Source: Geminicoccaceae bacterium | Lineage (GTDB): Bacteria > Pseudomonadota > Alphaproteobacteria > Geminicoccales > Geminicoccaceae | Assembly: GCA_023512415.1 (NCBI GenBank) | Contig: JAILZQ010000001.1 | Location: forward strand, 20,008-84,007 | DNA length: 64,000 nt | Reading direction: 5' to 3' | Part shown: piece by piece, positions 1-64,000 of the stretch | Position numbering within the stretch: the first letter of the stretch is position 1 | How the letters are laid out: every line of letters begins with the position of its first letter | Translations under genes and position numbers: made by a program | The notes under the pieces: generated by a model | Told to the model about the DNA's origin: nothing | Databases searched by the model: none | What the model saw: only the letters and a program-made list of their open reading frames with translations

Positions 1-123
1 GAGATCGAGGACGGCCTCGGGCGGCTGCGTGTGCTGGTCGACAAGACGGCGGGTGAGGCCGAGCGCGAGGCCTGGGGCTGGATCGAGGAGGCCTGGCGGA
101 GCGCCCCGCCGGAACGGCGCTAG
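1..123 (+). CDS. 3' end of an unidentified CDS (partial, enters from upstream of the window)
   Basis: Frame 1 is open from nt 1 to TAG at 121-123 (EIEDGLGRLRVLVDKTAGEAEREAWGWIEEAWRSAPPERR*). Its stop overlaps the stop of convergent fhcB. No family recognised. Confidence 0.3.
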   Translation, partial: EIEDGLGRLRVLVDKTAGEAEREAWGWIEEAWRSAPPERR

Positions 124-1355
124 ATCCGGGGTGGGGGGAGCCGTTCGCCGATCGCCGCCAGAACCGCGGCCACCGTCGGGAGCGCCGCCGTACGGCGCAG
201 GCCGCGGCTGCGGAGCGCCACCACGGGATCGGTGCGGTAGAGATCGCCCGGGTGATCGAGACCCGGGGTGGCGATCGGGAACGCCACCTCGGGCGTCCCG
301 GAGGATGGAGATCCCGGTCGGCTCAAGAGTACGGTCGGCACCGTCGTGATGGGTGACGGACGCGTGCCGAACGCGTCGATCCACACGAGCAGATCGGTCG
401 CCTCCTCGCCGAGGAGCCGCTCACCGCACCAACGCCCGGGATCGTGCTCGGGCGCGCCGTCGGCGTAGCTCACCGGATCCGGCACCCCCGCTTGCCAGAG
501 GAAGAGTTGGCGCGCCGTCACGGCGCCGGGAGCCGCTGCGAGCGGCAGGCCGATCGCCCGGCCCTCGGCGTTGAGCTCGCGCGTCAGCGCGGCCGCATGG
601 AGTGCGAGGAGGGCCGGCTGCGCCAACGAGCCGATCGACCAGACGAGCAGCCGATAGGCGGCGGCACGGATCGCCTGGGTTAGCTCCCGCAAAGGCTCCG
701 GGGCGGCGATCGACCGCGCGCGCAAGAGCGCGCGCAGGAGCGCCACCCGATCGGGCAGGGATTCGTCCGGACAGGGGAAGTGCTCGATCGCTGCCTCTTC
801 GGGGGGCGCGCCGCCGAGCTGAACGATACGCCGCGGCCGGTCGTCGAGCCGCACGGCCGGCAGGAGCACCCGTTCGACGAGCCGCGGGGCGGTCGTTCGC
901 CAGCCGTCGCCCAGGAGCAGCACGAGATCCGGCCGGTTGCGTGCTTCGGCGAGGGTGCCCGTCACCCAACCGGCGCGCTCGACGGTGAGGAGCTGGGCAC
1001 GGGCCCCCTCCTCGGCCATCGGATCGAGCACCCCACCCGTCCGCTCGGCGAGGGCCACAGCCGCGCGCAGACCGGAAAGATCGGCCTCGAGGCCGGCCAG
1101 GAGCGGCAGCCGAGCGGTGGCGAGCAGCTCGGCCGCGCGGGCGAGAGCGGTGTCGAGTGCCACCGGCTCGCCGCGGACCCGCGGTCGGAGATCGTCCGGG
1201 AGAGGCCGGGCGAAGGCTTCGGCCGCACGGCTGCAGCCTTTGGCCAGGACCGCGAGCCGGTTGCCGTCGACCGCGACCTCGAGGTCGTCGCACAGAAGGG
1301 CACAGAACGGGCAGACGACCTCCCGCTCGACCCGCCTCGGCTCCGAACCGCTCAC
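120..1355 (-). CDS. fhcB: Formyltransferase/hydrolase complex subunit B (formylmethanofuran dehydrogenase subunit B homologue)
   Basis: 411-aa ORF with GTG start. N-terminal VCPFCALLCDDL (CxxCxxxC) as in FwdB/FhcB, and it sits among H4MPT/methanofuran genes. Confidence 0.8.
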   Translation of the reverse strand: MSGSEPRRVEREVVCPFCALLCDDLEVAVDGNRLAVLAKGCSRAAEAFARPLPDDLRPRVRGEPVALDTALARAAELLATARLPLLAGLEADLSGLRAAVALAERTGGVLDPMAEEGARAQLLTVERAGWVTGTLAEARNRPDLVLLLGDGWRTTAPRLVERVLLPAVRLDDRPRRIVQLGGAPPEEAAIEHFPCPDESLPDRVALLRALLRARSIAAPEPLRELTQAIRAAAYRLLVWSIGSLAQPALLALHAAALTRELNAEGRAIGLPLAAAPGAVTARQLFLWQAGVPDPVSYADGAPEHDPGRWCGERLLGEEATDLLVWIDAFGTRPSPITTVPTVLLSRPGSPSSGTPEVAFPIATPGLDHPGDLYRTDPVVALRSRGLRRTAALPTVAAVLAAIGERLPPPRI

Positions 1356-1434
1356 TCGCCGACCCCCGCACGCGCTCGCCCCGGCCGGAGCGGGCTTAGC
1401 GCAGGCGGCCGGGCCGCGGAACGCTGGGCGTGGT

Positions 1435-1839
1435 TCAACCGGTCTTCGCCGTCGCCGGCTTGTCGTACTTGATGTAGGCGAAGCGCAGATCGTTCTGCGG
1501 CGTGCCCTCGAGCGGTCCGCCCTCGAGGCCGGGCTGCCACATGATCACTTCCTCGATCTTCGCGGCGAGGGCGAAGTCCTTGTCGGTGATCCCTTTGTGG
1601 TCGTGGGTCTTGAGCCGGACCTCGACCCAGGCGTAAGAGGCCGTGATGTCCGGATGGTGCCAGGCGGCCTCGGCCAGATGGCCCACGGCGTTGATCACCA
1701 TGAGCGTGCCCTTCCAGCTGTTGGTGCGGTAGGTGCGGCGGATCCAGCCACCCTCGACCCGCCAATGTGGCAACTCGCGGGCGAGCCGTTCGGCCGCCTG
1801 TTCTTCGCTGTAGACCTGGAGCTTCTTCGCCTCGGCCAT
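1435..1839 (-). CDS. Pterin-4a-carbinolamine dehydratase (PCD/DCoH) family protein with a C-terminal extension
   Basis: Core WKGTLMVINAVGHLAEAAWHHPDITASYAWVEVRLKTHD carries the PCD HHP signature. ATG at 1839 is preceded by GGGAGG 5 nt upstream; the track ORF extends to 1860. Same strand as fhcB and directly upstream of it. Confidence 0.7.
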   Translation of the reverse strand: MAEAKKLQVYSEEQAAERLARELPHWRVEGGWIRRTYRTNSWKGTLMVINAVGHLAEAAWHHPDITASYAWVEVRLKTHDHKGITDKDFALAAKIEEVIMWQPGLEGGPLEGTPQNDLRFAYIKYDKPATAKTG

Positions 1840-1972
1840 CTCGGCCTCCCTTGCCTGCACGGATCACCCGGCGATCTAGCGGTCGGCCGCCGGCGAGCAA
1901 GCCGAAGAGCCGATTTGCCCTCGGGGGCTCGGGCGGCTAGACCGCCGCCCGGACGACGGGGGAGGTCCGAGC

Positions 1973-2965
1973 GTGGCCGAGCGGGTGGAGCGGGTCCGGG
2001 TGCGCGCCCCGGCGCGGCTCCATTTCGGATTCCTCGACCTTTCGGGCGAGCTCGGCCGCCGGTTCGGCAGCCTCGGCCTGGCGATCGAGGAGATCGCAAC
2101 CGAGCTCGAGATCGCCCGCGGCCACGGGGGGGTCGAGGGGGCCGAAGCGGCTCGCGCCGCCGTGCACCTCGAGAAGCTCCGCGCCGCTTGGACCGTCGAG
2201 GAGCCGATCTCGATCCGCGTCCGCGAGGCGATCCCGGCCCATGCCGGGCTCGGATCGGGCACCCAGCTCGGCCTCGCGATCGGTGCCGGCCTCGCGCGGC
2301 TCCTCGGACGCAGCGACCCGCTCGAGGCGATCGCCGAGCTGCTCGATCGCGGCAGCCGCTCGGCGATCGGGCTCGGTGCCTTCGCCACCGGGGGGTTCCT
2401 CGTCGACGGCGGTCGCGCCTCCGAGGATCGCCTACCGCCACCCCTGACCGTCCGCCTACCTTTTCCCGAAGCCTGGCGGATCCTCCTGATCGTCGATCCG
2501 ACCCGAACGGGCGTTCACGGTCCGAGCGAGGCCCGGGCCTTCGCCGCCCTGCCCCGGGTCTCGGAGCATCCGGTGGACCGTCTCTGCCGGCGCGTGCTCC
2601 TCGAGCTCCTCCCTGGCCTCGCCCGCGCCGAGCTCACTCTCGTGGCCGAGGCCCTGGCCGAGATCCAGCGGGTGATGGGCGAGCGCTTCGCGCCGTTCCA
2701 AGGCGGCGGGCGCTTCACGAGCCCGACCGTGGCCGAGGTCGCGGCCTGGCTCGAGGCCGAAGGCGTGCGCGGCGTGGGTCAGACCTCCTGGGGCCCCACG
2801 GGTTGGGCGCTCTTTCCCGATGCCCGTTCGGCCGAAGCCGCCCGACGCGACGCCGAGCGGCGCTTCGCATCGCTGGGGCTCCGCTTCCGGATCGCCGCCG
2901 GCCGCAACCGGCCGGCCGAGATCGTGCCGTTTCCCTTCGCCTTCGAGCCGGAGAGCACGCCGTGA
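1973..2965 (+). CDS. mptG: Beta-ribofuranosylaminobenzene 5'-phosphate synthase (GHMP-kinase fold, H4MPT biosynthesis)
   Basis: 330 aa. N-terminus VRVRAPARLHFGFLDLSG...FGSLGLAIE is typical of beta-RFAP synthase. Stop overlaps the next start (GTGA). Confidence 0.8.
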   Translation: MAERVERVRVRAPARLHFGFLDLSGELGRRFGSLGLAIEEIATELEIARGHGGVEGAEAARAAVHLEKLRAAWTVEEPISIRVREAIPAHAGLGSGTQLGLAIGAGLARLLGRSDPLEAIAELLDRGSRSAIGLGAFATGGFLVDGGRASEDRLPPPLTVRLPFPEAWRILLIVDPTRTGVHGPSEARAFAALPRVSEHPVDRLCRRVLLELLPGLARAELTLVAEALAEIQRVMGERFAPFQGGGRFTSPTVAEVAAWLEAEGVRGVGQTSWGPTGWALFPDARSAEAARRDAERRFASLGLRFRIAAGRNRPAEIVPFPFAFEPESTP

Positions 2966-3864
2966 GCCGACTACCGAGCATCCTCCACTTCGTGACACCG
3001 CTCAAGAATCCGAGCCCGTTCGACGTCAACATGGCGGCCGATGCCGGCTTCGATCACATCCTGCCCTACACGCAGGTCACGCTCGAGGAGATCCGCCCGC
3101 TCGTCCAAGACGCGATCTTCTCGCGCGCCCCCGACCACGGGCGGGCGACCGCGATGCTGATCGGCGGGCGTGACCCGCTCCTCGCCCTCGACATGCTCGA
3201 GGAAGCCAAGGCGGCGATGCTGCCGCCCTGGTTCGAGATCTCGCTCATGGCCGACCCTTCGGGTGCCTTCACCACCGCCGCGGCGATGATCGCCGCGGTC
3301 GAGAAGACCCTGCGAAGCCGCGGGCACGAGCTCACGAACAAGCGTGTCGTGGTGTTCGGCGCGACCGGACCGGTCGGTCGGATCGCGGGCCTCATGGCGG
3401 CCCTCGCCGGCGGGCGCGTCGTCCTCGCCGGCCACGACGGCCCCACGCGCGTGCGCCAAGCGGCGGGCGAGCTCGGCGGTCGCTTCGGGGTCACCCTCGA
3501 AGGCGCGGACGGCTCGGATGCCGAGAAGAAGAAAGCGCTCTTGGCCGAAGCCGAGATCGCGCTCGCCGCCGGGAAAGCCGGGATCCGGATCCTCGAGGCC
3601 GAGCATCTGCGCGCTGCGGGGAAGCTCCTGGTCGCGGTCGACGTCAACGCCGTGCCGCCCTCGGGGATCGAGGGGGTCGAGGCCATGGACGAGGCGAAGC
3701 CGATCCCCGGCACGAACGCGGTCGGCATCGGTGCGCTCGCCGTGGGGCGGCTCAAGTTCAAGACCGAACACGAACTTCTGGCCTCGATGCGCGACGCTGC
3801 GCCGCGGCGCTACATCGGCATCGCCGAAACGCTCGCCCGAGCCCGCGCGCTCGCAGCGGGTTGA
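2962..3864 (+). CDS. mtdB: NAD(P)-dependent methylene-tetrahydromethanopterin dehydrogenase
   Basis: C-terminal 300 aa of the 975-aa track ORF (SRLPSILHFVTPLKNPSPFDVNMAADAGFDHILPYT...VVVFGATGPVGR...) match the MtdA/MtdB family. GTG at 2962 overlaps the mptG stop. The upstream part of the ORF is Arg/Pro/Ala junk antisense to other genes. Confidence 0.8.
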   Translation: MSRLPSILHFVTPLKNPSPFDVNMAADAGFDHILPYTQVTLEEIRPLVQDAIFSRAPDHGRATAMLIGGRDPLLALDMLEEAKAAMLPPWFEISLMADPSGAFTTAAAMIAAVEKTLRSRGHELTNKRVVVFGATGPVGRIAGLMAALAGGRVVLAGHDGPTRVRQAAGELGGRFGVTLEGADGSDAEKKKALLAEAEIALAAGKAGIRILEAEHLRAAGKLLVAVDVNAVPPSGIEGVEAMDEAKPIPGTNAVGIGALAVGRLKFKTEHELLASMRDAAPRRYIGIAETLARARALAAG

Positions 3865-5036
3865 GCGCGGTGAACGGCGCGCGTGGCCCGGGCGAGCGGG
3901 TCCTGATCGTGGCCCTTTCGGGCCGCGCCCTCGCGCAATCGGCCCGTCGCGCGGGGCTCGTCCCGAGCGTGCTCGACCGCTTCGCCGACCTCGACACGCG
4001 CGAGGCGGCCGAAGTCGCGTTGCGGATCGCCCCGGGCCGAGCGGGCCCGCTCGCCGCGGGTCCCCTGCTGCGCGCCGCACGCGGCTTCGCCCCGCCGCCG
4101 ATCCCGCTCCTGGTCGGCGGCGGCCTCGAAGGTCGGCTCGGCGTGCTCGCGGCTCTCGCCCGTGGCCGCGAGCTTTTGGGTAATCCACCCGAGATCGTGG
4201 CCCGCGCGGCCGATCCCTTCGTCCTCGCCGCGCTCGCTCGTGCGCTCGACGTGCCGTTCCCCGAGACGCGGCCCGACCTCCCGGCCGACCGCCGAGATTG
4301 GCTCGTCAAACGGAAAGGCGCCGGCGGCGGCTGGCACGTGCGCCCGGCCGAGAGCGTCGCTCACCTCCACCCCCTCGACTACGCCCAGCGGCGGGTTCCC
4401 GGACGGCCGATCTCGATCCTCCTCCTGGGCGACGGTCGACGCGTCCTCGCGCTTCTCGCGAGCGCGCAGTGGAACACCGGAACCCCGCCCCATTTCAAAG
4501 GCGTGCTCGCCCCCGCCCCGCTTCCGCGAAGGGTGGAGGAGAAACTCGCGTGCGCCGCAGTCGCGGTCGGCACCGCGCTCGGCTTGCGCGGGCTCGCGAG
4601 CGCCGATTTCCTGCTCGACGAAGAGGCCGGGTTCCATCTGCTCGAGATCAACCCGCGGCCGGGCGGCTCACTCGAGGCGGCGGAAACCGCGCTCGGCGCG
4701 AACCTCGTGGCGTTCCACCTCGCGGCCTGTCGTGGGAGGCTTCCGGAAGCGATCGCGTACCCGACGGCCTTCGCCGGCACGGCGATCGTCCGCGCCGATC
4801 GTGACCTCGTCGTGCCGGAAGGCTTCTTCTGGCCGGAATGGACCGGCGACCGGACCCCTTCGGGCGAGCGGGTGCGCGAGGGCCGCCCGCTCGCCACGGT
4901 TCGGGCGGCGGGCGGTGATCCGGGAGACGTCCGCCGGCTGCTCGAGGAGCGCGAGCATCGCTTGCTCGTGTCGATGGTCGATGCGCCCGGCGCCCGACGC
5001 GCGCGGCACGTACCGGCAGGAGAACAGCGAGCATGA
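3861..5036 (+). CDS. ATP-grasp ligase of the H4MPT/methanofuran cofactor cluster (orf9/MfnD-like)
   Basis: 391 aa with TTG start overlapping the mtdB stop. ATP-grasp-like C-terminal half (ASADFLLDEEAGFHLLEINPRPGGSLE). Its position between mtdB and mch matches methylotroph clusters as I recall them. Confidence 0.6.
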   Translation: MSAVNGARGPGERVLIVALSGRALAQSARRAGLVPSVLDRFADLDTREAAEVALRIAPGRAGPLAAGPLLRAARGFAPPPIPLLVGGGLEGRLGVLAALARGRELLGNPPEIVARAADPFVLAALARALDVPFPETRPDLPADRRDWLVKRKGAGGGWHVRPAESVAHLHPLDYAQRRVPGRPISILLLGDGRRVLALLASAQWNTGTPPHFKGVLAPAPLPRRVEEKLACAAVAVGTALGLRGLASADFLLDEEAGFHLLEINPRPGGSLEAAETALGANLVAFHLAACRGRLPEAIAYPTAFAGTAIVRADRDLVVPEGFFWPEWTGDRTPSGERVREGRPLATVRAAGGDPGDVRRLLEEREHRLLVSMVDAPGARRARHVPAGEQRA

Positions 5037-6046
5037 GCGGGACGACGATCGGCACCGAGCGGCGGCGACATTGGCCGTCGCTCGCGGCACGGGCGGAGCG
5101 GCTCGCCCGCGAGCTCGTCGCCGATGCGGCACCGTTGCGGCTCGCGGTTCAGCGAACGGCCAACGGGGCGACGCTCGTCGACGCGGGGATCGCCGTCTCG
5201 GGTAGCCTCGAGGCCGGCCGGCGGATCGCCGAGCTCTGCATGGGGGGTGTGGGCTGGGTCGCGTTCGCGACCGAGACCCGTTTCCCGGGTGTCCCGTTCC
5301 GCATCGAGGCCCGCTCGGCCGATCCGGTGCTCGCCTGCCTCACGAGCCAATATGCCGGCTGGAGCCTCGCCCACGGCGAGGGCGAGAGGGCGTGGCGGGC
5401 GATGGCCTCCGGTCCGGGCCGGGCGCGGGCGGCCAAGGAAGCCCTCTTCACCGAGCTCGACTTCCGTGACCTCGAGGCCGAAAGCGCTTGGTTCGTGCTC
5501 GAGACCGACCGCGCACCACCCGACGCCTTGATCGAGAAGGTCGCGGCCGACTGTGCCCTCCCCCCTTCCGCCCTCGGCTTCGTCCTCACGCCCACGACCA
5601 GCCTCGCCGGGACGGTCCAGATCGTCGCCCGCGTCCTCGAGGTGGCGCTCCACAAAGCGCACGCGCTCGGTTTTCCGCTCGAGCGGATCGTCGACGGGCT
5701 CGGCTCCGCCCCCCTCCCCCCGCCCGCTCCGGACTTCCTCGCGGCCATGGGCCGGACCAACGACGCCGTGCTCTTCGGGGGCGAGGTCCAGCTCTTCGTG
5801 AGCGGGCCCGAAGAGGAGGCCGCCCGGCTCGCCGAAGCGCTGCCGAGCTCGGCTTCGCGCGACTACGGTCGTCCCTTCGCCGAATTGTTCGCCGCCGCCG
5901 GCCACGATTTCTACAAGATCGACCCGATGCTCTTCAGCCCGGCGCGAGTGACCGTCACGGCCCTCGCGACGGGCCGGAGCTTCACCGCCGGCCGGCTCGC
6001 ACCGGACCTCCTCGCCCGATCCTTCGGGCTCCGCGCGGAGGTGTGA
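5033..6046 (+). CDS. mch: Methenyl-tetrahydromethanopterin cyclohydrolase
   Basis: 337 aa with full-length resemblance to Mch (GATLVDAGI...GSLEAGRRIAELCMGG...LTSQYAGWSL...TPTTSLAGTVQIVARVLEVALHKA). ATGA overlap with the preceding gene. Confidence 0.9.
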   Translation: MSGTTIGTERRRHWPSLAARAERLARELVADAAPLRLAVQRTANGATLVDAGIAVSGSLEAGRRIAELCMGGVGWVAFATETRFPGVPFRIEARSADPVLACLTSQYAGWSLAHGEGERAWRAMASGPGRARAAKEALFTELDFRDLEAESAWFVLETDRAPPDALIEKVAADCALPPSALGFVLTPTTSLAGTVQIVARVLEVALHKAHALGFPLERIVDGLGSAPLPPPAPDFLAAMGRTNDAVLFGGEVQLFVSGPEEEAARLAEALPSSASRDYGRPFAELFAAAGHDFYKIDPMLFSPARVTVTALATGRSFTAGRLAPDLLARSFGLRAEV

Positions 6047-6951
6047 CGCGCCCGGTGGCCGGCGCCACGAGCCGTCCCGAGCTCCTCGTCCTGGGTGCCG
6101 GCGGCTGGCATTGGCAACGGCTCGCCCGGGCCGCGGAACGGCTCCGACTGCCGCTGCGCCGGCTCGGCTTCGCGGCCCTCCGCTTCGACGGAACCGCCCG
6201 CTTCGGGCTTCGGCTCGGCGGAGGCGAGGAGCTACCCGGTGCCGTGCTCGTTCGTTTCGTCCCCGGCGGCAGCTTCGAGCAGGTGACCCGCCGGCTCGGC
6301 CTCCTGCACGCCCTCCAAACGCTCGGGGTACCGGTGATCAATTCCGCCCGCGCGATCGAACGCTGCGTCGACAAATCCGCGACGAGCTTTCTCTTGCGAC
6401 ACGCCGGCTTGCCGACACCACCCGCTTGGACCGTGGAGCGGCTCGACGAGGCCCGGGCGATCGTCGAGGCGGAGGCCGCGGCGGGCTTCGCGCTCGTCTC
6501 GAAGCCGCTGTTCGGCGCCCAGGGCAAGGGCCTGCGCCGGCTGCGCGATCCGGCCGATCTCCCGAGCGAGGAAGAGAGCGCGGGGGTCTGGTATCTGCAG
6601 CGCTACGTGCCGCCCGAGGGTGGGGATCGGGACTATCGGGTACTCGTGATCGACGGTGAGCCGGTGGCGGCGATGGCCCGCGAAGGGACCGGCTGGATCA
6701 CCAATGTCCACCAGGGAGGGCGGCCGGTCCCGGTACCGGCGGGTGGGAGGCTCGGCGCGCTCGCGGTCGCGGCCGCCCGGGCGGTGGGCGCCTTCTACGC
6801 CGGGGTCGACCTCCTCGAAGAACGCGGCACGGGCCGGCTCTTCCTCCTCGAGGTCAACAGCCAGCCGGCCTGGCAAGGGCTCCAGACGGTCACCCGCTTC
6901 GACATCGCCGAGGCCCTGCTCGCGGCGATCGATCGGAAGATCCGAGGGTGA
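6043..6951 (+). CDS. RimK-type ATP-grasp ligase (H4MPT:alpha-L-glutamate ligase-like, orf5/MptN-like)
   Basis: GTG at 6043 overlaps the mch stop. RimK motifs present: VPVINSARAIERCVDKSATSFLL...VSKPLFGAQGKG...WITNVHQGG...GVDLLE...LLEVNSQPAW. Confidence 0.7.
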   Translation: MTRPVAGATSRPELLVLGAGGWHWQRLARAAERLRLPLRRLGFAALRFDGTARFGLRLGGGEELPGAVLVRFVPGGSFEQVTRRLGLLHALQTLGVPVINSARAIERCVDKSATSFLLRHAGLPTPPAWTVERLDEARAIVEAEAAAGFALVSKPLFGAQGKGLRRLRDPADLPSEEESAGVWYLQRYVPPEGGDRDYRVLVIDGEPVAAMAREGTGWITNVHQGGRPVPVPAGGRLGALAVAAARAVGAFYAGVDLLEERGTGRLFLLEVNSQPAWQGLQTVTRFDIAEALLAAIDRKIRG

Positions 6952-7790
6952 GCCCGGTGGGGATCGCGGCTCTGTTCGAGCGGGCCTGTCTGGCCGAGCT
7001 CGACGCCTTGAAGCCGGGCAACGTCCACCGCTTCGCCGCCGGGCACGGCATGACGGTGAGCGAGTTCGAAGCGAGTGCGGCTGCCGCCGCCCCGGCGATC
7101 GCCCGGCCGGGTGCTCCGCTCGGGGCTCGGATCCTGGAAGCGGTCGGGGCGACCCGGGCCGCGGTCGGGACCAACACCAATCTCGGCATCCTGCTCCTGT
7201 GCGCGCCGTTGGCCGCCGCGGCGGAACGGTCGGGCCCGCTGCGCCGGGCGGTGATCGAGGTGCTCGCCGCGAGCGATCACGACGACACACGCAAGGTCTA
7301 TGCCGCGATCCGGCTCGCCCGGCCGGGCGGACTCGGCCGAGTCGCGAAGGCGGACGTGGCCGAGGAGCCCGATCTCCCCCTCCTCGAGGCGATGCGGCTC
7401 GCCGAGGCGCGCGACCGGGTCGCCTGGAACTGGGCGCACGGCCTCGCCGACCCGTTCGAGGTCGGGGCGCCGCTCCTGGACGCGCTCGAGGCCCGAGGCT
7501 GGAGCGAGCCCTGGGCCCTCACGGGCCTGCATCTCCACCTCCTGGCCCGGATCCCCGACAGCCACGTCGCCCGGAAGTTCGGCAGGGACACCGCCGAAGC
7601 GCTCCGGGCCGAGGCCGCTCCGCTCGCCCGGCGACTGCTCGCGGCCGTCCGTCCCGAACGCTTCGAGGAGGAGCTCCTCGCCTTCGACACCGTGCTCAAA
7701 GCCCGCGGGCTCAACCCCGGGACGACGGCCGATCTCGTGGTCGCTTCCCTCTTCGCCCGGCTCCTCCTGCGTGCGGGAGCGAATCGATGA
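6948..7790 (+). CDS. Triphosphoribosyl-dephospho-CoA synthase (CitG/MdcB) family protein (orf7-like)
   Basis: 280 aa. [12 protein letters not shown] and [11 protein letters not shown] are typical of the CitG family. GTGA overlap with the upstream gene. Confidence 0.7.
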
Positions 7791-7926
7791 TGCGGCCGTG
7801 CCATGCCCGTGGCGTTCGACGCGACCGCGCACCTCCGGCCCCATGTCGCGAGGATTGCCGAGACCGGATCGGTCCCTTATCAGCCGCCCTGTTTCGAGGT
7901 CCGCAACCCCAGGGGGGAGGCTCTTC

Positions 7927-8436
7927 ATGGCCAAGATCGATCGTATGCTCGTCGGTGAAGCGCTGGTCGGCGACGGCAACGAGGTCGCCCACATCGACCT
8001 CATCATCGGTCCGCGCGGCACGCCCGCCGAGACCGCGTTCGCCATGACCCTCACCAATCAGAAGGAAGGTGTGAACGGGCTCCTCGCGGTGCTCGAGCCG
8101 AACCTCATGGTCAAGCCGGCGACCGTGATGTTCAACAAGGTGACGATCAAGAACGCCAAGCAGGCGGTCCAGATGTTCGGCCCCGCCCAGCGGGCGGTGG
8201 CGATGGCGGTCGCCGACTGCGTCGCCGAGGGCACGATCCCCGAGGAGGAGTGCGAGGATCTCTTCATCTCGGTGGGTGTGTTCATCCACTGGGAGGCCGA
8301 AGACGACAAGAAGATCCAGCAGTTCAACTACGAGGCCACCAAGCTCGCGATCGAGCGCGCCGTGGCCGGCCTGCCGCGTGCCCGCACGATGGTCGCGCGC
8401 AAGGACAAGACGAAGCATCCCTTCGGCGCCGATTGA
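7927..8436 (+). CDS. fae: Formaldehyde-activating enzyme
   Basis: 169 aa. [31 protein letters not shown]...VQMFGPAQ...VFIHWEA...[10 protein letters not shown] closely resembles the Methylobacterium Fae as I remember it. ATG is preceded by GGGGGAGG. Confidence 0.95.
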
Positions 8437-8532
8437 AAGGAGCCAGCGGCCCCACCTGCGTCGACCGGCGAAGCGACAGGAGCGGCAGCCGAGCCCGCTC
8501 GACCGCCGCCTCCGCCGCCCGAGCCGCCTCCG

Positions 8533-8721
8533 ATGCCGGGACCGCGGGTCGAGCCCGCGGCTCCGGCGGCCCGTCCCGCCCCTCCCCCGCCGCCCGAGCG
8601 GCCGGCAGCAGAGGTTCGGCGGGAACCGGCGGCTCCGGCCCGGCCGACGGGACCAGCGGCTCCGCAGAGCACGGGCTGGTGGGAGACCCTGCTCCGATTG
8701 ATCGGTTTGAAGCGCAACTGA
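8533..8721 (+). CDS. Possible small Pro/Ala-rich protein ending in an amphipathic WWETLLRLIGLKRN tail (very uncertain)
   Basis: 62-aa ORF in the same frame as fae, with its stop 8 nt before a perfect terminator hairpin. High G+C makes such open frames common. Confidence 0.2.
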   Translation: MPGPRVEPAAPAARPAPPPPPERPAAEVRREPAAPARPTGPAAPQSTGWWETLLRLIGLKRN

Positions 8722-8728
8722 GCGGGGG

Positions 8729-8765
8729 ACGGGCGTCGGTTCGTGACCGACGCCCGTTCTTCCCT
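8729..8765 (+). terminator. Intrinsic terminator-like hairpin downstream of fae
   Basis: Perfect 12-bp stem ACGGGCGTCGGT (8729-8740) / ACCGACGCCCGT (8746-8757), 5-nt loop, then TCTTCCCTC. Confidence 0.6.
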
Positions 8766-8789
8766 CGCCGATCGGAAGGTGGTGGCCGA

Positions 8790-9518
8790 TCAGGCGGCGG
8801 GCTCGGCCAGGCGAGCGAGTTCGGTGCGGCCGAGCCGGCCGTCGTGCAAGGCGGTGGCGACGAGCGCTCCGGCGATCCCCCGCTCCCGCAAGCGTTCGAG
8901 ATCCTCGAGCCCGCGCACCCCACCCGCCGCCCAGACCCGCCGCGCCGACCCGGCCGCACGGTGGACCGCGTCGATTCGGGCGAAGTCCGGTCCGCTCGCC
9001 GTCCCGACCCGGGCGAGGGTCATGACGATCACGTCCCCAGGCCAGAGCTCGGGCCGCTCGCGCAGGCCTGCCGGATCGAGTGGCTCCTCACCCCGCCAGT
9101 CGAGCGAGAGGACGAGACGCTCCGAGGCGAGCGCGTGCGTCCGCTCGAGCAGCCGAGGATCGGCTTGGCTCTCGCTGCCGAGCACGGGGCGCACGCCGGG
9201 CAGGGCCTCGAGATCGCGGAGCCGTTCCTCGCTCGCGATGCCCGCGTCGACCCAGAGGACGAGGTCGGGAAAGCGCGTCGCGAGTTGCACGAGCAACGGG
9301 CGATGGTCGCCGCGACCGCGGATCGCATCGAGGTCGGCGAGGTAGAGCACACGGAACGGGTGGAGCGTCAGGAGGGCTTCCACGACGGCGAGGGGCTCGG
9401 CCGAACCCGTGAGCTTCGAGCCCGCGAGCGGGCGGTAGCGCTCGCGCTCGCCGGCCCGGGCGTGAACCACGAGCCCACCCACGAGATCGACGACGGGAAC
9501 GACGGTGAAGGACGGCAC
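8790..9518 (-). CDS. HisA/HisF-family (beta/alpha barrel) protein of the H4MPT cluster
   Basis: C-terminal 242 aa of the track ORF (VPVVDLVGGLVVHA...LYLADLDAI...VWAAGGVRGLEDLERL...GALVATALHDG) resemble HisA/HisF. GTG at 9518 was chosen because the upstream part is low-complexity. Confidence 0.65.
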   Translation of the reverse strand: MPSFTVVPVVDLVGGLVVHARAGERERYRPLAGSKLTGSAEPLAVVEALLTLHPFRVLYLADLDAIRGRGDHRPLLVQLATRFPDLVLWVDAGIASEERLRDLEALPGVRPVLGSESQADPRLLERTHALASERLVLSLDWRGEEPLDPAGLRERPELWPGDVIVMTLARVGTASGPDFARIDAVHRAAGSARRVWAAGGVRGLEDLERLRERGIAGALVATALHDGRLGRTELARLAEPAA

Positions 9519-10584
9519 GCTCTCTCTCCCCGACACGGGTGGAACCGGACCCCTCCTCGGTCTGGACCTGGGTGGTGCGCATCTCAAGGCGGCTTTACTC
9601 GTCGAAGACGCGCCCGTGGCGATCCGCGAGGTGCCCTGCCGGCTCTGGGAAGGTCTCGATCGGCTGGACGCCGCCTTCGGCGAAGCCCTGGCCGCCTGGC
9701 CGGAACCCGGGGCCGTGGCGCTCACCATGACCGGCGAGCTCGTCGACCTGTTCCCCGACCGGCGGACCGGCGTCCTCCACCTGCTCGACGCCGTGGCGGC
9801 ACGGTTCCCGGGCCGGCCGCTCGCGGTCTGGAGCACGGACGGCTTCCTCGCCCCCGAAGCCGCCGCGACCTCCCCCCTGGCGGTGGCGTCCGCCAATTGG
9901 CAGGCGACCGCCGAGCTGCTCGCCCGGCGCCTCCCCTTCGGGATCCTCGTCGACATCGGCAGCACGACGACCGACCTCGTGCCCTTCGCCGGGGGCCGGG
10001 TACGGGCCCGCGGCCGCGACGATGCCGAGCGGCTGGCCGAAGGCGAGCTCGTCTATCGAGGGCTCGTCCGAACGCCTTTGATGGCGCTCGCCGACCGGGT
10101 GCCGTTCCGCGGCCGGCTCGTGGGCGTGGCGGCCGAACATTTCGCCACCACGGCCGACGTCTTTCGCCTGCTCGGCCGGCTCGACGAGGCGTTCGACCAG
10201 CATCCCGCGGCCGACGGCGGAGCCAAGACGGCCGAGGGGAGTGCCCGGCGGCTGTTGCGCATGGTCGGCACCGATCTCGGCCCGGCCTCGTTCCGGGAGG
10301 CTCGGGCCCTGGCCGCCCTCTTCGCCGAGGCGCAGCTCCGGCAGATCCACGACGGCCTCGCCCTCCTCCTCTCGCGTGCAGCGATCCCCGCCGAGGCCCC
10401 CCTGGTCGCAGCCGGCTGCGGCGCTTTCCTGGTTCCCGAACTCGCTCGGCGGCTCGACCGGCCGGTGCGGGATTTCGCTACGGTGCTGAGCCTCGAGGGC
10501 GAGCTCGCGCGCTGGGCTCGGGTCGCAGCTCCGGCCCTCGCCGTGGCCCTGCTCGCCCGCGAAGCTCGAACTCAAGCGGCCTGA
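9505..10584 (+). CDS. Hydantoinase/oxoprolinase-like 'H4MPT-linked C1 transfer pathway' protein
   Basis: 359 aa. LLGLDLGGAHLKAA and VDIGSTTTDLVPF are ASKHA/hydantoinase-A-like motifs. The start is uncertain because the annotated start overlaps the divergent neighbour by 14 nt. Confidence 0.65.
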   Translation: MKDGTLSLPDTGGTGPLLGLDLGGAHLKAALLVEDAPVAIREVPCRLWEGLDRLDAAFGEALAAWPEPGAVALTMTGELVDLFPDRRTGVLHLLDAVAARFPGRPLAVWSTDGFLAPEAAATSPLAVASANWQATAELLARRLPFGILVDIGSTTTDLVPFAGGRVRARGRDDAERLAEGELVYRGLVRTPLMALADRVPFRGRLVGVAAEHFATTADVFRLLGRLDEAFDQHPAADGGAKTAEGSARRLLRMVGTDLGPASFREARALAALFAEAQLRQIHDGLALLLSRAAIPAEAPLVAAGCGAFLVPELARRLDRPVRDFATVLSLEGELARWARVAAPALAVALLAREARTQAA

Positions 10585-11315
10585 AGCGATCGCCCGGGTT
10601 CGGTGCGCGCCGTCTCCAACGTGATGCGGACGCGCCGGAACGCCTCGGGGTCGAGGCGATCTCGGCGCTCGCCGCCACAGAGGGCACCGCGGAAGCCCAG
10701 ATAGTCGGCGCCGAGCCGCACCGAAGGTGCGATGTCGGCGAGGCCGAGCGAACCCGCGAGGCCACAGAGGAGCCCGATTTCCCGTGCCGCTGCCACGAAC
10801 CGGACGAGTCGGTCATCGTCGAGACAGCTGCGGAGACCGCCGGCACGCTTGTCGGCCGTATCGAGCATCACGCCCAGAAGGCCGGCCCGAGCGAAGGGTG
10901 CGAGGTCGGCGAGATCGGGGTCACGATCGGCCATGAGCACGGCCACGAGCCGCACCCCTCGAGCCGCCAACGGCGCGAGCCCGTCGAGGACGTGGGCCCG
11001 CCCCGAATCGGCGAAGAACCCCACCTTGACGACGTCGACGCCGCTCGCCGCCACTCGCTCGGCGGCCGCGCGCAGGAGCTGGAGGTCCATCGGCAGATCA
11101 CCGGTGGTCGCCGAGAGCGGCACGCGACCGCCGAAGCGGGCGACCGCGGCCGACAGATGCTCGGGCTGCCAGGCGCCGAGGGCTCCTGCGCGGGGATCTT
11201 TGAGGTCGAGCACCTCGGCACCGAGCTCGAGGGCCGTCTCCGCCTCCTCGAGGTCGGCCACGCTCGCGAGCAGCGCCGGGCGCCGGGCGGGCAGCGGAAG
11301 CGGGGAAGGACGCAT
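10572..11315 (-). CDS. mfnB: (5-formylfuran-3-yl)methyl phosphate synthase (DUF556; methanofuran biosynthesis)
   Basis: 247 aa. LLASVADLEEAETALELGAEVLDLKDPRAGALGA...PLSATTGDLP...GVDVVKVGFF matches my memory of MfnB/DUF556. Confidence 0.75.
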   Translation of the reverse strand: MRPSPLPLPARRPALLASVADLEEAETALELGAEVLDLKDPRAGALGAWQPEHLSAAVARFGGRVPLSATTGDLPMDLQLLRAAAERVAASGVDVVKVGFFADSGRAHVLDGLAPLAARGVRLVAVLMADRDPDLADLAPFARAGLLGVMLDTADKRAGGLRSCLDDDRLVRFVAAAREIGLLCGLAGSLGLADIAPSVRLGADYLGFRGALCGGERRDRLDPEAFRRVRITLETARTEPGRSLQAA

Positions 11316-11398
11316 GGGAGCGAACCCTCGGGGTTCCTTGGCGACGGCTCCCTAACCCCGTTAAGACGACCCGCGCAACGCACGGGGGAGCGAGGCTC

Positions 11399-13102
11399 GT
11401 GGCGATCCGGCTCACGGGTGGACGGGTGTTCGACCCGCTCGCCGGCATCGACGGCGAGAGCCGCGATCTCTGGATCGACCACGGCCGGATCGTCCCGCCA
11501 CCGCCGCCCGGCACGCCGGTCGAGGTCCACGACGTCTCGGGCTGTGTGGTGATGCCGGGCGGGATCGACATGCACAGCCACATCGGTGGCGGCAAGGTGG
11601 CGATCGCCCGGTTGCTCATGGCCGAAGAACACCGCGCCCACCGGGAGGCCTGCGGCCGGGGCTGCAGAGCCGGCAGTGGCGAGGTCTCGCCCTCCTCCTT
11701 CACCACCGGCTACCGCTACGCCCGGCTCGGCTACACGGCCGCCTTCGAGCCGGCGATGCTGCCGAGCAACGCCCGCGCCTCGCACCACGAGATGGCGGAC
11801 ATCCCGCTGCTCGACAAAGGTGCCTACGTGCTGCTCGGCAACGACGACTTGTTCCTGCGCCTGTTGGCCGAAGGCGCGGGCGAGCGGGCGATCGCCGACT
11901 ACGTCGCTTGGACTTTACGCGCCACCGGGGCGCTCGCGGTCAAGATCGTCAACCCGGGCGGGATCGCCGCCTTCAAGTACAACCAACGTCGGCTCGATCT
12001 CGACGAGCGGGCCGCCCCTTACGGGGTCACCCCCCGAGGGGTTCTCACCGCCCTCGCCGACGCGCTCGACCGGCTCGCCGTCCCGCATCCGATCCACGTC
12101 CACGGCTGCAATCTGGGTGTGCCGGGCAACATGGAAAGCACGCTCGCCACCATTCGGGCGATGGAGGGGCGGCGGATCCACCTGACCCATCTCCAGTTCC
12201 ACAGCTACGGCACCGAGGGGCCGCGGCGTTTCTCCTCGGGAGCGCCGGCGATCGCCGAGCTCGTCGACGCTTGCCCGAACGTCAGCCTGGATGTGGGCCA
12301 GGTGATGTTCGGCCAGACCGTGACCGCCTCGGCCGACACGATGGCGCAGTTCCGCAACGCCGCCCACGCCCGTCCACGCCGCTGGGTGGGAATGGACATC
12401 GAGTGCGAAGCGGGCTGCGGGGTCGTCCCGTTCCGCTACAAAGACAAGAGCTTCGTCAACGCGCTGCAATGGGCGATCGGGCTCGAGCTCTTCTTGCTCG
12501 TGCAAGATCCTTGGCGGCTCGCGCTCACCACCGACCACCCCAACGGCGGCGCCTTCACGCGCTATCCCGAACTGATCCGGCTCTTGATGGACAAGGATTT
12601 CCGCGACGCCATGTTCGCTCGGTTGCCGAAGGCGGCGCGCGAGCTCTCGATCCTCCCCTCGATCCGCCGCGAATATTCACTGTTCGAGATCGCCATCCTG
12701 ACCCGTGCCGGCCCGGCGCGCCTTTTGGGGCTCGAGCGGGAGATCGGTCATCTCCGGCCCGGTGCGCGGGCCGACGTCGCCGTCTACCGCGACGATCCGG
12801 ACCGCCAGCGGATGTTCGAGCGCGTCCATCTGCTCTTCAAGAACGGTCGGCTCGTGGTGCGTGACGGCGAGGTCCTGGAGCCCACGGTCACGGGCGCCGT
12901 CCATCTCGTCCGGCCGGATTTCGATCCGGCGATCGAGGCCCGGATCCGGACGTTCTTCGAGACTTGGCGTGATCAGCGCCTGTCGAGCTTCACGCTGGAT
13001 GCGGACGAGCTCGCGGAAGCGGGCGAGGTGGTCGAGCACGCCTGCCGCGGTGCCCCACCCCCACCACCGGCGCGGCCGCGTTCCGGAGCCGCCGGATCGT
13101 GA
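11399..13102 (+). CDS. fhcA: Formyltransferase/hydrolase complex subunit A (formylmethanofuran dehydrogenase subunit A homologue; amidohydrolase)
   Basis: 567 aa. IRLTGGRVFDP...VMPGGIDMHSHIGGGK is the amidohydrolase metal motif. GTG start is preceded by GGGGGAGCGAGG. Confidence 0.85.
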   Translation: MAIRLTGGRVFDPLAGIDGESRDLWIDHGRIVPPPPPGTPVEVHDVSGCVVMPGGIDMHSHIGGGKVAIARLLMAEEHRAHREACGRGCRAGSGEVSPSSFTTGYRYARLGYTAAFEPAMLPSNARASHHEMADIPLLDKGAYVLLGNDDLFLRLLAEGAGERAIADYVAWTLRATGALAVKIVNPGGIAAFKYNQRRLDLDERAAPYGVTPRGVLTALADALDRLAVPHPIHVHGCNLGVPGNMESTLATIRAMEGRRIHLTHLQFHSYGTEGPRRFSSGAPAIAELVDACPNVSLDVGQVMFGQTVTASADTMAQFRNAAHARPRRWVGMDIECEAGCGVVPFRYKDKSFVNALQWAIGLELFLLVQDPWRLALTTDHPNGGAFTRYPELIRLLMDKDFRDAMFARLPKAARELSILPSIRREYSLFEIAILTRAGPARLLGLEREIGHLRPGARADVAVYRDDPDRQRMFERVHLLFKNGRLVVRDGEVLEPTVTGAVHLVRPDFDPAIEARIRTFFETWRDQRLSSFTLDADELAEAGEVVEHACRGAPPPPPARPRSGAAGS

Positions 13103-14034
13103 CCGCCCCGCTCGAACTCGACGGCGTGCTGGTCCGCGACAGCTTCGCCGAAGCCTTCCCGATGCGCGCCACGCGCCTCTTGATCACGGCCGACAGCCCG
13201 CGCTGGGCCGAGATCGCGGCGCGGACCACGACCGGCTTCGCGACCTCGGTGATCGCTTGCGGCTGCGAGGCCGGGATCGAGCGCCCACTCGCCCCCGAGG
13301 AGACCCCGGACGGACGGCCGGGTGTGGCGGTCCTCCTCTTCGCGATGAACGAGAAGGGCCTCGCCGACCAGCTCGTGAAGCGGGTCGGCCAATGCGTGCT
13401 CACCTGCCCCACCGCAGCCGCCTGGTCGGGCCTCGATTCGGAGCGGACGGTCCCGCTCGGCCGCAGCCTGCGCTTCTTCGGCGACGGCTATCAGAGCAGC
13501 AAGCGGATCGGCCATCGCCGCTTCTGGCGCGTGCCGGTCATGGAGGGCGAGTTCCTGGTCGAGGACCGGGTCGGGATCACCGAGGGGGTGGGGGGTGGCA
13601 ATTTCCTGATCTTGGCCGAGACCGCCCGGGCCGCCCTCCGCGCGGCCGAGGCCGCGGTCGAGGCGATCGGGCGCGTACCGGACGTGATCCTCCCCTTCCC
13701 GGGTGGGATCGTCCGTTCGGGCTCGAAGGTAGGGGCACGCTATCGGGGTATGATCGCCTCCACCAACCATCGCTACTGCCCGACCCTGCGCGGCCACGTG
13801 GCCGACAGCGCCTTGCCGCCCGAGGTCGGCTCGGTGCTCGAGATCGTCGTCGACGGGCTCGAGGAAGCCGCGGTCGGTCGGGCCATGGTCGAAGGCATCC
13901 GCGCGGCCTGCGCCCTCGGCCGGGGAGCGGGCGTCGTCGCGATCGATGCCGGCAATTACGGCGGCAAGCTCGGGCCGTATCATTTCCACCTGCACCGGCT
14001 GCTCGCCCGATCCGTGGACGCGACTACGGGATGA
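13099..14034 (+). CDS. fhcD: Formylmethanofuran--tetrahydromethanopterin N-formyltransferase
   Basis: 311 aa with Ftr-like sequence throughout (FAEAFPMRATRLLITA...GFATSVIACGCEAGIE...GGGNFLILA...GGKLGPYHFHL). GTGA overlap with fhcA. Confidence 0.9.
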   Translation: MTAPLELDGVLVRDSFAEAFPMRATRLLITADSPRWAEIAARTTTGFATSVIACGCEAGIERPLAPEETPDGRPGVAVLLFAMNEKGLADQLVKRVGQCVLTCPTAAAWSGLDSERTVPLGRSLRFFGDGYQSSKRIGHRRFWRVPVMEGEFLVEDRVGITEGVGGGNFLILAETARAALRAAEAAVEAIGRVPDVILPFPGGIVRSGSKVGARYRGMIASTNHRYCPTLRGHVADSALPPEVGSVLEIVVDGLEEAAVGRAMVEGIRAACALGRGAGVVAIDAGNYGGKLGPYHFHLHRLLARSVDATTG

Positions 14035-15416
14035 CCGTGCCGGACCCGCCGGCTCTGCCCTCGCTCGGCGAGGCGGTGCGGACCTGGGCGCGGATCGCCC
14101 TCCTCTCCTTCGGCGGTCCGGCCGGTCAGATCGCGTCGATGCACCGCGTGTTGGTCGAAGAAAAACGGTGGATCGGTGAGGGGCGCTTCTTGCACGCGCT
14201 CCATTTCTGCATGCTCTTGCCCGGGCCCGAGGCCCAGCAGCTCACGATCTATTTGGGTTGGCTCCTGAACGGGCTCCGGGGCGGTCTCCTGGCCGGCATC
14301 CTTTTCGTGTTGCCGGGCTACGTGGCACTCACCGGGCTTTCGGTCCTCTACCTCACGCTCGGTCGACTGCCCCTCGTGCAGGCCATCTTTTTGGGCCTCC
14401 GCGCGGCCGTGTTGGCGATCGTCCTCGAAGCGGTGATCCGGATCGGTCGGCGGAGCTTGCGCAATCGGACGATGCTCGGCCTCGCCGGGCTCGCGTTCCT
14501 GGCTCTCTTCGCCCTCGCGGTTCCCTTCCCGCTCGTCGTCCTCGGAGCCGCCCTCCTCGGCTGGCTCGGCGGACGGTTCGGCCTTCCCCCGTTCCTGCCG
14601 GGCGACGGGCCTTCCGGCCACAGCGCGCGCGGCGAGCCGGGCTCGGCGCTCGGCGAGACCCTCCCGGCCCATGCCCGGACCGGCCCGGGCTGGAGCACGC
14701 GGGTGGTCGCCATCGGTCTACCGCTCTGGCTCGCCCCGACCCTCCTGCTCGTCACCCTGCTCGGGTCCGACCACGTGCTGACCGCGCTCGCCCGGCTCGC
14801 GAGCGTGCTCGCGCTCGTCACCTTCGGCGGAGCCTATGCCGTGCTCACCTGGCTCGCTCAAGTAGCGGTCGAGACCCACGGCTGGCTCACCCCCTCCGAG
14901 ATGCTCGACGGGCTCGCTCTCGGCGAGACCACACCCGGGCCCCTGATCATGGTGCTCCTGTTCGTGGCCTTTCTCGCCGCGTTCCGCGAGCCCGGCGGTT
15001 TCGACCCGCTCCTGGCCGGGCTCCTGGGTGGTACGCTCGTGACCTGGGTGACCTTCGTTCCTTGCTTCGTGTGGATCCTGGCCGGGGCGCCGTACGTCGA
15101 GCGGCTGCGCGCCGACCGCACCCTCGCCGCGGCCCTGGAGGTGATCGGCGCAGCCGTGACGGGCGTGATCCTCCACCTCGCGACATGGTTCGCGCTCCAC
15201 ACGCTCTTCCTCGTGGTCGAGCCGGTCCGCCTCGGCCCGCTCGTCGTCGACCTACCGGTGCTCGCGAGCTGGAACCCCGCCGCTTGTCTCCTCACCCTCG
15301 GGGCCCTGCTCGCCGTCTTCCGCTTCCGGATCGGGCTCGCACCACTCCTGCTCGGCGGAGCGGCTGCCGGCCTCGGCCTCCACTTCCTCCGCTTCGAGCT
15401 CTTGGGCTTTCTTTGA
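14031..15416 (+). CDS. chrA: CHR-family (chromate ion transporter) membrane protein, two-domain type
   Basis: 461 aa. ALLSFGGPAGQIASMHRVLVEEKRWI...LHFCMLLPGPEA, with a second half ALVTFGGAYAVL...GLALGETTPGPL. ATG overlaps the fhcD stop (ATGA). Confidence 0.85.
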   Translation: MTVPDPPALPSLGEAVRTWARIALLSFGGPAGQIASMHRVLVEEKRWIGEGRFLHALHFCMLLPGPEAQQLTIYLGWLLNGLRGGLLAGILFVLPGYVALTGLSVLYLTLGRLPLVQAIFLGLRAAVLAIVLEAVIRIGRRSLRNRTMLGLAGLAFLALFALAVPFPLVVLGAALLGWLGGRFGLPPFLPGDGPSGHSARGEPGSALGETLPAHARTGPGWSTRVVAIGLPLWLAPTLLLVTLLGSDHVLTALARLASVLALVTFGGAYAVLTWLAQVAVETHGWLTPSEMLDGLALGETTPGPLIMVLLFVAFLAAFREPGGFDPLLAGLLGGTLVTWVTFVPCFVWILAGAPYVERLRADRTLAAALEVIGAAVTGVILHLATWFALHTLFLVVEPVRLGPLVVDLPVLASWNPAACLLTLGALLAVFRFRIGLAPLLLGGAAAGLGLHFLRFELLGFL

Positions 15417-15426
15417 AAGAGCTCGA

Positions 15427-15786
15427 TCAGGAACCCGCGCCGGCGGCCGCCGCCATTTGATCGTAGCAGGCGAGCGCCTGGGCGCCGTAGACCGAGGAGG
15501 GGCCGCCGCCCATTTCGACCGCCACCCCGATCGTCTCGAGGAGCTCCTGGCGAGTGACGCCGAGCCGCAGGCAGGCGCGGGTGTGGAAGACGATGCAACC
15601 CTCGCAGCGCACCGCGATCGAGATGGCGAGCGCGATGAGCTCCTTCTGCTTGTGGGTGAGAGCGCCGTCCTGGCTCGCCGCTTGGACGAGCCCGCGGAAC
15701 GCCTTCATCGGCTCGCCACCCGCCTGGTGCAGCGCCTTGGAATTGGCGACGTACTCCTGTTCGAGCGCCAGATAGTCCTTGGCCAC
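15427..15786 (-). CDS. Carboxymuconolactone decarboxylase / AhpD-like family protein
   Basis: LTHKQKELIALAISIAVRCEGCIVFH carries the CxxC of the CMD/AhpD family. GTG at 15786 is preceded by GGAGAGGAG; the track ORF extends to 15864. Confidence 0.7.
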   Translation of the reverse strand: MAKDYLALEQEYVANSKALHQAGGEPMKAFRGLVQAASQDGALTHKQKELIALAISIAVRCEGCIVFHTRACLRLGVTRQELLETIGVAVEMGGGPSSVYGAQALACYDQMAAAAGAGS

Positions 15787-16010
15787 GGGCTCCTCTCCCT
15801 CGGTCGGTTCGAATGGTGCTCCTCGACGCGATGCCCGATCGACGGGCTCGTGTCGATCCGCCACGGGACCGGCTCGACGCGGGGCCGGGCACGAACGGCA
15901 GCGTGCGGGCTCCGGGGAGACCGGATGTGCCCGCCCGACACCGCCCGGGTGAGGTTCGGGTCACGTGCGGGCGAAGCTCCGGCCGTCCCGGCCGAGCGGT
16001 GTGCGAGCGA

Positions 16011-16038
16011 AAGAAAAAGCCGGCCCGACGGGGCCGGC
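16011..16038 (-). terminator. Rho-independent terminator of hsp20
   Basis: On the minus strand GCCGGCCC-CGTC-GGGCCGGC is followed by TTTTTCTT, about 22 nt after the hsp20 stop. Confidence 0.75.
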
Positions 16039-16060
16039 CCGCGTGGTGACGGCCGGACGC

Positions 16061-16540
16061 TCAGGAGCCGGCCTTGATCTCGATCTTCTTGGCCTTGGCC
16101 TCGGCCGAAGGCTTCTTCGGCAGGGTGATCGTCAACACACCCTTGTCGAACTTGGCCTCGACCTTGTCCTCTTCGACCTCGACCGGGATCGGGATCTGGC
16201 GGAGGAAGGAGCCGTAAGCGCGCTCCATGAGGTAATAGCCCTTCTCCTTCTCCTCGCGCTCCTGCTTCTTCTCGCCCTTGATCGTGAGCACGCCGTCGGC
16301 GAGCTGGACCTCGACGTCCTTCTCGGTGACGCCCGGCAGTTCGGCTTGGACCTCGACCGCGGTGTCGGTCTCGCGCATGTCGACCCGGGGCGCCATCAGC
16401 CCCATGCCGAGGGCCGGCCGGGCGAGGCTGAAGCTCTTGGTCATCTCCTCGAACAGGCGATCCATCTCGCGGCGCATGGCCGTGAACGGATCCTCGGCGA
16501 GCTCGCGGCGGCCGAACGGCATCAGCGACTTGAAATCCAT
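16061..16540 (-). CDS. Small heat-shock protein (Hsp20/alpha-crystallin family)
   Basis: 159 aa from ATG 16540. Alpha-crystallin domain: PRVDMRETDTAVEVQAELPGVTEKDVEVQLADGVLTIKGEKK...ERAYGSFLRQIPIP...AKFDKGVLTITLPK. Confidence 0.9.
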   Translation of the reverse strand: MDFKSLMPFGRRELAEDPFTAMRREMDRLFEEMTKSFSLARPALGMGLMAPRVDMRETDTAVEVQAELPGVTEKDVEVQLADGVLTIKGEKKQEREEKEKGYYLMERAYGSFLRQIPIPVEVEEDKVEAKFDKGVLTITLPKKPSAEAKAKKIEIKAGS

Positions 16541-16542
16541 CG

Positions 16543-16606
16543 TCTCGCTCCCCTCTCGGCACGTCCCCCGACCGGGACGGCTGCGAGAGAGGTGGGAATG
16601 AGCAAA
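16543..16606 (-). promoter_or_regulatory. SD-sequestering leader hairpin upstream of hsp20 (ROSE-like RNA thermometer candidate)
   Basis: The leader reads UUUGCUCAUUCCCACCUCUCUCGCAGCCGUCCCGGUCGGGGGACGUGCCGAGAGGGGAGCGAGACG-AUG. CCUCUCUCG pairs with CGAGAGGGG (one G-U pair), and UUGCU pairs with AGCGA. Together these cover the GGGGAG Shine-Dalgarno. Confidence 0.45.
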
Positions 16607-16888
16607 CGGAATGCCAGCCCGGGACCGGTGCGCGACGCGGTCGCAGCGACCGGAGCGGCCCCAGGCCGCAGGATCGAGTGACATCGTCGCGACGAAGGAC
16701 GTAGCGGGGAGAACGCAGGCGCGAGTATCTGTTCGTGTGGCGCGTCATGATATGCCCACAAGCCTTGCGGTCCGCGGACCCTCTCGGGCAGTCTGGTATG
16801 GCCCGACAAGGTGGGGCGTCGCGTGCCACCCCGGCTCGGGACCGCTTTACCGGGTCGCGAGCAGAATCACGGGTCGCAAGGAAACGCC

Positions 16889-18349
16889 ATGGCCACAGCT
16901 CGTGCCGAGACCGCCTCGCTCGCCGAGCCGCGCACCGTCCACAAAACGGTCTTGTTCGCCGTCGTCGACACACTCGCCATTTTGAGCGGTTTCCTGATCG
17001 CGCTCGGCCTTTTGGCCCTGCGGCCAAACTTCGCCGCCGCGCTCCAGCTCGTCCCCCCCCGGATCGCGATCGACCTCGCGATCGTCGCCGGGCTCGTGCT
17101 GTTCTTCCGTTCGAGCGGGCACTACACCGAGCGACACTCGTTCTGGCAGGAGCTGGCCGAGATCGTCCTCGCCTTCGCCGCGGCGTTGCTGGTCGACTCG
17201 GCGGCGATGTTCTTCCTCAAGCTCGAGCCCTCGCGATTGAGCGTCTTGGGCTTCTGGACCGTCGGCTGCGTGGTGCTGATCGTCGGTCGCTGGCTGGTCA
17301 AGAGCTGGCTCGTCACTCGGGGACTGTGGTCGCTGCCGGCGGTGATCGTCGGCACCGGGCAGAACGCCCGCGACCTCGCCCTGGCCCTGCTCGACGACCC
17401 GCTGCCGACCTTTCGGCCGATCGCCTTCGTCGATCCGAATGCGGAGATGACCCGGGTCGGTTCGCTCGAGATCGAACGCGACCAATCCCTCCCGGTGCTC
17501 GGGGCACGCCGCGACCCGTTCGAGATCGCCCGCCGCTTCCCCCACGCCCGCGTGCTCGTCGCCCTGGAGCTCGACGAGTTCCCAACGGCCAAGCCGTTCG
17601 TCGAGCGGCTGAGCCGAGCCCATCGCCAGGTCGAGCTGATGCTGCCGTTCCGCAGCCTGCCGGCTCGGCGCTACTACCGGACCCATTGGGTCAACCACGA
17701 CATCACGACGGTCCGGCTCGCGCCGAGCCTGGGCTCTCGCTCCCAGCAATACGTCAAGCGCGCCTTCGACCTCGTCCTGGCGAGCCTGATCTTGGTCTTT
17801 TTGGCCCCGCTCTTCCTGCTCTTGTGCGCCTGCGTGGCGACGAGTGGCCGCCCGATCTTCTTCGCCCACACCCGGATCGGCCGCCACGGCCGACCGTTCC
17901 GCTGCCTCAAGTTCCGGACCATGACTCCCGACGCCGAGCGACGACTCGCCGAAATCCTCGAGCGGGATCCACGCGCCGCCGTCGAATGGCAGCTCACCCG
18001 CAAGCTCAAGGACGATCCGCGGGTCACCAAGATCGGTCGCTTCCTGCGCCGCACCAGCCTCGACGAGCTGCCGCAGCTGATCAACGTCATCAGAGGCGAG
18101 ATGAGCCTCGTCGGACCGCGTCCGGTTACCGCCGAAGAGGTCGAGGCCTATGGCGAGCATCGCGACTGCTACCTCCAGTCCCGTCCCGGCATCACCGGAC
18201 TCTGGCAGGTGAGCGGGCGCAACCAGCTCGACTTTCGCCGACGGGTCCACCTCGATGCGTTCTACGTCCAGAACTGGAGCCTCTTGCGGGACATCGTCAT
18301 CCTGTTGATGACGGTGCGCGTCGTCTTCTCCAGACACGGCGCTTATTGA
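16889..18349 (+). CDS. Exopolysaccharide priming enzyme: undecaprenyl-phosphate sugar phosphotransferase (bacterial sugar transferase family)
   Basis: 486 aa from ATG 16889. Multi-TM N-terminus, then C-terminal KRAFDLVLA...SGRPIFFAHTRIGRHGRPFRCLKFRTM...DELPQLINVIRGEMSLVGPRP...RPGITGLWQVSGRN. Confidence 0.85.
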   Translation: MATARAETASLAEPRTVHKTVLFAVVDTLAILSGFLIALGLLALRPNFAAALQLVPPRIAIDLAIVAGLVLFFRSSGHYTERHSFWQELAEIVLAFAAALLVDSAAMFFLKLEPSRLSVLGFWTVGCVVLIVGRWLVKSWLVTRGLWSLPAVIVGTGQNARDLALALLDDPLPTFRPIAFVDPNAEMTRVGSLEIERDQSLPVLGARRDPFEIARRFPHARVLVALELDEFPTAKPFVERLSRAHRQVELMLPFRSLPARRYYRTHWVNHDITTVRLAPSLGSRSQQYVKRAFDLVLASLILVFLAPLFLLLCACVATSGRPIFFAHTRIGRHGRPFRCLKFRTMTPDAERRLAEILERDPRAAVEWQLTRKLKDDPRVTKIGRFLRRTSLDELPQLINVIRGEMSLVGPRPVTAEEVEAYGEHRDCYLQSRPGITGLWQVSGRNQLDFRRRVHLDAFYVQNWSLLRDIVILLMTVRVVFSRHGAY

Positions 18350-18446
18350 ATCTTCGGCACCGACAGGGACCGCCCTCTCCCCGCCCGCGGCGATAGGCCT
18401 TGCGGAACACCCGGGCCCGAGCCGGCGACTTCGCGCGCAACGGATC

Positions 18447-18475
18447 TTGACAAAAAACCTATAGCGAGATAGAAG
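18447..18475 (+). promoter_or_regulatory. Sigma70-like promoter candidate for the giant gene
   Basis: TTGACA (18447-18452), a 17-nt spacer, then TAGAAG (18470-18475), in a locally AT-richer stretch about 50 nt upstream of the TTG start. Confidence 0.3.
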
Positions 18476-18526
18476 TCATACGCGACGCCATCCCGCGGCG
18501 GCCGCCGCGCGCGAGAGGACCCCGCC

Positions 18527-19630
18527 TTGGCCACACCGCAGCCCGATCTCGTCGAGACGGCACGCGACGTCCCGGTCACGCTCTGGCCGCTCGCCAACGA
18601 CAGCCCGAGCGACCTTCTCGTCGTCGCCTTCCAGCAACCGAGCTTCGGCTCCGTGACCTTCGACGCGGAGGCCCGGAGCTTCACCTACACGCCCGCACCG
18701 GGCTTCGTGGGCGAGGACAGTTTCGACTACACCGTCCGTGATACGAGCGGCACCACCGCGACCGCCACGGTCACGATCCGCGTGGTCCAGCCGAACCGTC
18801 CGCCCGTGGCCGTCGACGACGTCGTGACCGTCCCGCCGGGTGGCACGGTCGAGATCGACCCGCTCACCAACGATTCCGATCCCGACGGCGACCCCTTGAG
18901 CCTCGTGGCACTCGGGATGCCGGAGGACGGCAGCGTCGCGGTCCTCGACGGGCGACGGCTGCGCTACGTCCCACGCACCGGCTTCACCGGCCAGGACAGC
19001 TTCACCTACACCGTGCGCGACCCGAAAGGCGCGAGTGCTCCGGCCACGGTCCGGATCCGGGTCGAGACCCCCAATCGACCGCCGGTCGCCGGTCGCGATC
19101 GGATCACGGCCGCGACCGGCGTTCCGGTCACGATCGACCTGCTCGCCAACGATTCCGATCCCGACGGCGAGCCGCTGACCGTCACCGCGCTCGGCATGCC
19201 GGAGCACGGCAGCTTGAGCTTCCTCGGCCAGGGTCGGGTGACCTACACCTCCGCACCCGGCTTCGAGGGCACCGACCGCTTCGACTACACGATCGGGGAC
19301 GGTCGCGGCGGCTCCGCCACCGGCGAGGTCGAGATCCTCGTGAGCCGCTCGAATGCCGCGCCGGTGGCACGTGACGACAGCGCGACCACCGAGGCCGGCA
19401 CCCCGGTCACGCTCGATCTGCTCGCCAACGACACCGATTCGGACGGCGATCCGCTCACCCTCGTGGGGTTGAGCGTACCCGCGCGCGGCCGCCTCGCGGT
19501 CGCCGCCGACCAGCGCGTCACTTACACGCCGGATGCCGGCTTCGTCGGCCAGGACAGCTTCACCTACACGGTTCGCGACTCGCGGGGCGCCACAGCGAGC
19601 GCCACGGCCACCGTCACCGTCACCCCGCCG
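18527..19630 (+). repeat. Four tandem ~279-bp (93-aa) coding repeats (cadherin-like domains)
   Basis: Units run 18527-18793, 18794-19072, 19073-19351 and 19352-19630. Units 2-4 begin N(R/A)(P/A)PVA and share ...NDSDPDG(D/E)PL(S/T)...G(F)xGxDxFxYT... Confidence 0.8.
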
Positions 19631-22600
19631 GCTGCGCCCTCGACCTTTCTCAACGGCTATCGCTACCGCCGGCGGATCGTGATCCCCCGGCACGTCGTTC
19701 GCGGCACGGCCCCGCTCGCGGGCTTCCCGCTGCTCGTCCTCGAGGGAGGCCCCTGGCTGCGGGATACGGCCCGAGGTGGCCGAGTCGAAAGCGCGCAGGG
19801 CTACGATCTGCGCTTCGAGCTCGAGAACGGCACCAAGCTGCCGCACGATGTCGAGCGCTACGATCCGATCACGGGTCGGCTGATCGCCTGGGTCCGGCTG
19901 AACGAGCTCCGTCCGAACGACGATCTCGTTCTTTTCCTCTACTACGGCAAGGCCGGTCTCGCTGCGAGCGAGGCCGATCCGGCCGCCACTTGGCGCGACT
20001 ATCTCGCGGTCTGGCACCTGCCCGACCCGACCGATCGCACCGGTCGCGGGCGCAATCTCCTCGCCACTGCGGTGAGCACGGCCGAGGGCCCGATCGGTGC
20101 GGCCGGCCGGTTCGACGGCACGGGAAGCGAGCTCACCCTCGCCGATCCCTCCTTCCTCGACGGCCATACCGCGCTCACCGTTCAGCTCTGGGTGCGAAGC
20201 GACCGGCTCGACAGCGATCGCGGCCTGCTCGTCTGCGGCCCGATCACTGGCCGCGACTTGGACGCCGCCTTCGTCCTGCGGCACGCGACACGTGGCCTCT
20301 ACAGCAGCCGGGCGCGGGTCCTGACGGTCGAAATGGCGCTCGCTGACGGCCGTATCGTGTACGAGAGCAGCCCCGGCCGCGCCGACGACGCCCGCCACGC
20401 CCTGGCGCTCGTCTTCGACCGCGGCGAGGGCGCCACGCTGGTCGTCGACGGCATCGCCGACACACCGTCCTATGTGGTCGGCAGCACCCTGCTCGGCCCC
20501 ACCCGCATCGGCCGTGGTCCGCTCCGGATCGGCACCGGTCCTCTGGAACCCTCGGCCGGCCGCTGGCTCGGGCTGATCGACGAGCTGCGCGTGCGGGCTT
20601 CGGCCCTGCCCGCGGCCTGGCTCGCCATGGAACACGCCAACCAGCGCGATCCCGCGAGCTTTTACGGAATCGGTGGCGAAGATGCGTTCGGCGATCCGGC
20701 CGCGGCCCCGGTCGCGGTCCCGCTCACCGCGAGCACGGCACTCGGCGCTTCCGTCGTCCTCGATCCGCTCGCCGCGGCCCTCTTGCCCGGTGGTGGCAGC
20801 GCAACTCTCGCCGCGGTCGGGACGCCCACGGCTGGCACGGCGGTGATCGAAGCCGGCAAGATCCGCTACACGCCGCCTGCCGGTTTCACCGGGACCGCCC
20901 GCTTCACCTTCGAGATCCACAAGGACGGCAAGACCTCGATCGGCACCGCGACGGTCCGCGTCGAGGTCCGTGCGGCCGAAACTTCGGCCGAGCAGGATCG
21001 CCCCTTCGCCGACCGGCTTTACGGTAATCCCTATCACGCCGATTCGCTCGCGACCCGGCAGCCGGTGCCGAACGGCCCCGTCGCCAAACGCTTCCTCGCC
21101 GATCGCACGGGCACGCTCGCCGCGGTCCGCTGGCCCTGCCAGATCACCGCGGGTGACGGCGGCGAGGTGGTCGTCAAGGTCGAGACCGACTATCAAGGCA
21201 AGCCGTCGGGGTTGGCGATCGGCACCACCGCGATCAACGGCGGGGCGAGTAGCCTCGCCGGCCAGGGTCCGCTTCCGCTCTGGAGCTTCGAGCAGCCGGT
21301 CCCGGTCGAGGCGGGGCGGGCCTACCATCTCGTCTGGTATCAGCTCGCCGCCGCGGGGCGCTGCGTGGTCGTCCACCATCGTGCCGACGTGCCGATCCCG
21401 GCCGGGCAGAATCTCCGCGGCGGCCCCTACGAGGGCGACGGCGGCACGATCCATCAACAGGTCTCGAGCCTGTGGCAGCCGGGCAACGAGCACGGCGGCT
21501 TCCTCCAGCTCGTCTGGTCGGACGGCCTCGTGACCGGGAACCCGATCGTCGCCGGCTCGCCCGGGCTCAAGAAGAGCTTCGGTGGCCCCGTCATGATCCG
21601 CGAGCGGTTCACCGTGGCGGACTACACGCGCAAGATCGACGGGGTGTGGCTGCGGGTCTGGTGGGAGGGCGGCACGCCCTCCGACCTCCTGGTTCGCCTC
21701 GAGACCCTCGAGGGAACCCTGCTCGAGCAGCTCGCGGTGCCGCGCAGCGCGCTCTCGCAGACCCGCAACGTCGTCGGTGACACGACGAGCCCCCCGGCAG
21801 CTTGGGTCCATCGCCGCTTCACCCGGACCCACACGCTCGAGCGGGGTCGCAGCTACGCCCTCCGGCTGAGCGCCTCGACGGGCAACTACATCGTCCACGC
21901 CGTCCAGCGCAGCGACCTTCCGAGCCGCGAGCAGTGGCCGCAGGCTTGGGCCGAGGTCAGCACCAACGGCGGCAGTGCCTGGCGCGGCTGGGACGACGGT
22001 ACCGATCCCTCGGGCGTGGCGCGGACCGATTGCCACCTCCCGCTCGCCTTCACCCTCGCCGGCAGCCTCGAGCGGCTCGGCGTTGACAGCCTGATCGGGA
22101 CCGCCAATTGGAACCTCGGTGATTTCCGTCGCCTCGCCGAGGATGCCGGCTTGGGCGACGATCTCGGCGAGGCCCGGACGGTGGCGAACGGCGGGACGGC
22201 GTGGGCGCATCTCGGGTTCCCGACGCCGAGCCGTCCCCCCGTCGGCCGTCAGACCTTCCGGATCCGCGCCCGCTGCTCGGTCGCGGGTGGAGCGATCAGG
22301 GTCGAGCTTTTGGAGAACGGGGTCTTGCGCCGGGATCTCGGCACCCAGCCTCTCGGCACGAGTTTCTCGACCCTGAACTTCACCTGGGACGCCTCGTTGC
22401 TCGCCGATCGGTCGGGGGCCGGCGTGGAGCTCAAGCTCTGGCTCGTCGACAATCTGCCGAGTGGCTTCTACGTCGTCGACGCGGTCGACTGGCTCGCCGA
22501 TCCGGCCGGATCGCAGAGTGTGGGCGGCGGTGGCGGCGGTGGTAGTGGCGGCGGTGGTACGATGCCGGTGGCGTGGGGCTCGGTCCCGCCGCTCGGCTCC

Positions 22601-23650
22601 TGGCACGGGATCGGCCAGCCGTTCAGCTTCGCGTACAACAGTCAGGGACAGCTCGTCTGGCAGCCGCTGCGGGACTACAACGAGTGGCTCGGCCGGCCGG
22701 CCAACATCGTCAAGGTTTGGCCGAACATGTCCTCGGCCGGTATTCCTAACTGGGACGGGATCGCCGGTGGTGCCGGTTCGTCGGATGCGACTTGGGCCGG
22801 GCAGCTCAACGAGGTCAACCCGAACCGCGCGTTCGACCCGACCTATTGGCCGGTGGCGAACCCTGTCGTTCTTGCCCTTACAGCAGTGCCGCTCAGCCAC
22901 GGGAACGCACGGAACAGCTCGACAGGTCAGTGGGGGCGATCCGGCATCTGGGCGGAAATCGCCGCCGGCAACTACGACGTCTACTACCAGCGCTTGTTCC
23001 GCCGTATCGCCCATCGTTGCGGGCAGGCCGGCCGAGACCCACGGACGGTCGTGATCCGCTGGAACTGGGAGGCGAACGGCGATTGGTACACACACAGCAT
23101 CGGCCCGGACAAGGCGAACTTCGTGGCCGCTTGGCGCCGCTGCATGGACATCATGCGCAGTGCGGTGGGTGCCGTGCTCGGCGCCGGCAAGAGCTTCCTG
23201 ATCGAGTTCGGTCCGGCGGGGCACCTCAAGTTCGGCAACGGGGTGAGCGAGCGGCTCTGGAACGTCTATCCCGGCGATGACTGGGTCGACATTTGCGGAC
23301 TGGGCATCCACGACCAGGTCGGCATCACGGTGCAGGCCGACTGGGATCGGTATCTACGCTATCCGGCTACCATTGCCGGCACCACCTTCGAGGGCATCAT
23401 CGACTGGTTCGACTTCGCGCGGTCGAGGAACAAGCTGGTCGGCACCAGCGAAATCGAGAGCAACTACAACGGCAGGCAGTATTTTCCCAAGACCCAGAAC
23501 ATGAGCGTCATGTGGACGACGGGCTTCGAGCCCCTCCGACGGCGCTATGCCGGCGCGTTCGCCTACTTCATCTACCTGTGGACCGGTGACAGCGCGTTGA
23601 AGCGAGCAGACGGGTGGGGGGAGCCGTACCGCCAGCTCTACAAGCCCTGA
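18527..23650 (+). CDS. Giant multidomain carbohydrate-active protein: 4 cadherin/Ig-like repeats, DUF2341-like, LamG-like, further Ig-like and beta-rich regions, Gly linker, C-terminal GH26-like glycanase domain
   Basis: 1707 aa with a TTG start. Repeats carry the (L/P)xNDSDPDGDPL and FxYTVxD motifs. LNGYRYRRRIVIP...DLRFE...PHDVERYD resembles DUF2341. WHLPD...GRFDG...ALTVQLWV is LamG-like. GGGGGGSGGGG forms a linker. VVIRWNWEANGDWY resembles the GH26 acid/base motif (HEMNGxWF). Confidence 0.75.
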   Translation: MATPQPDLVETARDVPVTLWPLANDSPSDLLVVAFQQPSFGSVTFDAEARSFTYTPAPGFVGEDSFDYTVRDTSGTTATATVTIRVVQPNRPPVAVDDVVTVPPGGTVEIDPLTNDSDPDGDPLSLVALGMPEDGSVAVLDGRRLRYVPRTGFTGQDSFTYTVRDPKGASAPATVRIRVETPNRPPVAGRDRITAATGVPVTIDLLANDSDPDGEPLTVTALGMPEHGSLSFLGQGRVTYTSAPGFEGTDRFDYTIGDGRGGSATGEVEILVSRSNAAPVARDDSATTEAGTPVTLDLLANDTDSDGDPLTLVGLSVPARGRLAVAADQRVTYTPDAGFVGQDSFTYTVRDSRGATASATATVTVTPPAAPSTFLNGYRYRRRIVIPRHVVRGTAPLAGFPLLVLEGGPWLRDTARGGRVESAQGYDLRFELENGTKLPHDVERYDPITGRLIAWVRLNELRPNDDLVLFLYYGKAGLAASEADPAATWRDYLAVWHLPDPTDRTGRGRNLLATAVSTAEGPIGAAGRFDGTGSELTLADPSFLDGHTALTVQLWVRSDRLDSDRGLLVCGPITGRDLDAAFVLRHATRGLYSSRARVLTVEMALADGRIVYESSPGRADDARHALALVFDRGEGATLVVDGIADTPSYVVGSTLLGPTRIGRGPLRIGTGPLEPSAGRWLGLIDELRVRASALPAAWLAMEHANQRDPASFYGIGGEDAFGDPAAAPVAVPLTASTALGASVVLDPLAAALLPGGGSATLAAVGTPTAGTAVIEAGKIRYTPPAGFTGTARFTFEIHKDGKTSIGTATVRVEVRAAETSAEQDRPFADRLYGNPYHADSLATRQPVPNGPVAKRFLADRTGTLAAVRWPCQITAGDGGEVVVKVETDYQGKPSGLAIGTTAINGGASSLAGQGPLPLWSFEQPVPVEAGRAYHLVWYQLAAAGRCVVVHHRADVPIPAGQNLRGGPYEGDGGTIHQQVSSLWQPGNEHGGFLQLVWSDGLVTGNPIVAGSPGLKKSFGGPVMIRERFTVADYTRKIDGVWLRVWWEGGTPSDLLVRLETLEGTLLEQLAVPRSALSQTRNVVGDTTSPPAAWVHRRFTRTHTLERGRSYALRLSASTGNYIVHAVQRSDLPSREQWPQAWAEVSTNGGSAWRGWDDGTDPSGVARTDCHLPLAFTLAGSLERLGVDSLIGTANWNLGDFRRLAEDAGLGDDLGEARTVANGGTAWAHLGFPTPSRPPVGRQTFRIRARCSVAGGAIRVELLENGVLRRDLGTQPLGTSFSTLNFTWDASLLADRSGAGVELKLWLVDNLPSGFYVVDAVDWLADPAGSQSVGGGGGGGSGGGGTMPVAWGSVPPLGSWHGIGQPFSFAYNSQGQLVWQPLRDYNEWLGRPANIVKVWPNMSSAGIPNWDGIAGGAGSSDATWAGQLNEVNPNRAFDPTYWPVANPVVLALTAVPLSHGNARNSSTGQWGRSGIWAEIAAGNYDVYYQRLFRRIAHRCGQAGRDPRTVVIRWNWEANGDWYTHSIGPDKANFVAAWRRCMDIMRSAVGAVLGAGKSFLIEFGPAGHLKFGNGVSERLWNVYPGDDWVDICGLGIHDQVGITVQADWDRYLRYPATIAGTTFEGIIDWFDFARSRNKLVGTSEIESNYNGRQYFPKTQNMSVMWTTGFEPLRRRYAGAFAYFIYLWTGDSALKRADGWGEPYRQLYKP

Positions 23651-23677
23651 CCTCCGCTCCGACCCGCAGCCCCGAGC

Positions 23678-23708
23678 GGGCCGCGGCACCCTCGCGGTGC
23701 CGCGGCCC
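23678..23708. terminator. Perfect 13-bp inverted repeat between convergent genes (bidirectional terminator candidate, no T-tract)
   Basis: GGGCCGCGGCACC-CTCGC-GGTGCCGCGGCCC lies between the giant-gene stop (23650) and the GT-C gene stop (23719). Confidence 0.45.
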
Positions 23709-23718
23709 ATCGCCTCGC

Positions 23719-25449
23719 TCAGCGCGCCCTTGCGGTTGCCGGAAGGGGCAGCGCCCCACAGATCTCGACCGCCTCGCTCGGCTCGTGCCGCCAGCGATAG
23801 GCGAAGACGTGGCTGTCGGTAGGCATCTCGACCGGTTCCGCGAGCCGGTCGAGCACCGCGACGGCCTCGGGAGTGGCGAGGTAGGGCCGCCGCCAATGGA
23901 GCGCGGGCGCGAGGAACAGCCCGCTGGGTGCACAGCGGATCACCTTCTCGAGCGCCTCGAGGCTGCCGATCACCGGGCGGCCCGTTCGTGGGTCGCGATC
24001 GAAGTCCGCGCGGTTGTCGGGTGGCAGCTCGGCGAGCTTCGACGGATTGAACAAGATATCGTGTCGATCGAAGTAGAAGAGCGGTCCGAGCTCCTCCGTG
24101 TTGATCACGACCGTCGCCTCGGCGAGCATGGGAACGAGCACCGGAGCCGCCCGTCGCCAGTCGGTGTCCGGCGTCTCGGGGCCGAGCGGCAGATCGGCGA
24201 GCACGCTCGCGCTCCGGAGCCAGAACGGGTTGGCGAGCAACAGCGTCGCGAGCGCGCCACCGATCAGCGCACGGCTCGCCAGCCCCGCCGCGCCGCCGAG
24301 TTCGGCTAGGGCACGTTCGAGGCGTTCCGTGAGCCTACGGACCACCGGGACGAGGGAGGGGAGCAGCCCCGCGATCGCCAAGCCCCAAACGATGAACAGA
24401 AAAGGCTGGGCATAGGCCAGATAGCGCAAGCCTTTCGAGCCACCGAACGAGCCGATCAGGAACGAGACCGCGAACACCACGGTCGCGACCCCGCCGAGGC
24501 GTGGTGCCCGGGCGATCGCGAGGATCGCGAGGACGCCGATCGTGGTCCACAAGGTCGGGTACAACAGAAGATACCAGATGTAATAGAACCAAAATTGTTC
24601 CTTCATCGGTAGATTGAAGAGGGGAGGCTCGCGGTAGAGCGCCCAAAGCTCGGCCAACCGGCCGCTGGCCAGAGCGAGGCCGAGAACGCCAGCAGCGAGG
24701 AGAGCTCCACCGAGCAGCCGGGACAGCCGAGCCGGCCAGGACAGATCGGCACGCCGGAGAAGGCGCAGGACGAGGACGGGGACCGCCCAAGCCGCCAGGG
24801 CGGCGAGCCCCAGATAGGTGGTCGGCTGGAGTTGGACGGCGAGGAGGGCGAGCCCTGCTGCAGCGAGCAGGCGGAGCAGCTGGACCACCGGCCGCGCCGG
24901 CCTACCCAAGGTCTCCACGACGAGCCAGGTGCTGCCGAGGAACGCCAGGGTCTGGAGGGCGTAGAACCGGCAGAACTGCGCGATCTCGATCGCGAAGGGC
25001 GAAACCGCGTAGAGCCCGGCGACGAGCGCCGCAGCGGTCGGCCCGGCCTCGCGACGGACCCAAAGGAAGAGCAGAAGGACAATCGCCACGGTCGCGAGGA
25101 CCGAGGGCATCCGCGCCGCGACGAGGCTCTCGCCCAAGAACCGAAAAGAGGCGGCCACCAAATGCGTGAACAGGACGCCGCGCCGATAGACCCCCTCGGC
25201 GATCCGCGGCTCGCCCGTCTCGAGCAGCCCACGGGCTGCCAGCATGTGGTAGAATTCGTCGGGATTGTCCGAGGGCTGGTCGAGGTTGACGAGGTAGAGC
25301 AGGAAGCTCGCGACACCCAACGCCGCCCCGCTCCAGAAGCCCGGGTTCTCGGCCACACGCTGGTCGAGGGCGTCCGTCACCCGAGCGCCCGGTGTGACTC
25401 CGTTCCGACGCATGCGGTGGTTCCGTTCCGCAGTCCTCACTTCCGGCAT
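23719..25449 (-). CDS. GT-C fold membrane glycosyltransferase (ArnT/PMT, GT39-like)
   Basis: 576 aa with many TM helices. The first-loop motif SDNPDEFYHMLAARGL is DE-type as in ArnT/PMT. It has a C-terminal soluble domain. An alternative start is M13 (25413). Confidence 0.7.
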   Translation of the reverse strand: MPEVRTAERNHRMRRNGVTPGARVTDALDQRVAENPGFWSGAALGVASFLLYLVNLDQPSDNPDEFYHMLAARGLLETGEPRIAEGVYRRGVLFTHLVAASFRFLGESLVAARMPSVLATVAIVLLLFLWVRREAGPTAAALVAGLYAVSPFAIEIAQFCRFYALQTLAFLGSTWLVVETLGRPARPVVQLLRLLAAAGLALLAVQLQPTTYLGLAALAAWAVPVLVLRLLRRADLSWPARLSRLLGGALLAAGVLGLALASGRLAELWALYREPPLFNLPMKEQFWFYYIWYLLLYPTLWTTIGVLAILAIARAPRLGGVATVVFAVSFLIGSFGGSKGLRYLAYAQPFLFIVWGLAIAGLLPSLVPVVRRLTERLERALAELGGAAGLASRALIGGALATLLLANPFWLRSASVLADLPLGPETPDTDWRRAAPVLVPMLAEATVVINTEELGPLFYFDRHDILFNPSKLAELPPDNRADFDRDPRTGRPVIGSLEALEKVIRCAPSGLFLAPALHWRRPYLATPEAVAVLDRLAEPVEMPTDSHVFAYRWRHEPSEAVEICGALPLPATARAR

Positions 25450-25582
25450 TTAGCCGACCATGCTCCACCTGTCTGCCCACCCCTGCTCCCGAGGCTTTTC
25501 CCACAGGGAGCGAAAGGCTTCAGACGACCTGATCTTCCGGTTATAGTGCCGCCGGTTCTAGGCGTGACGGAGCGGACCTCAC

Positions 25583-26808
25583 GTGATCGCCAAGGTCGAG
25601 CCGGGCTCGAGCCGTGCCGTGCTCGGCCTCGGTCGGGTCGGAACGACGACTGCCGAACAGGCCGCGGTCGCCGGATACCGGCCGGACCGGAGGATCGACT
25701 TCGATCCGCACAAGCTGGTGGCGTTCGCCGCCGGCCGCTCGCCGGTCGCCGAGCCCGGTCTCGACGCGCTCCTCGAGTCACCAGCGCGATCCGGCCGCCT
25801 CGCCGTGAGCCCGACGATCGAGCCGATCCTCGACGGACTCGAGGTGGTCTTGGTCTGCCTCGGAACATCGGCGGGCCCCGACGGCCGGCTCGACCTCACG
25901 GCCCTGCTCGACCTGTTGCGCCAGCTCGCTCGCAGGTTGCGGCGGCGCTTTCCCACACGCGCGCTGCTCTGGATCGTGGAGCGCAGCACGATCGTGCCCA
26001 AAACGATGGATCGGCTGGTCGTCCCCACGCTCCCCGCTGAAGCGCGTGCCGAGCCCGGCTCGCGCTTCGACGTTGTCTACAATCCCGAGTTCCTCCGTGA
26101 AGGAAGCGCTCTTGAGGACCTCGCTCGCCGGCACGTATCCTCCTCGGCAAGCGCTTTCCACGAGCGAGTTGCCGTCTCCTCGGGATCTACGACGCGGTCC
26201 AGGAAACGCTCCTCGACGTCTCGTTCCGTCTCAACGAGATCGTCAAGCTGCTCGACAATTGATTCTGCGCCCTCAAGGTGGCGTTCGCCAACGCGCTGGG
26301 CTGGATCGCGCTCTCCGCGGGCGTCGACCCCGGCGGCCTCGCCGAACTCATGCTGATGGACCGCACGCTCAACCGCTCCTCGGCCTATCTGCGGCCGGTA
26401 GGACCCTATGGCGGGCTCCGCTTCGGGAAGGACCTGCAGGAAACCGTGGCCTTCGCGCAGGACGCCGGCCTCACGCTGCCGGCGCTCGCTGCCGTTCCGC
26501 GGAGCAACGATCGGCGCGTCGAATTCCTGCTCTTGCGGATCCGCACGGCCGTCGTGCCACCGGGGGCCGCTCTCCTAGTCGGCGCCTCCGTCAAGGATGG
26601 CACGGACGATCTGCGCGGGCGCCCGAGTCTGGCGTTCCCCGAGCACCTCCTCCTGGCAGGTTACGAGCTTCCGGTGGTCGACCCGGCCCTCGACGGAGCC
26701 GCGCGCCGCGCTCGCCTCGTGGTGCTCGCCAAGATGCTCCCGGGGCTCGTCGCCCGGCTACCGACGGGCCTTCCGGTGGTCGACATGCCGCGGCTCCCGC
26801 CGCCGTGA
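25583..26808 (+). pseudogene. Decayed GDP-mannose/UDP-glucose 6-dehydrogenase-family gene (frameshift, in-frame TGA, lost catalytic Cys)
   Basis: Frame 2 gives LGLGRVG...SPVAEPGLDALL...NPEFLREGSALEDLARR. The homology then continues in frame 1 from about 26128 (PARILLG...LLGIYDAV...EIVKLLDN). It is interrupted by TGA at 26260-26262 and resumes as FCALKVAFANALGWIA... The GGSC(F/L)PKD active-site motif reads GGLRFGKD (CGC at 26419-26421). Confidence 0.7.
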
Positions 26809-26938
26809 GCGTGATCACCCCGCACGTGCATCACCAACACATGGTGTCCGGCCGGTGAGACCAGACGAAAAGGCCCTGGGCCACATCGCGCCGCCCGCCG
26901 GAACCCACCGGCGCCGACCCTCCGTCCGTGCCACCTTG

Positions 26939-28267
26939 ATGCCTGCTGCAGCACTCCCGCATCCCGTCTTCCGGACGCTGAAACGTCTGTTCGGCGCGCT
27001 CTTCTCTTTCGAAGCCCTGTTCGCCCTCTTTCTCTACTCGAACAACATCAAGCCCTTTTTGCCATCCCTACCCGTCGACGAGACCATTCTCTTCGGCGCA
27101 GCCAGTCTCCCCTTCGCTGGGTTCCTTCTTTGGCGACGTGGCCTCCCAGCGCGCGGTCTGCCCGCGACGGCCATCGGCCTTCTCCTCTTCGGTTGGCTCG
27201 CCTTGTCCATGCTCTGGAGCCCCGCCCAATTCCTAGCCGCTCGCGCCGTCGCGTACAATCTCACGTTCAATCTCTATTGCTTGCTCGCGGGCGCTCTGGT
27301 CCTCGCCGCCGATCGTCTCCGTGTCCGTCGCTTCCTCGTCTTCGTCCTCCTAGTCGCTCTTTTCCTCTCGGTTCACGGGTTCTGGATCTATCTGCAGTAC
27401 GGCACCTTTCGTTTCTATAGTGGTTTCGAAGGAATTCAAGCTTATCTCCTCTGGACCTTTCCTGTCTCCACCGCGAGTGCGATCCCCCTCACCCTCGCCC
27501 TCACCGCTCCTCTCGGTACGCTGCGTCAGATCGTGAGCCTGGCTCTCGCCCTCTTCTTCGGCGCATTCCTCCTCGTTGCCAGTGCTCGTGGGCCCATGCT
27601 CGCCTATCTTTTCTCTTTCTTTTTTCCACTCCTGATACACCCGCCCCGGGTCGGCCACGGCTCCCTGCAGATTCCAGCATTTTACGTTTTTCTCCTTTTT
27701 CTCACCAGCTCCCTCCTCTTGCTTCTCCTCGGTTTCCTCGCCTCCGGCGATGTCCCACCGACAGTCGAACGCTTCATTGATCTGCTTGGCTACATCAGAG
27801 CCGGCGGGGTCGCCGTCCGCTTCGACCGACTCAGTTACTGGTACCACGCCATCCAATTTTGGTCCCGTTCACCCCTCTTCGGTATCGGGATCGGCGGCTT
27901 CTCGTATCTCTACGCCTTCGGGCGCGAAATCCCCGGCACACATCCACACAACGTCGTTCTCGAGCTCCTCGCCGAAACGGGTTTGGTCGGTGCCTTTCTT
28001 TTCTTTACCTTGCTTCGCGTCAGTCTTCGCGATTTTTCGATCCGTCGCCTCCACCACGATCGTCTCTACCTTTGTATCTTCCTGATGTTTGTGGGCCTTC
28101 TCGTCGTCCGCGCGATGACCTCTACCGACCTGGCGAATCAGTGGGAATTATTTCTTACAATCGGCCTTCTCACCTTACCGCCCGCTCCGTCAACGGCCCA
28201 CCACGCCGTCCCCTCCCCCTCGCGCCCAAGTTCGGATCGCCGGACCCGGAAAAAAGGACAAGGATAA
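26939..28267 (+). CDS. O-antigen ligase / Wzy-type polymerase family membrane protein
   Basis: 442 aa from ATG 26939, about 10-12 TM helices. ASARGPMLAY and GIGIGGFSYLY...THPHNVVLELLAETGLVG are typical of the Wzy_C/O-antigen ligase domain. G+C is markedly lower than in the flanks. Confidence 0.75.
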   Translation: MPAAALPHPVFRTLKRLFGALFSFEALFALFLYSNNIKPFLPSLPVDETILFGAASLPFAGFLLWRRGLPARGLPATAIGLLLFGWLALSMLWSPAQFLAARAVAYNLTFNLYCLLAGALVLAADRLRVRRFLVFVLLVALFLSVHGFWIYLQYGTFRFYSGFEGIQAYLLWTFPVSTASAIPLTLALTAPLGTLRQIVSLALALFFGAFLLVASARGPMLAYLFSFFFPLLIHPPRVGHGSLQIPAFYVFLLFLTSSLLLLLLGFLASGDVPPTVERFIDLLGYIRAGGVAVRFDRLSYWYHAIQFWSRSPLFGIGIGGFSYLYAFGREIPGTHPHNVVLELLAETGLVGAFLFFTLLRVSLRDFSIRRLHHDRLYLCIFLMFVGLLVVRAMTSTDLANQWELFLTIGLLTLPPAPSTAHHAVPSPSRPSSDRRTRKKGQG

Positions 28268-28580
28268 AATCCGTGGCATTTCCGCGCGCCGGCCTTGGCA
28301 GACTCGCCTGCACTCGGACGAGGGAATAACCATAACGAGAACTGCGATCGCTTGTTCCCGAGCCCCCGACCTCCCTCGGAGGGAGGTGACAACGCCTGCC
28401 GCTGCTCGACCCACGCACAGGAGCCACACAGGTACCACGCGGAGAGACGTGATCATCCATAACGGATCCCGTGACAACACCAAAATGCGCAGCGTAGGCA
28501 ACGCCACCTCGCCCTGCAGTCGAAGCCCCATCGAATCTCCGCTCGGGTCGGCGAGGTCGAACCGTCCGATCCCGAAAGAA

Positions 28581-29213
28581 TCACCGCGCAACGCGTTGAT
28601 CCCCGGATTCGCCCGAAAAAGTGACGTTTTCCGTGATGCGGACGCGGATGAATCCACCGCCGTGCGCGGTAACGAAACGTGCGGCCGAGACGATGGCAAC
28701 AGTATCGTTAGGCCCTGCCGCATCGGGGTATAGATTGTAAATATGTAAGACTCGTTCCATCCGAAACGTAAGGTTGTAGATCCCGTCGCGGGCATGCCTG
28801 TCTTGTACAAGATGCGGAACCGTCACCCCGCCTGACAGCGGAATCGGCGTGCAAACTGGGATGGTCGCTAGCACGACCTTTCTCCCTCGACTCCAATAGT
28901 GGAAATCAACACGAGGTACGACCGCACGACATTGCGGCCTTGAGATAGCGCAGACGAGGCCGGCAGAGATCGCGCATCCGACGAAGCGACTGTCACCGGT
29001 ACGGATGGCGCGTCCCGCTGCCCAGGCGAGGAGGATGAGGAACGTATGCGTGAAGGCTTCCGTGGCGAGTTGACGTGGAAAGACGAGTGACAGGGGAAGG
29101 AACAAGTGAACAATAGCGACCGCCAGAGCCAGGGTCGGCCAGAGATCGAGCTTTCCTCCGATCCCGACGAGGACGAGCGTGGTGCGTATCGCACAGGTCG
29201 ATTGCAAACCCAC
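28581..29213 (-). CDS. Hypothetical ORF in the low-G+C patch, possibly a disrupted gene
   Basis: 210-aa ORF with a hydrophobic N-terminal half. It overlaps ORF 28190-28810 in another frame, where the text continues plausibly (FRANPGINALRGDSFGIG...), suggesting a frameshifted remnant. No family recognised. Confidence 0.2.
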   Translation of the reverse strand: MGLQSTCAIRTTLVLVGIGGKLDLWPTLALAVAIVHLFLPLSLVFPRQLATEAFTHTFLILLAWAAGRAIRTGDSRFVGCAISAGLVCAISRPQCRAVVPRVDFHYWSRGRKVVLATIPVCTPIPLSGGVTVPHLVQDRHARDGIYNLTFRMERVLHIYNLYPDAAGPNDTVAIVSAARFVTAHGGGFIRVRITENVTFSGESGDQRVAR

Positions 29214-29749
29214 GACGAGCGATTGTCAGCCGAATAAGAGTAATGCACCATGGATCGTATAATCACCGGAGGCCCACGTCGCGCCATGCGGTCCGGAGTA
29301 CCCGAGTCTGCCGCTCCGTCGAGGCGTCAGTGAAAGACCGGGTGGAGGACAATTTCAGGACGGTTTGCGAGGCGCTCGCCTTCGAAAGCGACGGCGATCT
29401 TTTCCTGGGGGATTATGTCTCGGTCTGTGTTTATGAAGGCGGCCGGTGACTGGACGTTGCGGAGCACGAGCGTCCCGTGCGCCAGGGCGAAGAGTACGAG
29501 CATTGCGGCGAGTGCTCGAAGATCGAAGCGGCGAGAATGAGATGCGGTGCTTCCATGGTCCTGTGGTGGGCGATCGGCGGAAGTTTGTGAGAGTCCGGAC
29601 ACTGATGCCTTCCGTGGGTCCGTGGAATCGACATTCGTGCCAAAGCTGATGGTTTCATTTTGTCGAGGGGCTTGTGATCCGGGACGCGTATACCGAGGGG
29701 AGTCCGTCGGAGCATAGCGAAGAGGAAAACGGGGTGTTGCGGAAGATCC

Positions 29750-32023
29750 TCAGTTCAAGTAATATTTTTGTGATTTCTTGTAATATCCGGTCTTGTCCGC
29801 ATAGCCGTAGCGGGCATGTTTGTCGAGGTCGACCCGGGTCAGCACCACTCCTTTGAGAGGGGCACCGAGCTCCTGGAGAGCCGCGAGCTCGTCCTGGACG
29901 AGCGAGGCCGGAGTCTTGTTCCATTGCACCGCATAGACGACCTGGTCGACCAACGGTGCCAGGATCCGAGCGTCGGTGACACTCGTGACCGGCGCCGTGT
30001 CGAGGATCACGAGATCGTAGCCGATCCGGCAGCGGGCCAGGAACTCGCGCATCCGCTCGCTCGCCAGGAGTGCGATCGGGTTGACCGTCTGACCCTTGAC
30101 CGGAAGGAAGTGCAGGCCGGTTTCCTCGTCGACCTGGATCGCCTCCTCGAGCGAGCATTCCTCGCGGAGCACCTCGAGGATGCCGTTCGGCAGCTGCCAG
30201 CCGAGATTGCGATGGACCGAAGGATGCCGGAGATCGAGATCGACGAGCAGGACCTTCTTGCCCGAGCGGGCGGCGAAGGTGCCCAAGGACACGACGAGCG
30301 TGGTCTTGCCTTCCTCGGGTAGGCTCGAGGTGACCAGGACGACACCGCCGCCACCCGGCCGTGCCGGTGTCGCCACGAGGGCGACGAACACCGCACCGAT
30401 CGCCTCCGCGTAGAGGGAGAGCGGCTTCTCGAGCAGATAATGGTGGGGTTTGTGACGCCGCCTTCCGGGGATCTCGGGGACCAGGCTCAACATCGGCAGT
30501 CCAGTGAGCCGCTCGACCTCGCGCGCGCTCCTGAGTCCTTTGCCCAGGCTCTCGAGCAGGAAAGCGAGCGCGGAAGAGATCAACAGCGAGCCGGTGAAGC
30601 CGACCAGGAGGTAGACCTTGGGCCCGAACGAGCTGGGCGCGAGCGGCGGTGTGGCCGGGCTCACGATCCGCGCGTCCGGTTCGACCAGTTGGGTCTCCTC
30701 ACGGGTCTCTTTGGAACGCTGCAGCACCGACAAATAGAGCTGACGCGCGGCCTCGGCCTGTCGCTCGAGCTCCTTGAGCTTGACCTCGGCCTGACGATCC
30801 CGGGCGGAGCGGCCCTTGACCCCCGAGAGCTGGCTCTCGAGCGTCGCCACACGCGCCTGGACCACCCGGACGTCGTTCTCAAGCTGGGTGGCGAGCCGAT
30901 CGATCTCGGCCCGCACCTTGGCCTGAAGGTTGGCGCGGTCGCGCTCGAGCTGGACCATCCGCGGATGGCGCGGTCCGAACTGGGTGACGAGCTCCGCTTC
31001 TTGGCGGGCGAGCTCCGCTTCTTGGGCGCGCAGGTTGACGATCACCGGCGAAGCGGCGATGTCGCTGATCGCGTCGAGGCCACGGCCGCTCGCTCGGAGC
31101 TCGCGCACCAAGCGCAGCTTGGCTTGTCGTTCGGCCATCTCGCCGCGCGCCACGATCAATTCACGATTGAGTTCGCTAAGCTCCTGCTCGCCGAGGGTGA
31201 CGCCCTGGGCGTCGAGCAGGCCCTGCTCGGCGCGGAAGTTCGCGACCGCCCGCTCCGCCTTCTCGACCTCCGCACGCAGGCTCTCCAGGCGCTCCTCCAG
31301 AAAGGCGGAAGCCCGACCCGTGGCGCCGAGCTTGCTGCGCCGTTGACCGTCGACGTAGACCCCGGCCAAGTGGTTGGCGATCTGCGCGGCCTTGGCCGGA
31401 TCCTCGGCGCTGACCTCGAGGTTGATCAGGTAGGACACGCCGTCGTTGAGGACCCGCACGCGCTCGGCGAGGGCCGCGGCGACGAGATCCTCGACCGGTC
31501 GGTCCGGGACCTCCGCCTCGCGCGGCCAGGAGGCCGGCTCGGCCGCAACCCCGATCGCCACGAGCCAGTTGCGCGGCACGAGGCTCAATGCCCGCTCGAT
31601 CAGGAACCGTGGCTCGAGTCGCAGCCAGCCCGGCTGCTCCGTCTGCAGGAGCGGGTTGAACTCGGGATCGTGGACGAGCCCGAGCTCTTCGACGGTGCGG
31701 CGGAGATTGGCGTGCGCCGTGATCACCCCCATCTCGGTGGCGACGATCTTTTCGTCGACCGGCAGCCGGCCGACCACTTTCTCGATGTTCAACACACGAT
31801 CCTCGCGCGGATCGACGACGATCAGCGCGCTCGCCGTGTAGAGCGGTACGCGCTGCTTGCCGTACACCCAACCGATCGTCGCACCGACCAGGCTGATCAG
31901 CAGGATCAACCACTTGCGTCGCCAGAGAACGGCAAAGAAGGAGACCACGTCCACCGAGGCATTGTCGAGCGTCGATGGATGGGTCGACGGAACGTCGCCC
32001 TTGACTGTGGTCACGTCTCGCAT
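29750..32023 (-). CDS. wzc: Polysaccharide co-polymerase / tyrosine autokinase (Wzc/ExoP/GumC-type, PCP-2a)
   Basis: About 757 aa from ATG 32023 (track ORF runs to 32089). Wzz-like N-terminus with a TM helix, long coiled-coil region, second TM helix. P-loop VVLVTSSLPEEGKTTL...LLVDLDLRHPS and a C-terminal Tyr cluster YGYADKTGYYKKSQKYY. Confidence 0.85.
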   Translation of the reverse strand: MRDVTTVKGDVPSTHPSTLDNASVDVVSFFAVLWRRKWLILLISLVGATIGWVYGKQRVPLYTASALIVVDPREDRVLNIEKVVGRLPVDEKIVATEMGVITAHANLRRTVEELGLVHDPEFNPLLQTEQPGWLRLEPRFLIERALSLVPRNWLVAIGVAAEPASWPREAEVPDRPVEDLVAAALAERVRVLNDGVSYLINLEVSAEDPAKAAQIANHLAGVYVDGQRRSKLGATGRASAFLEERLESLRAEVEKAERAVANFRAEQGLLDAQGVTLGEQELSELNRELIVARGEMAERQAKLRLVRELRASGRGLDAISDIAASPVIVNLRAQEAELARQEAELVTQFGPRHPRMVQLERDRANLQAKVRAEIDRLATQLENDVRVVQARVATLESQLSGVKGRSARDRQAEVKLKELERQAEAARQLYLSVLQRSKETREETQLVEPDARIVSPATPPLAPSSFGPKVYLLVGFTGSLLISSALAFLLESLGKGLRSAREVERLTGLPMLSLVPEIPGRRRHKPHHYLLEKPLSLYAEAIGAVFVALVATPARPGGGGVVLVTSSLPEEGKTTLVVSLGTFAARSGKKVLLVDLDLRHPSVHRNLGWQLPNGILEVLREECSLEEAIQVDEETGLHFLPVKGQTVNPIALLASERMREFLARCRIGYDLVILDTAPVTSVTDARILAPLVDQVVYAVQWNKTPASLVQDELAALQELGAPLKGVVLTRVDLDKHARYGYADKTGYYKKSQKYYLN

Positions 32024-32416
32024 CGATTGCGACTCGCTGGGCTCTGCCTCGGCGCGAAACCCTATATGCACCTTCCCGGCCCGGAGCAAGGGAGCCCGGT
32101 CGACAAGCGACTCGGACCTTACCTCGGTGCGTCGGACGGTTCCGCCCGGGGCCGGGATGCGCTTCGGTCCCCCGGTCGGCCTTCACCCGACCGGCCGTCG
32201 CGAAAGTCGCCGAACCCGGCGGGCGACTTCCGACGCGATCGCAGCCGGCTGCCCGTCGCATTCGGGAGAGCTCCGGACCGACACGCTCGGCCCACCGGGC
32301 GAGCTCCGCCCACCGTGCGCGTCTGCCGGATGCCGACCTCGGAGGCTCTCACCCGAAACGACGGTTCGGCCCCGTTCGTGGCCAGCTCGTTCACCCCGCC
32401 CCATCGAACCACGTCC

Positions 32417-33928
32417 TCAGCGGCTCGCCCGAGGGGCAGGATCGATGGAGGCCGCAGCGGACGGACCGTCCTCACGACGCCGCCAGACGCGCCATCCGAG
32501 CTGGTCGTACACCAACTGCCAGCCCGGACGCCCGCGCTCCCAGAGATCGGGGAAGGTTCGGTTCGAGCGGTCGCGTTCGGCTCCCGGACGTCGCGGATCG
32601 GGAACCGCGATTTGTCGGACGGTCGGCCGGCGCGCGATCAGCTGCTCGAGAAACAGCGGATCGGGCGGGAGAACGAGGCGATCGGCACGGCCGAGCGCCG
32701 CCACCACCGGCATCCCGAGCCGATCGTCGAGGAGTGTGGCCGGACCGTCGGCGAGGAACGCGGCCAGCGCACGCTCACCCGGATGCGGCTCGGGGAGGGG
32801 ACGATGGAGAAGGGCCGTTCGCCACCGGACGATCTCGCCCTCGTCGGAGCGGGCCACCCACACCCACGCGCCCGCCACCGCCACGAACAACAGGCCGAGC
32901 GCGATCGCTCGCCGCGCGCCGGTACGACATTCGGCCAACACCGAGACGACCGGGGCGACGGCGAGGAACAAGAATTGGAGCGGGTGCCCGGAACAGCCGA
33001 GGGCACGCGCCGTGGCGAACCCCGCCACGGGAATCGCGCACGATCCCACGAGCACGCCGGCGAGGCGAAGGGAAGCCCCCGGTCGAAAGAGGCACGACCC
33101 GAGGACGGGCGCACTCACGAGCAAGAGGGCCGATCCCGCCCCGATGGCCCCGAGGAAGCGTTCGCCGTCGGGTCCGAGCCACGATCCGGCTTCGGCGGGG
33201 ACGAGGTCGCAGACTTCGGATCCGAGTGCCTCGAGGGCGGCCGCCCAATCGCCGGTCGAGGCCCAACCGAGCCAGCTCGAAAGCGCGAGCATCCCACCAA
33301 CCGGCACGCCGAGGACGAGCAGAAGCCCGCTCGGTGCTTCGCGGAGCATCTTGGCGGGCACGCTGCCGAGAACGAGGGGCAGGAGTGCGGGCGCACAATA
33401 GACGAAACGCGGATCGATCCACGACCAACAGGCGATCACGAGTGACAAGGATATCGCTCGACGCGCCGTCCTCTCCTCGGCCAATTGCCGTATCGAAGCC
33501 GTCACGACGGCGAACGCCGCGAGGGCCAAGATATCGGGTCCCGTCCGCGACAGAGCCCACAGAGTGAAAGGGTGGACGACGAGGAGAGCGATCGCCCCGA
33601 TCGCCGATCCCGCGTTCCACCCCGTCGACCGCAACCGCTCGTACCCTTTTCCCAAGAGAACGCCTCCGACACCCACCGCGAGTACCGGGAGTGCGGCGAG
33701 CGTCGTCGGTCCGCCGAGCATTTCGAGAAGGGCACCCATCTGGAGCCACGGCTTCGGCTCGACCAGGGCGAGGCCTTCCTGCACGAACCCCGGCACGTCC
33801 CGGGCCATCACCGCCGTTGCCCGTAACGCCACGAGCTGCGGATCGACCCAACCTCCGGCTACGAGCCACGAGCCCGACGCGGCCGTGAAGAGGGCGCCGA
33901 GCGCCGCTGCGGCCGAGCTCCGAATCAC
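32417..33928 (-). CDS. Polytopic membrane protein with C-terminal soluble domain (GT-C-like?), third gene of the synthase operon
   Basis: 503 aa from GTG 33928, which overlaps the GT2 stop (GTGA). At least 10 hydrophobic segments, then a ~130-aa Arg/Pro-rich soluble tail. No specific family recognised. Confidence 0.5.
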   Translation of the reverse strand: MIRSSAAAALGALFTAASGSWLVAGGWVDPQLVALRATAVMARDVPGFVQEGLALVEPKPWLQMGALLEMLGGPTTLAALPVLAVGVGGVLLGKGYERLRSTGWNAGSAIGAIALLVVHPFTLWALSRTGPDILALAAFAVVTASIRQLAEERTARRAISLSLVIACWSWIDPRFVYCAPALLPLVLGSVPAKMLREAPSGLLLVLGVPVGGMLALSSWLGWASTGDWAAALEALGSEVCDLVPAEAGSWLGPDGERFLGAIGAGSALLLVSAPVLGSCLFRPGASLRLAGVLVGSCAIPVAGFATARALGCSGHPLQFLFLAVAPVVSVLAECRTGARRAIALGLLFVAVAGAWVWVARSDEGEIVRWRTALLHRPLPEPHPGERALAAFLADGPATLLDDRLGMPVVAALGRADRLVLPPDPLFLEQLIARRPTVRQIAVPDPRRPGAERDRSNRTFPDLWERGRPGWQLVYDQLGWRVWRRREDGPSAAASIDPAPRASR

Positions 33929-35835
33929 GCGGTCGCTCCGAACTTCGCCGCCGCGATTTCCGCCGCGGTGGTCTTGCTGATCCCGTGGCGGGTCTTCTCC
34001 CAATGGAACGGACATCGCACGAGCTGGATCACCGCCTTCCAACCGGCGATCGACATCAAGATCCAATACAACGGTACGGTCAGCGCCCAGACCGTCAGGT
34101 CGAACCGTTCGCGTTTGACGGGCGCGATCGCCGAAAGATAGATCAGGATCGTGTTACCCAGGATCAACGCGAGGATCGACGGGTACATCAGCCACGGCGG
34201 GAAGATCGTTTCGAACGACGTCGATCCGGTCGTGATCCAGGTGAGGAACGTCACCCACAGAAGGGGATTGATCAGCGCCGCGGCCACGGTTCCTCCCACG
34301 AACAGATGGAACGCCAAAAATCCCTTTGGTCCTACGATCTTGGCGAACCGCACGGGTTTCCGCATGTGGACGAGCCACGTCTGCATGTAACCCTTGAGCC
34401 AGCGGGACCTCTGCCGGATCCAATTCCCGATGTGACAATTCGCTTCTTCGAAGGTGGTCGAGTCGATCACGCCGACCCGATAACCTTTTTGCGCCAGACG
34501 GATGCCGAGATCCGCATCCTCCGTCACGTTGAACGGATCCCAACCGTGCAGTTCGCGCAGGACGGACGTCTTGAAGTGATTCGAGGTACCGCCGAGCGGA
34601 ATCGGCATCCCGAACCTGTCGAGAGACGGAAGCATGAGGTCGAACCAGAGACTGTAATCGAGCGTGAACATCCGCGTCAGCCAGTTTTCCTTGTCATTGT
34701 AAAAATTCAATCGCGCCTGAAGACACACCGTGTTCGAGGGCGATTTACGGAACGAGACGACGGCTTTCTTCAGTTGATCCGGCTCCGGTTTGTCTTCTGC
34801 ATCGTAGATCACGAGATACTCGCCTCGGGCGAGGCGGAGAGCGTAGTTGCACGCTTTCGGTTTGGTGCGAGGATGAGACGGCGGCACGAGAACGATTTCG
34901 AAAATGCCCTCGAGGCCGAGCGCCTTGGCCGCCGCGATGGTCTCGTGGTCGTCGGCTTCGAGGACCAGTTTCACGTCGAGCTTCGCCAGCGGATAATCCA
35001 ATTTGCGGAGTGCGGCGGCGAGGATCGGAAGAACCTCGGGTTCTTTGTACATCGGGACGAGAACCGAATATGTCGGGAGCTCTTCCTCCCGTAGAGCATC
35101 GAGTTCGCCTCGATCCACCGTGGTATCGACGCCGGGCAGGACCGCACCGGCCGTGGCGAGGAACGCTTTGAACGCGACGCTCGCGAGGAACGCCGCGAGC
35201 AGGATGCCGTTGAGGAAGAGGATCGTCTGCAGCGGCGCGACCGCCAGGCCGAGCAGAACGGCGCTCACGACCGCCCAACCGGCGACGAGCTGGGCCGAGG
35301 TGAAGACCGTGCGAGCCGAGCAGTCCGGATCGTGCGCGGCGAGGTCCTCGATCGCGCTGCGCGTGAGCTCGCTCGCGAAACATCGTTGGAAGGTGGCGAG
35401 CAGATCGAACGTGCTCGTCACCGCGACGACAGCCGGGGTCGTCGGGTGCCGAAGGGCCAGGCGGGCAAGCAGGGCTTGCGGCTCGGTCGTCGCCCAAACC
35501 GTCCGACCTCGAATCCTCCGCCAAGGAACCGCTTGCCAGGCGACGTACGCGTCGAGTTCGTTCGGATCGAGGAGATCCGGATCGACCGGAAATCGCCGCA
35601 AGTCGAGAAAGGGCAAACCGAGTTGCCTTGCCAAGATGCGGTAGAGGTCGATCGGACGCAAGAAGCCCAGGGCGACGAGCGCTCGACCCAAGGGAACACG
35701 CCACCGCCGCGCGTAGGCGAGCGCTTCGTCGAGCTCGGACCGTTCGACGAGCCCGGCCTCGAGAAGTTCCGTACCGAGGAGACGGGGAACCGCCTCGTTC
35801 GCCGATCCGCCGGCAGGGATCGAAGCGGCGGACAC
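33925..35835 (-). CDS. Processive family-2 glycosyltransferase (polysaccharide synthase) with N-terminal T2SS-E-N/MshEN-like domain
   Basis: 636 aa. GT2 core: YSVLVPMYKEPEV...VLEADD...VIYDAEDKP...TEDADLG...QRSRWLKG (the QxxRW processivity motif). TM helices lie before and after the core. The N-terminal 80 aa resemble the GSPII_E N-terminal domain. Confidence 0.85.
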   Translation of the reverse strand: MSAASIPAGGSANEAVPRLLGTELLEAGLVERSELDEALAYARRWRVPLGRALVALGFLRPIDLYRILARQLGLPFLDLRRFPVDPDLLDPNELDAYVAWQAVPWRRIRGRTVWATTEPQALLARLALRHPTTPAVVAVTSTFDLLATFQRCFASELTRSAIEDLAAHDPDCSARTVFTSAQLVAGWAVVSAVLLGLAVAPLQTILFLNGILLAAFLASVAFKAFLATAGAVLPGVDTTVDRGELDALREEELPTYSVLVPMYKEPEVLPILAAALRKLDYPLAKLDVKLVLEADDHETIAAAKALGLEGIFEIVLVPPSHPRTKPKACNYALRLARGEYLVIYDAEDKPEPDQLKKAVVSFRKSPSNTVCLQARLNFYNDKENWLTRMFTLDYSLWFDLMLPSLDRFGMPIPLGGTSNHFKTSVLRELHGWDPFNVTEDADLGIRLAQKGYRVGVIDSTTFEEANCHIGNWIRQRSRWLKGYMQTWLVHMRKPVRFAKIVGPKGFLAFHLFVGGTVAAALINPLLWVTFLTWITTGSTSFETIFPPWLMYPSILALILGNTILIYLSAIAPVKRERFDLTVWALTVPLYWILMSIAGWKAVIQLVRCPFHWEKTRHGISKTTAAEIAAAKFGATA

Positions 35836-35836
35836 G

Positions 35837-37915
35837 TCAGGCTCTCCGGCGGAGAACCACGACCAAGCACGCGGTGAGCGCCGCCCAGAAGGCGAGGATC
35901 AGGCCCCACCGCCACGGTGCCAATCGATCGAACCAGGAGATCGCTTCGGGGTATGCGACACGGATCACCGTCTCGCGGGTCGTTCGCAAAGCGATGCGCG
36001 TGCCGGATCGGTCCCCGACGACGAGGTCCTCCCGATCGAGCCGGTCCCCGGGCCAAGATGGTAGCTCGGGTTCGAGCCCGGCGAGCTGGAGACCGGGCTG
36101 CTCGCCGAGACGAACGAGTTGGGCCACGGCGATGTTCGTCCCCGGTGCGATTTCGAGAAGCGGCCCGCTCGCGCGACCGACCAGAGCGACGCGGCCTCGG
36201 TCGAGTCGCAAGGGAGCGACGAGCTCCGGGCGGGCCACCCCACCCACGAGTAGGAACGGTCTTTCCGGTCGCAACGGATCGTCGCCGGCGATCGGGATGA
36301 CACGACCCGGTGTCCCCGGACGGAAGAGGTGGCGACCGATGCCCACGAGGGTCGTGAGCAGGTTCGTCGGACGGTCGAGCCGATCCCGCTCGACCAGGAG
36401 AGGCGTTTCTTCGTCGAGCAGGGCTGCGAGCTCGGCGAACGTGCGAGGGTGCCGCGGAGCCGCGCCGAGGATCAGGTACGAGCTCGCGAGCAATTGGGCC
36501 GGGAGCTGCGTCGGTCGAGAGGTACACGGATCGGCTTCGGCCTGGCGGACGAGCTCGACGCGCAGCTCCGGAGCGAGGCGAACGTCGCGCTCCGGGAGGT
36601 TCAACCGCAAACGGTGCGGTCCGGGACCGTCCGGCAACGGACCCGTGTGCAAGAGCTCTTCGTCGAGCCAAACCGCAACCGAAACCGGCCGTCCGCCGGA
36701 GCCCACAGGGGCCACCACATCCAGAACCACGCCGACCGGAACCCGGCCGGCCGGCAACCGGACGAGGGGTAGACCGAAGCGCCAACCTCCCCGCTCGCCG
36801 ATCCACCGCGTTCGCAGCTCCACCCCGAGCTCCCCGAGCGGCACGGTCTCGACCTCCGGCTCGGCGTGCGATCCCGAGGAGACCAGGTTCGTGTCCGTTC
36901 CGGCCGCGAGCGAGACGAGGCCGGTGCGAACCAACCGATCCAGCGCCGCACCGGCTCGCGGGTGAACGAACAAGACCGATGCTCGCCCCGTTCGAACGAG
37001 AGACAGATCGTTCGTTCCACGCGGAAAAAGGGGCTCTTCACGATCGCCGACCCACGCTCGTTCTTTCATGTGAAAAGCGACGATTTCGGGATCGCCGATC
37101 ACGACGTGGGGTGGTTTCTGCGCGACGGCATGCTTTCCGAACGACCGCCGATCGGCTCCTTCCACCTGGTCGGCAACGGGGAGGAGTCGGCCGAATTCGC
37201 CGGCGACGAGCGGCGGCGAGCCTTCGAGCTCGCGGTACAGGATCTCACGGCCGGACCGGGCGAGCGCGAGACCGACGAGCAGTGCAGTATGGAAAACGTC
37301 CGCTTCACCTCGGCCCGAAGCGACCGCGATTTCTACGGTCCTCGGCAGCGTTTCCCAAAAATTCCGGATCTCGTCGATTCGGCGCGTGTCGACCACGAGT
37401 TCGAGACCACTCCGGGGCAGGATCCGCACGAAGCCCCCGGCCGTCCGATCGTCCACGCAACGATCGTCCGCCAGACTCCCACGCAGTTCGAACTCGACCC
37501 GGGCGAAAGGCTCGCGCAGGTCGCCGGGCTCGAGCGGCAGGACGACCTCGCTTCCCGCCCAGCGCAACAGATCGAGCGCGAGGACACCCCGGTCCTTGAC
37601 CCGAACTTCGAGCACCGCCCGCTGCCACGTCGGCAATTGGACATCGAGGAGAAGGCGAAGGCGACCCGAATCGGGACGAGACGCAGCCAGGGTCGGGAAA
37701 TGCACACTGCGCGTGTCGACGGTCCCTCGCAGCTCGAGCCCCTGCTCGAACCCCAGCCGAGCGAGGTCGAGTTCGACCGTTTCCCGTTCGGCTTTCGCCC
37801 GCAAAGCGGACTGTGCCTGGACGCCGCGATCCCCTCCCACGAGAGAACCGAGCAAGAGCGCGAGCCCGAGCCGCACGAGACCGATCCGAGCGCGCATCGA
37901 TCGTCGAAACGTCAC
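35837..37915 (-). CDS. BcsB-like periplasmic synthase partner (signal peptide, C-terminal TM anchor)
   Basis: 692 aa. Signal peptide MRARIGLVRLGLALLLGSLVGG..VQAQS, a large beta-rich body and a C-terminal WGLILAFWAALTACLVVVL-RRRA anchor. Its stop is 1 nt from the GT2 start. The BcsB assignment rests on topology plus weak sequence impression only. Confidence 0.5.
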   Translation of the reverse strand: MTFRRSMRARIGLVRLGLALLLGSLVGGDRGVQAQSALRAKAERETVELDLARLGFEQGLELRGTVDTRSVHFPTLAASRPDSGRLRLLLDVQLPTWQRAVLEVRVKDRGVLALDLLRWAGSEVVLPLEPGDLREPFARVEFELRGSLADDRCVDDRTAGGFVRILPRSGLELVVDTRRIDEIRNFWETLPRTVEIAVASGRGEADVFHTALLVGLALARSGREILYRELEGSPPLVAGEFGRLLPVADQVEGADRRSFGKHAVAQKPPHVVIGDPEIVAFHMKERAWVGDREEPLFPRGTNDLSLVRTGRASVLFVHPRAGAALDRLVRTGLVSLAAGTDTNLVSSGSHAEPEVETVPLGELGVELRTRWIGERGGWRFGLPLVRLPAGRVPVGVVLDVVAPVGSGGRPVSVAVWLDEELLHTGPLPDGPGPHRLRLNLPERDVRLAPELRVELVRQAEADPCTSRPTQLPAQLLASSYLILGAAPRHPRTFAELAALLDEETPLLVERDRLDRPTNLLTTLVGIGRHLFRPGTPGRVIPIAGDDPLRPERPFLLVGGVARPELVAPLRLDRGRVALVGRASGPLLEIAPGTNIAVAQLVRLGEQPGLQLAGLEPELPSWPGDRLDREDLVVGDRSGTRIALRTTRETVIRVAYPEAISWFDRLAPWRWGLILAFWAALTACLVVVLRRRA

Positions 37916-38020
37916 GGCCGAACGTTCCTTTCGCCTTCGCGCCCTTCTTGGAGAAAGAACCTTACCAGCGCGTTAACGCTCGCGGAGAGCCCCTGGTCGG
38001 ATTATTGGTCTTTATTCCTC

Positions 38021-38308
38021 GGGATTTGGTCGCGCTCGGCCGGTCGTGCCGGCCCCGGGGATCGGCACGCACCCGCCCGGTCGGGATCGAACGCGGCACC
38101 CGACGATCCCCCGGGAGCGGGTCGCGATCCTCCGGGACTTGGTCGCGGCCGGGTTCGGGACTTGGTCGCGCCGGCCGATCGTCCCTCGGGAGATGGTCGC
38201 GATCCTCCGGGAGATGGTCGCGGTCGAGGCCGATTCGTCCTCCGGGAGATGGTCGCGCACGGCCGCCGATTCGGGACTTGGTCGCGCGGGATTCGGGATT
38301 TGGTCGCG
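38021..38308 (+). repeat. Iteron array: nine direct copies of GGGA-NN-TGGTCGCG
   Basis: Copies start at 38021, 38113 (variant GGGAGCGGGTCGCG), 38134, 38157, 38188, 38209, 38244, 38273 and 38295. Spacing is mostly 21-23 or 29-35 nt. A degenerate copy lies near 37999. Confidence 0.85.
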
Positions 38309-38310
38309 TC

Positions 38311-38350
38311 TCTATAAAGGAATCAAAAAGAATCTTGCAAAATAAGAAAG
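38311..38350. other. AT-rich block (DNA-unwinding-element candidate) adjoining the iterons
   Basis: TCTATAAAGGAATCAAAAAGAATCTTGCAAAATAAGAAAG has 10/40 G+C by hand count, against about 70% for the surrounding sequence. Confidence 0.6.
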
Positions 38351-38360
38351 CGCGTGCCGC

Positions 38361-38375
38361 CGCGACCAAATCCCG
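38361..38375. promoter_or_regulatory. Inverted iteron copy upstream of repA (autoregulatory operator candidate)
   Basis: CGCGACCAAATCCCG is the reverse complement of CGGGATTTGGTCGCG. It lies between the AT-rich block and the rep start. Confidence 0.5.
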
Positions 38376-38440
38376 AATCGACAAACCGGTTCCGATGCTG
38401 GTATCGGAAGCGAGCCGACGGTCGATCACGGCAGGGCACG

Positions 38441-39403
38441 ATGGCTGCCGAGCACGAACTGATCATGCGCGAAGGTCTGGACGCGGCGCTGCGTCGGGCC
38501 AGCAACGCACGCGAGCGGGCCCAACTCCGGCTCGCCGCCGACATCCTGGTTCAGGAGGCGGAGAACCCCGCCGCCACCACCCACCTCCACTCGATCCTCT
38601 GCACGATCTACCTGCCGCATCGGCGGACCGAGCCGGATCTCGCCTGGCAACGCTCGAACGGCGAGGGCGCCACCCTCATGATCCAACCGACCAAGGACGA
38701 GCAGGGCCGCTATTACGGCGTTCCCTATGGTGCCACCGGGCGGCTCATGATGATCTACCTGCAGAACGAGGCTTACCGGAACCGCTCGCGGCAAGTCGAA
38801 CTCGGCCGGTCGATGCACGCCTGGCTGCGAGCCATGGGCGTCGATTCGTCGGGCAAGGGATACCGCGCCGCCCGCGAGCAGGCGCTGCGGATCGAACGCT
38901 CGCTCGTCACCGTCGCCTATGTCGGTCCGAACGGCAAGGAGCGGTGGCAGGACACGATCATCCGCGGCTCGTTCAACCTCCTGCCACCGGACGAGAGCGG
39001 CGGCCGCCAGCAGGAGTTGTTCCCGCAACTGATCCAGCTCTCGGAAAGCTTCTACGAGGCCTTGATCCGCCATCCGGCGGTGCTCTTCGAGCCGGCGATC
39101 AAGGCTTTGGCCGGCAAGAGCTTGGCCCTCGACGTCTATCTCTGGCTCGCCTATCGGCTGCACGCCCTCGAGCGGCCGACCCGGATCGGCTGGAAGAGCC
39201 TGCACCAGGCCTTCGGGCCGAACTACGACCGGGAGCGCGACTTCCGCGCCAAGTTCAAGGAGGCCCTCAAAGAGGCCCTCCTCGTCTATCCCCAGGCGAT
39301 CGTCGAGCTCGTCGAAGACGGCGTGCACCTCTCCCCCTCGGCCCCGCCGGCGCCACCGCGGAGCGTCCATTACCTGGACATGCGCCGGCTCGCCCACCGT
39401 TGA
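38441..39403 (+). CDS. repA: Plasmid-type replication initiator protein (RepA family)
   Basis: 320 aa from ATG 38441 (track ORF starts at GTG 38354). LHSILCTIYLPHRR...WQRSNGEGATLMIQP...GVPYGATGRLMMIYLQNEAYRNRSRQVELGRSMHAWLRAMG matches my memory of plasmid-encoded RepA initiators. It is immediately preceded by iterons. Confidence 0.8.
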   Translation: MAAEHELIMREGLDAALRRASNARERAQLRLAADILVQEAENPAATTHLHSILCTIYLPHRRTEPDLAWQRSNGEGATLMIQPTKDEQGRYYGVPYGATGRLMMIYLQNEAYRNRSRQVELGRSMHAWLRAMGVDSSGKGYRAAREQALRIERSLVTVAYVGPNGKERWQDTIIRGSFNLLPPDESGGRQQELFPQLIQLSESFYEALIRHPAVLFEPAIKALAGKSLALDVYLWLAYRLHALERPTRIGWKSLHQAFGPNYDRERDFRAKFKEALKEALLVYPQAIVELVEDGVHLSPSAPPAPPRSVHYLDMRRLAHR

Positions 39404-39429
39404 AGGACGGTTCGAGGAAAAGATCCTTC

Positions 39430-39443
39430 GGGAGATGGTCGCG
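39430..39443 (+). repeat. Isolated iteron copy downstream of repA, overlapping the bphO start codon
   Basis: GGGAGATGGTCGCG is identical to the copies at 38188, 38209 and 38244. Its internal ATG (39435) is the predicted bphO start. Confidence 0.6.
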
Positions 39444-40136
39444 CCCACGGGATCGCCGCGAGCCCCTCGCTCGGGGCTCGCGGATGCCCTTCGAGAGGGT
39501 ACTCGTGAGCTGCATCGACGCGCCGAGCGGACCGGGGTGATCGCCGAGCTGCTCGCCGGCCGGGTCCGTCCCACCGCTTATCTTCTGTTCGCCTTCAACC
39601 TCTTGCCGGTCTACGCCGCCCTCGAAGCTGCCCTGCTCGACCAGGCCCATCTGCCGGCGCTCGGAGCACTCTTCCGTCCCGAACTCGCGCGGAGCCGGCC
39701 GCTCGCCCGGGACGTCGCGGTTCTCGCCGAGCGCTCACCGGCCACGCCGCTGCGTCTGCTCGCGGAAAGCGTGACCCATCGCCGGCGGATCGAGACGATC
39801 GCCCGGACCCTTCCGGAGCGGCTCCTCGCCCACGCCTATGTCCGCTATCTGGGCGATCTGAGCGGCGGGCAGGTTCTCCGTCGGCTCCTCGCGCGGACCC
39901 CCGGCATCGGGCCCGAGGCGGTGCGGTTCTACGAGTTCCCGGATCTCGACGATCTGCCCCGCGCGAAGGCCGCCTATCGGCGGGCGATCGACGAGGCGGG
40001 AGCGCATCTGCTCGATCCGGCCGGGGTGATCGAGGAAGCGCGCGAGGCCTTCCAGCTCACCATCGCCCTCGCCCGGGCGGTGGACGCGGCCTCACCGGAG
40101 CCTCAGGCCGGGTCCCGGCCGCCCTCGCGCGTGTGA
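39435..40136 (+). CDS. bphO: Heme oxygenase (biliverdin-producing, phytochrome-associated)
   Basis: 233 aa. LADALREGTRELHRRAERTG...AHAYVRYLGDLSGGQVL is the heme-oxygenase signature. It lies adjacent to bphP. Confidence 0.8.
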   Translation: MVAPTGSPRAPRSGLADALREGTRELHRRAERTGVIAELLAGRVRPTAYLLFAFNLLPVYAALEAALLDQAHLPALGALFRPELARSRPLARDVAVLAERSPATPLRLLAESVTHRRRIETIARTLPERLLAHAYVRYLGDLSGGQVLRRLLARTPGIGPEAVRFYEFPDLDDLPRAKAAYRRAIDEAGAHLLDPAGVIEEAREAFQLTIALARAVDAASPEPQAGSRPPSRV

Positions 40137-42277
40137 GCGACGATCTGCTCGAGCAGGGCGGTTGCCCGGCCGAGCGAGGCGCGCACGCTCTCGAGCATGT
40201 CGGAGACCCGGGCGAGGTCGGCGCCGTCGGTGATCTCGAGCGCCGCGAGCTGGGCGTTGCCGACGATCGCCTGGAGGAGCCGGCGGAACAGGAGATCGGC
40301 CTCGCTCTGGAGGCGGCTCGCGACGAGCCGATGGCGCTCGAGGATGTCGGCCTGCAGACGGTGGCGTGCCGCCTGGGCGGTCCGCTCGCCGCTCAGGTCC
40401 GAGAACATGAGGACGAAGCCCAAGAGCCGTCCGGGTGGGACGAGGACCGGATCGGCGCGGACCGAGAGCAAGAGCGGTTCGCCGCCGAGCCGCGGGAGCT
40501 GGATCTCGGCCCGCCAGGTCCGCCGGTCCTCGACGAGTTCGCGCAAGCCCAGGCGCGCCGCGTCGGGGTCGGCCAATCGGGCCGGTAACTCGTCGAGCCG
40601 GCGGGGCGGCTGTTGGTCGCCGCCGAAGAGGGCGTGCAGGCCGCGATTGGCCATCAAGATCCGGCCCTGCGCGTCGGCGATCAGCACCGCCTGCTCGGCC
40701 GTGTCGACCTGACGGCCGATCTGGTCGAGCTGATCTTGGGCGATCAACAGGCGGACGGCACGGAATTGGAGGACCAGATCGCGCAGCGTGTCGCCGATCA
40801 GCCGGGCCGCGGCGAGGTCGGCCGGGCTCCAGGGATCGGCGGTGCCCTGCACGAGCTGGTGCCATTTGGCGAACGAGCGCCGCGGCGAGAGATCCTCGGG
40901 GCTGTCGCCCACCTCGACCGGCTTGAAGGGATTGCCACCCCAGGTGACCGTTCGGACCCGTTCCGGGCGGAACCACAGCAACCACTCGCCCGGCAGCGCC
41001 GAGACGCTCACCGCGAGCAGGCCGCTCGCGCTCGCCCGCAAGGGCTCGAAGGCGGGCTCGTCCAGCCCCAAGGACGCGGTCGCGACGACTCCCTCGGAAC
41101 GCCGGCGGTCGAGCCAGGCGCCGATCGCGCGCAGCTCCGCGGTGCCCGGCACCTCGCCCACGCTCGACACTTGGCCGTCGAGCAGGAGTGCCGCACCCGT
41201 CGCGCCGACCGGCTGGAGAAGCGGGGAAGCACCTTCGAACAGCGCCGAGCGCCAATCGCCTTCCCGGGCGATCGCCTCGTGCATCCGCTGCTCGAGCCGG
41301 CGGACCGAGAGCTCGGCTTGCGCTTGGAGGAAGCTCTCGAGCGCGGCGATTCGGGTCGCCACCGTCTCGGCCAGGAGCTCGCAGACGGCCCGGACTTCGT
41401 AAGCGACCCGCCTCGGCTCGTAATGATGGCAGGCGATCAACCCCCAGAGCCGGCCGCCGACCACGAGCGAGGCCACGAGCGTGGCCGCCACGCCCATGTT
41501 CTTGAGGTAGCGGATGTGGATCGGCGAGATGCTGCGCAGGAAGCAGAGCGACATGTCGAGGTCGCGACCGGTCAGCGGCGACAGGCGCGGCTCGATCGGC
41601 ACCCGCTCGGCGTCGACGTCGACCAGCACCCGGATCCGGTTGCGCTCGTAGAGCCGGCGGGCGATCTGCGGGATGTCCGAGGCGGGGTAGCGGTTGCCGA
41701 GATAGGGGTCGAGACCGGGCTCGCGGCGCTCGGCGAACACCTCACCGTGGCCTTCGGCGTCGAACCGGTAGACCATCACCCGATCGTAGCCGGTGAGGTC
41801 CTTGAAGATCCGGGTGGTTTCCTCGGCCAGGCTCTTGAGCGAGGTGCAGGCGAGGATGGCGGTCGTCGCCGTCTCGACGTGGTGGGCGAGGTCGACGGGC
41901 GGGCCGGGCCGCTCGAACTCGAGCACGAGCCCGGCCTCGGGTGGACGATGCAGGACGACGTCGAGCGGCCGGCCGTCGATCCACACCGGCCGCCGCAGCA
42001 CGACCGGCAGCCGATCGAGCGGCTGGTCGAGCCGAGCGCGGACCTGCTCGGCCAGATCGGCGGAGAGCGCCGCGAGCGAGCGGCCCGGGAGCGGCCCCTC
42101 GAGGCCGAGGAAACCGGCGGCGTTGGCACTCGCCTGGAGGACGAGCAGGTCGGGCTCGCGGACCACGAGCAACGCGCCGTGCGGTTGGATCGAGCCCGCG
42201 AGATGGATCGGCTCGCGCTCGCAGTTCGAAAGGTCGGCCTCGCCGAAAGCCGGGGCGAGCGGAGCCGCACCGGTCAC
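40103..42277 (-). CDS. bphP: Bacteriophytochrome, kinase-less (PAS-GAF-PHY + PAS/PAC + short helical output; RpBphP1-like)
   Basis: About 724 aa from GTG 42277 (track ORF runs to 42439 and overlaps ppsR). ADLSNCEREPIHLAGSIQPHG contains the biliverdin Cys. GAF/PHY motifs present (YRFD..GHGEV, ASDIPQIARRLY, RSISPIHIRYLKNMGV). The C-terminus shows no H-box and no N/G boxes. Confidence 0.9.
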   Translation of the reverse strand: MTGAAPLAPAFGEADLSNCEREPIHLAGSIQPHGALLVVREPDLLVLQASANAAGFLGLEGPLPGRSLAALSADLAEQVRARLDQPLDRLPVVLRRPVWIDGRPLDVVLHRPPEAGLVLEFERPGPPVDLAHHVETATTAILACTSLKSLAEETTRIFKDLTGYDRVMVYRFDAEGHGEVFAERREPGLDPYLGNRYPASDIPQIARRLYERNRIRVLVDVDAERVPIEPRLSPLTGRDLDMSLCFLRSISPIHIRYLKNMGVAATLVASLVVGGRLWGLIACHHYEPRRVAYEVRAVCELLAETVATRIAALESFLQAQAELSVRRLEQRMHEAIAREGDWRSALFEGASPLLQPVGATGAALLLDGQVSSVGEVPGTAELRAIGAWLDRRRSEGVVATASLGLDEPAFEPLRASASGLLAVSVSALPGEWLLWFRPERVRTVTWGGNPFKPVEVGDSPEDLSPRRSFAKWHQLVQGTADPWSPADLAAARLIGDTLRDLVLQFRAVRLLIAQDQLDQIGRQVDTAEQAVLIADAQGRILMANRGLHALFGGDQQPPRRLDELPARLADPDAARLGLRELVEDRRTWRAEIQLPRLGGEPLLLSVRADPVLVPPGRLLGFVLMFSDLSGERTAQAARHRLQADILERHRLVASRLQSEADLLFRRLLQAIVGNAQLAALEITDGADLARVSDMLESVRASLGRATALLEQIVAHTREGGRDPA

Positions 42278-42293
42278 GCGGGAAGATCCCGGC

Positions 42294-43667
42294 TCATTCC
42301 TCGCCGGTTCCCTCGCTGCTGCGTTCCGGGCCGTTCCCCTCGCCCTCGCCGCCCCCGTCGAGGCCGTACCGCTCGAGCTTGGCGTAGAGGCTCTGGCGCG
42401 AGAGGCCCAAGAGCGCAGCCGCCGCGGTCCGGTTGCCACCGGTTTGCTCGAGCGAGGCCAGGATGTGCTGGCGTTCGAGCTGCTCGACCGCTTCGCGGAC
42501 GAGCTGTTGCAGCGGTACGCGGCCGAGGGCGAATGGCGCCAAGGTCGAGCTCCGGATCGTCGGGGCCTCCGAGCGCGCGCCGCCCGCCGGTGCGCGCAGG
42601 TCGCGCAGGAGGAGGAGGATGCCGCCGTCGCGCCCCTCGGGCTCGCTCGCGGCCGTGATCTCGACTTCCGTCTCGCTGCCGAGCTCGCCGCGGATCGTGG
42701 TGAGGAAGCCGCGGATCGTGCCCTGCCGGCGGATTTGCTCGAGCAGGAGATCGCCGCCGGCCCCGGGCCGTTCGAGCCAACGGCCGAACGGCTCGCCCAC
42801 CACGCTCTCGGGACGTCCGTGTTGGACGAGATCGAGGAAGGCGCGGTTGGCGTGGCGGATCAGGCCTTCGCCGTCGAGCAGGACGAGGGCGTCCGGGAGC
42901 CGCTCGAGGAGCGCCTCGAGCCGGGCGGGGACACTGCGTTCGAAAGCGAGCGGCCCGCCCCCCACGGGGGCGAGCTGGAGGAGGAAGACGTAGCCGGGTT
43001 CGGCCACGATCGCGGTGGCCCGGGCGAGCCAAGGGCGGGCTTCGGGGCCGAGATGGAGGAGCATGCCGGGCGAGCGTCCCTGCTCACGGACCCTGAGCAG
43101 CATCGCCTGGAACGCCTCGCGGTCGGCCGGAGCGATCTCTTGGAGGAGCTCGCGGCCGTGCGGCGCGAGGCCGAGGGCGCGGATCGCCACGGGATTGGCC
43201 TCGAGGATCTCGAGATCACCGGCGCGGAGCAGGAGCACGGCCTCGCTCGAGGTGTCGAACAGGAGCCGATAGCGGGTCTCGACCTCGCGCAGTTTCCAAT
43301 AGTCGCGCTCCATCGCCTGCTGCGCGGCGATCAGCCGGGACTGCAGCTCGGCCACCGCGCGCAGGCTCCGGCCGACCGCGAGGAGCCCGGCCCGCCCGCC
43401 GAGCCGGATCGTGGTGTACTCGATCGGCAGCTCGCGGCCGCTCGGGAAGCGCTGGTTGACTTGACGGAACGCCGAGAGCCCCTCGCTGCGTGCCTCTTCG
43501 ACGATCCGCCGGATCTTGCCGGAGCCGGCCTCGTCGACGGTCTCGACCCAAGGTCGGCCGAGCCAGGGATCGACCCGCTCGGTCGACACCTCGCCCGCGA
43601 GCGTGACCTTCTGGATCACGCCCTTGAGGTCGAGGACGAGGGTGATGTCGGGTTGGTTGATGCTCAC
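42294..43667 (-). CDS. ppsR: PpsR/CrtJ-family photosynthesis gene regulator (paralogue adjacent to bphP, PpsR2-like)
   Basis: 457 aa. PAS repeats, QQAMERDYWKLREVETRYRLLFDTSSEAVL, and a C-terminal Fis-type HTH GGNRTAAAALLGLSRQSLYAKLERYGL. Confidence 0.85.
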   Translation of the reverse strand: MSINQPDITLVLDLKGVIQKVTLAGEVSTERVDPWLGRPWVETVDEAGSGKIRRIVEEARSEGLSAFRQVNQRFPSGRELPIEYTTIRLGGRAGLLAVGRSLRAVAELQSRLIAAQQAMERDYWKLREVETRYRLLFDTSSEAVLLLRAGDLEILEANPVAIRALGLAPHGRELLQEIAPADREAFQAMLLRVREQGRSPGMLLHLGPEARPWLARATAIVAEPGYVFLLQLAPVGGGPLAFERSVPARLEALLERLPDALVLLDGEGLIRHANRAFLDLVQHGRPESVVGEPFGRWLERPGAGGDLLLEQIRRQGTIRGFLTTIRGELGSETEVEITAASEPEGRDGGILLLLRDLRAPAGGARSEAPTIRSSTLAPFALGRVPLQQLVREAVEQLERQHILASLEQTGGNRTAAAALLGLSRQSLYAKLERYGLDGGGEGEGNGPERSSEGTGEE

Positions 43668-43807
43668 ACCGATGCCGGGTCGCGGATGGGTCAGACAAGC
43701 TACACCGGCTGCGGCCGCGACACCGCGTCCGACGCGATCGGAGCCAGTCTAGCGCGGCTGTTGCGACAGAGCCACGAAAACTGCGACGGCGTGCGGCGGA
43801 ATCCGAC

Positions 43808-44071
43808 TCAGCCGGAGGGCTCCGACCAGCGACCGCGCAGATCGACGAAGTGGGCGAACAAGGCGGCGGCGAGCCAGAGCAGGAGAAGCGTCTCGGAGCC
43901 GTCCGAAAGGGCGGTCCGCAAGGCCGCGAGGAGGAAGGCGCCGGCGAGCAGGTTGGGCAGCAGCCGCCGAGGAGCCGGGCCGCGACCGGTGCGTCGATGC
44001 GACAGTGCGAGGGCCACCGCTTCGACCCCGAGGAGGAGGAGGATCGCGTCGACCGGATGGAAGCTCGGCAT
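43808..44071 (-). CDS. Small hypothetical membrane protein downstream of tspO
   Basis: 87 aa from ATG 44071 with three hydrophobic segments (AILLLLGVEAVALAL, LLAGAFLLAAL, LLLLWLAAALFAHF). No homology recognised. Confidence 0.3.
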   Translation of the reverse strand: MPSFHPVDAILLLLGVEAVALALSHRRTGRGPAPRRLLPNLLAGAFLLAALRTALSDGSETLLLLWLAAALFAHFVDLRGRWSEPSG

Positions 44072-44082
44072 CGCAGCTGCGC

Positions 44083-44583
44083 TCAGCGAGCCGCGAGGAA
44101 GGGGGCGTTGAGTTCGACGATCGCGAGATTGAGGACGGCAGCGAAGGCGACCCAGGCGAGATAGGGCAGGAGCAGCCAGACGGAGGGTCGGCTGAAGCGA
44201 CGGAGGACGAGGACGAGCACGAGGATCGAGATCCAAAGAGCACCGACCTCGAGCAAGGCCCAGTCGGGCCGGCGCAGCCGGAAGAAGAGCACGCTCCAGA
44301 GGAGGTTGAGCGCGCCGTTCAAGAGGAAGAGTTCGACCACGTTGCGCCGATGGAGGGGATCCGGGGCGCGCAACCAGCCCTCGACCGCGGCCGCCGCGGC
44401 ACAGGCGTAGATCACCGTCCAGGCCGGGGCGAACAGCCAATCGGGGGGTTGCCAGGGAGGCTTGCGGAGTGCTTCGTACCAGGGACCGAGCTCGGTCGCG
44501 AGGCCGCCCAGGACGGCCACGCCCAAGGCCGTGGCGGCGGCGTAGAGGATCGCTGCACGCCGGTTCGCCGGTGCCGCGTCCAC
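44083..44583 (-). CDS. tspO: Tryptophan-rich sensory protein TspO/MBR
   Basis: 166 aa. WYEALRKPPWQPPDWLFAPAWTVIY...NLLWSVLFF...PYLAWVAFAAVLN. Confidence 0.9.
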   Translation of the reverse strand: MDAAPANRRAAILYAAATALGVAVLGGLATELGPWYEALRKPPWQPPDWLFAPAWTVIYACAAAAAVEGWLRAPDPLHRRNVVELFLLNGALNLLWSVLFFRLRRPDWALLEVGALWISILVLVLVLRRFSRPSVWLLLPYLAWVAFAAVLNLAIVELNAPFLAAR

Positions 44584-44587
44584 CGGT

Positions 44588-45787
44588 TCAGGCCGGGACC
44601 AGCCCCGAGAGATGGGCGAGGTTCTTGAAGAAGATCCGGACGTGGGCGAGCGGCCGGGCCTTGACCAGCTCCTTGTTCATGTAGGCGTCGAAGGTCAGCT
44701 CCTGGACGTCCTTGTCGCGGCAGATGGCGACGAACCGCTCGCGCCGTTCGTCGCTGCCGTACCAGTAGCGCTGCATGATGCCGAGGATCCAGAAGACCGC
44801 ACCGTGCGCCCGCAGGAAACGGCGCCGGGCGCGCGCGAGGGCGCGCGCGTCGCCGGTCGCGAGCGTCTCGTCGACCGCCTCGGCGGCGAGCCGGCCGCTT
44901 TCCATGGCGTAGAAGATCCCCTCGCCCGAGGCCGGCGCGACGACCCCGGCAGCGTCACCGGCGAGCAGGACGTCGCGGCCATTGTCCCAGCGGCGCAGGG
45001 GCTCGAGCGGGATCGGTGCGCCCTCGCGGCGGATCGTGCGAACGGAATCGAGGCCCATCCGGCGCCGATAGGTCGTGACCGATTCGCGGAGCGGGAAGCC
45101 CTTGGCGGCACTGCCGGTGCCGATCGAGAAGGTCGGCCCGTGCGGGAACAGCCAGGAATAGAAGTCGGGCGAGAGGCGGCCGTCGTAGACGACGTCGCAG
45201 CGGCCGTCGCCGTAGTCCGCGAGCCCGTCGGGCGGGCGCTCGCAGACCTCGTGATAGGCGAACACGAAGCGCCGGTCGGCGGCCTGCGGGATCGCCTGGC
45301 GGGCGACCGCCGAGTTGGCGCCGTCGGCACCGATCACGAAGCGGGCCCGGGCACCCGCGAGCGGGGCCGAAGCGGGAGCACCCTTGGCTCGCCAGAGGAC
45401 GCGGACGAGCCCGCCCGGCTCGTGTTCGAGCCGCTCGAAGGTCCCGGCGGCGCGCACGGCACCGGCGGCGGCCGCCCGTTCGCGCAGCCAGGCGTCGAAC
45501 ACGTCGCGGTCGACCATGCCGACGAAGCCGCCTTCGATGCCGATGTCGACGGCGCGTCCCTTGGGCGAGACGATCCGGGCACAGTCGATCCGGGCGACGA
45601 GCAGCGCCGGGGGAATCGCGAACCGGTCGATGGCGCGTGGCGGGATGGCGCCGCCGCAGGGCTTGATCCGGCCCTCGCGGTCGAGCAGCAAGACCAACCG
45701 GCCGAGCCTGGCGAGATCGGTGGCGGCGGTCGCACCGGCGGGGCCACCACCGACCACGATCACGTCGAAGATCGTCTCGGGACGCAT
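44588..45787 (-). CDS. bchP: Geranylgeranyl-bacteriochlorophyll(ide)/GGPP reductase
   Basis: 399 aa. FDVIVVGGGPAGATAATDLARLGRLVLLLDREGRIKPCGGAIPPR...LAGDAAGVVAPASGEGIFYAM. Confidence 0.9.
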   Translation of the reverse strand: MRPETIFDVIVVGGGPAGATAATDLARLGRLVLLLDREGRIKPCGGAIPPRAIDRFAIPPALLVARIDCARIVSPKGRAVDIGIEGGFVGMVDRDVFDAWLRERAAAAGAVRAAGTFERLEHEPGGLVRVLWRAKGAPASAPLAGARARFVIGADGANSAVARQAIPQAADRRFVFAYHEVCERPPDGLADYGDGRCDVVYDGRLSPDFYSWLFPHGPTFSIGTGSAAKGFPLRESVTTYRRRMGLDSVRTIRREGAPIPLEPLRRWDNGRDVLLAGDAAGVVAPASGEGIFYAMESGRLAAEAVDETLATGDARALARARRRFLRAHGAVFWILGIMQRYWYGSDERRERFVAICRDKDVQELTFDAYMNKELVKARPLAHVRIFFKNLAHLSGLVPA

Positions 45788-45789
45788 CC

Positions 45790-47130
45790 TCACCTCCCGC
45801 CGCTCGCGACCGGGAGAGGCCCGCTCGGGCGGCTCGCGATCTCCTCGCGCGCCGCGGCGATCGTCGCGGCGAGCCGGGCGGCGAGGAGGAACAACAGGGC
45901 TTCGAGGGCGAAGACGAGCGCGTAAGCCGGAACGGCCGAGCCGATCGCGAGCCGACCGAGATCGGCCACGACCGTACCGAGGAAGCCGCCGAGCGCGAAG
46001 GCGATCGCTTGGGCGGCACCCCAGAGGCCCATCCGGACCCCCTCCCCGCCACTCCGACCCTCGCCGGCGAGCGCCATCATCGAGCCGATCGCGGCGATCG
46101 CGAACGCCCCGTTGGCGACGCCGAGGGCGAAGACGGCGCCGTGCAGCGGGAACGGTGGCCCGGCCCAACCGGCCACCACGAGGCTCGCGAGGGCTGCGGC
46201 CGAGGCGAGGCAGCCACCGATCGTCCAGAGCCGGAGGGTGGCGGGCCGGCCACCGCCGAGCGTGCCGCCGATCGCCACCAGGATCATGCCGGCGAGCACG
46301 CCCGCGTGCTGGATTCCGGAGAGTCGGGTGGTCGCGCCCGGCGAGAGGCCGAAGCGGAGGCCGGCGAAGGGTTCGAGGACGAGGTCCTGGGCGCTGTAGG
46401 CGAGCATCGAGAGGAAGACGAAAATCGTGAAGCGGCGGGCCTCGTGATCCGCCCAGACCTCGGCCAGGGCCGAACGGAAGCGCGGTTGCGCGGCCCGCTC
46501 GACGGCCGGGCGGGGGCGGCCCGGGCCCTCGACGCCGAGCACCGCCACGGCACTCAGGAGAAAGGCGAAAAGGCAGACCCCGCTCGTGATCGCGACGAGA
46601 CGGGCGAGCGAGAAAGGCTCGAGGAGTCGGCCGACGATCCCGGCGGTGAGCGCGAAGCCCAGGATCATCATCATCCACACGATCGTCGCGGCGGCGGCGC
46701 GGCGGCGATCCTCGACCCGGGCGGCGAGCAGCGCCAGGAGGGCGGTACCGGCGCTGCCGACCCCGCCGCCGATCAGGAGGAAGGCGAGGACGGCGAGGAG
46801 GAGGCCGGCGAGCGCGTGCTCGGCAAGGAGCGCGGTGGCCAGGGCGGCGAGCACCCCACCGCTCGCGAGCACGGCCATCCCGCCGACGATCCAGGGGGTG
46901 CGCCGGCCGCTCACGTCGGAACCGTGGCCGAAGCCGGGTCGGGCGAGCTGGACCGCGTAATGGAGCGCGACGAGCGCACCGGGCAAGGTCGCGGGCAGGA
47001 GGAGCTCGACGACCATGACCCGGTTCAAGGTCGAGGTGGTCAAGACGACGATCCCGCCGAGTGCGGTCTGGACCAGGCCGAGCCGGAAGATGCCGAGCCA
47101 GCCGAGCGGGGTCGCCCGCGCCGGGCTCAC
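45790..47130 (-). CDS. PucC/BCD-family MFS protein of the bchG-bchP operon (Bch2/orf428-like)
   Basis: 446 aa from GTG 47130 (GTGA overlap with the bchG stop). LGIFRLGLVQTALGGIVVLTTSTLNRVMVVEL is the family N-terminal signature. Confidence 0.8.
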   Translation of the reverse strand: MSPARATPLGWLGIFRLGLVQTALGGIVVLTTSTLNRVMVVELLLPATLPGALVALHYAVQLARPGFGHGSDVSGRRTPWIVGGMAVLASGGVLAALATALLAEHALAGLLLAVLAFLLIGGGVGSAGTALLALLAARVEDRRRAAAATIVWMMMILGFALTAGIVGRLLEPFSLARLVAITSGVCLFAFLLSAVAVLGVEGPGRPRPAVERAAQPRFRSALAEVWADHEARRFTIFVFLSMLAYSAQDLVLEPFAGLRFGLSPGATTRLSGIQHAGVLAGMILVAIGGTLGGGRPATLRLWTIGGCLASAAALASLVVAGWAGPPFPLHGAVFALGVANGAFAIAAIGSMMALAGEGRSGGEGVRMGLWGAAQAIAFALGGFLGTVVADLGRLAIGSAVPAYALVFALEALLFLLAARLAATIAAAREEIASRPSGPLPVASGGR

Positions 47131-48011
47131 GAGAGGGCTCCGAGCGTGGGCCGGACGGCGAGGGCCGCGGTCATCATGCCGAGCACGTAGAGGCTCGTGC
47201 CGGTCGCGTTGTACCAGGGGGCGAGCTCGCGCGGGCGGCGCAGCAGCCGGGTCATGAGCGCGAGCTGGGCCGTGAGGAGGAGCGCGATCAAGGCGGCGTG
47301 CCAGGGCCGGCCCCAGGCGACGAGGAGGGCCACGACGAGGAGCTGGGGGACGGCCATGACCAGGCAGGCGAGCCGGGCGGCCCGCTCCACCCCGAGGCGA
47401 GCCGGCAACGAGCCGATCCCCATCGCCCGGTCGCCTTCGACCGACTTGAAGTCGTTCAAGGTCATGATGCCGTGGGCACCCGAGCTGTAGAGGAGCGCCA
47501 AGGTCACGATCTCGGGCCCGGGTGGGGCGGCGAGCATGAGCGCGGCCCCGGCGAGCCAGGGCAGGCCTTCGTAGGACAGGGCGGCGGCACCGTTGCCCCA
47601 CCAGCCGTTCCGCTTGAGGCGGAAAGGCGGGGCGCTGTAGGCCCAGGCGAGCGCCAGGCCGAGGAGCGCCGGGGCCAGCACCCAAGGGCCGAGTGCCGTG
47701 GCGAGGAGGAAGGAGAGAAGGGTCCAGAGCCAGGCGATGTAGAGACCCCAGCGGCCGGGGATCCGGCCCGAGGGGATCGGGCGATGCGGCTCGTTGATCG
47801 CGTCGACCTCGCGATCGTACCAATCGTTGGCGGCTTGGCTCGTGGCGCAGAGCAGGGGACCGGCGAGCAGGAGACCGGCCAGCAGGAGCGGCCAGCGTTC
47901 GCCCAAGGGCACGCCTGCGGAGACGACACCGCAGGCGAACGCCCACATCGGCGCGAACCAGGTGACCGGCTTCAACAGCTCGAGCACGGCGGCGGGCCGA
48001 GGGGCGATCAT
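47127..48011 (-). CDS. bchG: Bacteriochlorophyll synthase (UbiA prenyltransferase family)
   Basis: 294 aa. LELLKPVTWFAPMWAF...SQAANDWYDREVDAINEPHRPIPSGRI... Confidence 0.9.
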   Translation of the reverse strand: MIAPRPAAVLELLKPVTWFAPMWAFACGVVSAGVPLGERWPLLLAGLLLAGPLLCATSQAANDWYDREVDAINEPHRPIPSGRIPGRWGLYIAWLWTLLSFLLATALGPWVLAPALLGLALAWAYSAPPFRLKRNGWWGNGAAALSYEGLPWLAGAALMLAAPPGPEIVTLALLYSSGAHGIMTLNDFKSVEGDRAMGIGSLPARLGVERAARLACLVMAVPQLLVVALLVAWGRPWHAALIALLLTAQLALMTRLLRRPRELAPWYNATGTSLYVLGMMTAALAVRPTLGALS

Positions 48012-48040
48012 GCGGCGATCTAAGGGTGGCCGCCGCGGAC

Positions 48041-48058
48041 TGTCAATTCCGCTTTACA
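48041..48058. promoter_or_regulatory. PpsR/CrtJ operator palindrome TGT-N12-ACA upstream of bchG
   Basis: TGTCAATTCCGCTTTACA starts 30 nt upstream of the bchG start codon, in the 56-nt ppsR-bchG spacer. Confidence 0.6.
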
Positions 48059-48067
48059 GAAGGTCCG

Positions 48068-49507
48068 TCAATCGGCACGGCGAGCCGGTCCGTCGGCTTC
48101 CTCCGCGCCGAGCTCGCCCAAGCCGTAGCGGCGCAGCTTGACGTACAGGCTCTGGCGCGAGAGGCCGAGGAGCTCGGCCGCCGAGGCCCGGTTGTCGCCG
48201 GTCATCTCGAGCGCGGTCTCGATGCACAGCCGCTCGATCACGTCGGTGGTCTCGCGCACGATCTCCTTGAGCGGGACCTTGCCCACGAGCTCGGCGAGCT
48301 GGGCGGCGGAGCGCGGCAGGCCCCGCTCGTCGCGCCGGGGCCGGACGAGCCGGCGGCCGACGTCGCGCAGCGCGAAGCCGAAGCAGGGCTGCTCGCCGGT
48401 CGGCACCGCCACCCCGGTGATCTCGACCTCGCTCACCGTGCCGTGCTCGCCGCGCAGCGTGGTGGTGAACAGCCGGACGAGCCCGTGCCGGCGCAGATTG
48501 GCGGCGAGCACGGGGAGGTCGATGCCGGGTCGGCCGAGCCAACGGTCGAGCGATTCGCCGAGGGCTTGCGGCTCGGCGGTGAGCTCGGCGAGCTGGAGGA
48601 AGGCGGTGTTGACGGCGAAGATCCGGCCGTCCGGCCCGGTCACGACGAAGCCGTCGGGGATGCTCTCGACCACCGCGAGGAGCCGAGCCTTGGGCTCCGG
48701 CAAGGCGATCGGTTGGACGCCGCTGCCGATCGGCACGAGATGGACGAGGAGGAGCGGGTTCGTGCCTTGCGGGAAGAGCGAGGCCGAGACCAGGACCTCC
48801 TCCGCCCCGTCGGAGAGCCGGGCGCGGACCGTGTTGGCCCGTCCGGTGGCGCGGATCCCGGCGAGCAGGGCTTGGACGGTGAGCGCGCTGTCGACCGCGA
48901 ACGCCTCGAGGAAGCCGCGACCGACCGGCTCGCCGAGCCGTGCCGCGAGCATCCGGCCGGCGGCCGGGTTGGCCTCGAGGATCTTCTGGCTCGTCGCCTC
49001 GACGATCAGGATCGCTTCGGAAGAGGTCTGGAAGAGGAGCCGGTAGCGGGTCTCGATGTGCCGCAGTCGAGCATAGTCGCGTTCCATCGCCTGCTGGGCG
49101 TCCACCAATCGGCGTTGGAGGGTGGCCACCGCGCGCAGGTCGCGACCGAAGGCCAGCAGCCGCGGCTTTCCTTCGAGACGGACGACCCGGTAGAGGATCG
49201 GCAGATCCGGCTCGCCCTCGAGCGGGTGGTTGATCTGGCGCCAACGGGGCCGTGTGGCTCCGGAGGGGTCGCGCAGGAGCGCCTCGACCTTGGGGCGGCT
49301 CTCGAGCGTGACGGTCTCGAGCCACGGTCGGCCGATCCACCGTGCACAGCCGAGGGCGGCGAGATCCTCCTCGCTGCAGGCGAGATCACGGATCACGCCG
49401 TCGCGGTCGAGGCTCAAGACCAGATCGGCGGCCGCACCGACGAGCGAAGCCGCCGTCTCGCCGTCGAGATCGCCGAGCACGTCCTTCGGTGAGCGGAAAG
49501 CGATCAC
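48068..49507 (-). CDS. ppsR: PpsR/CrtJ-family photosynthesis gene repressor (paralogue next to aerR, PpsR1-like)
   Basis: 479 aa. QQAMERDYARLRHIETRYRLLFQTSSEAILIV..., redox-Cys region GEQPCFGFALRD, and HTH GDNRASAAELLGLSRQSLYVKLRRYGL. Confidence 0.9.
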   Translation of the reverse strand: MIAFRSPKDVLGDLDGETAASLVGAAADLVLSLDRDGVIRDLACSEEDLAALGCARWIGRPWLETVTLESRPKVEALLRDPSGATRPRWRQINHPLEGEPDLPILYRVVRLEGKPRLLAFGRDLRAVATLQRRLVDAQQAMERDYARLRHIETRYRLLFQTSSEAILIVEATSQKILEANPAAGRMLAARLGEPVGRGFLEAFAVDSALTVQALLAGIRATGRANTVRARLSDGAEEVLVSASLFPQGTNPLLLVHLVPIGSGVQPIALPEPKARLLAVVESIPDGFVVTGPDGRIFAVNTAFLQLAELTAEPQALGESLDRWLGRPGIDLPVLAANLRRHGLVRLFTTTLRGEHGTVSEVEITGVAVPTGEQPCFGFALRDVGRRLVRPRRDERGLPRSAAQLAELVGKVPLKEIVRETTDVIERLCIETALEMTGDNRASAAELLGLSRQSLYVKLRRYGLGELGAEEADGPARRAD

Positions 49508-49572
49508 CGGGATCTCGAAGCCTCGCTGGCGGATCGACAGGACCGTGCTCTCAAGGGCTCATCGACCACGCC

Positions 49573-50460
49573 TCAAGCCTGTTGGACCAAGAGATCGAGC
49601 AGGGCTCTCGCCTGGAGCGGCGCCCGACGGGCGTCGCCGGCCCAGGCGTCGGCCCCGACCAGAGCTGCCCGCTCGGGCTGCTCGTCGAACACCACGCCGC
49701 CCACGAGCACGCCGAGCGCGCGGTTGCGCGAGACGCGGCGGATCGTGTGGATGGTGGTCGCCACCGTGTCGAGCTTGCCGAGCGAACTCGCCGAGATGCC
49801 GACGATCGCGAACCATTCGCGATGGACCAGGGTGGTGATCTCCTCGGCCGAGAGCGCGGGCCCGCCGCTCACCAGCCAGCCGGCGCGCCGGAAGAACTCG
49901 GCGGCCATGGTGAGACCGAAGGCGTGCTGCTCGCCCGGGGCCGGGACGAGCAGGATGCGATGCTCGGGCGAAGGCGGCAGGGCGTCCGCTTGAAAGAGCA
50001 CGCTCAGGCCGTGCAACAGCTGGTGCAGCCGCCAAAGGCCGATCGTGACCTCGGAAAAGGTCCGCCGGTCTTCCTCCCAGAGCACACCGAGCCGCCGCGC
50101 GGCCGGCGCCAAGAGCTCGAGATAGAGGCTTTCGACCGCCACACCGCGCGCCCGGATCCGCTCGACGAAGGCCTCGATCACCGGCAGATCTCGCTCGACC
50201 ACGAGCTCGGCGAGGGCTTCGACCTCCTGCCCGGTCGGAGCGCGGCCGGCCTGGCTCGGCGTGGTGTGGCGGGCGGCTTCGGCACGACGGGCCAGGACCA
50301 AGCGCGGGACGATCTCGCGCTCGACGAGGCGGGCGAGCCGGCCCGATCGATCGTCGCCCTCGAGCGCGCCGACCGACGGCCCGTCGGCCTCGGATCGGAG
50401 GGTGGGCACGGGGAACCGCCGGACCTCGTCGTCCAGGGCTCGTTGCGGCAAGTCGGCCAT
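49573..50460 (-). CDS. aerR: Cobalamin-binding-domain antirepressor AerR/PpaA
   Basis: 295 aa. B12-binding motif GEQHAFGL ((D/E)xHxxG) followed by a Rossmann-like IVGISAS...VLVGG. Canonical position upstream of ppsR and divergent from bchF. Confidence 0.8.
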   Translation of the reverse strand: MADLPQRALDDEVRRFPVPTLRSEADGPSVGALEGDDRSGRLARLVEREIVPRLVLARRAEAARHTTPSQAGRAPTGQEVEALAELVVERDLPVIEAFVERIRARGVAVESLYLELLAPAARRLGVLWEEDRRTFSEVTIGLWRLHQLLHGLSVLFQADALPPSPEHRILLVPAPGEQHAFGLTMAAEFFRRAGWLVSGGPALSAEEITTLVHREWFAIVGISASSLGKLDTVATTIHTIRRVSRNRALGVLVGGVVFDEQPERAALVGADAWAGDARRAPLQARALLDLLVQQA

Positions 50461-50632
50461 GGCTCGGCCCCCCCGATCGACAGTGTCGGCTTACACCCGA
50501 TGCGGTGGCGATCTCAATTCGCTTTCTCCCGGTCCGGCGATTTACCCGTAATGCGCGAACGGCCGACGAATCGATCGCCTTTCCGGAGAGGCTCGTTCCG
50601 TCCGATCCTGGTCTGCGCGCGCCCGGGGCAAA

Positions 50633-52512
<1,880 letters not shown>

Positions 52513-52515
52513 GCC

Positions 52516-54049
52516 ATGGAGCTCACGCTTTGGACCTACGAAGGACCGCCGCACGTGGGCGCGATGCGCGTCGCGACCGCGTTGCGCGACGTCCACTACG
52601 TCCTCCACGCCCCGCAGGGCGACACTTATGCCGATCTCCTCTTCACGATGATCGAGCGGCGGCCGGCTCGGCCGCCCGTCACCTACACGACCTTCCAGGC
52701 GCGCGATCTCGGCCGCGACACGGCCGAGCTCTTCCAGAACGCCTGCCGCGCCGCCTTCGAGCGCTTCCGCCCCGCCGCACTCCTCGTCGGTGCCTCGTGC
52801 ACCGCCGAGTTGATCCAGGACGATCCGGGGGGACTCGCCACGGCCCTCGATCTGCCGGTGCCGGTGATCCCGCTCGAGCTGCCGGCCTACCAGAAGAAGG
52901 AGAACTGGGGGGCGGCCGAGACCTTCTACCAGCTCGTGCGCGCGCTCGCCGGCCCGCACGCACCGCCGCCCGGCACGAAGCGCCCGCCACGGCCCCAGGG
53001 CCGGAAGCCGCGGGCCAACCTCTTGGGCCCGACCGCCCTCGGCTTCCGCCACCGTGACGACCCGCAGGAGGTCGAAAAGCTCTTGGACCTGTTGGGCGTC
53101 GAGGTCGCGGTGGTGGCCCCGCTCGGCGCCTCGGTGGCCGACCTCGCCCGGCTCGGCGAGGCCGATCTCAACGTCGTCCTCTATCCCGAGATCGGGCTCC
53201 CGGCCGCCCGCTATCTCGAGCGCACCTTCGGCCAACCCTGGACGAAGACGGTGCCGATCGGGCTCGGCGCCTCGCGCGACTTCCTGCGCGAGGTCGCGGA
53301 CCTTTTGGGCCTCGATCCCGAGCCGGCGATCGCCCGCGTGGCGCCGCGTGCCCGCTGGTGGTCGCTCTCGGTCGACAGCACCTACCTCACGGGCAAGCGG
53401 GTCTTCGTCTTCGGCGATGCCACCCACGCGATCGCCGCCGCCCGGGTGGCGCGCGAGGAGCTCGGCTTCGAGGTCGTGGGTCTCGGCACCTACAGCCGGG
53501 AGTTCGCCCGCGAGGTCCGCGAGGCCGCCCGGGCGATCGGCCTCGAGGCGCTCGTCACCGACGATTACCTCGAGGTCGAAGCCGCGATCGCCGAGCTCGC
53601 CCCCGAGCTCGTGCTCGGGACCCAGATGGAGCGGCACGTGGCGAAGCGGCTCGGGATCGCCTGCGCGGTGATCTCGGCCCCGGTCCACGTCCAGGACTTC
53701 CCGGCCCGCTACGCCCCGCAGATGGGCGCGGAAGGCGCCAACGTCCTGTTCGACACCTGGGTCCATCCGCTCATGATGGGCCTCGAGGAGCACCTCTTGC
53801 AGATGTTCCGCGAGGACTTCGAGTTCCACGACGGAGCACCACCCTCGCACCTCGCCGCGACCGGCCCCGCCCGCCCCCGCCCGCCGGCCGAGCCCGTGCC
53901 GGCAGCGGCGGAAGGGTCGGTCCGCTGGACCCCCGAGGCCGAGAAGGAGCTCGCCAAGATCCCGTTCTTCGTCCGCGGCAAGGCGCGCCGCAACACCGAG
54001 CGGTTCGCCCGGGAGCGACGCTTGCCCGTGATCACCCTCGAGACGCTCT

Positions 54050-54078
<29 letters not shown>
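52516..54078 (+). CDS. bchB: Light-independent protochlorophyllide reductase subunit B
   Basis: 520 aa. [48 protein letters not shown]. Confidence 0.95.
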
Positions 54079-58712
<4,634 letters not shown>

Positions 58713-58713
<1 letters not shown>

Positions 58714-59438
58714 TGAACGGCGCGGCCTCCCCCGCCTTCGCGAGCCGCAGCTACCTCGCCCGCCGCGGCGAGATCTTCGACTATTTCGACCGGACCGCGG
58801 CCGAGGCCTGGGCTGCGCTCACCTCCGAAGCCCCCCTCGGCCGGATCCGCGCCACGGTGCGCGAGGGCCGTGCGCGGATGCGGGCCGTTCTGCTCGACTG
58901 GCTCGGCCCGGATCTGCGCGGGCTCACGATCCTCGATGCGGGGTGCGGCACCGGCCTCTTGGCGGTCGAGCTCGCCGCGCGCGGGGCCGAGGTGACGGCC
59001 GTCGATCTTTCCCCCCGCCTCGTGGCCCTCGCCCGCGAGCGGGTGAGCGGCTTGGCCCTTGCGGGGCGGATCGAGTTCCGGGCGGGCGACATGCTCGACC
59101 CGGCCCTCGGCCGGTTCGATCGGGTGGTCGCCATGGATTCGCTCATCCACTACGCCACGGCCGACATGGTCCGAGCACTCGCCGGCCTCGCCGCGCGGAG
59201 CGAGGGGGCGGTCCTCTTCACCTTCCCGCCGCGCAACCCGCTGCTCGCGTTGTTCCACGGGATCGGCCGGCTGTTCCCGAGGCGCGAGCGGGCGCCTTCG
59301 ATCGTGCCGGTTTCCGAACGGGCGCTGCGTCGGGCGCTCGCCGCCGAGCCGGGGCTCGCGCATCGGCGGCCCGGCCGGACCGTGCGGGTCGCCCACGGCT
59401 TCTACACCGCGCAAGCCTTGGAGCTCGTCCCGGCATGA
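58713..59438 (+). CDS. bchM: Mg-protoporphyrin IX O-methyltransferase
   Basis: 241 aa. SAM motif ILDAGCGTGLLAVELAARGAEVTAVDLSP. The start codon abuts the bchL stop. Confidence 0.9.
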
Positions 59439-60853
59439 GCGCGCTCGACGCCCGTCTGGTCGAGCTCTGGCGCCGGCTCGGGCCCCGGCTCCTCCCCTTC
59501 GCCGATGCCGCGACCCCCGAACTGCCCCTGCCGCGCCTCCTGCGCCTCTCGCTCTTCCAGGTCTCGGTCGGCATGGCGACCGTGCTGCTCGTCGGCACCC
59601 TCAACCGGGTGATGATCGTCGAGCTCGGCGTGCCCTCGAGCCTGGTCGCGGTGATGGTGGCGCTGCCGGTCGTGGTGGCACCGTTCCGGGCGCTCGTGGG
59701 CTTCCGCTCGGATACCCACCGCTCGCTCTTGGGCTGGCGTCGCGTGCCCTTCCTCTGGATGGGCACGATGGCCCAGTTCGGGGGCTTCGCGATCATGCCC
59801 TTCGCTCTCCTCGTGCTGACCGGCGAGGGGCATTGGCCGGCCTGGGTCGGCCAGGCGGGTGCGGCGCTCGCCTTCCTGCTCGTGGGTGCCGGGCTGCACA
59901 CGGTCCAGACCGTGGGCCTCGCACTCGCCACCGACCTGGCCCCGCGCGAGAGCCACCCCAAGGTCGTGGCCTTCCTCTGCTGCGCGCTCCTCCTCGGCAT
60001 GCTCGGCGCGGGCGCCGTGATGGGGGCCTTGCTCGCCGCGTTCAGCCCGCTCCGGCTGATCCAGGTGATCCAGGGCGCGGCGGTCGCGACCCTGCTCCTC
60101 AACATCGTGGCCTTGTGGAAGCAGGAGCCGCGCGATCCCGCCCGGACCTCCTTCGACCGGCCCGAGGAGCGCTTCGCCGAGGCCTGGGCGCGGCTCGACG
60201 GCGACGGTCGAGCGACCCGCCGCTTCGTCGTGATCGGCCTCGGGACCGCCGGCTTCGCGATGCAGGACGTCCTGCTCGAGCCCTATGGTGGCCAGATCCT
60301 GGCCCTGCCGGTCGGCGCCACGACCGCGCTCTCCGCCCTCTTCGCCGCGGGCGGGCTCGCCGGCTTCTGGACCGCCGCCGCGCTCCTCGAGCGCGGGACG
60401 GATCCCTGGCGGCTCGCCGGCTTCGGCGCGCTCCTCGGGGCCGCGGCCTTCGCCCTCGTGACCTTCGCCGCGCCCTTGGGCTCGCCGATCCTGTTCGCGA
60501 TCGCGGTCGTCCCGATCGGCTTCGGCGGCGGGGTCTTCGCCCATTGCACGCTCACCGCGGCGATGCGCGCGGCGCCGCCCGGTGAGGCGGGTCTGGCGCT
60601 CGGCGCCTGGGGTGCGGTGCAGGCGACCGCGGCCGGGCTCGCGGTCATGGGCGGCGGGATCTTGCGCGATCTCGTGGCCGGGCTCGCGAGCCGGGGTGCC
60701 CTCGGCCCGGCGCTGGTCGATCCGGTCGTGGGCTACGCGTTCGTCTACCAGCTCGAAATCGTGCTTCTGTTCGCCACACTCGTCGCGATCGGCCCCTTGG
60801 TCGGTCGTACGGTGGAAGCGCAGCGGTTCCGGGCCGCGCGCGTGCCCGGCTAG
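59435..60853 (+). CDS. lhaA: LH1 assembly factor, PucC-family MFS protein
   Basis: 472 aa. LLRLSLFQVSVGMATVLLVGTLNRVMIVELGVP. Canonical position between bchM and puhA. Confidence 0.85.
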   Translation: MSALDARLVELWRRLGPRLLPFADAATPELPLPRLLRLSLFQVSVGMATVLLVGTLNRVMIVELGVPSSLVAVMVALPVVVAPFRALVGFRSDTHRSLLGWRRVPFLWMGTMAQFGGFAIMPFALLVLTGEGHWPAWVGQAGAALAFLLVGAGLHTVQTVGLALATDLAPRESHPKVVAFLCCALLLGMLGAGAVMGALLAAFSPLRLIQVIQGAAVATLLLNIVALWKQEPRDPARTSFDRPEERFAEAWARLDGDGRATRRFVVIGLGTAGFAMQDVLLEPYGGQILALPVGATTALSALFAAGGLAGFWTAAALLERGTDPWRLAGFGALLGAAAFALVTFAAPLGSPILFAIAVVPIGFGGGVFAHCTLTAAMRAAPPGEAGLALGAWGAVQATAAGLAVMGGGILRDLVAGLASRGALGPALVDPVVGYAFVYQLEIVLLFATLVAIGPLVGRTVEAQRFRAARVPG

Positions 60854-60868
60854 CTCGAGGAGGGTCCG

Positions 60869-61639
60869 ATGGAAGTCGGCGCGATCACCGGATACATCGA
60901 CATCGCCCAAGTGACGCTCTACGCGTTCTGGATCTTCTTCGCGGGGCTGATCTTCTATCTGCACCGCGAGAACAAGCGCGAGGGTTACCCCCTCGAGTCC
61001 GAGCGCTCGGCCTACGTCACGGTCCAGGGCTTCCCGCCGATCCCCGAGCCCAAGACCTATCGCCGGCGCGACGGGCGAACCGTCCGGGCTCCGACCGGCA
61101 AGGGCGACGACCGCCCGGTGGCGGCGGTGCCGGCCTTCGGCCATCTGGGCGCACCCCTCGTGCCGACCGGCGATCCGCTGGCCGACGGTGTCGGCCCCGC
61201 GGCCTATGCCGAGCGCGAGGAGGAGCCCGAGCGCACCTGGGAGGGCGAGCCGCTGATCGCCCCCGCCCGGCTCGTTCCCGGCACGACGGTCGCGAAGCAG
61301 GACGCCGACCCGCGTGGCATGCGGGTGATCGCCGCCGACAAGGCGGTCGCCGGCACCGTCGTCGAGCTCTGGGTCGACCGCTCCGAGCCGCAGATCCGCT
61401 ATCTCGAGCTCGAGACCGCAGGAGACGGTCGGCGGGTCTTGATGCCGATCAACTTCGCCCGGATCGACCCCCGCCGGCGCGAGGTCCGCACCCGGGCCCT
61501 GACCGCGGCGCAGATCGCGCGGGTGCCCGGGATCGCGAGCGACTCGCAGATCACCAAGCGCGAGGAGGATCGGATCTGCGCCTATTGGGCGGGCGGCTTC
61601 CTCTACGCCACGCCCGACCGCCAGGAGCCCTTGCTGTGA
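60869..61639 (+). CDS. puhA: Photosynthetic reaction centre H subunit
   Basis: 256 aa. ITGYIDIAQVTLYAFWIFFAGLIFYLHRENKREGYPLES... plus a PRC-barrel C-terminus. Confidence 0.9.
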   Translation: MEVGAITGYIDIAQVTLYAFWIFFAGLIFYLHRENKREGYPLESERSAYVTVQGFPPIPEPKTYRRRDGRTVRAPTGKGDDRPVAAVPAFGHLGAPLVPTGDPLADGVGPAAYAEREEEPERTWEGEPLIAPARLVPGTTVAKQDADPRGMRVIAADKAVAGTVVELWVDRSEPQIRYLELETAGDGRRVLMPINFARIDPRRREVRTRALTAAQIARVPGIASDSQITKREEDRICAYWAGGFLYATPDRQEPLL

Positions 61640-62328
61640 GCGAGCGCGCCGCGCACCGTCGCCCGGCGGCGGTCCTCGAGCACGGGGCCGAGCCGATCCC
61701 GGGCCTGCCCGAGCCTCTGCCGCCGGGCGAGCGGATCCTCTGGCAGGGCCGACCGGTCTTCGCCTCCCTCGCACGGCGCGCGTTCCACCTCCGCGCGGTC
61801 GCCGGCTACTTCGTCTTGCTCGCGCTCTGGAAGCTCGTCACCGGACTGTACGACGGGGCGGGTTGGGCGGCGGCCGGGCTCGACGCCTTCGGTCTCGTCG
61901 TGCCGGCGGGCCTGGCGATCGCGGTGCTGGCCCTGCTCGCCCGGGCCTATGCGCGCAGCACGATCTTCACGATCACCGACCGGCGGGTCGTGATCCGCTT
62001 CGGCGTCGCCTTGCCGATGGCGGTCAACCTGCCCTTCCGGCAGATCGCGGGCGCGGCGGTGGCGCTGTTCCGCGACGGCACGGCCGATCTGCCCCTCACG
62101 CTCGCCGGTCCGGACCGGGTCGCCTGGCTGCATCTCTGGCCCTTCGTCCGGCCTTGGCGGCTCCGCCACCCCGAGCCGATGCTGCGGGCCGTTCCGAACG
62201 GGGCCGAGGTGGCGCGGATCCTGCGCCTGGCCCTCGAGCAGGCGGCCGCGGCGCGGGCCGCCGAGGTGCCGCCCGAGAGCCGTGAGGCGGCCGCCGCCCG
62301 AACCGGCCCGCTCGCGGCGGCGGCTTGA
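61636..62328 (+). CDS. puhB: Reaction-centre assembly protein PuhB
   Basis: 230 aa from GTG 61636 (GTGA overlap with puhA). ILWQGRP...HLRAVAGYFVLL..., a second TM pair, and FTITDRRVVIRFG. Position and topology fit PuhB. Confidence 0.75.
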   Translation: MSERAAHRRPAAVLEHGAEPIPGLPEPLPPGERILWQGRPVFASLARRAFHLRAVAGYFVLLALWKLVTGLYDGAGWAAAGLDAFGLVVPAGLAIAVLALLARAYARSTIFTITDRRVVIRFGVALPMAVNLPFRQIAGAAVALFRDGTADLPLTLAGPDRVAWLHLWPFVRPWRLRHPEPMLRAVPNGAEVARILRLALEQAAAARAAEVPPESREAAAARTGPLAAAA

Positions 62329-62804
62329 GGAGGGTGGCGCCGATGACCCCTCGCCCCGCCCGCGACAATTCGGTCCCGCGCCGGCCGCTGATCGCCGCCG
62401 GGCTGCTCGTCGGGTTCTCGCTTCTGGCCGCGACGACCGCCCGGCTCACCGGGATCGGTCGGGTGAGCCTGCCGGAGGCCGAGATCGTCGCGATCCGCGA
62501 GCTCCGCTTCGTCGACCGCCCCGACGGCTCGGTGGCGGTCCTCGAGCCCGCCGACGGGAGCCCGGTGGAGATCCTGCCGGCCGGCACCAACGGCTTCTTG
62601 CGCGGGGTGCTGCGCGGGCTCGCCCGCGACCGCAAGCTCGCCGGGCTCGACGACGGCCCGCCTTTCCGACTGATCCGCTGGACCGACGGTCGGCTCTCGC
62701 TCGACGATCCGACCACCGGCCGGCGGGTCGATCTCGGCGCCTTCGGCCAGGGCAACGCCCAGGCCTTCGCCCGCCTCGTCACGATCGGGAGGTCGCAACC
62801 ATGA
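62325..62804 (+). CDS. puhC: Reaction-centre assembly protein PuhC
   Basis: 159 aa. One N-terminal TM helix (PLIAAGLLVGFSLLAA), then LRFVDRPDGSVAV...GFLRGVLRGLARDR...RLIRWTDGRLSLDDPTTGR. An alternative ATG lies at 62343. Confidence 0.75.
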   Translation: MRRVAPMTPRPARDNSVPRRPLIAAGLLVGFSLLAATTARLTGIGRVSLPEAEIVAIRELRFVDRPDGSVAVLEPADGSPVEILPAGTNGFLRGVLRGLARDRKLAGLDDGPPFRLIRWTDGRLSLDDPTTGRRVDLGAFGQGNAQAFARLVTIGRSQP

Positions 62805-63103
62805 TCGCCGGCTGGCTCACGAGCCGACGCGTGCTCGAGGTCCCCTGCTCGCTCGATCTCGAGGAGAGCTTCGAGAGCCTGCACGCCTACGTCGATCTCG
62901 AAGGGGTCGAGATCGAGCCGGGCGACGAGGTGATCGTCCACGATCCGCCGACCGGCGTGCCCTATGGTGAGCGGCTCGTCTGGCGCGGCCGGGCGACGGT
63001 GATCAAGGCGAGCCCGCTCGAGCGCTTCTGGATCCGGCTCTCGAGCCGGCTCGAGCTCACCGAGCTCTACGAAGTCGGCTTCCAGACCTGGAGGACGCCA
63101 TGA
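62801..63103 (+). CDS. Small conserved PGC protein immediately upstream of acsF (BciE-like by position)
   Basis: 100 aa with ATGA overlaps on both sides (puhC stop and acsF start). Soluble, acidic. The assignment is by gene context only. Confidence 0.5.
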
Positions 63104-64000
63104 GTATCCAGCTCCGCGAGCGGACGACCGCCGCACGGCCGATCAACGAAACGACCCGCAAGGCGCTCACCAACACGGTCTTGAGCCCGCGCTTCTACAC
63201 CACCGACTTCGCCGCGATGGACCGGCTCGACGTGAGCGCGGTACGGGCCGAGTGGGACGCGCTCATCGCCGAGATGCGCAGCGACCCCAACAAGGGCCAC
63301 TTCGTGCGCGATGCCGATTGGGACGAGGAGCGCCGCGAGCTCGCGCCCGAGCTCTACAAGGAGTTCATCGACTTCCTGGTGAGCTCGGTCACGGCCGAGT
63401 TCTCGGGCTGCGTGCTCTACGCCGAGACCAAGCGACGGATCGCCAATCCCGACATCCGCGAGTTGTTCGCCTTGATGGCGCGTGACGAATCACGGCACGC
63501 CGGGTTCATCAACGACACCCTCAAGGATTTCGGTGTCGGGGTCGACCTCGGCTTTCTCACCAAGGCCAAGAAGTATCACTTCTTCAAGCCGAAGTTCATC
63601 TTCTATGCGACCTATCTTTCCGAGAAGATCGGCTACGCACGCTACATCACGATCTACCGACTGCTCGAGCAGAATCCGGAGAACCGCTTCCATCCGATCT
63701 TCAAGTGGTTCAAGAACTGGTGCAACGACGAGTTCCGCCACGGTGAGGCGTTCGCCCTCTTGATGCGCGCCGATCCGAAGCTCACGAGCGGGATCAACAA
63801 GCTCTGGGTCAAGTTCTTCCTCCTGGCGGTCTACGCCACCATGTACGTGCGCGACCATGCGCGCCCGGAGCTGCACAAGGCCTTCGGGATCGATCCGACC
63901 GACTACGACTTCCGGGTGTTCCGGATCACGAACGAGATCTCGAAGCAGGTCTTCCCCTTGACCCTGCCGATCGACGACCCGCGCTTCAAGGCCGGGCTCG
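63100..64000 (+). CDS. acsF: Aerobic Mg-protoporphyrin IX monomethyl ester oxidative cyclase (5' part, runs off the window)
   Basis: My frame-1 translation from ATG 63100: [41 protein letters not shown]...[10 protein letters not shown]...[15 protein letters not shown]...[11 protein letters not shown]. These are the di-iron ExxH motifs of AcsF. The ORF is absent from the track because it has no stop in the window. Confidence 0.9.

Follow-up and report, generated by a model that had tools for sequence, protein, structure and literature searches.

The 64-kb window (the whole stretch of DNA that was analyzed) encodes a synthase that is almost certainly a member of the XagB/Sfz2 family, i.e., an inner-membrane processive GT2 polysaccharide synthase with a complete MshEN (GSPII) domain at its cytoplasmic N-terminal end. 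[quoted passage not shown] The original prediction of a synthase-dependent EPS system that takes its second-messenger input through an MshEN-type module in place of PilZ is supported to this extent. It is reasonably probable that c-di-GMP activates the synthase through this N-terminal domain. The MshEN–GT2 design itself is already known. It has been on record since 2016 and is found very widely, which makes the synthase an unremarkable addition to a known family.

The XagB/Sfz2-type synthase gene (33925..35835, reverse strand) is an open reading frame of 636 codons. Its product runs from the MshEN domain through two transmembrane helices to a GT-A domain (approximately residues 254–481) and an interface helix that carries QRSRW; these are followed by three long transmembrane helices, a conserved PFxWEKTxHG loop (609–618), and a short C-terminal helix. 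The GT2 catalytic domain (residues 254–481; 34393..35076, reverse strand) was delimited with the Pfam models Glyco_tranf_2_3 and Glyco_trans_2_3. The processive GT2 signature of D, DxD, TED, and QxxRW is complete, with DAED at 345–348, TED at 438–440, and QRSRW at 475–479, and these three motifs are invariant across the homolog alignment (A1). When the AF2 model of the whole synthase (pLDDT 83, pTM 0.86) was searched with Foldseek, the best matches were BcsA (4P00, E 6.6e-13) and hyaluronan synthases. The original prediction that a C-terminal PilZ domain is missing holds: a Pfam profile search found no PilZ domain in the protein, which ends about 30 residues past the last transmembrane helix.

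The synthase gene is part of a three-gene operon, in which the other two genes encode a periplasmic subunit with the BcsB fold and a polytopic membrane protein that is conserved. The gene for the first of these partners, a BcsB-like protein of 692 amino acids and homolog of Sfz1 (35837..37915, reverse strand; identified with Pfam, AF2, and Foldseek), ends one nucleotide upstream of the synthase start. The protein has a signal-like N-terminal helix and a C-terminal transmembrane anchor (model helix 661–691), and only its N-terminal part matches Pfam BcsB, at 22.6 bits against a gathering score of 21. Its AF2 model has a pLDDT of 76, and the top 22 Foldseek matches are all BcsB proteins (best E 3.4e-24, TM ~0.5), in agreement with the BcsB-like partner that had been proposed. 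A profile of the protein found no match among PDB sequences, so the relationship to BcsB was seen there by fold comparison only. The third cistron (32417..34066, reverse strand; placed by tblastn synteny) encodes a polytopic membrane protein of 549 amino acids from a TTG start, with a shorter alternative start possible at 33928. No Pfam or NCBIfam family matched it. In the sfz cluster of Mariprofundus, a homolog comes next after the synthase gene, at the Sfz3 position. An Rfam scan of the window found no c-di-GMP riboswitch and no other family.

The MshEN domain consists of two parts. Its MshEN_N subdomain carries the tandem 24-5-24 motif in residues 19–71 (35623..35781, reverse strand; NF053729, 5HTL alignment, and AF2), which read LLGTELLEAGLVERSELDEALAYA-RRWRV-PLGRALVALGFLRPIDLYRILARQ; motif I spans 19–42, the spacer RRWRV 43–47, and motif II 48–71. 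The sequence and the coordinates given for it in the original prediction map exactly. An alpha/beta MshEN_C subdomain resembling T2SSE_N1 follows in residues 72–157 (35365..35622, reverse strand; Pfam PF05157 and AF2). Searches with HMMs place both parts above their cut-offs. The NCBIfam model NF053729 (c-di-GMP_motif) matches residues 20–71 at 41.8 bits, or 44.6 bits with the isolated N-domain (cut-off 38), and the Pfam MshEN model PF05157 matches residues 72–157 at 31.6 bits (gathering score 23.1). With phmmer against the PDB, residues 18–89 align gap-free to residues 8–79 of Vibrio cholerae MshE (5HTL, E 2.4e-9), putting the motif residues 19–71 in register with MshE 9–61; they were also aligned to PilF GSPII domains. 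The AF2 model predicts four helices in MshEN_N (20–26, 32–45, 49–55, and 61–71; pLDDT ~90) and, in MshEN_C, helices at 91–100, 119–129, and 142–152 with strands at 102–108, 111–116, and 136–139. This secondary structure, confident over residues 20–170 (pLDDT ~90), matches the layout of a four-helix bundle with an alpha/beta C-subdomain.

The synthase is rich in Leu and Ala, and a helical segment of this kind could in principle resemble a loose hydrophobic pattern by chance; a single match to the core pattern indeed appeared in ~6% of shuffles of the synthase sequence. The hydrophobic and Gly core pattern is, however, present twice at a distance of 29 residues (24+5), as had been claimed for the tandem, and two matches at the right spacing arose in just 1 of 20,000 shuffles. 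Three independent profile and sequence searches are also significant, the MshEN_C subdomain lies directly adjacent, and conservation across phyla extends to the domain as a whole. On this sequence evidence, a chance resemblance has a negligible probability and is already effectively refuted.

The residues expected to contact c-di-GMP are for the most part in place. All 18 of the hydrophobic and Gly positions that define the core over both motifs (L2, G3, h6, h7, G10, h11, h12, L17, and L21) are kept, as originally proposed, along with 20 of 22 positions of the extended consensus. These include the six guanine-stacking leucines equivalent to MshE L10, L25, L29, L39, L54, and L58, as well as the equivalents of MshE G11, G18, G40, G47, and Q61. 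The same core is kept in the closest relatives (71–75% identity). Arg is absent from position 1 of both motifs, which hold L19 in motif I and P48 in motif II, and position 24 is Q71 in motif II and Ala (A42) in motif I. R9 and Q32, the residues first implicated in MshE, are thus replaced by L19 and A42 in motif I. Of the positions reported as changed in XpsE, which does not bind, the synthase departs at R38 alone.

How much these replacements matter can be judged from work on Thermus PilF. The consensus at position 1 has been widened to (R/K/L)LG (Neissner 2024; PMC11731258). [quoted passage not shown] The two absent arginines are therefore not disqualifying, since Leu at this position is a validated high-affinity variant in PilF GSPII-B. 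L19 fits the R/K/L set; P48 falls outside the extended consensus and inside the relaxed [RKPN] pattern of Wang et al. The deviations left are the Gln-to-Ala change that ends motif I and the Pro that opens motif II. Gln 24 of each MshEN motif hydrogen-bonds to ribose and phosphate, and a Q190E change in PilF GSPII-B lowers affinity by ~83-fold (PMC11731258). The suggestion that the module might be degenerate was right about the Arg and Gln changes; the worry attached to it is weakened by the widened consensus and by the nanomolar affinity of an Arg-less GSPII-B.

A nonbinding domain is a possible reading with appreciable but clearly lesser weight. The MshEN domain would then be a degenerate relic that acts purely structurally or as a platform for protein interactions, e.g., in oligomerization or partner docking, as in XpsE or PilF GSPII-A, and control of the synthase would lie in transcription or in other inputs. 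The replacement of the motif I Gln and of both arginines fits this reading, as does the behavior of PilF GSPII-A. Although close to the consensus, that domain is kept from binding by an N-cap helix and inter-subdomain contacts, so matching the motif does not by itself ensure binding. The family adds to the case, given that many members without the Gly or Leu positions still keep the domain. Of 75 members sampled, some 25 to 40 have clearly eroded motifs (in Bacteroidota, Sphingomonadales, and many Hyphomicrobiales), so an MshEN domain can persist without the canonical site, and some of the architectures listed by Wang et al. 2016 likewise lack a recognizable motif. In the synthase studied here, however, every hydrophobic and Gly position with a >10-fold effect in MshE is retained, Leu at position 1 is a residue that raises affinity in PilF, the NCBIfam motif model scores the protein above the curated cut-off, and the closest relatives have kept the motif core.

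That the domain might recognize another nucleotide messenger, e.g., 3'3'-cGAMP or another cyclic dinucleotide in place of c-di-GMP, is very unlikely. In its favor, MshEN is described as binding cGAMP more weakly, and motif I deviates at both of its ends. Against it, the backbone amides of the conserved LG-x pair are what select for guanine in MshEN, and both motifs of the synthase retain this pair. GGDEF domains are abundant in the genome, and nothing suggests a different ligand.

Proteins of this kind are found across a broad range of bacteria. The synthase is 47–55% identical to XagB and Sfz2 over residues ~20–630, N-domain included. More than 8000 protein clusters have the Pfam MshEN plus GT2 architecture, several of them named "glycosyltransferase XagB," and at least 599 matching stretches from many phyla were found in a collection with one genome per species. 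Among 75 diverse family members, 58 match NF053729, and the motifs form a gradient from canonical (Chloroflexota, Actinomycetota, Zeta- and Gammaproteobacteria, and the synthase here) to eroded (Bacteroidota and Sphingomonadales); Thermomicrobium is an example of a canonical member and Mucilaginibacter of an eroded one, and Rhodobacter sphaeroides has a homolog, Rsph17029_0522. The gene neighborhood also recurs. In tblastn searches, a BcsB-like homolog lies directly upstream of the GT2 gene in ~30 alpha-, gamma-, and zetaproteobacterial loci, and homologs of the third cistron lie immediately downstream of it in many proteobacterial loci. The "MshEN - Glyco_trans_2_3" architecture appears in Supplementary Table 4 of Wang et al. 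2016, where the N-terminal motif of Xanthomonas XagB (XCC0678) was aligned in Supplementary Fig. 3c, and the pairing of BcsB-like and XagB-like genes in iron oxidizers was described in 2015 (Kato; PMC4643136) and 2021 (Koeksoy; bioRxiv 10.1101/2021.03.12.435129). The novelty implied by the original prediction accordingly falls away. In a literature search that took in subscription journals in part, no test of c-di-GMP binding was found for N-terminal MshEN–GT2 proteins, nor one of the polymer that this family makes.

Xanthomonas XagB (XCC0678; "glycosyltransferase XagB" in KEGG), which belongs to the biofilm-polysaccharide operon xagABCD, is 52–53% identical over residues 19–630 (L007 and L021) and has the same domain order, MshEN and then Glyco_trans_2_3, but it lacks the turn Gly that the synthase here has in motif II. 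The accessory genes differ. Xanthomonas XagA (340 aa) and XagC (452 aa) are unlike the 692- and 549-residue partners, no XagD-like GH113 gene adjoins the operon, and BLASTP of the two partners against the XagA and XagC proteins of L007 gave no similarity. An xagABCD-type operon was rejected on this basis, and the accessory genes are of the sfz type, not the xag type.

Another close counterpart is the Sfz1-Sfz2-Sfz3 cluster, a candidate for stalk formation in Fe(II)-oxidizing Zeta- and Betaproteobacteria (PMC4643136; bioRxiv 10.1101/2021.03.12.435129), which has the gene order seen here, with a BcsB-like gene upstream and an Sfz3-like gene downstream of the synthase. All three proteins of the operon match Mariprofundus loci L029 and L031. 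The GT2 of these loci is 47% identical to the synthase, and the partners match at E 1e-35 to 3e-40 (third cistron, 3e-40 in L029 and 6e-39 in L031). The papers on sfz describe Sfz2 with a T2SS-E N-terminal domain and a GT2 domain, and they draw no connection from the former to c-di-GMP binding of the MshEN type. The systems differ in their hosts, iron oxidizers in the case of sfz and a phototrophic Geminicoccaceae-like alphaproteobacterium here, and in the adjoining genes, where a Wzc-like co-polymerase is found instead of an Sfz4-type hydrolase.

E. coli NfrB, an exopolysaccharide synthase activated by c-di-GMP, likewise fuses a processive GT2 (DxD/TED/QxxRW) to MshEN, and its output requires c-di-GMP binding to the MshEN domain (Junkermeier and Hengge 2021, PMC8669469). 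In NfrB, MshEN is C-terminal to the GT, whereas the synthase has the inverted order, and the NfrB partners, the outer-membrane barrel NfrA and YbcH, differ from those in the operon. The two proteins share local similarity between their MshEN regions. An identity with NfrB was rejected given the inverted order and a match to NF008411 of 26.4 bits (cut-off 1170) that involves the MshEN segment only.

With BcsA–BcsB, the operon shares the predicted BcsA fold, a BcsB-fold partner with a C-terminal transmembrane anchor, and presumably the logic of activation by c-di-GMP. The receptor of BcsA is a C-terminal PilZ domain, while here the receptor domain lies at the N-terminus and has another fold. Assignment as BcsA (CelA) was rejected with PilZ missing and with scores of 56.8 bits for TIGR03030 (cut-off 699) and 36 for PRK11498 (cut-off 992). 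The 53-residue motif of MshE (5HTL) and PilF GSPII-B (8PDK etc.) aligns gap-free with the synthase. Leu at position 1 is natural in motif II of PilF GSPII-B and is found in motif I of the synthase, which differs from MshE and PilF in that motif I ends in Ala instead of Gln and motif II begins with Pro. The output domain of MshE and PilF is a T2SS/T4P ATPase and that of the synthase is a glycosyltransferase.

In the proposed mechanism, the four-helix bundle would take up c-di-GMP made by some of the ~17 GGDEF proteins of the genome, with one guanine stacked on L35, L39, and L49 beneath L19 and the second on L20, L64, and L68 beneath P48. This would free the GT domain allosterically, and the exopolysaccharide would then be polymerized, pushed through the synthase's own channel, and guided in the periplasm by the BcsB-like subunit. 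A possible route for the release is the conserved PFxWEKTxHG loop, at the site of the gating loop in cellulose and hyaluronan synthases. The logic would be that of PilZ in BcsA and of the C-terminal MshEN in NfrB. In the 95%-complete assembly, 17 GGDEF matches were found and none to PilZ, and the synthase gave the single MshEN match above the cut-off. Because of this profile, the Arg-less MshEN might conceivably be the principal, high-affinity c-di-GMP receptor of the cell and the synthase the main c-di-GMP output in the lineage, a doubtful proposal.

The finding adds little beyond annotation: a Geminicoccaceae-like phototroph joins the many bacteria with an XagB/Sfz2-type synthase that is probably gated by c-di-GMP. 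The XagB/Sfz2 family is worth biochemical study, given its very wide distribution, its implied part in the biofilms of Xanthomonas, and the role suggested for it in the stalks of iron oxidizers, and the gradient from canonical to eroded motifs offers natural pairs of binders and nonbinders for such work.

The N-terminus of the 636-aa GT2 synthase (ORF 33925–35835, minus strand) was predicted to carry a tandem MshEN motif, and the layout holds at the residue level. Residues 19–71 are those originally reported and correspond exactly to window positions 35623–35781. A pattern made up only of the hydrophobic and Gly positions of MshEN matches at residues 20 and 49, an offset of 29 that gives the 24-5-24 layout with every such position fitting, and this tandem core was found in 1 of 20,000 shuffles of the Leu/Ala-rich protein. 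The NCBIfam model NF053729, titled [quoted passage not shown] matches residues 20–71 at 41.8 bits (curated cut-off 38) and the isolated N-domain at 44.6 bits, while Pfam MshEN (PF05157) matches the subdomain after the motif (residues 72–157) at 31.6 bits against a cut-off of 23.1. In a phmmer search of PDB sequences, residues 18–89 align without gaps to residues 8–79 of Vibrio cholerae MshE (5HTL; E 2.4e-9), and the three GSPII domains of Thermus PilF are also matched. As judged by these three independent sequence searches, the resemblance is one of homology.

The AlphaFold2 model of the synthase, built on 18 homologues (pLDDT 83, pTM 0.86), opens with a four-helix bundle (residues 20–71), an alpha/beta subdomain (91–152), and a linker helix with two transmembrane helices (180–232). 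The GT-A domain comes after these first two transmembrane helices, an interface helix carries QRSRW (475–479), and the C-terminal part comprises three long transmembrane helices and then a short helix. The polypeptide stops some 30 residues past the last membrane helix and has no match to a Pfam PilZ model, in line with the predicted lack of a C-terminal PilZ domain. Foldseek neighbours of the model include BcsA (4P00, E 6.6e-13), hyaluronan synthases, and chitin synthases. The catalytic motifs DAED (345), TED (438), and QRSRW (475) are invariant among homologues, as is PFxWEKTxHG (here PFHWEKTRHG; residues 609–618, window 33982–34011) just past the last transmembrane helix. Gating loops read FxVTxK in cellulose synthases and WGTR in hyaluronan and chitin synthases; by position and composition, PFxWEKTxHG may be their counterpart.

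The partner gene immediately upstream (692 aa, 35837–37915) passes the Pfam BcsB model marginally and over its N-terminal part only. Its AlphaFold2 model (pLDDT 76) has a C-terminal membrane anchor and resembles BcsB from end to end; BcsB accounts for every one of the first 22 Foldseek matches (best E 3.4e-24, TM ~0.5), which bears out the proposed BcsB-like pairing. Directly downstream, in the Sfz3 position, lies a third cistron on the minus strand encoding a 549-aa polytopic membrane protein (32417–34066) that matched no Pfam or NCBIfam family. Its start is ambiguous, either TTG at 34066 (a 142-nt overlap with the synthase gene) or 33928, and alignments of some homologues reach into the overlap. 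By tblastn, about 30 loci of Alpha-, Gamma-, and Zetaproteobacteria have homologues of the 692-aa and 549-aa proteins on the two sides of the synthase, among them those of Mariprofundus ferrooxydans and M. micogutta. Just downstream of the operon is a Wzc-like co-polymerase/tyrosine autokinase gene (29750–32089, minus strand; TIGR01005 E 1.4e-99, under the model's cut-off), bordered by a lower-G+C stretch at about 26000–30000 (0.59–0.64 versus ~0.72 elsewhere). The arrangement suggests a Wzx/Wzy-type polysaccharide locus side by side with the synthase-dependent one. An Rfam scan of the 64-kb window returned no family at gathering score, hence no tRNA genes and no riboswitches, including no c-di-GMP riboswitch near the operon.

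The operon corresponds to the “BcsB-like + XagB-like” cluster of iron oxidisers (Kato et al. 2015, PMC4643136) and to the sfz1–sfz3 genes of Koeksoy et al. 2021 (bioRxiv 10.1101/2021.03.12.435129), proposed for twisted-stalk formation. The sfz authors noted a T2SS-E N-terminal domain in Sfz2 and looked for RxxD and RxxxR motifs, drawing no link to MshEN. Supplementary Table 4 of Wang et al. 2016 lists “MshEN - Glyco_trans_2_3” for Actinobacteria, Firmicutes, and Proteobacteria, with Rhodobacter sphaeroides Rsph17029_0522, and “Glyco_trans_2_3 - MshEN” as NfrB; Supplementary Fig. 3c aligns the XagB-type N-terminus of Xanthomonas XCC0678. The xagABC operon has been predicted to encode a c-di-GMP-binding protein (Roelofs et al. 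2015), and xag expression is up in rpfG (HD-GYP) mutants. Within the catalogued XagB/Sfz2 family the synthase is an ordinary member, with its operon in the sfz-type, BcsB-partnered form. XagB of the Xanthomonas cucurbitae locus is 53% identical to it and matches Pfam MshEN at 45 bits. The Xanthomonas partners XagA and XagC show no homology to the 692-aa and 549-aa proteins; the synthase is therefore paired with different accessory sets across lineages. The 549-aa protein is unrelated to XagC, though Kato 2015 labels the iron-oxidiser gene “XagC-like.” In the X. cucurbitae locus (intervals of note 5903–6925 and 10133–11101), XagA (340 aa) matches no Pfam family, the gene that follows XagC has a GH113 match (PF22612, E 7.9e-32), and an extra GT2 gene lies upstream (4571–5773).

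The predicted c-di-GMP site was mapped through the gap-free phmmer alignment. MshE L10, G11, G18, L25, and L29 correspond to L20, G21, G28, L35, and L39, and MshE L39, G40, G47, L54, L58, and Q61 to L49, G50, G57, L64, L68, and Q71. MshE R9, R38, and Q32 correspond to L19, P48, and A42, so the position-1 Arg is absent from both halves and the Gln from the first, as anticipated. In MshE, affinity drops more than 10-fold on mutation of any one of the conserved hydrophobic residues and at most about 5-fold when Arg9, Asp12, or Gln32 is changed (Wang et al. 2016). PilF GSPII-B, which has Lys and Leu at its two position-1 sites, binds c-di-GMP at 6 nM; its affinity falls when Arg is put back and improves to 2 nM with K167L, which widened the consensus to (R/K/L)LG... 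(Neissner et al. 2024, PMC11731258). L19 is accordingly a validated variant and no defect, and P48 falls outside that consensus and inside Wang's relaxed [RKPN] search pattern. The spacer Trp W45 (in RRWRV; window 35701–35703) is invariant in the 118 closest homologues and present in most Proteobacteria; Chloroflexota and Bacteroidota have Thr, Ser, or other residues there, and the MshE spacer is described as non-conserved.

The main rival, that the domain is retained structurally and does not bind, is possible but rather unlikely. From the alignment, A42 replaces one of the two Gln that form hydrogen bonds with ribose and phosphate, and at the matching PilF site Q190E costs ~83-fold (PMC11731258), although Glu, unlike Ala, introduces a charge. 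PilF GSPII-A comes close to the consensus and still fails to bind, owing to its N-cap helix and subdomain contacts, and binding here is for that reason still a prediction. The non-binder XpsE deviates at G11, I19, L29, R38, G40, L54, L58, and Q61 (MshE numbering), of which only the R38 equivalent is altered in the synthase. Binding by the MshEN domain is predicted with moderate confidence, and the original reading, an EPS synthase with an MshEN-type input, is supported overall. By analogy with NfrB, whose function needs c-di-GMP binding by its own MshEN domain (2021, PMC8669469), and with BcsA-PilZ, the most likely mechanism is probably allosteric: c-di-GMP would dock on the N-terminal domain, and its occupancy would activate polymerisation and secretion. 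In the literature searched, covering some but not all journals, no c-di-GMP-binding test of an N-terminal MshEN–GT2 protein was found.

The draft host assembly (3.58 Mb, 263 contigs, 95% complete) holds 17 GGDEF matches and nothing that matches PilZ at E ≤ 0.001, an absence that a draft does not prove. The synthase gene alone exceeds the NF053729 cut-off, and a weak second match lies on another contig (C217:1849–1992). Signalling by c-di-GMP therefore exists in this host with the synthase as the clearest receptor candidate, and the synthase may be its main recognisable c-di-GMP receptor.

The family is widespread. A word-index search with the synthase scored at least 8000 clusters, each with E ≤ 1e-10. 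Of the best 120, almost all are of the same length and combine Pfam MshEN with GT2 domains, and several carry the JGI name “glycosyltransferase XagB.” The nearest named relatives among the listed clusters are Geminicoccaceae at 75% identity, and close relatives in that family share the “...ARRWRVPLG...Q” form. Scanning a collection with one genome per species gave at least 599 matching stretches; these start at about residue 20 and so include the MshEN domain. Listed matches come from Pseudomonadota (Alpha-, Gamma-, and Zetaproteobacteria), Chloroflexota, Bacteroidota, Cyanobacteriota, Actinomycetota, Acidobacteriota, Synergistota, Bacillota, Gemmatimonadota, Aquificota, Nitrospinota, and Ignavibacteriota, and NF053729 reaches E ≤ 0.01 in 58 of 75 diverse family N-domains. 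Counted over 22 extended-consensus positions, the motif scores 20–21 in Chloroflexota, Actinomycetota, Gemmatimonadota, and Zeta- and Gammaproteobacteria, 20 in the present synthase (L2/G3/L17/L21 kept 8/8), 18–19 in Xanthomonas XagB, 13–16 in Hyphomicrobiales, and 11–13 in Sphingomonadales and Bacteroidota (Mucilaginibacter, Pedobacter), where key Gly or Leu residues are gone. Across the family loci (L001–L080), the motif is canonical in Chloroflexota, Actinomycetota, and Zeta- and Gammaproteobacteria and eroded in Bacteroidota and Sphingomonadales, a gradient suggesting that c-di-GMP control was lost repeatedly within one orthologous synthase family while the domain itself was retained.

Follow-up and report, generated by a model that had tools for sequence, protein, structure and literature searches.

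A conserved plasmid-style replication origin beside photosynthesis genes in a Geminicoccaceae bacterium

Iterons, AT-rich block and repA in the window

We analysed a window of 64 kb (the whole stretch of DNA, 64,000 nucleotides) from a Geminicoccaceae bacterium and found in it an array of direct repeats (iterons), an AT-rich block, an inverted repeat copy and the gene repA, lying one after the other and followed by bphO (Table 1). We detected 11 matches to the iteron core GGGANNTGGTCGCG at one mismatch or less in the 64 kb, all of them inside 38021-39443, against 1.41 expected from shuffled sequences; the shuffle maximum was 5, and 0 out of 100 shuffles reached 11. The nine direct copies upstream of repA start exactly where an earlier, sequence-only reading of this DNA had placed them, including the copy at 38113, which is a variant with one mismatch (GGGAGCGGGTCGCG). 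The start-to-start spacings of these nine copies were 92, 21, 23, 31, 21, 35, 29 and 22 nt, corresponding after the first gap to about two or three helical turns, that is, to the rough helical phase of an iteron origin. A further degenerate copy that had been suggested near 37999 was not conserved, the homology with related loci beginning only at about 38011. We also considered a CRISPR array and rejected it: the layout is unlike that of CRISPR, and the spacers between most of the copies are only 7–21 nt long.

Table 1. Coordinates of the origin features and neighbouring genes in the window
Feature	Position	Strand	Description
PTK/Wzz gene	29750-32089		Set apart from the origin by the three-gene operon only in this window
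Three-gene operon	32417-37915	-	549 aa of unassigned function; GT2 with MshEN domain; weakly BcsB-like 692 aa; context, outside the replicon module
Iteron array	38021-38308	+	Nine direct copies; core GGGANNTGGTCGCG, extended form approximately TYCSGGGANNTGGTCGCG
Direct iteron starts	38021, 38113, 38134, 38157, 38188, 38209, 38244, 38273, 38295	+
AT-rich block	38309-38350	.	10/40 G+C; presumed DNA-unwinding element
Inverted iteron	38360-38383	-	Core 38361-38374, in a block of ~24 nt (CGCGACCAAATCCCGAATCGACA); 80 nt upstream of the repA ATG
repA	38441-39403	+	320-aa replication initiator, RepA_C family (PF04796), tandem winged-helix fold; ATG at 38441, stop at 39401-39403
Downstream direct iteron (eleventh copy)	39430-39443	+	27 nt past the repA stop; overlaps the annotatable bphO ATG at 39435
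bphO (heme oxygenase)	39435-40136	+	PF01126, 158.8 bits; first photosynthesis-cluster gene after repA

The 40-mer with the lowest G+C content upstream of the repA ORF was found at 38309-38348 (10/40, compared with ~70% around it); the sequence-only reading had described a 40-nt AT-rich block adjoining the array, and we reproduced its composition at this position. Within the block are two GANTC sites and the words TCAAAA and CAAAATA, both of which are conserved. The single inverted copy of that reading was recovered as well: over 19 nt it is 100% complementary to the last direct iteron, and we presume that it serves as operator for RepA autorepression. The element had further been placed directly before bphO, whose start codon indeed falls within the eleventh copy. 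Position 39443, where this copy ends, is also the end coordinate given in the sequence-only reading, although the copy itself is absent from its list of repeats.

Other origin signals were searched for in the same region. A consensus scan of the origin recovered no sigma-70-like promoter or terminator and no IHF consensus, and no DnaA box was detected in 37900-38460 (neither TTATCCACA at up to two mismatches nor TGATCCCCA at up to one). DnaA boxes are common in iteron origins, though not universal. The Rfam search of 37000-40500 returned no RNA family, and there was no tRNA in the window. The cumulative GC skew has its minimum near 39-40 kb, but we rejected it as an origin mark, since the skew tracks gene orientation throughout the window.

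On the upstream side, the nearest gene (35837-37915, minus strand) matched BcsB weakly (22.6 bits, cut-off 21). From the start of this gene to the first iteron there are ~105 nt, in agreement with the ~100 bp that had been estimated between the BcsB-like operon and the element. We found neither parAB nor relaxase, integrase or other genes of a plasmid backbone anywhere in the 64 kb.

The RepA protein and its relatives on known replicons

The Pfam search assigned RepA to PF04796 (RepA_C) with E = 3.3e-20 and 73.5 bits (cut-off 26), residues 94-244 aligning to profile positions 1-168 of 181; a plasmid initiator family had been expected for this ORF. RepA_C was the only family to pass its threshold: RPA (PF10134) scored 14.4 bits, under its cut-off, Rep_3 and TrfA gave no Pfam match at E <=1, and the NCBIfam search returned no family. 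The sequence-only reading had assigned the element to the class of pPS10, pSC101 and RK2, an assignment that stands for the conserved layout and for the similar class of fold and mechanism but not for the protein family, which is RepA_C instead of Rep_3 or TrfA. The two RepA-like motifs that it had pointed out hold the family-invariant residues L58, P59, G93, P95, G97, R101 and L107. Homologues annotated as 'replication protein RepA' were present on 1084 PLSDB plasmid records of 55 kb to ~2 Mb, 658 of which cover at least 80% of the query. From a total of 332 RepA homologues, 120 were listed, and all of these except one fragment carry PF04796.

A PDB search by sequence with a profile of 46 sequences gave nothing significant, and thus a fold comparison was needed. 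The AF2 model of RepA, predicted with high confidence (pLDDT 85.8, pTM 0.86), had its best Foldseek matches in the PDB among solved initiators, namely RctB domains 2-3, RepE54 and the Rep-DUE ssDNA complex 8ac8 (probability 1.00, TM 0.42-0.58). The modelled tandem winged-helix core is like those of RepE of mini-F and RctB of Vibrio cholerae chromosome 2 (8ac8, RepE54, 5tbf, 5ubf), which would place RepA in the same mechanistic class of iteron-binding initiators, although RepE and RctB differ from it in identity (10-13%), Pfam family and backbone position (rmsd 7-8 Å).

Among known plasmids, the RepA proteins of Rhodospirillales RepA_C megaplasmids and chromids were 38-43% identical to that of the window. 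The circular plasmid pAB510e of Azospirillum sp. B510 (NC_013859.1, 537 kb) and a Roseomonas mucosa plasmid (NZ_CP025192.1) belong to the same Pfam family. In pAB510e, where repA lies at record position 1039 and its product is 40% identical to RepA of the window, we recovered the iteron-plasmid layout of the sequence-only reading: an upstream array of ~9 direct iterons, inverted copies ahead of repA and two more copies immediately behind it. The iteron core of pAB510e (...TGGTGACGC) resembles that of the window (...TGGTCGCG), and the 5' half of the iteron differs. The Rhodospirillales RepA_C plasmids also differ from the window in their protein identity (<45%) and in that PLSDB contains no member of the window's subfamily; in the window's lineage, moreover, the photosynthesis cluster would part repA from parAB.

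The Salmonella island SGI1 offers a second comparison, with a RepA_C-domain initiator beside GC-rich 17-bp iterons and AT-rich stretches; deletion showed that its Rep (S003) and the adjacent iteron oriV are required for replication (Huguet et al. 2020, PMC7433901). SGI1 is, however, an integrated mobilisable island, with its oriV (4 iterons and a DnaA box) placed downstream of a rep gene that a helper plasmid induces, whereas the window has 9 upstream iterons, no DnaA box and no integrase, and parAB are found on the backbone in its relatives.

Conservation of the origin and its backbone in related loci

The origin layout recurred in ~15 related loci (numbered with the prefix L), mostly of Geminicoccaceae; the close relatives are all draft or MAG contigs of up to 395 kb (L001, 74.9 kb; L056, 92 kb; L050, 148 kb; L041, 362 kb; L037, 395 kb). 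The order of direct iterons, AT-rich block, inverted copy and rep gene, as originally read from the window, is conserved position for position in these relatives. Their arrays comprise 4-9 direct copies, whose distances from the repA ATG match (only two are seen in L012, whose contig stops at that point), and the AT-rich block directly follows the last iteron in the nine compared loci, with 9-14/40 G+C. Most relatives have the inverted copy at -80 to -85; in L012, L029 and L046 it sits farther upstream, at -140, and in L037 we detected none. The downstream iteron is kept at +987 to +1003 from the repA ATG in 8 of the 9 compared loci, and it is also present in L049, L053 and L055-L058, regardless of the gene that comes after repA. 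Alignment of six loci showed divergent spacers between conserved elements, namely the iteron cores, the AT-rich words and the inverted copy; of all non-coding blocks, the one around the inverted copy is the most highly conserved.

The repA gene is likewise well preserved. Among the loci examined, its ORF departed from the intact form only in L025 and L048, which lack the stop codon, and in L054, with a called product of 398 aa. Judged from substitution rates (dN/dS of 0.07-0.08 at dS of 0.5-0.8), repA is under strong purifying selection. Loci that share only 58-84% identity in their BphO, BphP and PTK proteins have RepA proteins that are 92-97.5% identical. L056 has an intact repA with 97.5% identity, next to which bphO and bphP contain stops, frameshifts and deletions, by which both are recognised as pseudogenes. 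The G+C content at codon position 3 of repA (0.84-0.86) is like that of the neighbouring genes. This equality with the neighbours, together with a backbone kept across several species-level genomes, could be part of a chromid signature.

The RepA subfamily (>=70% identity) was confined to Geminicoccaceae-like genomes. No close RepA (>60% identity) was found on a complete or circular PLSDB record, and therefore no relative is proven to be extrachromosomal. Three of the contigs, of each of which we covered 8-21 kb, are near-equal in size (66.0, 66.2 and 66.5 kb), which raised the idea that they might be complete 66-kb plasmids; the module occupies 11-32 kb of the L048 contig.

According to synteny among the relatives, the backbone comprises the EPS locus, the PTK gene, oriV, repA, a variable slot and parA-parB, with purine-catabolism and transport genes coming after parA-parB. 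The PTK gene directly adjoins the iterons in L001, L019, L025, L048, L049 and L055-L058. The parA-parB pair comes directly after repA in L019, L025, L048 and L049, adjoins repA or lies within ~5 kb of it in L037, L041, L044, L046 and L047, and is found 6.8 kb past it in L055-L058. The flanking gene content around the loci is accessory in kind (EPS genes, ABC transporters, purine and sugar catabolism).

The junction repA-bphO-bphP of the window was also present in L001, L018 and L053, and with bphO and bphP as pseudogenes in L056. At the other end of the cluster, L050 and L051 carry orthologous parAB (81% identical) after bchYZ-pufBALMC, and their right flank after parAB is the same as that of L056 (78-81% DNA identity). 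One assembly contains both L051 and L053, the latter being among the contigs bearing repA-bphO-bphP. No single contig that we saw spans repA, the whole photosynthesis cluster and parAB. We propose that the variable slot would be filled in the window's lineage by the photosynthesis gene cluster, with bphO first; as the cluster would then occupy the slot between repA and parAB, parAB are expected past its far end, outside the window.

A probable photosynthesis-bearing secondary replicon and its alternatives

The region is a well-conserved plasmid-style origin of a known family, that is, an ordinary kind of replicon. We consider it likely that 38021-39443 is the basic replicon (oriV and repA) of an iteron-controlled RepA_C secondary replicon, a megaplasmid or chromid conserved in a Geminicoccaceae clade. 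By analogy with the class, RepA monomers would bind the nine direct iterons through their two winged-helix domains, and this binding would bend and open the adjacent AT-rich block, where the host helicase and replisome could be loaded. RepA would also repress its own gene by binding the inverted copy, which lies 80 nt before the repA start, and the copy past the stop codon, together with the array, may allow Rep-mediated pairing ('handcuffing') that limits copy number.

The comparative evidence, as far as sequences can tell, favours a living replicon: the dN/dS of 0.07, the parAB of the relatives and the intact repA beside decaying neighbours. The origin also suggests that the adjacent photosynthesis cluster sits on a secondary replicon, and the window probably belongs to a photosynthesis-bearing megaplasmid or chromid outside the Roseobacter group. 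We lean, with some reserve, towards a fuller statement, in which a RepA_C megaplasmid or chromid measuring 200 kb or more carries, in this Geminicoccaceae clade, the whole photosynthesis cluster, the EPS locus and the H4MPT C1 module; the cluster would occupy the slot between repA and parAB and would have been lost repeatedly, with bphO/bphP pseudogenes in one lineage.

An unlikely alternative is an ancestral integration: the module would belong to a plasmid or genomic island inserted in the main chromosome, where it is kept silent, or conditionally active as in SGI1, and the photosynthesis cluster would be chromosomal. Partition and transfer genes are absent within 25 kb on either side of the module in the window, circularity has been shown for no relative, and the EPS genes, the H4MPT C1 module and the photosynthesis cluster share the codon bias of repA, all of which would agree with integration; SGI1 itself is an integrated element that keeps a working RepA_C/iteron replicon. 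However, we saw no integrase, att-like repeats or excision genes at the borders of any locus, and the backbone has kept its orthologous parAB. Further arguments against an integrated module are that repA (dN/dS 0.07) and each of the iterons have stayed under purifying selection in several species, that genes next door have decayed in L056, and that selection would normally be expected to act against an iteron origin firing constitutively within a chromosome.

Much less probable is the recruitment of a RepA homologue purely as a transcription factor, with the repeats as operators for the divergent EPS operon and for bphO and the photosynthesis genes and with no role in replication. The array does sit in a divergent intergenic region, one iteron copy overlaps the bphO start codon, and iteron initiators are known autorepressors. 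Nevertheless, the array, the AT-rich block and the inverted copy hold their positions whatever flanks them, with the PTK gene, the GT2 operon or parAB upstream and bphO, parA or bchI downstream, and an AT-rich block by the iterons and a linkage to parAB are features of a replicon, not of an operator. A decaying relic or a chance cluster of repeats without present function is hardly credible, given a repeat count that none of the shuffles reached, an ORF that is intact outside L025/L048 and L054, a dN/dS of 0.07, iterons conserved across loci and, in L056, an intact repA beside decayed bphO and bphP.

For the secondary replicon that we favour, the closest precedents are the photosynthesis plasmids and chromids of the Roseobacter group (e.g. 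those of R. litoralis, NC_015741.1, and S. guttiformis, NC_019364.1), in which a complete cluster is interleaved with a replication and partition module (PMC6052148, PMC6739100). The second of these reports describes most such clusters as 'inserted by' the replication module, and its abstract counts 13 photosynthesis-bearing replicons, all from Roseobacter-clade strains (Liu 2019, PMC6739100). Evidence of cluster loss in close relatives is a further likeness (Brinkmann 2018, PMC6052148; PMC6739100). The two cases differ in that the Roseobacter group belongs to another order and family, and in that extrachromosomal status is proven there, while we infer it for the window. The sequence-only reading had restricted plasmid-borne photosynthesis clusters to a few Roseobacter-group strains, which is mostly right, though not entirely: the bchB-bearing plasmids of PLSDB, only 10 in number, also include those of Novosphingobium, Candidatus Thiodictyon and Roseinatronobacter. 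We know of no prior link between the RepA_C replicon type and photosynthesis, and the literature that we searched held nothing relevant on plasmid-borne photosynthesis in Geminicoccus or Geminicoccaceae.

The view that phototrophy spreads and is lost via plasmid transfer rests mainly on photosynthesis clusters located on extrachromosomal replicons, and this evidence comes almost entirely from marine Rhodobacteraceae (PMC6052148, PMC6739100). If our reading is true, the Geminicoccaceae would provide a second, independent plasmid-borne case, on a RepA_C replicon with the cluster between replication and partition genes and with relatives caught losing it, and thus a plasmid-borne route of gain and loss for phototrophy outside the Roseobacter group. 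One could then test whether the same cause underlies the patchy occurrence of aerobic anoxygenic phototrophy among the Alphaproteobacteria of soils and hot springs. Finally, the candidate replicon of ~1.45 kb could serve as the basis of a compact vector for the poorly tractable Geminicoccaceae.

The iteron origin and its RepA

We searched the window for GGGANNTGGTCGCG with at most one mismatch and found 11 matches, all between 38021 and 39443. In 100 dinucleotide-preserving shuffles the mean count was 1.41 and the maximum 5, and 0 out of 100 reached 11. The nine direct copies proposed by the sequence-only reading were all recovered at the same starts, while the degenerate copy that it placed near 37999 is not supported: the related loci show conservation only from ~38011 on. 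According to the repeat finder, the iteron unit reaches 5' to ~17–20 nt, as TYCSGGGANNTGGTCGCG, and the last direct copy forms a perfect 19-nt inverted repeat with the inverted copy. No recognisable DnaA box was detected in the origin.

Features of the window, with the strand and basis of assignment where available
Feature	Position	Strand	Content	Basis
H4MPT-linked C1 (formaldehyde oxidation) module	within 1-16000		MCH, FTR, formylmethanofuran-dehydrogenase-like amidohydrolase, MfnB-like, CitG-like	Pfam
Hsp20				Pfam
EPS locus			sugar transferase, 1707-aa cadherin/Ig adhesin, PTK/Wzz gene (PTK)	Pfam
GT2/BcsB-like operon	32417-37915	-	549-aa unknown; GT2 with MshEN-type domain; 692-aa weakly BcsB-like	Pfam
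Direct iterons (n=9)	starts 38021, 38113, 38134, 38157, 38188, 38209, 38244, 38273, 38295	+		pattern match
AT-rich block	38309-38348		10/40 G+C, against ~70% G+C in other DNA	
Inverted iteron (n=1)	38361-38374	-		pattern match
repA	38441 (ATG)-39403	+	320 aa	Pfam
Downstream direct iteron (n=1)	39430-39443	+		pattern match
Photosynthesis cluster	40100-64000, bphO starting earlier		bphO, bphP, ppsR, tspO, bchG, second PAS-HTH regulator, B12-binding protein, then others	Pfam
Photosynthesis cluster, later genes	listed after B12-binding protein gene		bchF, bchB, bchH, pucC-family gene, puhA, acsF-like gene	Pfam

The repA gene had a third-codon-position G+C of 0.84–0.86, similar to its neighbours. 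The Pfam search assigned its product to PF04796 (RepA_C, 'Plasmid encoded RepA protein'; 73.5 bits, cut-off 26), as expected from the proposal of a plasmid initiator, and the two motifs first picked out as RepA-like both contained invariant residues in a 46-sequence alignment. The protein database held 332 homologues, with identity up to 94% among the 120 listed, and all of those 120 except one fragment contained PF04796. By tblastn, 1084 PLSDB plasmids carried RepA homologues (658 full length), annotated 'replication protein RepA' and all below 60% identity to the window RepA, on replicons of 55 kb to ~2 Mb from hosts including Azospirillum, Acetobacter, Roseomonas, Ralstonia, Xanthomonas and one Geminicoccaceae plasmid. 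The AlphaFold2 model built from the 46-sequence alignment was confident (pLDDT 85.8, pTM 0.86), and its best solved matches were RctB domains 2–3 (Vibrio chromosome 2 initiator), RepE54 (mini-F) and 8ac8 (Rep-DUE ssDNA complex), with probability 1.00, TM 0.42–0.58 and identity 10–13%; no PDB relative of the family was found at the sequence level. A recent preprint counts RepA_C among the winged-helix replication-initiator domains. SGI1, whose Rep is also a RepA_C protein, no longer replicated once rep or the iteron oriV next to it was deleted (PMC7433901).

Spurious long ORFs overlapped repA (575 aa in another + frame and 382 aa antisense; all frames of window 37813–39574). In the public MAG locus L048 an antisense ORF (341-aa minus-strand gene, 8631–9656) was annotated in place of repA, and the protein-database homologue P0029 was named 'pirin' in NCBI; public annotation of this RepA family in high-G+C MAGs is unreliable. 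In the L025/L048 MAG the repA frame was open to 524 codons with the stop missing, compared with 327 aa in the near-identical L005 and L049 copies; a misassembly or a recent mutation is the probable cause.

Conservation of the module in other genomes and plasmids

We scanned 185,579 species-representative genomes with two adjacent iterons as query and obtained 36 loci, 8 of which (L001, L005, L012, L018, L019, L025, L026 and L029) had an array-adjacent RepA homologue, 75–95% identical to the window RepA. Six out of these 8 loci were labelled Geminicoccaceae or came from genera grouped with the family in this analysis (Marinimicrococcus, Benzoatithermus), while L019 and L025 bore other taxonomic labels. 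More RepA members, up to 97.5% identical, came from the protein database. The remaining 28 scan loci were chance or unrelated repeats.

Across the window and the eight RepA-bearing scan loci, the direct iterons lay at about -460 to -146 from the repA ATG (six to ten copies where the upstream reach sufficed, the last two ~22 nt apart), followed immediately 3' by the AT-rich block, by one inverted copy at -80 to -85 (-140 in L012 and L029) and then by repA, with a downstream direct copy at +987 to +1003 in 8 out of the nine. Additional loci kept the iteron core and overall layout; the number of copies and the inverted copy varied somewhat. A six-locus alignment showed conservation of the iteron cores, of the AT-rich words TCAAAA and CAAAATA and of the 24-nt block around the inverted copy, against freely varying spacers. 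The core was constant down to ~70% RepA identity, and the more distant locus L047 had the variant CGGGATGTTGTCG. The circular pAB510e (537 kb), with a 40% identical RepA encoded at the record start and the related core TGAACNTTGGTGACGC, followed the same plan, with ~nine direct copies on the upstream side, inverted ones ahead of repA and another two right behind its stop, as did a Roseomonas plasmid; thus, the layout, downstream copy included, is the normal origin architecture of the family. The observation of an iteron origin with repA was confirmed, and its interpretation as a plasmid-type replication origin is supported. The element is a RepA_C iteron replicon, a known kind. Its subfamily (RepA identity of at least 70%, CGGGANNTGGTCGCG iteron) had no representative among PLSDB plasmids, so it is a new member of that kind and not a new kind.

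Our comparisons establish the sequence features with their conservation, the family and fold of RepA and the parAB linkage in relatives, and for the mechanism we draw on other members of the class, namely iteron plasmids, RepE, pi, RctB and SGI1. By that analogy, RepA monomers would fill the iterons, which are in phase, and unwind the AT-rich block, RepA dimers would repress repA at the inverted copy, and the copy after the repA stop would, with the array, let Rep-mediated pairing take place and so limit copy number.

GANTC, the CcrM methylation motif, had 6 sites (window 38232–38379) in the 0.5-kb origin versus 1.5 per kb window-wide. Two of them were kept in 5–6 out of 6 relatives: one, GAATC or GAGTC, falls in the AT-rich block, and the other, GAATC, in the block around the inverted copy. 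These conserved sites hint, speculatively, at a coupling of the origin to CcrM methylation.

Proposed replicon backbone and position of the photosynthesis cluster

Gene order around the origin in related loci (from the genome scan or protein-database relatives)
Loci	Order and remarks
L019, L025, L048, L049	PTK(-), oriV, repA, parA-parB; two iterons in 0.2-kb repA-parA spacer
L005	left side and near-identical DNA in common with the preceding group; parAB scan covered the other four
L055-L058	PTK(-), oriV, repA, 6.8 kb (bphO/bphP pseudogenes and unknown ORFs), parA-parB, amidohydrolase, urate oxidase, ABC transporter, XdhC, xanthine dehydrogenase
L001, L018, L053	oriV, repA, bphO, bphP, ppsR, tspO, same as window
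L050, L051	bchYZ-pufBALMC, three ORFs, parA-parB, L056-type amidohydrolase-to-xanthine-dehydrogenase flank (78–81% DNA identity to L056)
L047 (RepA 74% identical)	parAB ~5 kb upstream of repA; repA-bchI-bchD-bchO directly (10963-14751)
L037, L041, L044, L046	parAB adjoining repA or within ~3 kb; contigs 60 to 395 kb; accessory metabolic genes around

These orders are most simply read as one conserved backbone in which EPS/PTK, oriV, repA, a cargo slot and parAB follow each other, with the slot filled by the photosynthesis cluster in the window; we infer this because it was pieced together across contigs, no single contig spanning all of it (L051 and L053 come from one assembly). In relatives without the cluster, the equivalent of the downstream iteron and a second copy sit in the repA–parA spacer, which places the cargo junction immediately 3' of that iteron. 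Summing the flanks (38 kb left in the window, ~55–60 kb of cluster, >130 kb right in L050) gives a replicon of at least ~200 kb. Pfam scans detected no parAB in the 64-kb window, which also contained no tRNA.

In L055–L058, repA was intact and 97.5% identical to the window gene, with intact iterons and parAB, and 3' of it lay a decayed bphO-bphP copy (74–79% nucleotide identity to the window; L056 3200–5521) interrupted by a stop in frame and by frameshifts, with 33 residues deleted and the first 128 bphP codons gone. No photosynthesis genes were found between repA and parAB in these loci, which together with the pseudogenes is evidence for loss of the cluster there. The cluster would, on the simplest reading of the gene orders, be ancestral at least to the group of the window and L056 and later lost in L056. 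Selection has kept the replicon module beside decaying neighbours. In comparisons of the window with the five nearest relatives from the genome scan, repA had dS of 0.49–0.78 and dN/dS of 0.07–0.08. RepA is also much more conserved than the proteins encoded around it, with identity of 92–97.5% compared with 62–84% for PTK, 58–60% for BphO, 77–78% for BphP and 73% for PpsR.

An extrachromosomal location of the photosynthesis cluster is probable from these sequence comparisons. An integrated plasmid or SGI1-like island is the less likely reading, as no integrase or att features were seen, parAB is retained on the backbone in relatives and purifying selection has acted over the long term. A role of RepA and the repeats in transcription alone fits poorly, because the architecture is the same whichever genes flank it. 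A relic or chance repeat cluster is contradicted by the shuffles, the dN/dS values, the conserved iterons and the intact repA beside decaying neighbours.

The downstream iteron overlaps the first possible bphO ATG (39435), and RepA bound at this predicted site could affect bphO expression. In L047, the repA-bchI order joins this replicon family to photosynthesis genes in another way. The contigs with PTK-oriV-repA(-parAB) in L005, L019 and L025, from different MAGs, had nearly equal lengths (66,001, 66,242 and 66,476 bp), which could be coincidence or reflect complete replicons of like size.

Comparison with known photosynthesis plasmids and other window content

The interest of the element rests on its context, a photosynthesis cluster beside an origin, rather than on its kind. 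Only 10 PLSDB plasmids carried bchB, none of them from Geminicoccaceae. The sequence-only reading had limited such plasmids to the Roseobacter group, which held for 7 out of the 10 (Sulfitobacter, Roseobacter, Thalassococcus, Tateyamaria) and failed for the other 3 (Novosphingobium, Candidatus Thiodictyon, Roseinatronobacter). Published work on extrachromosomal photosynthesis clusters deals with the Roseobacter clade, where replication modules typically sit inserted within the cluster (PMC6739100; PMC6052148). The arrangement in the window is a parallel from another family and on another replicon type, and one of its relatives records cluster loss. We found no literature tying Geminicoccaceae photosynthesis genes to plasmids.

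Pfam scans agreed with the reported gene content, which brings together the H4MPT C1 module, the photosynthesis cluster and a plasmid-type origin on one 64-kb stretch. The cluster regulators comprised two PAS-HTH_8 (PpsR-like) proteins, a B12-binding AerR-like protein and a bacteriophytochrome/heme-oxygenase pair. The GT2/BcsB-like operon split PTK from the origin only in the window, PTK abutting the iterons in every relative seen, and was partly low in G+C (0.58 at 34–35 kb); thus, it looks recently inserted. Finally, positions 27000–30000 inside the EPS locus, between a UDP-glucose dehydrogenase fragment and PTK, had a G+C of 0.59 versus ~0.70–0.73 and weak codon-position bias. This stretch, where L049 carries a Wzy_C polymerase gene, may have been exchanged as a cassette of the serotype type, and the dehydrogenase ORF (26278–26808) appears truncated (176 aa vs 445 aa in L048).
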